Origin: Macrostomum lignano
Lineage: Eukaryota
NCBI GenBank assembly: GCA_002269645.1
Contig: NIVC01002702.1
Location: forward strand, 1-64,000
Direction of reading: 5' to 3'
Length of the DNA: 64,000 nt
The translations under genes were made by a program, and so were the position numbers. Of the stretch, positions 1-64,000 are shown piece after piece (within the stretch, counting starts at the first letter, position 1; the number at the start of each line of letters is the position of its first letter). The notes under the pieces were generated by a model, which ran no database searches, was not told the DNA's origin, and saw nothing but the letters and a program-made list of their open reading frames with translations.

Positions 1-574
1 CGAGATCAGCTAGACAAGGAGTCTGTGGAGACCTACGGGGACGAGCTGCTGGAGTTGGTGCGCAATGCCTTCCCCACCGCGGATGCCGACACCAGGACAG
101 AGCTGGCGAAAGACAGATTTCTAAAAGGCGTTCGAGTAACCGACACTGTCCGAGAAAGACTGTACCTGCAGCAGCGGGCCAACCTCACCGATGCATTCGA
201 ACAGTAAGACAACTTGAAGCAGCCCAGAAGGCGTCTTCGACCCAGTCCAAAGCCAGACCCAGGGCTGGGCTGAATGCCTTTGCCACCGAAACGTCGACAG
301 GTGACACCGGCAAAGACGAGGAGCTACGCAACTGCGTCAAAAAGTAAAAGAAAATGAAGAAAAGATCCGACGGATGGAGCAGATGCAGCAGGGCCAGCAG
401 GAGCCGCCCGAACCCGGCCTTCAAGACAAGCAACAATCCAAGCAGGCGGCTCCGTCCAGCTCGAAGCAGCGTAGCGGTGTCAAGTGCTACAACTGCGGGG
501 AGATAGGCCATCTCTCATTCCAGTGCCCAAAGCCGGGAAAAGGCAAGAGGGGCCCACCAGCTGGAGGCAAGTGA
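1..574 (+). pseudogene. gag: gag C-terminal part (capsid C-terminus, coiled coil, CCHC nucleocapsid), broken by 1-bp indels
   Basis: 25-207 reads as a capsid-like helix (ELAKDRFLKGV). 374-574 has CYNCGEIGHLSFQC (CX2CX4HX4C). Frame switches near 195, 330 and 360 would join the pieces. Confidence 0.85.
535..541 (+). promoter_or_regulatory. Candidate -1 ribosomal frameshift heptamer G GGA AAA
   Basis: X XXY YYZ pattern in the gag frame (ccG GGA AAA), just after the zinc knuckle and before the gag stop at 572-574. The -1 frame is the long open frame 484-1911. Confidence 0.55.
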
Positions 575-630
575 GCCCTGCAATTCGTCAGCCTCCGAAC
601 AAGCCGTCATCTCATCTCATCATCATCAAA

Positions 631-1700
631 CGCCCGGTACCGCATCTCATCAGCCTCCAGTGTCCGGTACTGCGCCTCATCAGAATCCAGTGTCCGGTAC
701 TGCGCCTCATCAGCCTCCAGCGTCCGGTACTGCGCCTCATCAGCATCCAGTGTCCGGTACCGCGCTTCATCAGCCTCCAGTGTCCGGTACTGCGTCTCGT
801 CAGCCTCCAGTGTCCGGTACAGTACCTCATCAGCATCCAGTGTCCGGTACTGCGGCTCATCAGCATCCAGTGTCCGGTACTGCGCCTCATCAGCATCCAG
901 TGTCCGGTACAGCGTCTCATCAGCCTCCAGTGTCCGGTACTGCGTCTCATCAGCATCCAGTGTCCGGTACTGCGCCTCATCAGCATCCAGTGTCCGGTAC
1001 AGCGTCTCATCAGCCTCCAGTGTCCGGTACTGCGTCTCATCAGCATCCAGTGTTCGGTACAGTACCTCATCAGCATCCAGTGTCCGGTACTGCGCCTCAT
1101 CAGCATCCAGTGTCCGGTACTGCGCCTCATCAGCATCCAGTGTCCGGTACTGCGTCTCATCAGCATCCAGTGTCCGGTACAGTGCCTCATCAGCCCCCAG
1201 TGTCCGGTACAGTATCTCATCAGCATCCAGTGTCCGGTACTGCGTCTCATCAGCCTCCAGTGTCCGGTACAGTATCTCATCAGCATCCAGTGTCCGGTAC
1301 TGCGTCTCATCAGCCTCCAGTGTCCGGTACTGCGCCTCATCAGCATCCAGTGTCCGGTACAGCGTCTCATCAGCCTCCAGTGTCCGGTACTGCGTCTCAT
1401 CAGCCTCCAGTGTCCGGTACAGTATCTCATCAGCATCCAGTGTCCGGTACTGCGTCTCATCAGCCTCCAGTGTCCGGTACAGTATCATCAGCATCCAGTG
1501 TCCGGTACTGCGTCTCATCAGCATCCAGTGTCCGGTACTGCGTCTCATCAGCATCCAGTGTCCGGTACTGCGTCTCATCAGCCTCTAGTGTCCGGTACTG
1601 CGTCTCATCAGCCTCCAGTGTCCGGTACAGCGTCTCATCAGCCTCCAGTGTCCGGTACAGTGCCTCATCCCCCCAGCGTCCGGTACTGCACCTCACCATC
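631..1700 (+). repeat. 30-bp tandem array (about 35 copies, CAGCATCCAGTGTCCGGTACTGCGCCTCAT) at the gag-pol junction
   Basis: 30-nt periodicity is directly visible. Two units are 2 nt short (near 1485 and 1670). Confidence 0.97.
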
Positions 1701-1810
1701 AACTAGCCGGTTTTGCACAGTCGCAGCGCCCAATCACCGTCAACGCACCTCAGTCAATTCAAATCAATCCTGCGTCGATATATGTTACGGCCTCAATCGC
1801 AGGGCGGAGG

Positions 1811-4800
1811 GTGAACGCGCTAGTGGACTCGGGAGCTTCCTGCACCATTATCTCACGGGAAGCTTACCAAAGTATGCCGAAACAGAGCGTCAGAGATTTG
1901 GCCGGTGCTGAAGGCTACGTTAGCTTAGCAAACGGCAGCCCGATCGAAATCGAGAGGACAGTCCTGTTGCGACTGTCAATCGCTGATAAAGTAATAGATA
2001 CTCCAGCCTTGGTAGTCAGCGGAGTGAAGTACCAACTGGTATTGGGATCCGACTTCTGCAGGGACAACAGTTGCGTCATCGACTACAAGACAGCTGTCTT
2101 TTCAGTGCAGGACACTGCAATCCCGTTCCGATGGCAAGCTGAGCGCCCGATCGTTTGCAGAATTTTGGCGACAAGGTCCAGCACAATACCGCCAGGTCAT
2201 CAAGCAGTGCTGTCAGCAAGGCTGGAGAGCAAAGGACGACGGAACAGAGGGTGTGTCGGTCTAACTGAGAATCTCGGGGCGAACGATTTGGCAGCTGGCC
2301 GCTGGCTTGCTAAGGCCTTAGTGATCCCAAATAGCGGCAGCCGTCTGCCGACTCGACTCATCAATATCACGGAGGAGCCAGTCAGAATTCGCCAAGGTTG
2401 TACGCTCGGGTGGTTCTGCCCCCTAGAATCCACCGAACCGTTGAACACCATCAAGCTCTTAGCCGTAGAGTCAGGAGACGATCCACAGGAAGAGCCGAAG
2501 TTCCAAGGCAGCGACAGCCCTTCGGAAGCAGACTTGCTACCAAACTCGTACGGCGACTGTGGACTGTCGACGAAAGAAGACGAAGAATTTAGAATCCTTG
2601 TCCGGAGTTACGGCGATGTGTTCACGACCAAGCAGACTTCAAGCAAGTTAACTACCGTGGTGGAGCATGAAATTAACACCGAGAATGCGCGCCCAATCAA
2701 GATCCCACCGCGTCGTCTGCCTCCCCACTTACAGCCAGAAGTAGATCGTCAAGTCAACGAGTTGCTGGAAAAGGGGCAGATCGAAGAAGCACAGTCACCA
2801 TGGTGCTTTCCTTTGGTGTGCGTAAAGAAGAAATCAGGGGAAATGAGGATGTGCGTCGATTATCGGAAGTTGAATGAGGTCACCGTCAAGGATGCAGTGC
2901 CGATGCCGAGGGTCGATGATGCGCTGGAGGCAGTACACGGCGCCAAGATCTTCTCGACAATGGACCTTCACAGCGGGTTTTGGCAAGTAGGGGTGAGACC
3001 TCAGGATCAGGACAAGACGGCGTTTGCAGTGCCGCATCGCGGACAATTTCGATGGAAGGTTATGCCGTTCGGCTTAGTGAACAGCCCAGCAACATTCACC
3101 AGGTTGATGGCAGCCGTTTTGGACAAGCAGATGTGGAAAACCTGTCTCGTCTACATCGACGATCTACTGGTTTGGTCAACCGACGTGGATGAACACCTGA
3201 GAAGACTGGAGGAAATATTCAGCAAGTTGCGGCAAGCAAATTTGTGCCTGAAGCCCCAGAAGTGTCACTTTTTGCAAAAGCAAGTGAAATTTCTCGGTCA
3301 CACGCTGTCGGCTGCTGGCATCAGTACCGATGAGGAGAAAGTTCAAGAAGTGAAGAACTGGCCAACACCGCGATCCTCGACGGAGCTGCATTCATTCTTG
3401 GGCCTGTGTGGCTATTACAGAAAGTTTATTAAAGATTTCGCCGCAATAGCAGCGCCTCTAACTCGGTTGACAACAAAAGACGCAAAGTTTGAATGGAAAA
3501 CGGAACAGCAGCTGGCGTTCGAAACATTGAAGGAACGAATGACAAGTTCAGAGGTTATGGCTCATCCGGATTTCTCCCCGGATGCCGGAGAGTTTATCCT
3601 CGATACTGATGGCAGTTCGAAGATGGGCATAGGAGCGGTACTTTCTCAAGTCCAGCCAGATGGAGCAGAACGAGTGATCGCCTATGGGTCCAAGACACTA
3701 AATCAAGCCGAACGCAACTATTGTACGACTCGTTTAGAACTACTAGCGGTTGTGACTTTCATCATGAAGTTCAGATACTATCTGCTGGGAAAAGCGTTCT
3801 GTCTGCGAACGGACCACAGCAGCCTGCAATGGTTAAAAAACTTCAGTGACGCCGAGGGACAGGTTGCTCGCTGGTTGGAGAAGTTGGCTCCATTTCAGTA
3901 CCGCATCGTTCACAGACCAGGTCGATCGCATGGCAACGCGGACGCAATGTCGAGGAAGCCAGTACGGAGACATTTCGGAGCGGAGACATGCCCGGCATGT
4001 GCGCAGCATCCAGAAGGACTAAATGCAGTCGAATTTGAACGATTCTCAGCCGGCAATCTGGCAAGCGAGCAGGATCAAGACGACGATTTGAGAACAGTAA
4101 AGGAAGCGCTTGGCTCAAACTTATTTCCAGATAAAAGCGAGACAGCTTGGAGTCCACTGGCTAGAGCCGTCTGGACTCGAAAAGACGACCTGGTGCTGCA
4201 AGAGAACGTGCTCCTTGTGAGAAACAAAGACAGGCGCGATGAGTATCAAATGGTGCTGCCACGAAAGGCATTGGATCGTATCTTGAAAACCCTACACGAG
4301 GGAGTGGGAGGTGGCCACATGGGCTTTGCGAAGACAAAATTTAAAGTGCTTCAGCGCTACTGGCGTCCAGGATTGTCTCGTGCCATTGAAGAATATATTC
4401 GCGGTTGTGCCACCTGCTGCAAGTCAAAGCCGGGCAAGCGAAACCGAGCACCCCTGCAACCGTTGACATTCGCAGCACCATTCGATTGCGTCATGATGGA
4501 CATTGTCGGGCCGCTACCGCGGAGTAAGGCTGGAAACATTTATCTCCTGACAGTCCAAGATTCGTTTACGAAGTGGCCTGACGCGTACCCGCTTCGCAAC
4601 CAGAAGGCAAGGACGGTGGCAAGGGCGCTTTTCAATCGATGGATTAGCCAGCATGGATGTCCGAGTACTTTGCACAGTGACCAAGGAAGGAACTTCGAAT
4701 CGCAAGTGATGCGCGAAATGTGCAGGATACTCGAGATCCGCAAGTCCAGAACCACAGCTTATCATCCGAGCGGAAATGGACAAGTAGAAAACTTCAATAA

Positions 4801-5596
4801 AAGTTTAAAATCCATCCTCAAGTGCTGCCTAGAGGACTCAGGACGAAACGACTGGGAAGAATTCGTCAGCTCTGCGTTAATGGCGTACCGATCAAGCGTG
4901 CATCGAGCAACGGGTTATACTCCCCACTACATGGTCTATGGCACGGAGATGCGCCTACCGATAGACTTGACTGACCAGCCGCCACAGCCTGTCGATTCGC
5001 ATGTAAATTTCGTCAAGGAGCTAGAAGACAAATTGCAGACAGCTCATCGCGCTGCTCGACAGCAGTTGAATACTTATCAGCGGCGACAGAAGGACCAGTA
5101 CGATAAAAGAACCCGAGGATCCGATATTCAGGAGGGTGACCATGTCTTCGTCTACAGCCCCGCCCTGAAACCAGACGAAGCCGCAAAGTTTCACGTAAGC
5201 TGGCTCGGCCCAGTGAAGGTGCTCGAAAGAAGATCCGAGGTGCTCTTCAAAGTGGAAAACCCGTCAAATCGTAAAAAGTCGAAGTTCGTCCACTTCAACA
5301 ACCTCCGGAAGTTCGCTCGACCGGCCGCCCTGGAAACACCAGTTAGGACCGCGGCACCGCCGGAGGTGGTCGACGAGACGGACTCGGAGACAGAGGCGGA
5401 ATGCGAGACTTGGACTCGGCCTCAACTGATGCCGCCACAGGACGCCGAGGAAGTCGCCGAGGTGCTGGAAGAGCAGATGGAGTTGGTTGACGACCCGCAG
5501 CCTACTCATAACCCGGTGGAAGCTGCACCTGAGCCTCGAAGGTCCGGAAGGTTGCGACGGCCGCCGGATCGCTACGGCCAGCCAGTGACATTCTAA
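1811..5596 (+). CDS. pol: Pol polyprotein: aspartic protease, RT, RNase H, integrase (frame is open upstream to about 1675)
   Basis: ALVDSGAS (protease); MPFGLVNSPATF and YIDD (RT); DTDGS and RTDHSSL (RNase H); H-X6-H...C-X2-C (IN zinc finger); DIVGPLP, LHSDQGRNF and GQVENFN (DDE); GPY/F-like tail. 1261 aa with no stop and no chromodomain. Confidence 0.97.
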   Translation: MNALVDSGASCTIISREAYQSMPKQSVRDLAGAEGYVSLANGSPIEIERTVLLRLSIADKVIDTPALVVSGVKYQLVLGSDFCRDNSCVIDYKTAVFSVQDTAIPFRWQAERPIVCRILATRSSTIPPGHQAVLSARLESKGRRNRGCVGLTENLGANDLAAGRWLAKALVIPNSGSRLPTRLINITEEPVRIRQGCTLGWFCPLESTEPLNTIKLLAVESGDDPQEEPKFQGSDSPSEADLLPNSYGDCGLSTKEDEEFRILVRSYGDVFTTKQTSSKLTTVVEHEINTENARPIKIPPRRLPPHLQPEVDRQVNELLEKGQIEEAQSPWCFPLVCVKKKSGEMRMCVDYRKLNEVTVKDAVPMPRVDDALEAVHGAKIFSTMDLHSGFWQVGVRPQDQDKTAFAVPHRGQFRWKVMPFGLVNSPATFTRLMAAVLDKQMWKTCLVYIDDLLVWSTDVDEHLRRLEEIFSKLRQANLCLKPQKCHFLQKQVKFLGHTLSAAGISTDEEKVQEVKNWPTPRSSTELHSFLGLCGYYRKFIKDFAAIAAPLTRLTTKDAKFEWKTEQQLAFETLKERMTSSEVMAHPDFSPDAGEFILDTDGSSKMGIGAVLSQVQPDGAERVIAYGSKTLNQAERNYCTTRLELLAVVTFIMKFRYYLLGKAFCLRTDHSSLQWLKNFSDAEGQVARWLEKLAPFQYRIVHRPGRSHGNADAMSRKPVRRHFGAETCPACAQHPEGLNAVEFERFSAGNLASEQDQDDDLRTVKEALGSNLFPDKSETAWSPLARAVWTRKDDLVLQENVLLVRNKDRRDEYQMVLPRKALDRILKTLHEGVGGGHMGFAKTKFKVLQRYWRPGLSRAIEEYIRGCATCCKSKPGKRNRAPLQPLTFAAPFDCVMMDIVGPLPRSKAGNIYLLTVQDSFTKWPDAYPLRNQKARTVARALFNRWISQHGCPSTLHSDQGRNFESQVMREMCRILEIRKSRTTAYHPSGNGQVENFNKSLKSILKCCLEDSGRNDWEEFVSSALMAYRSSVHRATGYTPHYMVYGTEMRLPIDLTDQPPQPVDSHVNFVKELEDKLQTAHRAARQQLNTYQRRQKDQYDKRTRGSDIQEGDHVFVYSPALKPDEAAKFHVSWLGPVKVLERRSEVLFKVENPSNRKKSKFVHFNNLRKFARPAALETPVRTAAPPEVVDETDSETEAECETWTRPQLMPPQDAEEVAEVLEEQMELVDDPQPTHNPVEAAPEPRRSGRLRRPPDRYGQPVTF

Positions 5597-5670
5597 TGGG
5601 TTACTCGTCATCGTGAAGTCTCATCAGTTTCATATGCGATTATCGTTAAAAGCCAGAAAAATATTTCGCG

Positions 5671-5774
5671 AATGCGTCATTCATCATAAATACGAGTACT
5701 TCATCAATGCATCATTCATCATGAGTACGAGCAGTTCGCCAATGCGTCATTCAAGAAATTCGTTAATGCGTCAT
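5671..5774 (+). promoter_or_regulatory. Cluster of AATGCGTCAT motifs between pol and the J-domain ORF (possible internal promoter/enhancer)
   Basis: Exact copies at 5671, 5741 and 5765, and a variant AATGCATCAT at 5706. The reverse complement TGACGCA is CRE/AP-1-like. Function is inferred. Confidence 0.3.
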
Positions 5775-6019
5775 TAAGTCATTTTAATCGCATCTTCATC
5801 GAAGTTTTGACGAGAATCAAATTTTGCCTACAAAATCTATGCATCGGTGGAGGGTATTTGGACTGGCATCCGGTGACAACTCGAATTTGCGCTGGGACTT
5901 TACGATGCAGGGTACCGCGGGCCACGGTCCGAGGAGATGACGCTCTGGCAAGAGGGGAGCAGGAGTAGAATCTGGAGTCAGGGACAGTGTGTTGCAGGTT
6001 TGAGTACGTTGCTTTGCAG

Positions 6020-7534
6020 ATGGATTTGTACGCTGTCCTCCAAGTCGGACACACAGCCGAACGTGCCGAGATCAGGCGAGTCTATCGACAGCTAGCGCTC
6101 TTCTGGCACCCGGACAAGCACCCGGACAAGGAACTCGCAGGACGCCGTTTCCAAGAAATTGAGGCTGCTGGTAGAATTCTATCGTGTCCATATCGCCGAG
6201 CGATGTACGACCAGTTGGGCGATAAATCAATCCCGTATGACGAGGCTGTAACCTTCGCAATGACGTTCATACCTCCTACTGGTGTAAGAATGCCGGCGGA
6301 CATCGAAGAGGGAGTACAGCAAAGGCGAGAAGTTGAAGAAGCTCAGCGCAAGGAAGCTGGTCTCAGGCAGGGGAGACAGGGACAGAGGAACGATTACGAA
6401 GCGGATGGCTACATTCTAATCTCGGACGACGATGAGAGCGAGGAGTCGGATGAGTGTAGCATCGACACAGAAGAAGAAGACGAGTTGCTGGCATCGGATG
6501 GCTCCTCCGGAAGTAGTGAGTCAGAAGCTATGGAGATCGATGTACCGGAAAGCAAGGAGGTTGTCTCACATCGCGCGTCGGGAGCAATGTGGGATGATGA
6601 AAAGCTGTCGTTATCGGCAGCTGCGCGTCAGCTCCGCCATCGTTTGATGAAGCATATTTTGGCTGGACAGTCGGACGGAATCGTGTCAGTGCTCACGGCT
6701 ATGAGACGGCTGTTTCGAGACTCGCAGCGAGAACCGAGGAGCGCACTGTCAATGGTCCTGCTGCAGGCGTTGTTCTTCATCCGCAGAGATATCGCTCCGG
6801 TAAAGCGTCAGAGAGCAGGCCGCCGTTACTGGTCTAGGCAGAGTTTTGATTGTTTCGTCCGACAGCTCTGTCACGAGCTCATCCCGCTGTTCGGTTTGCG
6901 CCGGCCCGGCAGGCTGCTCGAGGTCCTGAAAAGCTGCGTCGGTCTCCCTGGACTTCGGGTTCGCTGGGGTGCCCAGTTCCGATTCATACTGTATTTTCTG
7001 CTTACTTGTATGTATGTTGTTACGCTCGTACTGTATGGGTTTATTTGCACGCTAGTGGGGTCAAGCTTCCTGGGGGAATGGCTCAGCAGCTGTGCGGCGG
7101 CCACGTGCGCTTCCTGCCGGCTTCTGCGGCGGCCACCTGCGCTTCCTGCCGGCTTCTGCGGCGGCCACCTGCGCTTCCTGCCGGCTTCTGCGGCGGCCAC
7201 GTGCGCTTCCCGCCCGGCCATCTGCGCGCCTCGCCGGCCGCCTTCGCGTCTTGCCGGCCACCTGCGTGCCCTGTCGGCCATCTGCGCGTCCTGTCGGCAA
7301 CCTGCGTGCCCTGTCGGCCATCTGCGCGTCCTGTCGGCAACCTGCGCTTCCTGTCGGCCATCTGCGCGTCCTGTCGGCAACCTGCGTGCCCTGTCGGCCA
7401 TCTGCGCGTCCTGTCGGCAACCTGCGCTTCCTGCCCGGCCATCTGCGCGTCCTGTCGGCAACCTGCGCGTCCCGCCCGGCCATCTGCTCGTCCTGCCGGC
7501 CGCCTGCGATGGTTTTCTGTGCCGCCAGCTTTGA
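6020..7534 (+). CDS. J-domain (DnaJ/Hsp40-type) protein inside the retrotransposon: N-terminal J-domain, acidic tract, helical region, hydrophobic segment, repeat-derived tail
   Basis: MDLYAVLQV...EIRRVYRQLALFWHPDKHPDK...RRFQEIEAAGRILS...RRAMYDQLG matches the J-domain pattern with an intact HPD motif. ATG at 6020 directly follows gctttgcag. Confidence 0.85.
   Translation: MDLYAVLQVGHTAERAEIRRVYRQLALFWHPDKHPDKELAGRRFQEIEAAGRILSCPYRRAMYDQLGDKSIPYDEAVTFAMTFIPPTGVRMPADIEEGVQQRREVEEAQRKEAGLRQGRQGQRNDYEADGYILISDDDESEESDECSIDTEEEDELLASDGSSGSSESEAMEIDVPESKEVVSHRASGAMWDDEKLSLSAAARQLRHRLMKHILAGQSDGIVSVLTAMRRLFRDSQREPRSALSMVLLQALFFIRRDIAPVKRQRAGRRYWSRQSFDCFVRQLCHELIPLFGLRRPGRLLEVLKSCVGLPGLRVRWGAQFRFILYFLLTCMYVVTLVLYGFICTLVGSSFLGEWLSSCAAATCASCRLLRRPPALPAGFCGGHLRFLPASAAATCASRPAICAPRRPPSRLAGHLRALSAICASCRQPACPVGHLRVLSATCASCRPSARPVGNLRALSAICASCRQPALPARPSARPVGNLRVPPGHLLVLPAACDGFLCRQL
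7090..7500 (+). repeat. GC-rich about 20-bp modular tandem repeat (CTGCGCGTCCTGTCGGCAAC-like) in the 3' end of the J-domain ORF
   Basis: Periodic sequence giving overlapping low-complexity ORFs in all frames. Confidence 0.9.
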
Positions 7535-7752
7535 AAGCCTATTCCGTGCCCCGTGGTTGCTCCTGACGAACTCGCGTGCAGAATACTAGTACCTTTTTCA
7601 TATTTCTCTTGCGGCAACCTTTTTTTTTGCTTTTCCCTGTTGCATTAGTTTGTTCCCAATTTTTTTTGTTGTTTTAGATTTTTTTTGCTTTGTTATTTAA
7701 AAAATTTGGAATCCCAGTCGCCGTGGTTCGAGCTCCGCCCTGTTTTTTTTGT

Positions 7753-7764
7753 AGGAGGGGAGGG
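7753..7764 (+). promoter_or_regulatory. Polypurine tract (AGGAGGGGAGGG)
   Basis: Pure purine run immediately before TGTAG at 7765. Confidence 0.8.
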
Positions 7765-8660
7765 TGTAGTGCATGCGCCCTTGTCAGTTGGCAGGGCGCG
7801 TTGCACTTTGGGGCTGGTTGGGGGGGTTGGCGGGCGTGGCAGGGTCTGGCCCCGGCCGGGCTTTGCGCGTGCCCCTCCCCAGCCGTGCCCCTGCCCCGTG
7901 CTCAGGGCTGGTTGGCTGCGGCCGGGCCAGCTTTGGCGCGGGTGCAGCCCCTCCCCCCTTAGGCGGGGTTTTGATTGGCTGGGCCGGCGTGGTTTGTTTT
8001 GGTGAGCTTAGCCGGTGGGGCCGTCTGCCCCAGGGTTTGGGTGCTATTTATGGTGCGACTCTGGCTCTTGCCCGCCTCCTGCGTGCTTTTTGTGTTTTGG
8101 TGTGCTCCGAGAGTGCAAGCGCGAGACCTGATAAAAGAAACAGCAACATTAGCTACTTCGATAAAAGAAACAGCAACATTAGCTACTTGGATAAAAGGAA
8201 CACAATAGCCTAATTGAGAAGAGTCTTGGAGAATTAAGAAGAAGTCGGAAACTGCGCTTGAGACCTGCGAATAATAAACGGTGAACAGTCATCTGGCCAC
8301 TGGTAAGCCGCCTGCTGTTTGAGTCCTTTCTTTCCGGGAAGCTTGCTAGGCCGTATTCTTGCCAGAGCGTCATAACGCCGGGAGACCATATAGCTTCTGT
8401 AGTACGGTACCGTTTACCATATATATTGCGTACGCCCTACGGTATAGAGAATAGAAGCACTCGAGAGTGTCACCACACCTCGAGCCGCAGCGTGAACTCT
8501 GAGTGTCACAACACCAGAGGGATCGAATTATTATCGCAGAGCGTCGCCACGCCTGCTCGTCGTATTCATAAAAGTACAGACAGAGCGTCACAACACCTGT
8601 TATATCACATATAATATATATTGTACTCGGGACTGGGTACCCAAGCCGACCCGGGTTACA
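7765..8660 (+). repeat. 3' LTR (about 896 bp)
   Basis: Starts TGTA right after the PPT and ends GGGTTACA. Contains a 30-bp duplication at 8130-8190, AATAAA near 8273 and a TATA-like stretch near 8610. The 5' LTR is not in the window for comparison. Confidence 0.75.
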
Positions 8661-8838
8661 ACACCACCATACCCTCTCCTCCTTTCCCCTCCATACCCTC
8701 CTTAAATTTTCAACCCATTTTTTATCTCTACTCTAATTCACTAACAACTTAATAAACATTTTAAGTTTCCTGTTTACTTTATTTATTTAACAAACTAAAT
8801 TACTATATAGTATAGATAGGATGTACATGCAATTTCAG

Positions 8839-11800
8839 GGCCTAGCAACCGCATGCGAGAAGCTGAGGCTGCAAGCGCCGACTCCCCCAGCGCGCAGCAG
8901 TTTTCTCTATACGAATTTCTGCGGCGAACTTCGCTCAAAACTGGTCGCTCGCAGTGTTGAAGTAGCCGCAGTTTGGGTCCGGCTGCACCACTGCAATGTG
9001 GCCACCTTGCTATGGAGCCTGTTCCGCAGCAACGATGCTGTGAAATATATTAAGGAGCACCTGTGCGATCCCAATGTGCTTAGCAGGTGGGGCTATGATT
9101 ATCTTTGGGTTTCGGGTTTGACTTGACTCCCACAGATCCTCAGAATTGGGATGACTTGACTCCCACAGATCCTCAGAATTGGGATGACAGGCCCACAGAT
9201 CCTCAGAATTTGAGATGACAGGCCCACAGATTCTCAGAATTTGAGATGACAGGCCCACAGATCCTCAGAATTTGAGATGACAGGCCCACAGATCCTCAGA
9301 ATTTGAGATGACAGGCCCACAGATCCTCAGAATTGGGATGACAGACTCCCACAGATCCTCAGAATTGGGATGACAGACTCCGAGATCCTCAGGCATCAGA
9401 GCAGCTTCATCACTATAATACTCGTATAAGCCTCATCTCCGCGCTCCACAGAGACCCAACCTGTCCGCTGGACGCCGAACTTCGCGACCTCCTCCAGAGC
9501 CGCCTGCTGCCGCAGATGCGCGATTACTGCGCCAGCAACTTGAGCGCCGCCAGCTGCAGCCCAGCGCTGAATCAGCTGCGCCAGATCCTGGCCGAACAGT
9601 TCCAGCGCCAGCCGGACTCCAGGGCGTTGGTCTTTGTTCAGCAGCGCTGCTTTACTGGCGTGGTGAAAAGCTTTCTAGTCAGCAAGGCTGTCGAGCTGAG
9701 TACGGCCGGGGTTCAAATCGGCGTGATAACCGGCGCCAATGCTTCTGGGGACTCAGTGAGCGTCGCTAGTTTTGAAGTTTATTTAGTATTTTTGGAGACA
9801 GTAGGGGGGGGCAATGATGAGACAGAAGGGGGGGCAATGATGAGACAGTAGGGGAGCAATGATGAGACAGTAGGGGGGGCAATGATGAGACAGTAGAGGG
9901 GGCAATGATGAGACAGTAGGGGGGCAATGATGAGACAGTAGGGAGGGAAATGATGAGACAGTAGGGGGGCAATGATGAGACAGTAGGGGGCAATGGTGAG
10001 ACAGTAGGGGGGGCAATGGTGAGACAGTAGGGGGGCAATGGTGAGACAGTAGGGGGGGCAATAGTGAGACAGGAGGGGGCAATGGTGAGACAGGGGGGGG
10101 CAATGATGAGACAGTAGGGGCAATGGTGAGATAGTAGGGGGCAATGGTGAGACAGTAGGGGGCAATGGTGAGACAGTAGGGGGGCAATGGTGAGACAGTA
10201 GGGGGGGGGCAATAGTGAGACAGGAGGGGGCAATGGTGAGACAGTAGGGGGCAATGGTGAGACAGTAGGGGGCAATTATGAGACAGTAGGGGGCAATGGT
10301 GAGACAGTAGGGGGTAATGATGAGACAGTAGGGGGCAATGATGAGACAGTAGGGGGCAATGATGAGACAGTAGGGGGCAATGGTGAGACGGTAGGGGGCA
10401 ATGGTGAGACAGTAGGGGGCGATGGTGAGACAGTAGGGGGGCAATGGTGAGACGAGAGGGAGCAATGGTGAGACAGTAGGGGAGACGCCAGCTCACTAGC
10501 CGCCACCGTCACTCCAGGGCGGCATCACCCAAACAAGCCAATCGGAATTGCTAAGCCAGTTCCGCAACGGCAAGGTGCAAATCCTCATCAGCACCAGCGT
10601 CACAGAGGAGGGCCTCGACGTGCAAAAGTGCAACGCTGTTATCCGTTTCTGTCACGTGACCAACGAAATCGCTATGGTGCAAAGCCGGGGCCGGGGCCGC
10701 GCCGAGGGCAGCGTGTATCACGTGATCGTGCCGGACGAGATGAACTGGCTGGGCGATAAGGAGCGACTGAATCAGTCCAGGGACGCAATGATGACGGAGG
10801 CTGTGGCTCGATTAAACCAATTAACTGATGAACAGTTTGTTGCCAAGGTTTGTGGCATTGGAATTTCTCAGATGCCGAGGCTCTATGGGGGAAATTTCTC
10901 AGATGCCAAGGCTCAATAGGGGGGGGATTTCTCAGAAACTAAGACTTCTTTGCGGAATTTCTCAGGTGCCGAGGCTGCTTGGGGGAATTTCTCCGATGCC
11001 GAGGCTCCATGGGGGAATTTCTCCGATGCCGAGGCTCCATGGGGGAATTTCTCCGATGCCGAGGCTCCATGGGGGAATTTCTCCGATGCCGAGGCTCCAT
11101 GGGGGAATTTCTCCGATGCCGAGGCTGCATGGGGGAATTTCTCCGATGCCGAGGCTCCATGGGGGAATTTCTCCGATGCCGAGGCTCCATGGGGGAATTT
11201 CTCCGATGCCAAGGCTGCTTGGGGGAATTTCTCCGATGCCGAGGCTCCATGGGAGAATTTCTCAGATGCCGAGGCTCTATGGGGGAATTTCTCAGATGCC
11301 GAGGCTCTATGGGGGAATTTCGCAGATGCCGAGGCTCCATGTGGGGAATTTCTCAGTTGCCCATGCTACTTGGTGGAATTTCTCAGTTGCCCATGCTACT
11401 CGGTGAAATTTCTCAGTTGCCAAGGCTCAATGATGAATCCCCTCGTATCTCAGGTCTTAATGGGACTCTTAGCTGTTCTCAGAATTTTTAACTATCCAAG
11501 TTAAAATTGATCCTTAAAATGAAATAAAAATCAAACTACACGGCAGGTTCAACAAGAGCAAACTTTGTTACGCCAAGAGGCTCGCCAACAGCGCCAGATT
11601 CGCGCCGCTCAAGCCGACGCGAATCGGGGCACCGTGTTCAGCATTGAATGCGTGGGCTGCGACAGAGTGCTCACCAGCAGTGACAAACTGCGCATCGCTC
11701 AAGACTGCCATCATCTGGCTCTGGACGCTGAACTGCTGACTGACCGGCTGACGCCTAAAAAGCAATCTGCTAGCAAGAGTTTCACGAACTTCACTGCGCT

Positions 11801-13268
11801 TGGCGTGGCCCTGCTGTGCCGGTGTGGCAATCACGTGGCCAATCTGTGCCGATTTAAGGTTGGTGGTGACTCGGTCGGCATTTTGGGGCCGCTTTTGCTA
11901 GCTCGAAATCTTTTGTGACACATGCTTCATGATTAGAAAGTCAAGGGGCTGTAAGACAGTCAGATGATGCCACCAAAGGCGTTGCTCTAGGGAGCGAAGA
12001 GTGGAAAGAGAATGGAAAAGAGAAAAAGGAGAAAGGAGAAAGGAACTAGACGAGAATCAGAAAATAAAGGAGAGGAGGAAACAAGAGGAGATGAGTATTG
12101 AATAGGAGAGGAAAGAACGGAGAGAGGATAGGGAAGGAGAGAAGAGAAGAGAGCAGAGAGGAGAGAAGAGGAAAGGAGAGGAAGAGAAGAGTGGAGAGGA
12201 GAGGAGAGGAGAGAGAAGAGGAGAGGAGAGATGAGGATAGTGGAGAGGAGAGGAGAGGAGAGGAGAGGAGAGGAGAGTGGAGAGGAGAGGAGAGGAGAGG
12301 AGAGAGAAGAGGAGAGGAGAGATGAGGATAGTGGAGAGGAGAGGAGAGGAGAGGAGAGTGGAGAGGAGAGGAGAGGAGAGGAGAGAGAAGAGGAGAGGAG
12401 AGATGAGGATAGTGGAGAGGAGAGGAAAGGAGAGAGAAGAGAAGAGGAGAGAAGAGTGGAGAGGATAGGAGAGGAGAGGTAGGGATAGTGGAGAGGAGAG
12501 AAAGGGAGGAGAGGAGAGGAATGGAGGAGTCTGGCAGGAGAGGAATGGAGGAGTCTGGCAGGAGAGGAATGGAGGAGTCTGGCAGGAGAGGAATGGAGGA
12601 GTCTGGCAGGAGAGGAATGGAGGAGTCTGGCAGGAGAGGAATGGAGGAGAGGAATGGAGGCGAGGAGAGGATTGGAGGAGAGGAATGGAGGAGAGGAGAG
12701 GAGAGGAATGGAGGAGAGGAGAGGAGAGTATTGTGTATTTTTGAGCCTCCTTCATTTTGTGAATAAAATGGCGATTATGAATGTCACTGTTTCTTTTTTA
12801 GGTCAACTTTATCCTTCTTTTTTTCAATTTCAAAAGTTTAGTGCTTAAATTGAGGTCAAAACAAAAAGTTGAGTATGATATTTTAGGCCGGGTAAGGGTT
12901 AAACTCACTATCCTAATTAACTTAAAGGATGTCTAACACTTGAGGTCAAGGTCAAAGTTCAATTTTTTATGTTTCAATTGATTTCTCTTTGTTCAAGTTA
13001 AATGTTGCTACCCAATAATATTACCGTAAATCTGCAATTATGTTTTTTTCCTGATCTTATTTCAAAACAGGAACTGCCATTTCCCGAGCTGAAAATCCAA
13101 CAGGTGAAGTTTGTGGACAAAAGCAACCCAGGAGCGGTCCATGGCCCTTTGAAGAAGTGGAAACTGGCGAAAAAATTTCTCACCGAGTTGGAAATGGAGA
13201 GTGCAGACATGATCGCTTGGGCGGAAGCTGTGCCCGACATACCTGAGAATCTGCTTTCGGAAGATTGA
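8839..13268 (+). CDS. RIG-I-like receptor / Dicer-related DExD/H helicase, last five coding exons (about 8839-9086, 9377-9757, 10518-10847, 11547-11858, 13071-13268); 5' exons outside the window
   Basis: PDSRALVFV (motif IV), ISTSVTEEGLDV (motif V), MVQSRGRGRA (motif VI, RIG-I style), and a C-terminal zinc-binding domain CVGC...CHH...CRCG ending LKIQQV...KKW. GT-AG sites give consistent phases. Confidence 0.88.
9122..9392 (+). repeat. 31-33-bp intronic minisatellite (GATGACAGGCCCACAGATCCTCAGAATTTGA)
   Basis: About 8 units. The last unit overlaps the predicted splice acceptor. Confidence 0.9.
9797..10485 (+). repeat. 21-25-bp G-rich intronic minisatellite (GAGACAGTAGGGGGCAATGGT)
   Basis: Periodic, with variable G-run length. 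Confidence 0.92.
10860..11450 (+). repeat. 30-bp intronic minisatellite (GGGGGAATTTCTCCGATGCCGAGGCTCCAT)
   Basis: Homogeneous core with degenerate edges. Confidence 0.93.
12000..12725 (+). repeat. GA-rich (GAGAG/GAGGA)n polypurine tract with an embedded 24-bp repeat
   Basis: Almost pure purine. AGGAATGGAGGAGTCTGGCAGGAG occurs 5 times at about 12516-12640. Confidence 0.92.
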
Positions 13269-14084
13269 AATTCTTATGAATTAATACTGAATGAAGACTA
13301 ATTATATGTACGAGTGAGTTATATATTGGACATTATATTTGAAGGCCGCCTAGAATGCATTGCTACAAATTTAGAGGTTTTTATTACCACGAACATTATT
13401 GGAACGAAAAAAAAGTTGTGACTAGATATGATTTACCTTATTTACATTTTTTTTCAAATCGAAATTAGACAAAATTTGTCCAGGCCTTCAATTTTTTCCT
13501 GATACAATAGTTACACTATACAGTTATAATACTCATGTCTGATTCAACTGGCTGATTCTGATTAAATAATATTGCCTCGACGTTTTCAATGCGTCGCACA
13601 AGTTATTTAATAATGCTGATTTATTGTTGGTGCATTGTGTAAAAATAGGGGTTTTAGCCACTCAAGCTTTTTAAATCTACGAGTATTTATCGATTTATTT
13701 TGAGTAAACTGTAAAAATGCGTAAATTTCGGTTGCAGAAAGATAGATTCTAAGTTGAAAAAATTGAATTTTTTTTCTGATTTCAATAGGAGGTCACGATC
13801 AGAAAATATACGGTTGCACTCGACTATCTATTTTAACAGTAAATTACTGAAGTTTCCAATGTTTAAAAAAAGTTTCTTATTGGCTCAACTAGCGCTGCTT
13901 CTACTGTAAGTAGAAAATACTGTACTGATGAACGCAAGTTTTATCAACTTTTTTAGCAAATAACATTGTGTCTCCTGGATGTTTGGAACAGTGTTATATA
14001 TATAATATAGCAGACAGCCTTTTGCAGCTCGTTTCGGCTTACAACAACACAACACGCAGCCCCGCATGCAAAGGTTGCAGAATT

Positions 14085-14493
14085 ACAGCGCATCGCAGAG
14101 CCTGAGAGCGGACGGCGGTGTCGGGCGCTCCAGCGTCGTACAGGAGGCAGTCCACGTATCAGAGGATTTCGGGCCTGACCCCGCCTGAACGGGCCCTACT
14201 GCAAGGTGAGCAGCAGGACGTCCTGAACAGGTTGGGGGCAGTAGCCCTCTCGGCCCGGATGATCACGTGGCCCGCCATATGCAGTTGAAGTCACCGATCG
14301 TACAGGGCCTCGGTCCCGACGCTCTCGCGTCAGCTCGAAAAGCCGCACGGAGCAGACCTAAGTCCAAAATGCCGCTCCAGCGTAGCCGTCAGCGTCCACG
14401 TCTCGGCATTGTTTCGACAGTGGTCGGGCAGCGCTTCGAATTTCGGACTGGAGGGCGGCTCGGATCGATCAGAAGGCCGCTCAGGCAAGTCCT
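14085..14493 (-). mobile_element. Degenerate RTE-like non-LTR retrotransposon, 3' piece
   Basis: Minus-strand frames give RGLA*AAF, NNAETWTLT, MAGHV and PQPVQDVLLLTLQ, typical of the RTE-type RT C-terminal region. Joins 21078-21480 across the insertion. Confidence 0.7.
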
Positions 14494-15532
14494 CCCCGGG
14501 CTGCCAAAAAACGTTCGTCCAACGAAAAGGATATTTGGGCAAAGTGAATAGTCGTACGGGCTGTTGAAAAAACGTTGGAACAATGTGGGACATTCAACGA
14601 AGGAAAATACCGCACATTTGCGGCACATTTACTTTTAGTAGCATCATACGCATGTTTGTATACCTGTACAAAATAGACGAATTGGCCGGAAATTTTTTGA
14701 AAAACTGTTTACTGTTAATCGGGTAAACTATAATCTGTTCCCGCTTGTATTAATTATGCAAAGCTTTTTGTACATGTAGCTCGAAGATAAGATGAAAAAA
14801 TAAATTCGCTGGACGACGATACGGAAGCTGAAACTGTTTTTCTGCTACATGTACGAGCGTACAGGCAGCTATAGCTGAGCTGATGGCAATTACAATGAAT
14901 CAGATATTTCTGTTATAAGTTACATTACACGTACTATTAATTATGAGCTTAGTTTCCAGTTTGCTGAAGGCGCCGAATAACTTTATATTTTGATTTTGAT
15001 TTTGATGGTCGGGTGAAAAACGTATTCATACATGTATAATATGGTTGCCCGTTGTAGTTAGCTACTACTGACAGTAAGGTCCTAAAGAGTATTCGTTTGA
15101 AAGCATCAATATAACCCACTGGAAAATCACACCCGATTACTCAATTAGTTGTAGAATACAGTTGGGTTCACAGAAAGACGATTTTTCCATGGAATCGTTC
15201 TGGAATTCTATAGAATATTTGTTCCTATTGGTTAAAGCGCGGCCAATTGAGAGAACACTGACAGCCTCCCCCACCAAACCGCAACAGAGAAAGAATGACA
15301 CGGTGGGGTGACAGTTGACAGTCAAAAGGTGTGTGTATACTGTAACCTCCATGCACTAATATTTTTCCTATATTTCCTATCCTTCTAACCAATTACAGCA
15401 TTAAGTCTGTCTTTCAAAGCAATATAAACCACTTCCTTTATATTTGTAAGGGTGCTTTCGTGATCTTCTAAGTGCAGTAGAGCATCCATTCGTTCCTTTC
15501 TGTAAAATAGAATTTCTCATTCTCAATTAAAA

Positions 15533-16145
15533 ATGAGTACTGGTACTGGTCCTCGTCGTTCGTCACGTCATCCCGAAACGCCGCCTCCGAATATCTGGAA
15601 AGCGGATTAATCTAGAGACACGATTCTTTCTGCGGCTGATACCGACTGGCACACTCTAATGATGTGTAGAATCCCAAAGCTGAGGCTACTGATACAGCTT
15701 GGCAATTCCTGATTGATTTTCCCGGATTTGCCCATTTGAATGCATTAGAATTTTCCCGAATCGCCGCCTTCGAATATCTGGAAAGCGGATTAATCTAGAG
15801 ACACGATTCTTTCTGCGGCTGATACCGACTGGCACACTCTAATGATGTGTAGAATCCCAAAGCTGAGGCTACTGATACAGCTTGGCAATTCCTGATTGAT
15901 TTTCCCGGATTTGCCCATTTGCCCGGAATTCCTGCTACTTGCATGTGCGACGCTTCCGCTCATCTGAGCCTCTTTATAACACCCCAGTGAACTCTTTCCA
16001 AACCAACATGATTTCTGTTGTGAGCAGCCTGTCAGATACCCGTTGCATACTAGGCATTGATGAACTTCACTGCAAAGCGCTTGTTATCGCTCTAAATGGC
16101 AAGTTGGTTGCCTTTCCACTGTTGCACACTATAGGATGCGAATAA
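15533..16145 (+). pseudogene. Internally deleted transposase: N-terminal fragment (duplicated) fused to a C-terminal fragment
   Basis: 15939-16145 reads EPLYNTPVNSF...LHCKALVIALNGKLVAFPLLH*, which I recognise as the end of animal EnSpm-type transposases. No catalytic core is present. Confidence 0.5.
15572..15921 (+). repeat. Tandem duplication, 183-bp period, two copies
   Basis: ATATCTGGAAAGCGGATT starts at 15591 and again at 15774, and the following sequences are near-identical. Confidence 0.9.
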
Positions 16146-17245
16146 TTATTTACGGCGCCTCAATTTATTCCCCGCTTTTGTAATTTACCGTGTAGCTCGC
16201 TGTTCTTCGAATTCATTAGTTTTTTTTCTGTTTTTTGTATTCAATAGAAAAAAACAATAATTTTGTGCAGCTGGTTTTTTTCATATTCATGAAATGAATG
16301 AATTTATTTGTACCATGTTACCTCCTAGTTTATAGAAGCAAAGCAATGCCAAAGCGCATATAGTTCTAACCAAAAGCAAGTTCATTGATCGACGAGAATA
16401 TTTCCTGGTCAGGAAGGTTGATAAAAGATAAGATCTGTTCTTATCAAGAAGCTATATTGAAGCATCGTGGGAATTGCAGCCAAGCATATGCTATAGCATT
16501 ATTCTATACTAGCTCTGTACAACATATACAGCGTATGCTTGCTTTCGGGTTAACTGAGAATGAATTTAGTCCCCCACCCCCAACTTAGGGACATTTTAAA
16601 GCAAAACACAAAGAACAAAGAAGCACGGAACAAAGAATTCTTGAGCCAACTTCAATGAATGATATTCTTACAAGGTGCATTTTAGGTGCAAATAAAGTGA
16701 CACTATATGGAATCGGTGAGAGAAAAACAGCCTGCCTGAACCGGCTGAACGTGAACTTTTCCAAAAACAAAAGACCTTCCACCAGTAAACAGACGCTCTG
16801 ATACGAGCGTACGCGTTGATTGCTGTAGAATTTTTTGATCCTGATATTTTAAATCATCTTGTAGTAAGTAAAATTGGCATATACGGGCGTATTAACACAT
16901 TTATTTTTTATCTGTCTATTCTGTTATTCTGCTGTGCCACTGCTCAAAAGTGTGCAATATCCAGTGGCTAACACGCGAGAAGTTGAAATCCTCTTCCCAA
17001 TCAATCCATTAGTTTCATATTTTCTCCTGCGCTTCTTGTCAGTTTCTCCACTTAGCTTTTTAGTTTGTATTTATTTGCTTCATAAATTTTAATTAACCTA
17101 AGGTAGCATAAATTTCTACATTGAAATAAAATTTCGAATCGTGCATTTTAAATCTGCAACAGACAGGCACGAATCTTTTCTTGCCCAACTGGATTTCACG
17201 AGTTGTTTGTTGTTGGACACATTATGAAATCAAATATAATCATAA

Positions 17246-17458
17246 CAGTGGTGGGTCTAGGGTCTAGAATTTCATTTAAGGGGGCGGTCCAAGTTTGGGG
17301 CGCCAACATAAATATCAGGGGCGCCAATTTTTAAGCTAGGGGGCGCAGAAATCAAGTTAAAGGGCTCCCCCAAAAAACTTAGGTCTTGGGGGAAGCAATA
17401 TTTTTTATCAAGCTGTTTTTGGGGGGGGGGCGGCCGCCCTTGAATAGATCCGCCCCTG
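17246..17458. mobile_element. hAT-type MITE (213 bp) nested in the CMC element
   Basis: TIRs CAGTGGTGGGTCTA / CAGGGGCGGATCTA. Flanks AATCATAA / AATCATAG (7/8 TSD match). Confidence 0.75.
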
Positions 17459-17914
17459 AATCATAGTTATATTTGTAAAATGCTGCAGTTTATAAATAGC
17501 TCATAAGGGTCTAAAATGAAAAAGCTGCAATTAAAAAAATTAATTTTGTTAAGTGTAAAAACTTAAAGTATGGAACTGGGAATTTGGATTGGTAAAGCTG
17601 GAAGCGTGGGCCGCATGAACACTATTGCGCCTCCCGTGAGTTCAGATGTTGGCGCGTCCAATGCCGTGCGACTTCACAGTCTACTAAATTTTAAAGTAAC
17701 ATTCAGCTCAGCTGCTTCTCATTGGGTCGTGCGGGGAAATTTTTTAAACCTCCTTCCTGTATGCAAAAATTTCAAACCAATCGGAAGATCTGAACCATGA
17801 AACCTATTCTAACATTTGTTTTTTATTTCCGTTTCATTCCCTATCGCAAAGATTTGCATGTATCACGACTGATTATATGCTTTAAGATCGTATTTAGCAC
17901 AACTTTGAGACAGC

Positions 17915-19692
17915 ATGTCATCGGACAACAGGTTTGTCTTGGTTCTTTTTGAAGACGATAGTGTAGAAATCGTCCTAAAAGAATGGTTTGAAAGCGGAAC
18001 TTCTGTGCACTGGCCCCCTGCAGCAGAGTACAATCAAGCCATCAAAGGCCACAGGACACCGAATGAGAACTGGGCTGTGGAAACCGTTGAAGTTGTCGGA
18101 TCTCGAGGTAAGACAAGGGTCCATTCCATTTAATTACTCAACAATTCTTTCTTGGGCAATCGCATCTCACACCAGGGAAAATGCCTTTTAATTTTAAACT
18201 TCAGCCACTCTCCCAGAGGCCGTTAAACTACGACGGCGCTTTCTGAGCAAAGGGACAGTGGAAACAAGCGACTCTGATGCTCCTCGTCTTCGAAAGACAG
18301 TCAGTCGCTTCATCAATGAAGCTGTGGAAGCTGGGAGCTCGCGTGTTGGCAGACAAAGTCGACGAGTGGCCCGACCTCCAGATTCACCCCCACCAACGCT
18401 TCATGCCCTTGCGTCTCCACCTCCGCCGCTCGAAACGTTTCGGCAAGCTGCACAGCAGGATAATTCTGCTGGGACAGCCCCGATGCTGAGCACCCCGACT
18501 ATTGCATCAACACCAGCTGGTCCAGTCCAAGTCTCAAGCTTGCCAAAGGAAGGGCTTGCAGGCATCAACCTAAGTATCACCAACTTGAGTTCACAAGTCG
18601 AGAAGCTCACTGCAGCCGTTGAGCGACTGGAGAGTGAGTCTGCATAATTTTCAAACTCGAAACGCTTAAATTTCTGAGGACAGTTGTGACAGACAATTGA
18701 ATGAGATAATCCATTGAGATAGAGTAGTCTAGCAGTGTAAATTTAAATTTAAATGTAGTATAAACGAACGTAATATATAGCTTTGAAAAACCCCAAATGG
18801 CAAAGGCTTAATTTTTAACAGAGAGATGTGACTAAAATACTTATTGACAGGTGTGATTCGCGCACAGCATACTTCAGTGAAAAGTTCTTTGGTTGACCTT
18901 CAGAACAAGTTGGTGGCTCGCACATCTGGTGGACCTTCAGAAGATGACGGTGACTTACACAGTCTGTTCGATGGACTGCCATGTACAGAGTTCGTTGCCT
19001 TACAAAACTGGGTGGCGGCTCTTCAGTCTGATCGAAAGGCTGTCAAACACGCTGTAAGCTGCCAATGTTGCTATCATTTGAATGCATAGTATATCAGGCG
19101 AAAAAATCACAGAGGTACGCTCGTAATTAATTTAACTACTTTATCTCGTCCATTCAAGGTGTCGCACTTTCGCTCACTTGGAGGGAGACGACTCAATCAT
19201 CCAGTCTTTAATATACTGCGGCTTCTGATGACCGATGAACTGGCGGCTCAGATGAGCCTTCGTGGAGCAACCCGCCAAGGCAAATCAAAAAAGAGTTTTT
19301 CGAGTCTCGGACTGCTGCCGATCATTGCTAGTAAGTACATGAGTAGTGCATACAATATCTAAACCACTAAGTAGGCAGTAAAATCGAAGATTGCAACAGT
19401 TAATGAAACGGTTTTTAATAAGGTTATGGACATGGAAAAATACAAATTATCAATTTATACTTTTTTTGCTTCAGATGCAGCAGGAGGCATTTTCAAGGAC
19501 GCAACTGCAGTTTCGGTGGGCCTAGCCGTGGCCGAACATTTGAGGCACGCCGGCACTCGAGTGAAGAAGCAGAGCCAGGCTTCACAGCAGCTCGAGATGG
19601 CAGCTGGAGCTGTCGCATCTTCTTCAGAAGAGTCGATGGAGGCTGATGATGAAGACGACTTTGACTTGTTGGATCAAATTTACTCAAACTAA
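17915..19692 (+). CDS. DUF4806-like transposon accessory protein, 5 exons (17915-18107, 18205-18633, 18851-19053, 19159-19330, 19475-19692), about 404 aa
   Basis: N-terminus FVLVLFEDDSVEIVLKEW...WPP...P..NW. C-terminus LMTDELAAQMSLRG...KKSF and EHLRHAGTR. All four introns are GT-AG and phase-consistent (1215 nt total). Confidence 0.75.
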
Positions 19693-21077
19693 AGCTGTGC
19701 ACTATGTATGTTTCCTCTCCTCATATGTTAGCTATTCAATCTTGGTATTTAATCCAGGGTGATATAATTTTTAGGACCAGCACTAGTAAAATCGATTGAA
19801 TAAGAAAAGCAAAAATGAAAGTTTGCATATAGGGGCCATGAACTGTGTCGCTTTAATATTAAAGTCTAGATTTAAAAATCGTTGATATGAAAGTGTTATA
19901 CCAAACAGGTAAAAAGCAACCTTGGTTCCATTGTTATCACAAAGTGAAAAAAATAAGTAATTTTAACTATCTAATTGCTAAGGGTTTCTTAGAAATCGTA
20001 GAAAGCCGAAAGGGTAAACCTTCGGTGCAGGAGCTTGGGACTTTGTAGACAGGATTAATCTTATTTTTATAAAAGGGGGCCTGGCTGATCTTAGAAATCA
20101 TTTTATGTTTAGTTTTAGTAAAATATTATCTTATTCTGTTCTTATATATCAGATTAAAAAACTTTTTATGTCTGGTTGTGCATAATCTTTCATAATTTAA
20201 CTGTTTCGGTCGCTTAAGGTTTACTGTTTGTGCAGTATTAGCTACTAACAGTAGTGAGCTAAATTTTCGAAAAGTGCGTTTGCCAAATTATATTAAAAGT
20301 GAATGTATTTTTTAAGCTTAGTGAAGCAGATAAAACCTTTTGCTTTGTTTTTCGCGTCTGTTAGTCTGCTGCATCTTTTTGTAGTTTAAACTTTTAGAAA
20401 ATTTTACTAAGTGTTTTACTTGAATGTGTAAAATGTATGTGTGAAATTAATCGGGTCGGATTACCACTGAAGACTAAAGGTTACATAAATGATAGCCTAT
20501 GTATCCCAAGTATGTAACCCCAAGCTTAATGTTGTACTTACTCTTGTGTCTTCTTACATTGCAGTACTACATGTAAAAATGTTTCTTTAACAGTACTACA
20601 TTGCAATACTACAGTATTGCAGTACGCTCGTACTACATGTAAAACCTTCTTTACTTTCTTAACTCTATGCTAATATTTATGAACATCGCCAATATATCGT
20701 AAAAAAGCTATATGTGAACTTTTTTGTTAATAAAAATAAAATAAATATACTCGCTTTCATAAACTAGATCTGATACCGAGTGAGTTTCTTTTGTTGATAT
20801 TACAGAAAAATGAGGCAAATCCTGCGTTGCAAACTATAGGCTTCAATATATAAAAACAAGATTGAGTGCCTTTACTGTGCTCACTACTGCTAGTAGTATG
20901 TACGAGCTCTCACAGAAAGGTTGTTAGAAGGTTGTTTAATGGTGGGTTACCAACGTTGGCCTACAACGTTGAAAAAACCGTACAAAGCGGGTCAAAATTA
21001 ATGTAATTTAAATGTTAAAGAAACACCTAATTTCAATGATTGGAAAAACGTTGCACCAACATAAGTGGCAGTCCGGG

Positions 21078-21480
21078 CTCTGCGCCACCGAGGTCTTTCT
21101 CCACGTGGGGTACTTGTAATTGAACCGCTTGCAGCGTGCGAGCCTAGTCGTATGCCCGTCTGCGCCGCGGCACGTCGGGTCCGCTGGGATGTCAGCCGGC
21201 ACAGTCAGCATCTCGGCCTGTTGACAACCATGCCCGCGGACACACTCGATGCCACCTCGACCAGCCTGCTGTCCATATCTGGCGCTGGGCAGGACGAGGA
21301 CAGATCGAGCGCGAGGTTGTCGGCGTAGCCATGAGCACGCTCGACTCGGACGCTTTTCGCCGAGGCAGCAACTGATGCGTCTTGTGCAGCAGGAAGTTGA
21401 AGCCATATCAGCCGAGGGGATTGGGCGCGGTCCGATCAAAGCATCCCATGCCGCCCAGCAGCAGCACGAATTGAGCTTAA
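21078..21480 (-). mobile_element. Degenerate RTE-like LINE, 5' piece (RT core region, 5'-truncated)
   Basis: Minus-strand YADNLAL (decayed YADD) followed by VPADIPADPTCRGADGHTTRLARC. Confidence 0.65.
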
Positions 21481-22394
21481 GTGGGTTTATATAGTTTCAT
21501 CCTTAGATTTTAAACATGACTGACAAGCAGTGAGGACGGAAGCAATGGTTCATTTTCAACTACTGTGGAGGAACAAGATCAAGCCCCCATGCAGAATCGC
21601 TGGACGCAATGCAGTTTATGCTTGGACTGTCAAACGAAACGTCAAAGGAGTCTTGATCGAAGCGTATCGGAGGTTTTAACCATGCGAAATTTTTATTAGT
21701 AGATAGAGCAGACTGCTTTTATGTCATCTTGTTGCTACAGGCCGTAAAGTGAAATTTTCACAATTTACAATGTAAATTTGCATTTAATTATTACATGTAG
21801 CAGATGTAACGATCGTGATTGCGCTTCATATCCGCTATATGGACCCAAATTTATTCATGAATTATTGGACCGAATCAAATGATGCTGTGCCACCCCATTG
21901 CTACCATAGACAAAAGCGCCTGCCATTATTTCAGCTAAAATATCTTCGATAAAATTCAATCTGTGTAAATCCAATGGGGCTCTAAAAACTACGTCACGTG
22001 TATTTAAAGCTTCCAACTAAAACAAAAATTGTGAATACTGCTTTAGTTAAACTGGCGCTTAATTTTTCTATCAATATCAATTTACGTGAAATAAATCTTC
22101 TGTTGTGTTTCTGTGCTCAGTGCCAATGATTATTTCTTTAATGACTAATAATGACGCACAGTTTCAAGATAAGACAAACGTAAATAAATTTATTTAACTT
22201 GCCAGTTTCTTGAGCTGAGTGAGGTAGGCCTAGTGATCTGCTAAACTAATCTTACTTAATAACTCTTCAGATATCGGTATTTATAGGTTCTTATTCTGCA
22301 GTTGCGAATTTTAACTTGACTAAACTCTTGATTTTGGTGTATAATTTCACAGAAAGGCTTTGCTCAGTGTGATCATCAATAATAAAGCATTATA

Positions 22395-25300
22395 ATGAAT
22401 AGACTTTTTGGTAGTGGAAAGCCAAAACAACCTCCACCAAATCTTAATGATGCTGTTTCCAATGTAAGTCTATACATTTTTTACTATAAACACCTAATTT
22501 CTGCATTTTTAATCTTTTGATACAATTTATTCGACTCTATTTATCTAGATTTAAAAAACATTTTTTATACATTATTTTGTTTTCTACTTTCATTTTTGCA
22601 TTCGCGTCCAATTAATTGTGTGAAATAGATAGTTATGAACATATTTAATTTAAAATGCAAATTTAGTCAATAATTCTAAACCTATGTATGCCTTTTAAAA
22701 CTAAAGGATATAGTATAGGCTAGAGAATAAAGTAGGTATAGCCTAGGCTATAGGTAGTGTTCCACTGTAAGGAGGGTCCATGTACCATAGCCGTAGCCGT
22801 AAGCAAAACTATGGCTTATTCAATTCTCCATATTCTATAGCCATAGGGACCCTAATATAATATTACTATATTCCCGTAGTTCCCATAGCCATAGCTGTAG
22901 TTTTAATAAAAAGTCTAGAAAACAAAATATTTTAAATCAAGAAGATAACTTGGTGCTTAAACAACTGCAAATTAAGTTAGAAAATAAAAGAAACACTCAA
23001 TTGCCTTTGTAAGATTATATTTTGTCTTTTTTCAGAGCAACAATACTTAATCTTTACTGAAAATACTAATTCTGAACTTTTTTACATCAATAAAAATTAG
23101 AGTTTGCTAGTGTTTTATTGTACTTTTTTAGGTATATTTTAAAAGTTTCTAAGTTGATAATACAGTTTACTAAAAGTATCTTTGTTTTATTCTACCTGTT
23201 TCAAATATTTTTTCAATCAATCAATGTTTAACATGAATAACTCAGACTATGGGAATCTATGGAATGTGACAACAACTACCATATTTCTATAGTCATAGCC
23301 GTAAGAGCAGCTAGCTACCGTAGGCGTATCCGTAGCTGCCATAGGCACCTATTTTACCTATTTTTGCCGTAGGATCCCATAGCCATAGCTATGGCTATGG
23401 CGGAACATATGAATATAATTATGCAATGTCAATGTAATAAGTTAGTAAGCTATATGAAAATAGACTATTTTATAAGAGACTAAACACTAAGTCTTAGTCT
23501 TAGTATAAAAACACTAAGTCAAAATGTAATCCTATAAAAGTTCTTTAATTTTAAATTCTTGCAGGTATATCTTATAGGGCCTAAGCATATTAGCCTATTG
23601 CCATTATAGGCCTTATTGCCATTATGAGCCTATTATAGGCCCTAAGCATTTTAGATATTATGCCTTTTATATCAGGAAAAATAAAAAAACCAGTGTCCTA
23701 TACCTTGAGGCCTTTATTGAAACCCATTAAGATCCAAACTAAACAAAAAACCCAATTTTAAAAAAGTAAAAAGTGAAAAATCTTATGATATTGATCATTG
23801 GCCCAGCCTTTTGCAAATGTTTAATTCGATAAGCCTTAGCTTATAAATCATTGATTTTTTTATCTAAGTCAATTTGTAAATTGGGTCATTTTTGGCTTCA
23901 AGTTATATATTTGTATTTTATATAGATAACATCTCTTTTGATTTTTGTTTAAAGCCAAGGAGAAAGGTGTTTAAAAAAACCTAAGGCTAAAGTCTAGCTC
24001 ATAATATTAGAATGAATTTATACAAAAATATTATTTCTTATCCATTATTCAAATGTCTTAAACTAGTCAATAAATAGTTATATCTAGTTTTTTTAATTCT
24101 ATGGCTTTAATGATTGCTTGTAGAATTATATAGTAGCAATTTAGACTTTAAAACATCTATGATACCATAGTCAGGAAGGTGGCAATGTGCACTGGAATAA
24201 TTTTTTTGGGACAATCTATGCACCATCTATGCACCCCATCTATGCACCATTTGTGTGCCATCTGTGTGTCATCTGTGTGCCATGTCTGTGTCCTTATTTT
24301 ATGTATTTTATATAATTTATGTAATTTATGTATTTATGTAAATTATGTATTTTACAACAAGTTTGAAAATTCTTAAAATTCATGTAGACTCAATATGCTA
24401 TGCCAGTTTTATGCTAATAAAGATTCTATTCTGATTCCTTATACACCAAAGTTGTGCATAGCACTGCATATGTCAGGGACCTTATGTGTCGCATGTGCTA
24501 GGGACCTCAGTGTGCACCATGATTTGTGCACCGCATATGCCAGGGACCTTAGTGTGTGCCATGATTGTATGCCAAGTGCGCTAAGGACCCCTTGTATGTA
24601 CTATAATTTTCCATAGCAAAGGCCACCTTCCTAACTATAGATGATATACTTTATTTTTGACCTTGTCAACAGTGGCTGTGGCAACTATACGCCAATTAAC
24701 AACTATTGAAGAACCACCAGAATTTTTTTCAAAAAAATGTGTTGACTTAAAACTCAATTTTGCTTCAACGAGGTTTCTTTAGTTATGGAATAGTTTGCTA
24801 AGGCAAATAATAATATTAATTAAATTTTTTTGAAACTCAATTAAATTAGCTGAATGATTAAGCAGAGGTACTAGTTTAATAAAGTGTACATAGGATACAT
24901 GTAAAATGTGTGTAAAATGTTTCTTGAATTCATGACATTACATGTTAAGCTGTTTCCTTGTGTTTGAAGGTTTGGTTTGTTTGGTTTGGTTTGAAGAAGA
25001 TTCTGTTTTGTTGAGGAAGAAACTTATGAGTTTAACACAATCAAGCAAGTTTGGGTTAGGAGTAAAATGTGGATTTTAATTACTTAAAAATTGGATTGAA
25101 TTGAAACTTTTTTGAAACATTGATTGAAACAACATATATGAGTGCTTTTCAACTGCTTAGGTAAAAACAGCTTAAATAAGCAGAGTGTCAACTGTCAATG
25201 AGTCCTGCTATTTACTAGCACAGTCTCTATTAACGCAAAGGATCAGTCAAAAGTTAGTCACGTCAAAACTTTTTAATCTGCGCAACAGATGCTGGCAGAG

Positions 25301-28300
25301 GCGTCGCAGCTGCCAGCTCAGCAGTCTTCCTCTTTAAAACTGATTGCATAATTTGGTTTGACTCTTCTTCTTTCCTCTTTTGAATGCAATCCTGCACCTT
25401 GCGAAGCTCTTCAAGCTCATTTTTGTGCACCTTTGCTTTTAGCCAAGCTTCTTCAAGCAACAGAAGTGCAGCACTCTTTTCTTTAATTTTTTTCTCAATT
25501 TTTATTGCATTTGATGCAATATCCATTTGCAAAGAGCTGAATTGCTTGCTAGCTTTCTTTTCTGCCTCTACTTCAGTGAGCACCTCTTTTGTTAGCTTTT
25601 CATGGCACTCTCGCTTTGCTTCCACCGCCTCATCCTTCAGTCTCTGTCGGTACGCCAAATGAGCACTTGTGCACATGTTCCAGAGAGCTAAGGTGAAAAG
25701 CAGATTCGCAGCAGTCCATTTCTTTACAGACAAACAGGAACAAGTGACAATTAAGGCCTTGACAGTGAAGGGTGCCAAACTTGTCCGCTTCTTAGTAACC
25801 GTGTCCCAAACCAGACTGAAGACTCGCTCAACTTCAGTGTTCCCATGTGGGAGAACGAGAAGCGCTCTAACAAGCCTAATGAGTAGAGGACAATTACCAG
25901 CCTTGGATACAGACTCCCAAAATTCGATGACATTTGACAACTCCGACTCCGGAATCTCTGTCTGGTGTCTGTCTGGTGTAGACGCGCCTCAACTTTCAGG
26001 CTGCCAATCTCCATGTCAGCGAAAGCAAATTACATTTCCGCCATAAGGGTTGTAACCCACTTAACATAGGACGAATTACGCTGCTCCTTCAGATCCAGCA
26101 TTTTGCAGGCCTTGAGGAACTAACTCTTGAAGGGCTAGGTAGTCCCTCAGTTTTCAGTTCCAACTCGGAAGAATTTTTTCATTGCTTGAAGACACTTGCT
26201 AGTCGTCAGCAGTTATGTCAACAAACAATGGCTTTGCTGGCTCACCCATCCCAATGCTATAGGGCCCTAGCCAGACAGCTAGATCATCCAAGTTGACTTT
26301 CCATAGATGCCGCTTGGAAAGTTCGGCCAAATCTACAAATCGCAACAACCAGCGCTTCATTAAGTCTAGCATTTGACTGTGTAGGTGGTGGAGCTGGGAG
26401 CTTTCCTGCTGGAAGAGAAGCTCAAGACGCTAAAGCGGCTTCAAAACCTCTGCTATGAAGCGAAGAAAGAACTCAGTCTTTGGATCTCTCAGGGCCTTTT
26501 TTATGGTACCAGCGTGCGGCCCTGAGTCCCTACTCTTGACGTTCAGTTCCGAAAAGAACTTATCAAGCGGTGCATCTAGATAGAGCACTCGTTCAACGAC
26601 AGGCAGCACTTGGAGCCACCGGGTCTCCACAGGTCGGAGGAATGCCAGCTTCTTTATCTCACAGAAGCTGTCAGCTAGAACGTCATCAAAACCATCCGAC
26701 TGCACTGTCTTAAAGAAGGCGTAGATCTTCTTAAGCAAGCGTTCTACTGACACTCCAAGGTCGGAAGCTCCACAGGCGTATCTAGCCACGTTAGCGACAT
26801 GGTGTAAGGAACAGCCTCCTAGATCGATTAAGTTAGGAAACCCGTCGGTTTTTAGCCTAACAACTGTACCACTCTTGGCACCACGCATAGCGTTACAACT
26901 GTCACTCATAATAGAGAGACAGTAGTTGCTATTGATTCCAGACTTCAACATGGACTGACGGACGGCAGTCGCCATTGCCTCTGCTGTTGTGGACTTTAAC
27001 TCAGACAAGTCGATGCAGACCACTTTAACGTCAAGAGACGAGCTGGGCAGGAAGCGGGCAACTACTCCGAGGTATTTGGATCCTTTATTAGCCTCATCGA
27101 TTTGGAGCGAGAACCATTCAGCTGCGCGGATCTCCTGCAGCACTGCTTCTCTGATGTATGGAAACAATGCATCCCGAAGGAGGTAAGCAATCTTGCTTTC
27201 ATGGAGCTGCATACGGGGAGGAATCTTTGAATCTGGACAAATCGCAGCAATATCCTCAGCGAGATCTGCTTCTGATTCGAAGCTGCGTGCCTTGATTACG
27301 AGTCTCGTACCACATCGGATCTCAGCTGCCCGTGCATCAGCAATTGTACTGCTTGTGTCTAATGTGGTGAAAGCAAATGTATTGCCTGAGCTGGCTTCAG
27401 CAGCGCTTGTTTGGCAGCCTCTGCGTGGCTTCTAAAGTTGGTCAGGCCACTTTTGATTTCAAAAGTTTTGGCACACCAGTTGCAGCGCACTGTGCTACCC
27501 TCGCTGTCGAGCTTCTTTGCCCAGATGCCAATCTTGTCGCCATTGTTATCAATGCGCTCCAGCCAGTCTTCATTCCAAGCCACCGGTAACCTCGGGCTTT
27601 TACTTAGGCTCATGGAGGCGCTGGACTGAGTTGTCGAATGGTTGAAAGAGTCAAAAGATAAACGAAAGGTACAAGCAAACTGTACTAGCTTTCACAAATC
27701 CATAGTTGCATAGATAACACGTCTATCTCATGGTATTTATTATTAGCCGAATCCTAAAAATTTACACATTTAACAAAATAAAATGTTTGATTAAGACGAT
27801 AAAAAAACATGGTGATAGCTTCATTTTATTTAAGTACTGCACAATAAAGAATTCAATAGTCATTTATTTAATAATCATTTGTATGAAGGCCTATTACACA
27901 ACACAATTCTTTTGAAAAACTTATAAGAAGCATTTTGTTTTTTTCGCGTTCTCCATTGCCCTCAATTTTCGCGTCGGGGTGATAGAATTCGCGTATTCGC
28001 GTTATTTTCGCGAATTCGCGTCATGCCACAGCCACTAAGTAATTGTTTAAACTTAACTAGAAAATAATGAAACAAAAATAAGAAAGGCAAGAAAAAAGCA
28101 ATGCAAGTGGATAAGATAAAAACACAAAGGAGGATAAAAAACAAGCAAGTAGCAGAAGAGCAGCCAATAAGTTAGTCAGAAAAAAAGTGTAAAAATTGGT
28201 TGATACAAGGGAAGCATACACTGAATTTCCATGTCAACAGTTCTACAAAGGGAAATAGAGATGGGAATTGGATTCTAAGCTTGTCTAATCCTAAAAAGAT

Positions 28301-29165
28301 AGATTCAGACCCTAATATCAAACGAGTTGCAGTCCAATCTAATTGGACTCTCATTCCCCCAATTGCCAGATTGACAGTCGCGGCGAATCCGTGGACAAGA
28401 AAATCGCCCGCCTAGACGCTGAGCTGGCCAAATACCGGGACCAGATGAAGAAGATGCGCGAAGGCCCCTCTAAGAATCTTGTTAAGCAGAAGGCGCTGCG
28501 TGTGCTCAAACAGAAGCGAACCTATGAGCAGCAGCGAGACCAGCTGACTCAGCAGAGCTTTAATCTGGAGCAGACTAACTTCGCCATCCAGACGGTGAAG
28601 GACACCAAGACCACCGTTGAAGCTATGAAAGGCGGCGTGAAAGAGTTCAAGAAGAGCTACAAAGGTATCAACTTGGACAAGGTTGAGGATCTGCAAGACG
28701 ATCTGGAGGATTTCATGGATCAGGCCAATGAGATCAACGAGGTCATGGGCCGCAGCTACGGCATGCCAGACGTGGACGAGTCTGAGCTCGAAGCCGAGCT
28801 GGAAGCCCTTGGCGATGATATCGGAGTTGGCGATGATTCTTATTTGGATGAGGCTCTGAATGCGCCCGGCGTGCCCAGCAAGGAGCCCGGGGCTGAGAGC
28901 GCCGCTGCTGTGAGTGCTTGAGTTCAGCTTAATGGAGCAGTGAAGAATTTTAGTAAGATAAGAGTGATAGTTGCTCGTAGCTAGAGATTAGAGTAAAAGT
29001 TAGCTAGAGATTAGAGTGATTAAATCGCGAATTTAAATACACTACAGAGTAGGTAAAGACCAGAGTAGCACGTCACGTCAATACCAATAAACAATAAAAA
29101 AATTACAGGGCGATGCTCAACTGGACGAATTCGGCCTGCCGAAGATTCCAGCCAGTGCCAAGTGA
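22395..29165 (+). CDS. CHMP5: Charged multivesicular body protein 5 (Vps60, Snf7 family, ESCRT-III); exons 22395-22463, 28370-28909, 29109-29165; 221 aa
   Basis: [17 protein letters not shown] | [19 protein letters not shown]...[17 protein letters not shown] | [10 protein letters not shown]. Both introns are phase 0 and GT-AG. Confidence 0.95.
24670..28037 (-). mobile_element. hAT DNA transposon (about 3.37 kb) in CHMP5 intron 1, antisense
   Basis: TIRs CAGTGGCTGTGGCA / TAGTGGCTGTGGCA. TTCGCG subterminal repeats at 27960-28020. Internal transposase. No 8-bp TSD seen. Confidence 0.78.
25263..27613 (-). pseudogene. hAT transposase with frameshifts and stops
   Basis: BED-like finger (W...CNWC...F...H), [20 protein letters not shown] (CxxH), ETRW, and a dimerisation motif [13 protein letters not shown], split over several frames. 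Confidence 0.85.
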
Positions 29166-29659
29166 GCCGGCGTGCACAAGGCACAGTACAGATGCTTACT
29201 ATACTACTTACTACATTGATTTCATTAACTATTGGAATTTTTCTCTGCTGTATAGACACGTAACCTCTCATTGAATTTTTTATAGAACACAGTAAGGACG
29301 ATTTATTATTATTGCAAGTCAGGCTAATAGACTTTTAGCATCTCTCTCATTAGAAAGATTTCCAGATAAAAGTTTAATATCCTGCAGTAAATTTATATTC
29401 TATAAGTTTCTGTACTCGTTTAAGCAAATTGATTTGATAGTTAAGCAAATACGGCTAAATTATAGACACGTGGTTTATTATTCTGTTGCATATTTAATTA
29501 CCATGTATATTCAGAATAATGTTGTTATTATCTCTGTAAACATATAGCTCGTAAAACAATATTTTAAAAAGTTGCTTTCATCGTCAACTATAATGCGATT
29601 TCATATTTAGTTTGCACAGAAGATGTGCTCAAAGTCTTTGGCTTGTTTTCACTGATTTT

Positions 29660-29670
29660 TCTATCCATCC

Positions 29671-29711
<41 letters not shown>

Positions 29712-29719
29712 ATCTATCC

Positions 29720-29782
<63 letters not shown>

Positions 29783-29800
29783 CATCTATCTAATCTATCC

Positions 29801-29855
<55 letters not shown>

Positions 29856-29868
29856 CATCCATCCATCC

Positions 29869-29927
<59 letters not shown>

Positions 29928-29954
29928 CGGATCCATCCATCTATCTATCCATCC

Positions 29955-29995
<41 letters not shown>

Positions 29996-30015
29996 ATCTA
30001 TCCATCTATCTATCC

Positions 30016-30046
<31 letters not shown>

Positions 30047-30110
30047 CATCTATCTATTTACCTATCTATCTATCTACGAGTGTTTATCAATCAATCAATC
30101 AATCAATCTA
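29660..30110 (+). repeat. (TCTA)n/(TCCA)n/(TCAA)n microsatellite
   Basis: Direct reading. Confidence 0.97.
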
Positions 30111-30116
30111 TCTTGA

Positions 30117-31895
30117 TGTAACCACGCTCTGGTCGCGGGATCTGGTGGGGGAAATTTTGCGGAATCTCTCTGATCTCTTTTGACCCACCGGGCAGAGCTG
30201 TAGAGACTGGGCCGGGTCCCTGACCAGGCCAACTGACTCCCGCTCTGCTGCATCCCCCTGCTGGCTCGGTTCCGTCTCCCACTCAGCCACACGTGCCTTT
30301 CCGGAGCCCCTATTTCGTGCACCTCGTCTGCCTTCCCCATTTTTCACGCGCCCCACCCAAGTATCATGTACTTCTCATGTTTCTCCTCATGTTTTAGCCC
30401 GTTTTTCTTGCGCTGTCCCCTTCTCATCCCGTGCTTACTTACAGTATTGCCTGTGCTAACCATCGCCCCATCTCCTTTTAGAATCCCAAACGGTGACGCA
30501 AAGCTTCTAACCCTCACCCCGATGACTCATCACCCCTCTCGCGCAACCTTTTCTCATGCTATTGCTCTCTTCTCAAGATTTCTCATGTGACACCCACCCC
30601 TCCGCTCCTATTGTTCTTGTTTTTGATTCTTTTGTTATCGTTTTCGCACCTAATTATCACATCTTCCCAGATTTTCTGGTTCTATTGTTCTCCTTTTCGC
30701 ACCCAATTAGCACCTTTTCTCCAATGTTTACTTTTCTATTGTTCCCGGTTCTCCTCAATTATCCCCGATTTCTATTTCCTTTATTCTCGGTCTAGATCTT
30801 ATTGTTCTTAATGTTTGCTTGCGCAACACTTCGTCGACCCCCCGCTGTGCTCATTTCCCCCCCACCCCTCCTCCGGATTGCGCAATTCTCCCATTTCTCA
30901 TGTTGCTATGCCGTTCTCATGCTTCTTATCATGACTCATTCTGACGTCATTTTCCCGGTAGCCAATCAGAGAGAGGGAGTCATGGAAACGACCTTGGAGC
31001 GGCGGCCGTGAGGACTGATTAGAGAGCTGAGCCAATTGTGTTACCGTATCTTTGCTGTATTTTTACTCAATAGTGAAGCCGCCTAAACAGGCAATAATTG
31101 CCTGTTTATTTTGCCCAAGGGCCTAATCATTAATAACCACTACTAAACTCCTCATTTTTCGCACTTTCACCATTATTTCACTCAATGGCTTGCTGAGCCT
31201 TTCTCCCTGGGTGGCAAAGCATAAGGAAGTTTAGGTAAGCCAATGGCAAGTGCCAAGTGCCAATCCCCGTGCCAAGCCCGCCTGTGTGTGCGTGCTGCGG
31301 GTCCGAGTGTGCGGGCAGTAGAGGGAAGTAGCGGGTCTTGGCACAGAATGGCAGCAGGAAGGTTGCAACCCCATGCTGACGCGTCCCTTCGCTCTGAGCA
31401 ATCTAAACTATAGCTAGTACATGTTCATCTCACACTACTCTTAGTAATTGAAGCCTCAAGTCCGCCTCATTCATAGCCAAAAAGGATCCCCTGCTGAGAA
31501 ATCCTCCAGATTGATCCCACAGTTCCCGAATATGCACCAAGCAGAGTCCCTGTACTCGGCTGCATCCGTCTCTCCTGTTAGCCTAAATCCCCTGGTAACC
31601 AATCCAGGCGGGGCTCTAGCCTCGACAGATCTGGTCGTAAGATCCAGGTGCACCACGTCACAAAGCGTGGTGGCAGGTGACCAACTATTGCACCTTGGCT
31701 ACAGGTGGGGTCCATGTGGGTCCTTGGCCCTCTGGTCACAAAAGCGTTACCAAAGCTATCAATCATGTGGGCGTTACAGTCTGGTGTTGGAGGTCCGTCA
31801 GGTCATTGCCCGGTCATAGGCAGCCTACGGTCATTGCCCCCTATGGTCAGTCTCTATCCTCCCCGCTGAGCAGACGGTCATCAAAGGCGGTTACA
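30117..31895. mobile_element. Putative solo LTR (about 1.78 kb)
   Basis: TGTAACC...GGTTACA inverted termini, composition distinct from the flanks, CCAAT and TGACGTCA motifs, no ORF. No TSD found. Confidence 0.4.
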
Positions 31896-32384
31896 TCAAT
31901 CTAACTAACTTTCTGTTATCTGTCTCATTATTTATCAATAATAAGTTGCTTTCTAAATATTAATAAAACATGAAACAAAAATGGTTCAAAACAAACACGT
32001 AATTTTTATACGAGCCATAGTTCGTGCAAAGAACAGAAGACGTCCGAGACGTTCTAAATGTGCATTCTAAATGTATTATCATGTCAATCAGAATGATCAA
32101 TCTAAGAAACAAGCAATCGATGACACAATAGATGTGAATGTATGTTTATGCATTGACTCCTGATTTGCTGGCAAGTTAGCCTAGCGCGGCCTAGGGATTA
32201 ACTATTGCTGCATGTACATTAAAAAAGTAAAAAAAATTGCTGCCAAAATTTTTGTCTAATTTATTAACTAGAATAAATATCAAAAGTGGTAATTCTAATG
32301 TTGAAAAATGTTTCGCAAGACGATATGAAATCATAATCCCAGTCACCCGAGTCACCATGGGAATTCCAGAGTTGGTGGATAAAA

Positions 32385-33300
32385 TCCCTATATCTGGGTA
32401 TGGGGATTTCAGAGCTGGGGAATAAACTAAAATCCCTATATCTGGGTATGGGGATTTCAGAGCTGGGGAATAAACTAAAATCCCTATAGCTGGGTATGGG
32501 GATTTCAGAGCTGGGGAATAAACTAAAATCCCTATAGCTGGGTATGGGGATTTCAGAGCTGGGGAATAAACTAAAATCCCTATAGCTGGGTATGGGGATT
32601 TCAGAGCTGGGGAATAAACTAAAATCCCTATAGCTGGGTATGGGGATTTCAGAGCTGGGGAATAAACTAAAATCCCTATAGCTGGGTATGGGGATTTCAG
32701 AGCTGGGGAATAAACTAAAATCCCTATAGCTGGGTATGGGGATTTCAGAGCTGGGGAATAAACTAAAATCCCTATAGCTGGGTATGGGGATTTCAGAGCT
32801 GGGGAATAAACTAAAATCCCTATAGCTGGGTATGGGGATTTCAGAGCTGGGGAATAAACTAAAATCCCTATAGCTGGGTATGGGGATTTCAGAGCTGGGG
32901 AATAAACTAAAATCCCTATATCTGGGTATGGGGATTTCAGAGCTGGGGAATAAACTAAAATCCCTATAGCTGGGTATGGGGATTTCAGAGCTGGGGAATA
33001 AACTAAAATCCCTATAGCTGGGTATGGGGATTTCAGAGCTGGGGAATAAACTAAAATCCCTATATCTGGGTATGGGGATTTCAGAGCTGGGGAATAAACT
33101 AAAATCCCTATATCTGGGTATGGGGATTTCAGAGCTGGGGAATAAACTAAAATCCCTATATCTGGGTATGGGGATTTCAGAGCTGGGGAATAAACTAAAA
33201 TCCCTATAGCTGGGTATGGGGATTTCAGATCTTGGGGAATAAACTAAAATCTCAATAGCTGGGTATGGGGATTTCAGAGTTGGGGAACAAAACCCTATTA
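32385..33300 (+). repeat. 48-bp minisatellite (TATAGCTGGGTATGGGGATTTCAGAGCTGGGGAATAAACTAAAATCCC), about 18 copies
   Basis: Direct reading. Bracketed by GTCACCATGGGA at 32351 and 33301. Confidence 0.95.
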
Positions 33301-33400
33301 GTCACCATGGGATATTAAAGCTGGGGAACCATCAGCTATAGGATTTCAAAACGGGATTAAAAAAAACCCTAGAGATTCGCTCATTTCCGTCCGAACAGCT

Positions 33401-35685
33401 TTAGCCGACGCTCCCAATCGACACGTCGATTGACGAAGGCGGCGCCGATTGGGCGCGAAAAAAATCGACAACCCGAATACCCCGCGACGCTGCCCATTCC
33501 CCAGCCGTGACCGTCTCGTCCAATAGGAATGGCTGAAGTTCGAATCGGCGCTCGTCGTTGAAACCGGCGGAGCTAGTGGCGGCAGCGGTGGGGTCGATTC
33601 CGACACACCTGGGCCGCATGCCGACCACGTGCTGAGCGAGTCGTCTAGCAGCCTCTGCAGCCGCCTGCTGCTGCTGCTGTCTGTGCTTCTGCTCGGCGGC
33701 GAGCAGCTGATATGCTACACCGGCTGCGTAGCGAGCGAATATTGTTGGAGCCGGCGGCGGCTGCTGCTGCTGCAGAGGGGAGCCCTGGCCGATGCTGGCC
33801 GATGGTGCCGTGCTGCCGGGCCTGATGAAGAGTTCATTGGGTGCACATTTTATAGCCTACGGGTTGATTTGGGCACTCTAGTAAGCAATGTTAGGCAGTT
33901 TATTGATCTAGCAATGATCCCTCCGATGGGGAAGTAAGTTAGGGGAATAAAAGCCAGCTATGAAAGACACTAAGGGAAATAAAATCCCAGCTATGAAAGA
34001 CACTAAGGGAAATAAAACCCAGCTATGAAAGACACTAAGGGAAATAAAACCCAGCTATGAAAGACACTAAGGGGAATAAAACCCAGCTATGAAAGACACT
34101 AAGGGGAATAAAATCCCAGCTATGAAAGACACTAAGGGGAATAAAATCCCAGCTATGAAAGACACTAAGGGGAATAAAACCCAGCTATGAAAGACACCAA
34201 GGGAAATAAAATCCCAGCCATACAAAGGGGAATAAAATCCCAGCTATGAGACACTAATGGGAATAAAATCCCAGCCATAAAAAGGGGAATAAAATCCCAG
34301 CTATGAGAGACACTAATGGGAATAAAATCCCAGCTATGAAAGACATCAAGGGGAATAAAATCCCAGCCATACAAAGGGGAATAAAATCCCAGCTATAGAA
34401 CGGCACAAATAACCCCCGAGCACGCACTTAGCAATCTGCTTGTGCTGCAAATGCCAGCTCTCGAGTGGGTGGCAGTACACGGCCAGTTTGGTCCCAGCCG
34501 GAGCCGTGAACGCCAATCCTCGGATCAGCGTCAATCGTTCACCAATCCTTGAAGCCGTCTCCGCCAGAGCGTCGGCAATGGTCAGCACCGATGATGCGGG
34601 CGCTGCAGACTCGCGATGGGAATCCCGGCTAGCCGCAGCTGGCACGGTCAGGGATAAAAGTCGATCTGGAGACAGAATTATGGCTGGCGGCAGCGCACCA
34701 CCCGAGCCGGAGTCTGCGGCCAGCACCGATGTCATGACGGCTTGGCAGGCGGTGGACAGGAGCAGCTGGAACAGCTGATTGCGGGCCGCGAATTCTGTTT
34801 GACAGCGGAGTTCAACAACTACGGCTGTGGCTGCTGACTGCTGCGGTGATGCAGCTTGGCGGCTGGGGAAGTGGAGCGCAGGTTAATTATTGAACTGAGT
34901 AGCCCAGCAACTAACAATCTGGAAGGCTGGTCCAGCAACTGAGGATTTGGGAGGCTGGCCCAGCAACTGAGGATTTGGGAGGCTGGTGGCCCAGCAACTG
35001 AGTATCTGGGAGGCTGGTCCAGCAACTGAGGATTTGGGAGCCTGGCCCAGCAACTGAGGATTTGGGAGGCTGGTGGCCCAGCAATTGACACTCTGGGAGG
35101 CTGGCCCAGCAACTGAGGATCTGGGAGGCTGGCCCAGCAACTGAGGATTTGGGAGGCTGGCCCAGCAACTGAGGATCTGGAAGGCTGGCCCAGCAACTGA
35201 GGATTTGGGAGGCTGGTGGCCCAGCAATTGACACTCTGGGAGGCTGGCCCAGCAACTGAGGATCTGGGAGGCTGGCCCAACAACTGAGAGTCAAGACACA
35301 CACACAAAACACTTGCAACACAAAGTTGTATTCACCGTGCTTGCTGAGGCAATCGCAGCGGCAGCTGCAGCACAGAGACGCCCAGCAGGCCGTGCCTCGC
35401 CGGCTTTTGCCGTCTTTTCAACGCAGCTTTCTCGCCTCGCCGCCGATCGTCAGCGCCAGCAGCGACGGGCTGCTCCTGGGCAGAAATGCCGCAAGCCGAG
35501 CTTCTCTTTAACCAGCCAACAGCCGCGTCAATGTTGTGACCGCAGGCTGCCAGGGCCTGCCGGCAATCCAGCAGAGACCGGCCGGTCAGCTGACGGAGCC
35601 GCTTCAACCGATTGCCGCCGCCTCCGCCGCCGCCGCCTGCGGTGCCCCCAGCGGCAGCAGCAAGCCTGGTCAGCGTTAACCGCAT
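33401..35685 (-). CDS. TSFM: Mitochondrial translation elongation factor Ts, 3 exons (about 35685-35336, 34837-about 34410, about 33780-33401)
   Basis: LKRLRQLTGRSLLDCRQAL (UBA-like), GLLGV, VELRCQTEFAARN, IGERLTLIR, AQHVVGMRP, QPFLLD...VVDFFR. Exon 1 needs a 1-bp indel to splice in frame. The intron 2 boundaries are approximate. Confidence 0.85.
33945..34400 (+). repeat. 33-bp minisatellite in TSFM intron 2 (GGGGAATAAAATCCCAGCTATGAAAGACACTAA)
   Basis: Direct reading. Confidence 0.92.
34900..35290 (+). repeat. 28-bp minisatellite in TSFM intron 1 (GGAGGCTGGCCCAGCAACTGAGGATTTG)
   Basis: Direct reading. Reverse complement of the 45045-45625 array. Confidence 0.92.
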
Positions 35686-35841
35686 GCGGGCATTTCGGGC
35701 CAGCAGTGAAAAGTGAATCAATTATAATGCAAGATTTTTATATTAACCTGAAATCGTTTTTAGTCGTTAATTTTTAAAATAAGTTGATAGGTTGGCAAAT
35801 CAAATTATACCGCTGCTTATAGGGGAATTATTTCTAAGACT

Positions 35842-37267
35842 AAGAAGCTCAGATGGGAATTATTCATCAGATGAATGAGAAACTCAGATGGGAATTATTC
35901 ATCAGATGAATGAGAAGCTCAGATGGGAATTATTCATCAGATGAATGAGAAACTCAGATGGGAATTATTCATCAGATGAATGAGAAGCTCAGATGGGAAT
36001 TATTCATCAGATGAATGAGAAACTCAGATGGGAATTATTCATCAGATGAATGAGAAGCTCAGATGGGAATTATTCATCAGATGAATGAGAAGCTCAGATG
36101 GGAATTATTCATCAGATGAATGAGAAGCTCAGATGGGAATTATTCATCAGATGAATGAGAAGCTCAGATGGGAATTATTCATCAGATGAATGAGAAGCTC
36201 AGATGGGAATTATTCATCAGATGAATGAGAAGCTCAGATGGGAATTATTCATCAGATGAATGAGAAGCTCAGATGGGAATTATTCATCAGATGAATGAGA
36301 AGCTCAGATGGGAATTATTCATCAGATGAATGAGAAGCTCAGATGGGAATTATTCATCAGATGAATGAGAAGCTCAGATGGGAATTATTCATCAGATGAA
36401 TGAGAAGCTCAGATGGGAATTATTCATCAGATGAATGAGAAGCTCAGATGGGAATTATTCATCAGATGAATGAGAAGCTCAGATGGGAATTATTCATCAG
36501 ATGAATGAGAAGCTCAGATGGGAATTATTCATCAGATGAATGAGAAGCTCAGATGGGAATTATTCATCAGATGAATGAGAAGCTCAGATGGGAATTATTC
36601 ATCAGATGAATGAGAAGCTCAGATGGGAATTATTCATCAGATGAATGAGAAGCTCAGATGGGAATTATTCATCAGATGAATGAGAAGCTCAGATGGGAAT
36701 TATTCATCAGATGAATGAGAAGCTCAGATGGGAATTATTCATCAGATGAATGAGAAGCTCAGATGGGAATTATTCATCAGATGAATGAGAAGCTCAGATG
36801 GGAATTATTCATCAGATGAATGAGAAGCTCAGATGGGAATTATTCATCAGATGAATGAGAAGCTCAGATGGGAATTATTCATCAGATGAATGAGAAGCTC
36901 AGATGGGAATTATTCATCAGATGAATGAGAAGCTCAGATGGGAATTATTCATCAGATGAATGAGAAGCTCAGATGGGAATTATTCATCAGATGAATGAGA
37001 AGCTCAGATGGGAATTATTCATCAGATGAATGAGAAGCTCAGATGGGAATTATTCATCAGATGAATGAGAAGCTCAGATGGGAATTATTCATCAGATGAA
37101 TGAGAAGCTCAGATGGGAATTATTCATCAGATGAATGAGAAGCTCAGATGGGAATTATTCATCAGATGAATGAGAAGCTCAGATGGGAATTATTCATCAG
37201 ATGAATGAGAAGCTCAGATGGGAATTATTCATCAGATGAATGAGAAGCTCAGATGGGAATTATTCAA
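35842..37267 (+). repeat. 35-bp minisatellite, about 40 near-identical copies (AGAAGCTCAGATGGGAATTATTCATCAGATGAATG)
   Basis: Direct reading. No spacers. Confidence 0.97.
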
Positions 37268-37457
37268 ATAGATAATAAGCTTAAAATCAACAGGGAATTA
37301 TTCAAAGATAAATAGGAAGTCCAAACGGCAATGAAGAATGCAGTATGAAGTATATTAATATTTTGTAATTGTAATCTTACAATGCCAGTAGTATATTTGA
37401 TTACTTTACACAGGTCAGATCAAAGCAAAAGCAAAGCCAATGCAGTTAAAAAACTTG

Positions 37458-38432
37458 TCAGATTCCCAAATCGTCATCGGGATCCTCGTCATCCCAGTCG
37501 TCCTCAGGCTGCGGGCAGTAATCTATGCGGCCTCCTCCTTCTCTTCTATTATTAGTAGCATGAGTAGAAGATTCAATTGGCCGATGATGAGGCAGCACAA
37601 CATCGGCGCGTTCTTTAACTTCCTGCGTAGTTAGGCCTAGCCGGAATGAAGTCAATGAGTCCATGGCAGCAGCTCCCGATTGACCGGAAGCGGAAGTGCT
37701 CAAAGATTTCTCTTTATCCTCCTCCCCTGCTGTTGCTTCGGCGACTTCAGCGACTTCATCTCTGCGCAGAAACAGCCTAGCCGGTAAATTATAGCGCCCA
37801 GCGTTGCATAGCAACCGCAATCGTTCCGTTGGCATTTTTCCGCTCAAGAGACGGCGCTCAACTTCTAATTGGAAGCCACCGCAACCGGCTTTGTCTGTTA
37901 GCTGTTGACTATTATCTGCGTGTACGACAGTAGCAGCTGAGCTTAGCAACAAATCGGCATCTGAATCGGAAATCGAGCTTTGATCAATGACCATAGCAAC
38001 CGTACAAGATTGCTTAGCAACCAATAGCGTTGCTAATTGAATAAGCTGTTCAACTTGAAGAATCTGCAGCAGGGGACCAATCGGATATAGGACTACGAAA
38101 CCACCTTGACGACTGGCGGCTAAAGATTCGCGAAGAACGCGAGTTCGAGTCTTGGACAGATCCGCCTCCAGACAGTTGATGAGTTGAAGCTCCTCAGAGC
38201 AGTGCATAGCAACTGATAGGCGCGAATCAATGCCGAGATGCAATGCCAATGTTTGACGCTTGGACGGCGAGACGGTTGCTAAGGACGCTGAAGCGGTTGC
38301 TAGGGAGGATAGGGCAGCTGCTAGGCATTCTAAGCGGCCATGAGATTGGGCAAAACAGGTCACGATGCCCGGCTCCCTAAGAGCTGCCGCCAGCAGCGCT
38401 TCCGACTTGTCAGATAATACTACCTGAGGCAT
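37458..38432 (-). CDS. ELP5: Elongator complex protein 5, single exon, 324 aa
   Basis: C-terminal signature SFRLGLT..E.KERADVVLP...IDY.PQPEDDWDDEDPDDDLGI, which is characteristic of ELP5. Confidence 0.82.
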   Translation of the reverse strand: MPQVVLSDKSEALLAAALREPGIVTCFAQSHGRLECLAAALSSLATASASLATVSPSKRQTLALHLGIDSRLSVAMHCSEELQLINCLEADLSKTRTRVLRESLAASRQGGFVVLYPIGPLLQILQVEQLIQLATLLVAKQSCTVAMVIDQSSISDSDADLLLSSAATVVHADNSQQLTDKAGCGGFQLEVERRLLSGKMPTERLRLLCNAGRYNLPARLFLRRDEVAEVAEATAGEEDKEKSLSTSASGQSGAAAMDSLTSFRLGLTTQEVKERADVVLPHHRPIESSTHATNNRREGGGRIDYCPQPEDDWDDEDPDDDLGI

Positions 38433-38559
38433 AAATTATTGAAGACAATCCGACTTTGAAAATATTATGGGTTAAATAATCTGGCATTTTAGCTCAGACA
38501 CAAGATTTATGACTTAAGCTTTTTGGGGTGGAGGGTGTTTTGCGCTTGGAGTTGAAGTC

Positions 38560-39510
38560 ATCTATGATTTATCTATGTTAGGTGGTGGGTGTTCTGCGTT
38601 TGGGGTCGGGGGCCATCTATGGCTTATCTATGTGGCGTGGTGAGTGTTCTGTGTTTGGTGTTGGGGATATCTATGACTTATCTATGTGGGGTGGTGGGTG
38701 TTCTGCGTTTGGGGTCGGGGGCCATCTATGGCTTATCTATGTGGGTGGTGGGTGTTTTTTTTGGGTCGGACACCATCTATGACTTATCTATGTGGGGTGG
38801 TGGGTGTTGTTTTGGGGTCGGGGACCATCTATGACTTATCTATGTGGGGTGGTGGGTGTTCTGCGTTTTGGGGTCGGGGGCCATCTATGGCTTATCTATG
38901 TGGCGTGGTGAGTGTTCTGTGTTTGGTGTTGGGGATATCTATGACTTATCTATGTGGGGTGGTGGGTGTTCTGCGTTTGGGGTCGGGGGCCATCTATGGC
39001 TTATCTATGTGGGTGGTGGGTGTTTTTTTTTGGGTCGGACACCATCTATGACTTATCTATGTGGGGTGGTGGGTGTTGTTTTGGGGTCGGGGACCATCTA
39101 TGACTTATCTATGTGGGGTGGTGGGTGTTCTGCGTTTGGGGTCGGGGGCCATCTATGGCTTATCTATGTGGGGTGGTGGGTGTTCTGCGTTTGGGGTCGG
39201 GGGCCATCTATGGCTTATCTATGTGGGGTGGTGGGTGTTCTGCGTTTGGGGTCGGGGGCCATCTATGGCTTATCTATGTGGGGTGGTGGGTGTTGTTTTG
39301 GGGTCGGGGACCATCTATGACTTATCTATGTGGGGTGGTGGGTGTTCTGCGTTTGGGGTCGGGGGCCATCTATGGCTTATCTATGTGGGGTGGTGGGTGT
39401 TGTTTTGGGGTTGGGGGATATCTATGGCTTATCTATGTGGGGTGGTGGGTGTTCTGTGTTTGGTGTTGGGGATATCTATGGCCTATCTATGTGGGGTGGT
39501 GGGTGCTTGT
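38560..39510 (+). repeat. About 55-bp GT-rich minisatellite with higher-order structure
   Basis: Units of the type TATCTATGTGGGGTGGTGGGTGTTCTGCGTTTGGGGTCGGGGGCCATCTATGGCT. A 5-unit block occurs twice. Confidence 0.92.
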
Positions 39511-40314
39511 AGCAAGCAAACAGAAAACTATTTTTAGAACAAAACCAATAAGTAATTACAAAACGCATTTTAATATAGAAGTCTATGAAAAAAATCGCAG
39601 AAACACGTTTAATAATGTTAATTGTTGAGCAATGGATCAATTTATAAGATTTATAATTGGTTTTCTTTACAACAAATTGAGTTTATATAACTTACATATG
39701 ACGAATTTAACGATGTGGATTTGTGCCTCTACAAGAATAGCTAGTGTCGCAAATGTTAGGAAATTTTTATTCGTTAATAAGGCCAACAGAAATTTTTACA
39801 CAATTTTCTGCTGTTAATTTTAGTAAACCGCACAGTGAAAAAAAATTTCTATTTCCATTTATAGTCAAAGACCTACAAAAGGTAAATAAGGGTATGCAGG
39901 CAGTTTAATTATACATAATAAATTAATCATTAATAATAATGATGCAAGCTTAAAAAGTGTAACCATAGTTGTTACCGAAATAGATTATAGTTAGATCTAC
40001 TACGGACTGTCCTTGCACTTTATTAAACACAGCAACATGCGATAAAGTGTAATCTATACGGTAATGTGTAAAAATAACACACCATTAACAGTAGTAACTA
40101 ATGCTTTAGTAACTGCTAAAGTTTTACAATCAATATTAAACGAAGGATAATAAGTTTAAAAGTTTAAAATAAAGAATATTCGCAACGAAAAATCGAAATC
40201 AAAACCTCCACCTGCGACTCTTTGAATTTATCTCCGCAAATCGAAAGAGACGTTAAACAACGAAAGCGAAACATGTAATTTTGTGACTTAGATGTAGTAG
40301 GAGATTTCCGGAAT

Positions 40315-41110
40315 AAAAATCTAGAAGGGTGAGATTTCCAGAATCATAAATCTACAAAGAATTGGATTTCCGGAATCATAAATCTAGAAGGGTGAGATTT
40401 CCGGAATCACATAAATCTAGAAGGGTGAGATTTCCGGAATCATAAATCTAGAAGGGTGAGATTTCCATAAATCTAGGAGGGTGAGATTTCCGGAATCATA
40501 AATCTAGGAGGGTGAGATTTCCGGAATCATAAATCTAGGAGGGTGAAATTTGCGGAGTCATAAATCTAAAAGGGTGAGATTTCCGGAATCGTAAATCTAG
40601 AAGGGTGAGATTTGCGGAATCAGAAATCTAAAAGGGTGAGATTTCTGGAATCATCAATGTGAGAGGGTGAAATTCCGGAATCATAAATCTAGGAGGGTGA
40701 GATTTCCAGAATCATAAATCTAAGAGGGGCTGAGATTTCCGGAATCATAAATATAGGAGGGTGAGATTTCCAGAATCAAAAATCTAAGAGGGGCTGAGAT
40801 TTCCAGAATTATAACTTTAGGAGGGTGAGATTTCCAGAATTATAACTTTAGGAGGGTGAGATTTCCAGAATCAAAAATCTAAGAGGGGCTGAGATTTCCA
40901 GAATTATAACTTTAGGAGGGTGAGATTTCCAGAATTATAACTTTAGGAGGGTGAGATTTCCAGAATTATAACTTTAGGAGGGTGAGATTTCCAGAATTAT
41001 AACTTTAGGAGGGTGAGATTTCCAGAATTATAACTTTAGGAGGGTGAGATTTCCAGAATTATAACTTTAGGAGGGTGAGATTTCCAGAATTATAACTTTA
41101 GGAGGGTGAA
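40315..41110 (+). repeat. 30-32-bp minisatellite (AGGGTGAGATTTCCAGAATTATAACTTTAGG)
   Basis: Direct reading. Unit variants change gradually along the array. Confidence 0.92.
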
Positions 41111-41240
41111 GATTGCCGGGACTGCAATCGACATTTGTCTAGTTTCCTATGCTCAACACAATAAGAGTCGCAACCAGTAAATTATTATGCAAACTAAAAA
41201 ATTAATGTAACAAGTTGTGACACTGAAAAAAACATCGCAA

Positions 41241-41699
41241 TCAGTGAGTACTAGTACTATTAGTAGTATGCTTGTACAATTCAAACAATTGAGCCAATTG
41301 ATGGTCGGCCAGATGATCCAATTGTTGTCGATTTAAACAGACGCCATACGAACTCGTAGAATTTTCATTAGCAACGGTTGCTATGGGAGACTGTAGACTA
41401 GCAGAGGAACCAATTGAAGATCTGTCGGCTTCTTTTAAACTGTCGCTAATCTGCCTGCTGAGCACCGAGGCGTAATCCGCCCACTGCAGCATGAACTCAG
41501 CAGCCTGCGGCTCGGTGCAGTTCAAATGCCGACGAAACTCCGCCCGAGCGTAATGGTCGCCAAGGGAACGGAGATCGCCTGGCAACGAGCGATGCAGGCG
41601 TAAAATCAGCTTGTACAGCTGACGAACCCGACTGGTGTGACTTGGACCGAACTGGGGATGGGGGAAATTATAGCTGGTTTCAAGGATTGCTGAATTCAT
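41241..41699 (-). CDS. SDHAF3: Succinate dehydrogenase assembly factor 3 (ACN9, LYR family), single exon
   Basis: RVRQLYKLILRLHRSLPGDLRSLGDHYARAEFRRH...EFMLQWADYA matches the ACN9/SDHAF3 pattern. Confidence 0.88.
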   Translation of the reverse strand: MNSAILETSYNFPHPQFGPSHTSRVRQLYKLILRLHRSLPGDLRSLGDHYARAEFRRHLNCTEPQAAEFMLQWADYASVLSRQISDSLKEADRSSIGSSASLQSPIATVANENSTSSYGVCLNRQQLDHLADHQLAQLFELYKHTTNSTSTH

Positions 41700-41715
41700 A
41701 GAGATATTGCTACTT

Positions 41716-42170
41716 AATTAATTGGATTGCTAGTCTATGAATTGGATTGCTAGTCTATGAATTGGATTGCTAGTCTATGAATTGGATTGCTAGTCTATGA
41801 ATTGGATTGCTAGTCTATGAATTGGATTGCTAGTCTATGAATTGGATTGCTAGTCTATTAATTGGATTGCTAGTCTATGAATTGGATTGCTAGTCTATGA
41901 ATTGGATTGCTAGTCTATTAATTGGATTGCTAGTCTATGAATTGGATTGCTAGTCTATGAATTGGATTGCTAGTCTATTAATTGGATTGCTAGTCTATGA
42001 ATTGGATTGCTAGTCTATGAATTGGATTGCTAGTCTATTAATTGGATTGCTAGTCTATGAATTGGATTGCCAGTCTATGAATTGGATTACTAGTCTATGA
42101 ATTGGATTGCTAGTCTTTGAAGAATAATATGGATTGCTAGTCTATGAATAGTATGGATTGCTAGTCTATG
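41716..42170 (+). repeat. 20-bp minisatellite (ATTGGATTGCTAGTCTATGA)
   Basis: Direct reading. Confidence 0.95.
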
Positions 42171-42449
42171 GGGGTTGCAGGGGGCCTGCAGCCTAGTGGT
42201 TAGAGCGTCAAACTCACGACTGAAAGGTCGGGGGTTCGATTCTCTACCTACTCACAACGCTTTGTGTCTTTGAGCAAGACACTTAACTCTGCACTGCTTC
42301 AGTTCACCCAGCTGTAAAATGGGCGCCTGCCAGCATTAGCTGGGGTAATTGAGGGTGTGTGTAGCGACCCCCAGTCCTTGGACTGAACAGCCTTGAGCTG
42401 TCAGTTGCATATCTGCCCATTAGGGCAGGTTTTATCAATTATTAATTAA
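42171..42449 (+). mobile_element. tRNA-derived SINE with a conserved central (V-domain-like) core
   Basis: A box CCTAGTGGTTAGAGC, B box GGTTCGATTC, core TGTGTCTTTGAGCAAGACACTTAAC, AT-rich tail. Direct repeat CTAGTCTATG at 42161-70 and 42450-59. Confidence 0.85.
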
Positions 42450-42992
42450 CTAGTCTATGAATGGCATGGATCGCTTGTTCAAACGGTTATTTAGTGCTAG
42501 TCTGTGTATAGTTTGGATTTCTAGTGTAGTCTAGATTGTCAGTATGGCATAGTAAAATCACCTCATTACTATGTGACTATGCTAATTCCTGTCTTATCAA
42601 TTATACAGAAATCGAATCTACCTATTAACAAACCTAATTCTCCAGATATCTGAAAATAAGCACCCAGAAAGACTAGATAATCACGTTACTTTTCATGTTT
42701 ACAAAGCAAAATCGGTCAGCAAGCTGAAATGCCAATCAATATTTTGTTTTTGATGTTATTTTTTACTTTTTGTACACTACATACAATTGACAAAAAATTA
42801 GAAATTAGAAGATACCAGGACTTGATTTAGCATGATTTTGAGACAACGCACTAACACAATATTAACAGAAATTTATAGTAGCTAAATATAAAAAATTACG
42901 CTAGCATACAGATATAAACAGAAGGACAAGAAATTACATATGGTGGACAGACAGGCGGACAGACAGACACAGACAGGCAGACAGACAGACAC

Positions 42993-43043
<51 letters not shown>

Positions 43044-43074
43044 CTCACACAGTCCCAAACGAGCAGACGGCAGC

Positions 43075-46000
43075 TCAGGCTGTCCCGCCAGTCAGATAGT
43101 CAGCCGGCCGCCAGCTCAGACAGGCCGGGTCGGCCAGCCTCATGTAGGTGGACAGACAGGCGGACAGCTTCTGTCTCAGCCGGTTTTTATCAGCCAGTAT
43201 AAAGTGCTCGCCGCGCCAGTACTTTAATAGTTCGAGAGACTGCAGCGTGCTCACGATATCGTTAGCGTGAATGCCGGTCTCCTGGCTGAGATCGCGAACG
43301 CTAATATCGGTGCCCTGATGCTCTAGCAGTCTGGTGAGCAGGGCTCGAGTCCAGTACTTGCGATAGGCGGCCAGGCCGGCGTCTGATAGCGGCCGCTCCG
43401 GCGACCCGACGCTGCCCTCCAGCTGGCTGATGCGGTAGCTGAGGTCGATCAATAGGAAGCCGAAGCCCTTGCGCATGTGGTTTGGGAATACCTGAAAATG
43501 CAATGCCACTAACTCAATCGGGATTCAGAGAATTCTTACCGTAATTTAGGAACTTTACTTTAGATTTCAGAATCTTATCTTTTAGATAATTGAGATTTAA
43601 GAATCTCACTCTGGATAATACATTTCCGAATCTCACCCTAGACAATAGAGATTTCAGAAATCTCACCCCTAGATAATAAATATTTCAGAATCTCACCCTA
43701 TATAATAGAGATTTCAGAATCTCACCCTAGATAATAGATTTCAGAAATCTCACCCTACATAATAGATTTCAGAATCTCACCCCTAGATAATAAATATTTC
43801 AGAATCTCACCCTATATAATAGAGATTTCAGAATCTCACCCTAGATAATAGATTTCAGAAATCTCACCCTACATAATAGATTTCAGAATCTCACCCCTAG
43901 ATAATAAATATTTCAGAATCTCACCCTATATAATAGAGATTTCAGAATCTCACCCTATATAATAGAGATTTCAGAATCTCACCCTACATAATAGATTTCA
44001 GAATCTCACCCTAGATAATAGAGATTTCAGAATCTCACCCTACATAATAGATTTCAGAATCTCACCCTAGATAATAGAGATTTAAGAATCTCACCCTATA
44101 TAATAGAGATTTCCGAATCTCACCCTAGACAATAGAGATTTCAGAATCTCACCCTAGATAATATAGATTTCAGAATCTCACCCTATATAATAGAGATTTC
44201 AGAAATCTCACCCTAGACAATAGAGATTTCAGAAATCTCACCCTAGACAATAGAGATTTCAGAAATCTCACCCCTACATAATAGATTTTAGAATCTCACC
44301 CTAGATAATATAGATTTCAGAATCTCACGCTATATAATAGAAATTTCAGAATCTCACTTTAAATATTATAGATTTTAGAATCTCACCCTAGATAATAGAG
44401 ATTTAAGAATCTCACCCTAGATAATAGAGATTTCAGAATCTCACCCTAGATAATAGAGATTTCAGAATCTCACCCTAGATAATAGAGATTTCAGCATCTC
44501 AGCCTTGATAATAGAGATTTCAGAATCTCAGCCTTGATAATAGAGATTTCAGAATCTTAGCCTAGATTCTTGCCCTCGACAAAGGCCAATAGAAAAGCAA
44601 ACTACAAAATCAAGCAGAATCTCACCAGCAGACAGGACAGATTATAATTGAGCAGGGACCTCTTCTCCTTAGAGAAGTAGCCAATCAGACGACACCCAGT
44701 CTGGTCAGCCTCTGTCAGCACGTAGAACACGAAAGCTTCGACGCCTTCAACAAGAGTTTTGTGACGAATGAAGAATTTCGCCAGCCGGCAAAGACTCTGA
44801 CAGTAGGCCCGGAAATGCCGGCCGTCCACTTCGAACAGCGACACCTGGCCTGCGTGGGCGGCAGCGGTGCGAGAAAGGAACGGTGTAGAAATGACTGCAG
44901 TTCGAGTCAGTGTCAAACTTGTGCACAGAAACAAACAAAAGTATTTTTTCATATTTGGCCTCACCACTTCCACCAATACAAACCCACCTTTTGAATCATC
45001 TAATCTACTCGGATTTCTAGCTTCACTTTCTTTGAACAATTACAGATCCTCAAGTTGCTAGGCCAGCCTCCCAGATCCTTAGTTGCTGGGCTGCCAGCCT
45101 ACCAGATCCTCAGTTGCTGGGCTGCCAGCCTACCAGATCCTCAGTTGCTGGGCCAGCCTCCCAGAGTGTCAGTGCTGGGCCAGCCTCCCAGATCCTCAGT
45201 TTCTGGGCCAGCCTCCCAGATCCTCAGTTGCTGGGCCAGCCTCCCAGATCCTCAGCTGCTGGGCCAGCCTCCCAGATCCTCAGCTGCTGGGCCAGCCTCC
45301 CAGATCCTCAGTTGCTGGGCCAGCCTCCCAGATCCTCAGTTGCTGGGCCAGCCTCTCAGATCCTTAGTTGCTGGATCAGCCTCCCAGATCCTCAGTTGCT
45401 GGGCCAGCCTCCCAGATCCTCAGTTGCTGGGCCAGCCTCTCAGATCCTTAGTTGCTGGATCAGCCTCCCAGATCCTCAGTTGCTGGGCCAGCCTCCCAGA
45501 TCCTCAGTTGCTGGGCCAGCCTCCCAGATCCTCAGTTTCTGGGCCAGCCTCCCAGATCCTCAGTTGCTGGGCCAGCCTCCCAGATCCTCAGCTGCTGGGC
45601 CAGCCTCCCAGATCCCCAGTCGCTGAACCACCGCGGCCAACCCAAATATTTAAAACCGTCACACTCTAAGCATCAGACATCGAGTATTCTGCACAAAAGC
45701 TAACCTTCCCGATAGACCTCCACACCGGGCGGATGCCGGCAGGCGCACTTTCTCGAATGCCTCGTCAAGGACAGGCGCTGGGTGAAGCAGGCCAGACAGA
45801 ATTCGCAATAGTGCAGCACCGGTACGCAGGCTAGATCGGTCGGCAGGCAGGATTTGTACCAGACGTCTAGTAGAGCGTTGCCAATGGCAACCTGCGATTT
45901 TTTGTTTGACATTAAACTAATTTCTGTGTTTATTCTGACACGTAAAGCATTGGGACAAAGAGGACAATTAGACAGGGTTAAAGAACAAATTAAGTGAAGC

Positions 46001-46627
46001 GATGCTACGAGCTTAGAAAGAGGCGAGATAAGGAAGGGATATAGAGGCCTATAGATATTACATATGAGGGATATAGACGCCTATAGATATCACATATGAG
46101 GGATATAGACGCCTATAGATATCAGACAGGAAATCATAGAGACGCCTATAGATATTAGATATCTATAATATAAAGATATATCTAAATATCTAGACATCCA
46201 GAGATGAATGGATAGAGACATCTGTAGATAGACGGTTAGACAAATCTAGATAATAGATATCTACACATAGATCAACAATGTGAATAGACTTAAGTAGTAT
46301 CCATACGGTAGTAGATAAAAAGCTTTCGCCACCCACCTGTTCCACCTGATACTCGGAGGGCAGCATGCGCCAATGGGCCAGCATATCCTGTTCAGTGTCG
46401 CTAGCCAAAGCATTTTGAGCCTCGCGAAACAGCTGCAAAGATTGGCGATTCTCCAACGGTACCCGACTTAAATCTGGCTCGCAGGGTTGACCAGTGCGGT
46501 CTCTATAAGCCGGACAGGCTGTGAGGGTGCAGTGCTGGCTAATTGAGGGATTCACGTGACCGCGAGAGTCGCAGCCTTTTACTGGGCAACGATTAGTTGA
46601 GGCGGCCATAGACAGAAAAGCATTCAT
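43075..46627 (-). CDS. KAT7: MYST histone acetyltransferase, KAT7/HBO1-like; exons 46627-46337, 45891-45705, 44849-44626, 43491-43075
   Basis: N-terminal C2HC finger [11 protein letters not shown]...HC...CP and LFREAQ; CEFCL...C; FEVDG; GYFSKEK...NLSCLL; GSPERPLSD; [14 protein letters not shown]. Splice phases are consistent. Confidence 0.88.
43560..44565 (+). repeat. 28-31-bp minisatellite filling KAT7 intron 3 (ATCTCACCCTAGATAATAGAGATTTCAGA)
   Basis: Direct reading. Confidence 0.93.
45045..45625 (+). repeat. 28-bp minisatellite in KAT7 intron 2 (CAGATCCTCAGTTGCTGGGCCAGCCTCC)
   Basis: Direct reading. Confidence 0.93.
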
Positions 46628-46919
46628 TTAATGATCTCTTTTTTATTTATATACTTCTTATAGCGGCATTTATAACAGCATATATATTCAACATAACAGT
46701 GTCGGCTTTATGACTGTTCCAATAACTATTGTTTGGTTTATTAAGCAATCCAAGTTTAATTGATTGCATAGATTTTTTGCTTTTTAAAAAGGACCGGTTG
46801 ATTGTATAATCATTATCCATTACTGTCCTAATTCTCTTTACTTCTTTTAAGCGCAATGGCTCAATGCTGGCCACATAAAAGGGCTGAATTTATCTGAAGG
46901 AACAAAAAGCTACATTTTC

Positions 46920-47830
46920 AGAAATCGTTTTATACTTCAAGTGTCAACTGACTGGCTGCAACTGCTGAGCATGAAGTTGAAGTTAAAGACGGCCTGGTGA
47001 ACTCAGTGTCAGGCTCTCACAAACATCCTCTACCATTGTTGGACGCTATTAAGCGCAAGGACTTCACTAAAGATATGCAACACCAAGCCAAAGAATCCAC
47101 TCTTCTCATTAAGCGGCTCTATTGGGAAAAAATTGCGGTAAATGGCTCAAGCCGACAACGTAAAGGCAGCAGATTTGAACAATGTCACAATGCTGGACTC
47201 CCGTGCAATGAATCCAGATAGACCTCGAATTCGAGCACCTTACAATCGATACTCTTATCCCTCGAATTCAGATTGATGATACCTGAAGTTGCTGTTTTGA
47301 AAATTTATACTAGCGTCAAAGTACTAACTGCATAGGAGCCACTTGTCTTTTTTTAGATACCCGCAAAAGACCAGAGAACTTATAAGCTTATGAGGCCTGC
47401 TGGGACCCCATATCACATTCATTAACTATTTTGATCCCTTGAAACCAGCGCTTGGACCTGCTTGGATTGGAGGAGGAAGCTGAAACCATACTCGTAGCAA
47501 GTAGAGTCTGCAGCATGAGATCGACGATTTAGATGCCAAAGTTGTGTTTTATGTGGCAGGAAGGAGTGCCACGTCTATTGTACTTCAGACAATTGCAACC
47601 ACTGCCATGAGCTGCAAGCTGCATCACACGATAATGGCAGGGCTGCGAATTCCATATCAGTTTTTCTATGAAATGCAAGTCATAGTGGATTGGTGGAGCC
47701 TTCAGGCATTCGATGCTTGCAAGGTGATTTGAGGGAATTATTTCCAAAATACAACCCTTCACACAGTTTTTGACTTGTCAAAGCAGCAGCATGCAAAGCT
47801 TTTTGATGCTATTTGCTACATTGTGCTCGA
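46920..47830 (+). pseudogene. Highly decayed MULE/FLYWCH-type transposase remnant
   Basis: Across frames: YFKC...GC...VSGSHKHP (FLYWCH-like), then IPYQFF, VIVD and LRELFP (MULE-core-like). Many stops. Confidence 0.4.
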
Positions 47831-48319
47831 ACACTTTCCAAACCTGAGGTAGTAGACTCACTGTGAGTCACAGAACCCTAGCTCGAAATTTTGTGTAGAA
47901 AAATGTTCACCACAGTTACAAAGAACTAAATCAGCAGTCTGTCAATGCATTAAGATGCAGTTCCATCTCAAGAGATCAGCAAGTTTGATATCTAAGTACG
48001 AGCGTATAGCATCCTCTATGGTAAGCCAGACACAGACTCCTATTTTATTCTCATATTTATGCTAGTATAAACATCTATATGGCCCCATTATTTTATCTAC
48101 TTGATAAACTAGATAATCAATTATTGGTACCTAAAGAAAAATAAAGTAAGTTGTTAAAAAAATTGTTTTAGAATTTAGTAGAGACTACTAGCAATCTTCG
48201 CCCCCCGATGGGGGACATCTGGATAGAATCCTTGTTCTTTACAAATAACAAATAGACAGCGAAATAAAACCTTCAAAAAACAACAACAGACATTCCCTCT
48301 AAAAACAAAACATCCCAAG

Positions 48320-49020
48320 ACAGCAAGCATCCTCAGACAGCATTCAAGCATCGATCCCCAAATAGCAAGCATCCCCCAGACTGCAAGCATCCCCCAGGTA
48401 GCAAGCATCCCCCCGATAGCAAGCAACCCCAGATAGCAAGCATCCCCAGATAGCAAGCATCCCCCAGATTGCAAGCATCCCCCAGACAGCAAGCAACCCC
48501 TGATAGCAAGCATAACCTGGATACAAAGATACCTTATAGATATCTAGCAACCCCCTCTCAGATAGCAAGTACCCTCCACCCACAAGAGCAAGCATCCCCC
48601 TGTAAGCAAGTATCCATCCTTAAAAAGCAAGCATCCACCAGAGAACAAGTAGCTAGTGCAACAATTTCCTTAGCTTTATAATGGTTCCATTTTGTTTGGC
48701 ATGACACTTCTTTTATGTTTGAAATGGGGTCTCTTTTTTGTTTAAAAAGGTGGCTCTTTAATGTTTGACATAATGGCTCTTAAATGTTTGACATGGTGGC
48801 TCTTAAATGTTAGACGTGGTGGCTTGTTTAGGTTTGACATAGTGGCTCTTCTATGTTTGAAATGGTGGCTTTTTAATCGTTGACATGGAGTCACATATAT
48901 GTTTGACATAGTGCTTATTTTATGTTTGACATGGTAACTCTTTTATATTCGAAATGTTGGCTTTTTAATGTTCGACATGGTGGCTCTTCTATGTTTGACA
49001 TTGCGCTTCTATTATGTTTA
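48320..49020 (+). repeat. Two degenerate short arrays: 18-bp AGCAAGCATCCCCCAGAT (48320-48620) and about 23-bp GTTTGACATGGTGGCTCTT (48700-49020)
   Basis: Direct reading. Confidence 0.8.
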
Positions 49021-49439
49021 GCAGTTTTGTTGTGTTTTTAAGGTGTTTTGATAAAAAAATCTTTTTGCACTACTAAGATTCGAACCCAGGTCGCTACATT
49101 AGCATTCCAGTCTGTTCGCATCTTGGCTATCTCTTTTCAATTGGAGAACGTGAATTGTGGCCCTTATAATTCAATTCTTACAGCAAGTCAATTGAAGTAA
49201 AAAGTAATGACATAATCAATTTCTCAGTCAGCCAGTATCAGTCTCAATTTAAGTTAGCAATATTGGTTACGCAATTTAAATCAAGTCGTGTGTGCATTTC
49301 TTCGGCACTGTTTTCAACTTGTTGTGATGCAATCTTTATCACAATCGGAATTCAGCCAGTCAGTTTTTTCTCTAGCATTCTTACAATGAATTTTAGGTCG
49401 AAAGAGCTGCTTGACCTTTGCAAAAAAGCAGGTTTTTCG

Positions 49440-49609
49440 AATATTTAATCCCTTTAAAATTGAGCAATTTTTTAGCCAAGATGCATATACCGTCCCAGGA
49501 AAATTTCTGATCAAATGGTGCAAGTTTGAAGAAAATCGGTTGAGCCATTTTTTCTGAAATCTATCGCATACCTACCCACATACAGACAACTCATTTTTAG
49601 TATATAGGA
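49440..49609 (-). mobile_element. Helitron-like non-autonomous 5' fragment
   Basis: Minus strand starts A|TCCTATATACTAAAAA...TGTCTGTATG. Shares AATATTTAATCCCTTT with 50455-50622. Confidence 0.35.
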
Positions 49610-50454
49610 TTTGAGTTTGTTTAAACAATTTATCAAAGAGCATTTATCCATCGAGCCATATAGATATAGCATTGAAATAAATTAGACTTGAAAGGAATGC
49701 TAGATTTCATGTAATAATGAATATCTTTTAAGTAATACAAAAGCTTTGGCTCTTTTTAAAAGTCAATACAATTGTTTGCTATATTATTTTTTATATCAGT
49801 CATACATGCGCAATAGTCAGCCAAGTCGGCCAATCCAGTCGACTAATTTGGTGGCCAACCAAGGTAAGTTGCGAAAATGCCCACCCAAGTAAATACCCAA
49901 GTAGTACTAAGTAGATAATGAGGCATTTTGCCTTAATAAGACAGTCATAACTCTTGTCATTTACCAAAAGTTGCATTAATTTTGCTTTAGGGTTTCTTTT
50001 ACATGTTAGTTGCATTTTTGGCCAAAAACGATATCACATTTTTTGTTAAAACTAAGTTGCATCGCTGACCAAATTTTGGAGGTTGCGCATGTATATTGTC
50101 AGTAAATAGCAATGTGGTTGAGCTTTACAGTATATGATGATAATACTTTTTGTAATATAAATTTTAAAATGGCTAAATTTAGTATACAAATAAATTTTAA
50201 AAGTGACCAAATTAGCAAAAATGTTTTTTGAATTACAATTAACATATATACTATAAATTCTCTACTTAAAAATAATTTTATTAGGCTTAATGACACTTGA
50301 AATATACTTAATAATAAATTTTGTGTCAAAGTGATTGTGAAAGCAAATGGTTAGAAATTGGAGTGAATATCTAACTTGTAAGTATATTATTGAAGTGATC
50401 TGCAATATTAGCCAATATTCAACCCATTTAAAGCCCATTTAAAACAGTTTTTTT

Positions 50455-50622
50455 GAATATTTAATCCCTTTAGCATTGAAGCAGATTAAAAAGATTTTAA
50501 CTATACAATCCTGGGCTGATTACATATCTTTTAGCAAAAATGCAATCGAAATTGGTGAAGAATTGCAATCTCTAGTGCATTATAGACAAGCATACAAACT
50601 TTAGAGATTTAGTATACTTAGA
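50455..50622 (-). mobile_element. Second Helitron-like 5' fragment
   Basis: Minus strand starts A|TCTAAGTATACTAAA...GTTTGTATGCTTGTC. Same overall layout as 49440-49609. Confidence 0.3.
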
Positions 50623-50997
50623 TTAGAAGAAGAAGATTAGAAGATTAGAATAGAAGATTAGAAGATAGATAGAAGATTAGATTGTTTATTAGATTGCTTA
50701 AGTGTAATCATTACTTTGCTTTTTTCAAAATGCAAATGCAATGGACTTTATGTGCAGTAGCATGGTAAAGTTATCAAATCGCACAAACATAATGTCAGTT
50801 AGTAGCCTATTAGTAATTGGAATTAGTTAGATTAGATATATAAGAACTAAGTCCAATTCCAAGTCCAAGTTCAGTTTAATTCAGATACTAGATAGATATA
50901 ATATAAGCCCAAGATAGATTGAATCTTGTCAATAAATTAATGTACAACACTAATATGATTACTAATTAGATGATGAGGCATTTTTGTCATTGAAAGG

Positions 50998-51549
50998 TAG
51001 GGGGCGACCTAGCCCAGGCCCGGGCTCAAAAAGTCAGGAATATCGACCAAAATCGTGGCCCAACCCTAAAAAAGTGGGGAAATCGGGACAAGTCTTTTTT
51101 CCCTAAAGGCACTAACTGCATGCAAATATTTGAGTATTAGGTCTTGTAATGTAACTCTTGTCTATTCTTAAGTCCTAACTAATGTAATAAATAATAATAA
51201 TATTTATTATATATTTATTATATATTTAATTTTATTGTATTTAATCTATTAATTAAATTTATTTATATATTTATAATTAATTTATTTAAATAATAAAATT
51301 TATTAATTTTATAATATATTTTAATTTATTCTTTCTTAATTTGTTTTATAATAAAATATAAAATATATAAATAAATATTTATTTATAAATTTATAAATAC
51401 ATATTTATTTATTTTATTTTATTTAATATTTGACGATTTTTTTCTAATTATTGAGTTGTCCTAAAGATCTTGTCCCAAATTCGTGAGGCCTGACCCAGGC
51501 CCGAGTCCTTATTCCCAGGCCTGACTTTGGCCATCCCAGTCGCCCTCTA
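50998..51549. mobile_element. hAT-type MITE (552 bp) with a nearly pure A/T core
   Basis: TIRs TAGGGGGCGAC / TAGAGGGCGAC. Flanks TTGAAAGG / CTGAAAGG (7/8 TSD match). Confidence 0.75.
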
Positions 51550-54500
51550 CTGAAAGGTGTCATAGTTACTCCCGCCATTTACCTTTCACTTTTTTACATT
51601 TAGAAACACATTTGGACATTTGGATTCAATTTTTTTGTACATTTGTATTTGGTTTTGGAAACTTTGCAAAAATCTATATTTGGTCCATCACTAGAAAATA
51701 TCGGGGCATATCTTATACACTCTCCATTTGGTTATACTGTATGTAATATACTGATTATTTTCATTATAATTGGCATGTATGTATTTTAATTTAAAATCCA
51801 GAAAAAAAAATTCTTATCTGTTTTCAATCATAACCCATGTTAAAAATTTGGCCTATTATGGCTTAGTTTGAAATTAATGCTTTTACATAAAAAACAGGAA
51901 AATTCATATAGTCTATAAAGACAGGATTTACTTTTTGCTTCTGTAAATTCAACAATAAATAAAATTAGTAAAAGTTATTGCTAAAAGTGTAAATTTTATA
52001 TTAATATTATTTTTATATGTATAATTTAGGTTTTAAAAAATGAAAATATTTGTAATATTTAAAAAATACTTTTCAAACAAAAGCTTTTTTTAGAAAACTC
52101 TACTCCATGAAAATTTAATGATCTTTTTTAGGAGAAATTTTGACATACATTTTAGGGAATTTTTTGTTTTTGGCATATACTGGCATACATTTAGCTAAAA
52201 TAGGATTCTTGTTCAACCGTACACTACTTAATCATCTGGACCCTGATGGTCCAATTATATTTTACCAAAAATATATCCTTTTAAAGGTAAATAAGTTGTA
52301 TTGTTATTTGTTTCTTCCGAAACAACCTCCATACTTTGCATTATTAATAGTACAAATACTACAAGTACAAGCTGATAAAAATGCTAAGCTAATAAACATA
52401 GGGCCTAAATCATGGCTCAACTTTATTTACCACTTTAGTTTGCTAAAAGTTATTATGTTTTATGAAAATAAAAGATATAGGGTCCTTAACCTATATAAAT
52501 AGTCCTTGATAGGATAACTAATTATACTATTTTATTTTTAGTTACGATATAAATAACATCAGCAATACTTACATAGTACTCTGCAAATAATGACTGCCCA
52601 ATCTAATTAGTAGCATATTGTTATAGTAGCCTCAGCCTCGGTTGATGGTTGTTTTGTCTATTGCCAGTTTGTCTGCCACTCTTTTGTCTACAAAAATATG
52701 ATGCAGTCATTTTGTTTGCCAAAAAATATTGAATACAACGTCAGTCTAATCATGGAAATCTAGATTGTACATCTTAAAAAAACTTAAAAGTAAAGATAAC
52801 AAACTCATTTTTTAAAGTACAAGTGTATCTAAAAATATTATTTTAAGACCCACCTGTGCTAGTGTATACTTGTGTTAACTACTTTTACTATTCTTTGTGC
52901 CTAATAAAATGCTTATAATTACCATTACAATTTGTGCATGTAAAATAGCCGATTAATAAACATGTTAAATTTGCGTGCATGCTAGAAACTAATTTTAGCT
53001 TTTGTTTTACTACACAAAATATTATCCGTAATTATTTTTGTTATAAATGTAGCCATCTAGACAGTATATATATGAGCCAATTTTTGCCCAAATAAACCCA
53101 ACTTGCTAAACTCGCTAACTTGCTGCTTGCTCTTAGCTCATTCATTCTATATTCTCAGATAAACTTTGAAACCTTATTGAGTTAGGCCCTAGTCATTTTA
53201 AGGAAAGAGGGAAGAGTTACAGTGCTCAGAAAATTGCTAAGAGAAGGGATTGGGAGATATACAAAGGAAATTCAAAGAGTTGCGCTGTGACCCTCTAATC
53301 CCAGTGAATGCCCAACTAGGACAATCTAATAAGTTCATGTACCAGTATTAAACTGCTCAGGCAATATATAAGATGCTACTAGACTAATACAAAAGACGCT
53401 ACCAGACTAAAACATAAAATGCTACCAGACTAATACATAAAATGCTACCAGTATATTCAAATGAAATTCTAAGAAACATTTAAAGAGTGAAAATAGAAGT
53501 GCAATTAGGATAAACTTTAGTTAGCAGACAGGAACAACACCTATACAACTTGGTGGCATTTAGTAGGATTAAAATTGATAAAGTAGGAGGTAAAAGCCCT
53601 GTTACACACCAAAGGTTGACTTGATTTATATATGTATATATAATTTGAAGTTAAGTTTAAATAAATTTTGCAACAAGACAGCAAATGCGTTATCATCATT
53701 AGATTGTGATAGGGCTAGGGATCATAACAATGCTCACAATCATATTTAACTGCAAACTACTCTACCTTCTGATTCACTAACAACTCTAATTGACTATCAG
53801 AAAACTTTTTTTAATAGATGTGTGGTTAGGCAATCTACCACTGTCTGAGCAAGATTTTGTCAGGTGGTAAAATTTTGCTATGACTCCTTTTTGTCACCCA
53901 GTGCGCCGCCCCTTGCCCCATCCCTCGCCCCATCTTTTGACGAAGTTGTTTTTTTGTTATTTCCCATTTATGTTTCAATGTTGTCTGTTGCCCCATCTTC
54001 TGCCCCATCCCCTACCTTGCCGCCACATTTGTTGCCCCATCCCTGTCTAGACGACACTTTCATTATTTATAAGGCCAATTTGGGCTGCTAGTTGTTTATC
54101 TTCCCTTTGTTCCCTCCCCCCTTTTGTTCCGTGTCTTTCTTTCCGTGTCTTTTCATTCCGTTTCTTTTCTTTTTCTTTGTTGGCTTTGTTTTCTTTTGGT
54201 TTTAGGTTTGGTTGATTGGCACCTAGCACCTACCGCAATCATTTTTGTTTAATAATAGTCTAATTTAATCATTTGATACTGCCTGCTAATAATAATAATA
54301 GTAACAATTGACATTAATAACAGTTTGTTTGTTAATTGAAGCCTTTAATAGTTTATCTTGAGTCATTTGCCTGTGGGGCATTGAACAACCAAATTAATCT
54401 CATCTTTGAAGGAGCTCTGAGATTTCAATGTTCCGTAATACGCAATTATGGTAGTGGCAGCACTACTCTACTGAAAATAATCAATTCAGCAACTCAGAAA

Positions 54501-55771
54501 ACAGATTTACGGTGTCTAGACCATTGAGTCTAAAGTCTAAATGACTATGCCGCTTACGACCGCTTGACTACAATTACAACTACCCTCCCCCGGACTTGAG
54601 AACCTGGCTGTTGGAGTAAAACAGGAGGAAAAAAATTTGTTTTGATTTGTCTGCGCGATTTCTAGCTTTAATTGTGCGAACGCAATGCTGGCGGAAATTC
54701 AAACATGGCATCCACCCCACCTCATGTCCTCACTGGTGTCAACAAATTTTCAAAACACCCTATTCCAAGAAAGAAAACTTCCTCTGCCCCCACCTCAGAT
54801 GTTTAAATTAAATACAATATTTCTTTGAAATGTTGTGTTAAACTGTTAAACAATATTACATATAAAAAACATCCTAAAATAACTTTTTGTGTGACTTGCA
54901 ATATCTTATAATAAAAGAGCTTTAAAATTTACATAGCTATATTTTACTTTTCATTTTTTAAAAGTTGTTTTGTCTGCTGGCAGACAAAAAGGTGGCAGAT
55001 GAAATGACTGCGCACTATTGATTGAAGCTTAGGCCTACCCTAGTAAAACATTTCATACAACCAACCTCAAACAGCCAGAAATTCAGCAGTAAAATCTACT
55101 AAGCGGGGCCTATTTACTAAACTACAAAAATATAAACCTATTTTATTAAGCCTATCTGTCTACAGTCTAGTCTATACTCTATTACTCTAGACTATAGATC
55201 TCTATAGGTTAGGCCTAGGCACTTACTGATTATTGAAAGCTATATAGCTTGGCTAATGCAATGCTTAATACTTTCAATAGATTTACAAAACATTTAAAAA
55301 CCTAATTGAGTATTAAATATTTTTAGGATATAACTTATAACTTAGATACAATTTAACAATTAACAATACAATATGAATACTAGTACTGCAATTAGAATCC
55401 TAAGGTTGCTGGCTGTCTGGCTCATTAGCTAATATAGCATTTAGTTAAGCTTTGCAACTATTTTTATTATTTTAACTAATAGTTTGATATTTGACTTTCG
55501 ATTTAAACGTGCAACCCGAGCTAACTGCCATCTGCCTTCACGATACATTAAAAGCAGCAGATAAATTTCTGAGAAGCTGATGGTTTCTAGGAAAATACGG
55601 CACATTTTATTAAATTAAAACAAAAAGTCTTAAAAATGACTTCAGTTTTAGCGTGAAATGAAGTATATCAAACAAATTTTGTTTCTTTGTATAAAAAGCA
55701 CGTGTCCTGAATTAAGTGATTCTGCATCAAGAGATACAAACATACGAAATAAAATAGTCAAAAGGTATATA

Positions 55772-55830
55772 TCTATACATATAAAAATCAAAACTCTGTC
55801 TGTCTGTCTGTGTGTCTGTGTGTCTGTGAA
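55772..55830 (+). mobile_element. Helitron-like 5' terminus
   Basis: A|TCTATACATATAAAAATC followed by (TCTG)n. The 3' end was not found. Confidence 0.28.
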
Positions 55831-57586
55831 CAATGTAGTATATAGCAAAAAATAACTTAAAGTCAAATATCGGTTCGGTTACACTGTACTTATATAAAAA
55901 ACAAGTACATATAAGAATTAGGTTTTTATCCATTGATGTATGTAATTGAAGAAGCGCCACGGTCTATCTTCAGGGTACGTATATTTGTAGTTTATTTTAT
56001 GATTGTTGCTTTCAAATAGTGTATTACGCACGTTATGGACAAAAAAGTGATATTTTACATGTACGTTCGCTTGCGACACCAGTACGTTTATACGTTGTAC
56101 ACTGTACACTACTGCAATATAAAGACCACTGTGCATGTATATAGCTACAGTGTGGTCCTTGCACTACTGCATGTACGCACATGTACAATGCATGCTTGGT
56201 ACACCGTACGTAGACTTGATAATACGTTTGTACACTTTTACTAAATTTACATAATGCGATAGTGGTATGTTTTAGTCAATAAAGAGAGGAATTGCATGTT
56301 AAAATGTTACACATAAAGAATCTAGTTCACGAAAAAATAATTCCAAAAAATTAGAATTGAAGCAGCAGACGCGCGTTCGTTACTACTTATAAGCAGATTT
56401 TTCAAACAGTATTTACTTTAAAGCCGCTTAATCACGTTATAGCTGTAGTAGCTCCGCGGGGAAAATTAAGAGAAGGTCTCAAATCACTTTTAAAGGTCTG
56501 AGGAACCATATAAAACTAACATTCATTCGAGCAATCTTTGACCCAGCATGGAGCTACATGTACACACGTACACGTACCAGCGGTAATGCGAACCGGCTGA
56601 TATACAGGTAGCAACACGCAAATTTATATTTAATATGAACGCATTCTAATTTCAGGCCAAATTAATTGTTACAATGAAATGCAAATTACAAATCGTTGTT
56701 GTACTTTAGGGATATTTACGAAATGATGAAAATAAAACATACGGCCGAGATCAGAATAACTTTTTAAAATCGAATTAATCATATTCGTTAGAAATTTATA
56801 GGGATTTATAATAGAGTTAGAGTTAAAATAAATAAAACATTGCATACATAAAAATATGGCGTTAATATGTTATCTGTGATTAATAATTTTTGTTGTTGTC
56901 AAATATCGACCTAACATCGAAAACAAACTTTAAACACTACAGCTAGGTCGATTGCTAGCGTGACTTAAATTTAATTATATCCAACAAAACAAAATATTTT
57001 GCTGATAGATTTGGCTCTATCGTTGCCGAGTTACGGATATGTGCAGATATATTTATAGGATTTTATCAGTTTTTGTTCCATCCCCGTTGAAAACCATACA
57101 GTGACAAGAATCGCTAAAGAGTCATGTTAAGGGCACTCTTAATGTGACTTTTTAACAACTCAAACGCATAAAATGCGACGGAGAGGCGACTGTTGAATCA
57201 CAAAATCGCGTCACGTGATTCTAAATGTGACTCTAATTTATCAAGCGACGCAAATGCACTTCAAACACAACTCATTGACTCTAATGCGACTCTGGGGACG
57301 CCTCAAATACGCCTTTACGGCCCCAGAATTGTTATACCGTCGCCCCGGAGAGTCACTGGAGTCGCGCCAGAATCGTATCAGAGTCGCAGACAATAAAACG
57401 CTTCAAATTAATTCTGGAGCGACACTTTGACGACTTTTTGGCGACTTGTACCGTGACATCTCGTCGTTTAGAATCACTTCTTTCCTATTTGACATATGCA
57501 ATCTGCAACGCGTCTGAAAAGACTTTGAGGCGACGCAAGTGACTCCGGGACGCTTCTTGGCCTAGGTATTGTTTGCACCGGGATCC

Positions 57587-63122
<5,536 letters not shown>

Positions 63123-63199
63123 CTGTGTGAGTGAGGTGTTGAGTATGACAGTTGTGCTATGCTGGCTGCCTGTCAGGGTGTCGTTACTTGATGCATGTA

Positions 63200-63600
63200 C
63201 TGTTCAAATAGGGATGTCTACCGACACAATACACTGTTGAAATAGGGATGTCTACCGACACAATACACTGTTGAAATAGGGATGTCTACCGACACAATAC
63301 ACTGTTGAAATAGGGATGTCTACCGACACAATACACTGTTGAAATAGGGATGTCTACCGACACAATACACTGTTGAAATAGGGAATGTCTACCCACACAA
63401 TACACTGTTGAAATAGGGATGTCTACCGACACAATACACTGTGAAAGAGGGAATGTCTACCCACACAATACACCGTTCAAATAGGGAATGTCTACCCACA
63501 CAATACACTGTTCAAATAGGGAATGTCTACCCACACAATACACTGTTCAAATAGGGAATGTCTACCCACACAATACACTATGAAATAGGGAATGTCTACC
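63200..63600 (+). repeat. 34-35-bp intronic minisatellite (AAATAGGGATGTCTACCGACACAATACACTGTTG)
   Basis: Direct reading. Confidence 0.92.
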
Positions 63601-64000
63601 AACACAATACAAGTGAGAGAGGAATAGCTACAAAAATTTAAATATTCCAGATCCTGCAGAAGCAACCGCAGATATCTCTGGATTTAAATCCCAATTCATT
63701 TTTGCAAGCAAAGATCAGTTTGAAAAAAAGTAAAAAATGGGCAATAATCTTGCTTTACAGATTGTCTTGTTTGAAAGACAGGAGAAAATTTAGCATTTTA
63801 TCCGTTCTCGCGATCGGGCCATAAATCTAATCGTTTGATTTGCCAAAGAGGAAAATATGGGAGAATACAGGATCTCTTCTCTTCCATCCAATTACTGCCA
63901 ATGCGCCACTAAAAGCAGACAATATCGATAACTTGTTCCCGCGGCGAAGGGCCGCGGCTCAGTGAAGAGAAGCAGACATAGATAGACTGCACACGCAGCT

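Follow-up and report, generated by a model that had tools for sequence, protein, structure and literature searches.

A J-domain protein gene conserved between pol and the 3' LTR in a lineage of Gypsy retrotransposons of Macrostomum lignano

The DNA analysed here (the window) is a stretch of 64,000 nucleotides, positions 1 to 64,000 of contig NIVC01002702.1 in the Macrostomum lignano assembly GCA_002269645.1. Pfam profiles and a reading of the LTR, PBS and PPT identify bases 1-8663 as the 3' part of a Gypsy LTR element, which carries a third gene, ORF3, downstream of pol. The features are the following:

1-574, plus strand: 3' part of gag with a CCHC zinc knuckle, frame-broken here; the contig begins inside gag
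600-1700, plus strand: 30-bp tandem repeat in the interval between gag and protease
1589-5596, plus strand: pol, with profile matches to protease, RT, RNase H and integrase (H2C2, rve and p58 C-terminal)
6012-6019, plus strand: splice-acceptor-like YTNCAG, inferred from sequence, ending directly before the ORF3 ATG
6020-6964, plus strand: ORF3, family protein of 315 aa with J-domain, extension, acidic linker and helical domain
6023-6211, plus strand: J-domain, residues 2-64 (PF00226, E=1e-17; score 64 bits, cut-off 27.8)
6212-6394, plus strand: element-specific helical extension, residues 65-125
6395-6604, plus strand: acidic linker, predicted disordered, 26 D/E against 3 K/R
6410-6433, plus strand: hydrophobic core and ISDD, like a phospho-type SUMO-interacting motif (SIM)
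6605-6964, plus strand: basic five-helix C-terminal domain (HD), present in all families
6965-7534, plus strand: read-through tail of the window copy (hydrophobic stretch and tandem repeat), non-conserved and untranslated in most copies
7753-7764, plus strand: polypurine tract (PPT)
7765-8663, plus strand: 3' LTR, TG...CA, 899 bp, with a TATA-like site at 8045 and a G/GTAAG donor-like site at 8303
8664-8667, plus strand: target-site duplication CCAC, 4 bp

The element has the features of Ty3/Gypsy retrotransposons (Metaviridae): two LTRs with a duplication, an 18-nt PBS, a PPT, a nucleocapsid knuckle and the order PR-RT-RH-IN. The PBS (L031:1254-1275) resembles the tRNA-Lys primer site of HIV-1 and Osvaldo. 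On another contig that carries the same insertion, gag encodes 306 aa with Retrotrans_gag/PNMA-like and zf-CCHC matches. Translated, the 30-bp repeat at 600-1700 would give a long repeat of the HQHPVSGTAS type, and its length apparently varies between copies. The same insertion site was found on two other contigs, there with the 5' LTR, the PBS and the CCAC duplication. Compared with the 5' LTR of this insertion as read from another contig, the window 3' LTR has four differences over 899 positions, and because of this near-identity ORF3 is placed inside the element, as a preliminary description of this DNA had proposed from its position between the pol stop codon (5596) and the PPT and 3' LTR. 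The LTR itself had been delimited as 7765-8660; its start was correct, and its true end is three bases further, at 8663. All nine LTR pairs fetched have 4-bp target duplications, TG...CA ends and 0-4 substitutions, thus the family is very young. In the 764-Mb genome assembly of M. lignano, the ORF3 region has 24 full-length copies at 98-100% identity, and the integrase region has 28 matches spanning the whole query, one of which (C33) was seen without most of the ORF3 region.

A link of the window family to heat shock was considered and rejected, since no canonical HSE was found in 5501-8700 (the LTR included), even allowing one mismatch, and the heat-induced families described in M. lignano (PMC12801592) are different elements; the LTRs of the Gmr1/Osvaldo family reported there have 337 bp, against 899 bp here. 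On the 3' side of the element and on the same strand, 9342-11918 contains exons that encode a RIG-I-like helicase, with matches to Helicase_C at E=6.8e-14 and to the RIG-I C-terminal domain at E=1e-4; this is an antiviral sensor gene, and one of its introns may hold the element. Further along the window, an ORF resembling the C-terminus of a hAT-type transposase (25266-26043, minus strand), a CHMP5/Vps60-like ESCRT-III ORF (28343-28918, plus strand) and more host exons (41244-60378, minus strand; LYR-motif, MYST-like and GPCR-like) were recognised by eye.

ORF3 had been described as an ORF of 504 aa, which turned out to be a minority read-through form. The frame ends at 315 aa, the usual product, in 13 of the 24 copies, and a relative from outside the assembly (P0007) stops at the same position; four copies end at 344 aa in another frame, three, the window's included, read on to 496-566 aa, and four end early. 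In a hydropathy scan the best 19-residue value, 2.16, lies at residue 328 in the read-through tail; the maximum within residues 1-315 is 1.33, and this part has neither a membrane segment nor a signal peptide with a TM anchor. As the hydrophobic stretch falls outside the conserved product, the ORF3 protein is not env-like, and by its sequence the true product is soluble. The acidic tract and the basic helical region that the preliminary description placed after the J-domain lie within the 315-aa protein, and the hydrophobic stretch listed with them is confined to the tail. In the untranslated interval between ORF3 and the PPT, two families carry differing tandem repeats (window 7080-7500 and L053:4300-4900).

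Seven diverged families in the genome, with RT 51-63% identical, carry ORF3. The window belongs to F1, which has a subfamily F1b; the ORF3 of F2 has 327 aa, the frames of F3 (14 copies), F4 (15 copies) and F5 have 322, 333 and 292 aa, respectively, and F6 and F7 are longer. F6 and F7 cluster in the RT tree (98/95; 11 rows, all from this genome and one of them without ORF3) and in the HD tree (98/96). Co-location was examined between the best 150 of 4373 RT candidates and 135 ORF3 loci, chosen from ORF3 searches after removal of host DNAJ genes and weak J-only hits. Among these best 150, an ORF3 lies at most 10 kb downstream (median 3.3 kb) in 100 of 121 RT hits of the lineage, so the expectation that the J-domain ORF is retained behind pol was borne out; the three nearer RT groups have it in 26/31, 48/56 and 26/34 hits and the next group in 0/29. 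No upstream RT among the same best 150 of 4373 was found for 35 of the 135 ORF3 loci. In a family with RT 54% identical (L072, C23:263700-266000), no ORF3 was recognised in the interval of about 1 kb from pol to the PPT, and the gene may have been lost there.

A database protein labelled M. lignano matches the window ORF at 99%, and the F4 protein is present in NCBI as host 'hypothetical' gene models. Several public M. lignano models named 'J domain-containing protein' (P0002, P0009, P0013-P0015) are fusions of element pol and ORF3 and not host chaperones. Three of four database relatives were searched against the assembly and gave best matches of 56%, 45% and 39%; with such low identities, the ORF3 gene exists in other organisms or populations. 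No named taxon besides M. lignano was found among the ORF3 database relatives.

HPD-bearing J-domains deliver clients to Hsp70. That ORF3 has a PF00226 J-domain with intact HPD was proposed previously and holds, with the HPD at residues 30-32 (6107-6115). AlphaFold models the J-domain and extension (residues 1-125) with confidence, the acidic linker as disordered and the HD as five helices; the predicted J fold aligns with DnaJ domains to within about 1 Å, the best solved matches being DNAJB2, DNAJB3/HCG3, DnaJ and Ydj1. As to the class of the donor, the top scores span classes within 3 bits. PF00226 was the only match in the window ORF, and the G/F region and the C-terminal client-binding domain of Hsp40s are absent from it, again in agreement with the preliminary description. 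The HPD is present in six of the seven families (F1-F6), and the HPD together with the basic residues of helix II is kept in these 6/7 families and in 3/3 J-bearing relatives from outside. The J-like domain of F7 scores 22.5 bits, under the PF00226 cut-off, and nine F7 copies have an open frame of 571 aa without HPD. Since F7 is multi-copy and lost the HPD yet keeps the ORF, Hsp70 recruitment is not the sole job of the gene. In a tree against host DNAJ genes, a comparison that the preliminary description had suggested, 11 element J-domains fall together on one side of a 96/96 branch with four host J-domains on the other, which is consistent with a single J-domain capture.

The linker contains a hydrophobic core followed by a run of S/D/E in 10 of 14 linkers (0-25% of shuffles per row), a pattern composed after the motif was seen and favoured by acidic linkers as such. 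The ISDD-type motif sits at different positions in otherwise unalignable linkers and is invariant in a six-row alignment of F1, F2 and F6; it is lacking in F4 and F7, is only approximated in F5 and is partial in P0005. It resembles SUMO-interacting motifs of the PML/Daxx type and is a candidate SIM. The genome has an intronless SUMO gene with seven matches (C1551, C1565, C2589 and C2596), in inverted pairs on three contigs.

The HD is net basic in 7/7 families and was modelled alone by AlphaFold with pLDDT 90 and pTM 0.83. It matched no Pfam family and no solved fold: Foldseek found nothing at E<=0.001 among PDB structures or viral models, the best hit of a wide fold search (Z 7.9, rmsd 2.1, 79 aligned) is at the background level of helical bundles, and a sequence search against PDB returned only designed helical proteins. 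A word search with residues 150-315 found no homologue among 2580 candidates; a full HMMER search gave five hits and a profile search of longer proteins 2 of 8000, both labelled M. lignano. No relatives were found in viral or metagenome contigs. A lead to DnaJ-X (PF14308; Atlas 0.76) was rejected on a profile-profile probability of 0.1%, no hit at E<=10 in 12 HD rows and no genome match. According to these searches the extension and the HD are found only in these elements, and because the HD is without known relative its target is a guess.

Three families have an additional domain. In F4 it is a chromodomain (PF00385, E=1.5e-12), for which Swi6 and HP1/CBX are the best matches among solved structures; of the three presumed aromatic-cage positions, the first two are kept and the third is Val. 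F6 and F7 have a TatD-like fold (PF01026, E=1e-8 to 4e-5; Atlas 0.93, 30/30 hits TatD). Assuming the TatD metal ligands to be HxH, E, H, H and D, the domain retains the GE glutamate, has other residues at the later His, His and Asp positions and a reduced HxH, and the fold is probably inactive. Several copies of an F6 subfamily (L060 rc 3036-3578 on C150; also C222 and C2475) keep only the C-terminal part of the TatD-like domain, with J-domain and HD deleted, and yet have spread.

ORF3 is an old accessory gene under purifying selection in one Gypsy lineage. Nei-Gojobori counts made with our own script, several of them with dS near saturation, gave for the window against F1b a dN/dS of 0.09 in the J-domain, 0.13 in the linker, 0.23 in the HD and 0.17 overall (95% interval 0.10-0.24). 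An F2 pair gave 0.22 for ORF3, with 0.13 for its RT and 0.28 for its integrase; F2 against F2b gave 0.07-0.18 and the window against F2 0.36. The TatD-like part gave 0.15. Diverged pairs within F1, F2 and F6 range from 0.07 to 0.24. Near-identical pairs carry no selection signal: L053/L066 gave 2.2 on eight changes (seven replacement, one silent) and L058/L067 gave 0.68 in the J-domain. The preliminary description had suspected a captured J-domain and had named retention and dN/dS below 1 as checks; the seven families, the HPD in six of them and these values support the capture of a J-domain as a retained, selected accessory gene. Moreover, ORF3 is exchanged as a module, since F1b shares its integrase but not its ORF3 with F1: identity falls from 93-98% in the integrase to 62-77% past about 5690, and dS rises from 0.20 to 1.3.

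The signals around ORF3 suggest how it is expressed. A YAG lies 0-16 nt ahead of the ORF3 start in 7/7 families; a YTNCAG is found in five of the seven and directly before the ATG in three (chance about 6e-6 and 8e-4 on the assumption of independent families, which does not hold). The G/GTAAG site is present in LTRs of F1, F3, F4 and one F2-type element, and in 9 of 10 fetched 5'-end loci of F1, where no ATG occurs between the TATA region and this site. Two F6 copies have no Met ahead of the J-domain. ORF3 is probably made from an env-style spliced mRNA that joins the LTR donor to the acceptor before the ATG. None of four deleted or interrupted copies examined as possible spliced retrocopies joins at the acceptor, and in contigs from three presumed-RNA runs and one presumed-DNA run, which span this stretch, neither a joint nor a loose end falls at the acceptor. 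The YTNCAG also fits the acceptor motif described for SL trans-splicing (PMC8629364), and cis-splicing is the simpler option because a donor-like site lies upstream in the LTR. Of the env position previously assigned to ORF3, the place is confirmed and the splicing probable; an env-like protein is not encoded, the hydrophobic stretch not being conserved.

We propose, with a probability of roughly 0.45, that ORF3 works in the nucleus as an adaptor and delivers Hsp70 to silencing complexes. A spliced RNA joining the 5' LTR donor to the acceptor just before the ATG would express a soluble class C J-protein adaptor, whose J-domain, judging from the HPD and the fold, would recruit and activate host Hsp70. 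Targets might be chosen by the SIM-like motif, which could bind SUMOylated proteins, and in F4 by the HP1-type chromodomain, which could bind H3K9me; these client-selecting parts would therefore point to the nucleus. The basic HD, and in F6 and F7 also the probably inactive TatD fold, may contact nucleic acid. Once delivered to the SUMO/H3K9me silencing complexes on the chromatin of the element, Hsp70 would loosen them, in analogy to polyomavirus T antigen, which applies its J-domain to pRb-E2F. In favour of the adaptor, F4, which is without the SIM-like motif, has the chromodomain, and F7, which is without the HPD, is also without the motif. SUMO-dependent recruitment of SetDB1 is described as silencing transposons in Drosophila (10.1101/533091) and SUMO-dependent SetDB1 silencing as acting on mammalian ERVs (PMC13108219); both this recruitment and H3K9me have a central part in the silencing of transposons. 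Of the three roles raised in the preliminary description (particle assembly, Pol folding and evasion of silencing), the last fits the SIM-like motif, the HP1-like chromodomain and the basic domain best, and the data suggest that these elements may recruit a host chaperone to undo their own silencing. More tentatively, and with the odds somewhat against it, ORF3 could be a chaperone-recruiting anti-silencer with interchangeable readers (SIM, HP1 chromodomain and dead TatD), in which the J-domain makes Hsp70 dismantle the complexes. The main difficulty for any Hsp70 model is F7, in which Hsp70 recruitment would be dispensable.

Alternatively, ORF3 could act in the cytoplasm and supply Gag particles or Pol with Hsp70, whether in assembly, in uncoating or in activation of RT. 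The J-domain, when intact, is the most constrained part (dN/dS 0.09), the basic HD could bind genomic RNA, and the use of Hsp40/Hsp70 by viruses in assembly and RT activation is established; however, such a role leaves the HP1-like chromodomain of F4 and the SIM-like motif unexplained, and the exchange of ORF3 between subfamilies argues against a tight pairing with its own Pol. We consider it unlikely. Still less likely is an adaptor for integration or nuclear delivery, which would anchor the pre-integration complex on chromatin that is SUMOylated or H3K9-methylated, with Hsp70 releasing or remodelling it. Chromodomains steer integration in chromoviruses; here the chromodomain is on ORF3 and not on the integrase, and a TatD-like fold could hold cDNA ends. 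Nevertheless, ORF3 is swapped relative to the integrase, and the window copy is found within or next to a host gene and not in obvious heterochromatin. The conservation of HPD and helix II basic residues in 6/7 families and 3/3 outside J-bearing relatives makes it a little more doubtful again that the protein works independently of Hsp70, the J-like module and extension being a scaffold and the HD doing the work, for instance in RNA export or transactivation, as the many open F7 copies that keep the scaffold without HPD, and the HD in 7/7 families, might suggest. The idea that ORF3 is a neutral passenger, or a piece of a host DNAJ gene captured in a single event, for which one could cite the 11 of 24 window-family copies that deviate from the 315-aa form, is refuted by selection and co-location, with seven families, dN/dS of 0.07-0.24, the 96/96 J branch and relatives outside the assembly.

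Polyomavirus T antigens have an N-terminal J-domain with HPD, followed by a short motif and an acidic tract that choose a nuclear Hsp70 client, and ORF3 shares this layout. It differs in that LxCxE is absent from all 14 ORF3 rows, in its other C-terminal domains and in belonging to a retrotransposon and not to a DNA virus. With cellular class B and C J-proteins ORF3 has the J sequence and fold in common, but it lacks the G/F region, the zinc finger and the beta-sandwich client domain of cellular Hsp40s, and its HD is not homologous to the DnaJ-X (PF14308) of Djp1/Caj1-type proteins. VANC of the Arabidopsis VANDAL elements is a transposon anti-silencing protein. We know of no anti-silencing protein of the VANC or CERV type that uses a J-domain. 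Like VANC, CERV of C. elegans Cer1 is described as an element-encoded accessory protein that overcomes host chromatin or RNA control (PMC10309623).

Additional ORFs are known in plant LTR elements (PMC7264820), and an extra gene in this position is of a known kind. The env genes of errantiviruses and other Metaviridae (PMC7879559) also lie between integrase and PPT with signals of the spliced-subgenomic type, but ORF3 is a J-domain adaptor without surface or TM domain, and the profile given there names only gag, pol and env. The ORF3s of bdelloid rotifer LTR elements, a GDSL esterase and a DEDDy exonuclease, are likewise captured cellular domains, modular and family-specific, and are described as typically spliced (PMC5408684). 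DEDDy and TatD are both 3' exonuclease folds; the rotifer proteins, however, retain their catalytic residues, and the TatD-like domain of the present elements is without most metal ligands and fused to J-domain and HD. An AlkB m6A demethylase ORF in orchid Ty3/Gypsy elements (PMC9289625) is also a host domain that became fixed and may counter host control, but it is an RNA enzyme in plants and no co-chaperone. The J-domain ORF3 seems to be an undescribed variety: our literature searches turned up no LTR element with a J-domain gene, and Repbase, Dfam and GyDB, the 2020 species LTR classification and bioRxiv supplements may hold such annotation. In the accessible main text of a survey of M. lignano LTR elements (PMC12801592), DnaJ, ORF, TatD and chromodomain are unmentioned, and DnaJ has no mention in the accessible main texts of this and six other papers (PMC6338049, PMC13524379, PMC7264820, PMC5408684, PMC10468722 and PMC8775202).

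These results add a helical domain without known match and warn that some M. lignano host models named 'J domain-containing' are transposon genes. Selection maintains ORF3 in seven families that continue to multiply, and for their host worm RNAi, transgenesis and stem-cell assays are available. To our knowledge, few counter-defence proteins of animal retrotransposons have been identified. If the anti-silencer reading is true, it would be a retrotransposon counterpart of the T-antigen strategy, directed against the piRNA/heterochromatin defence of an animal. The families form a series in which the HPD is kept or lost and SIM, chromodomain and TatD are added; therefore, the fight of animal LTR elements against chromatin silencing becomes directly testable, as does the question of whether Hsp70 can be turned against chromatin silencing.
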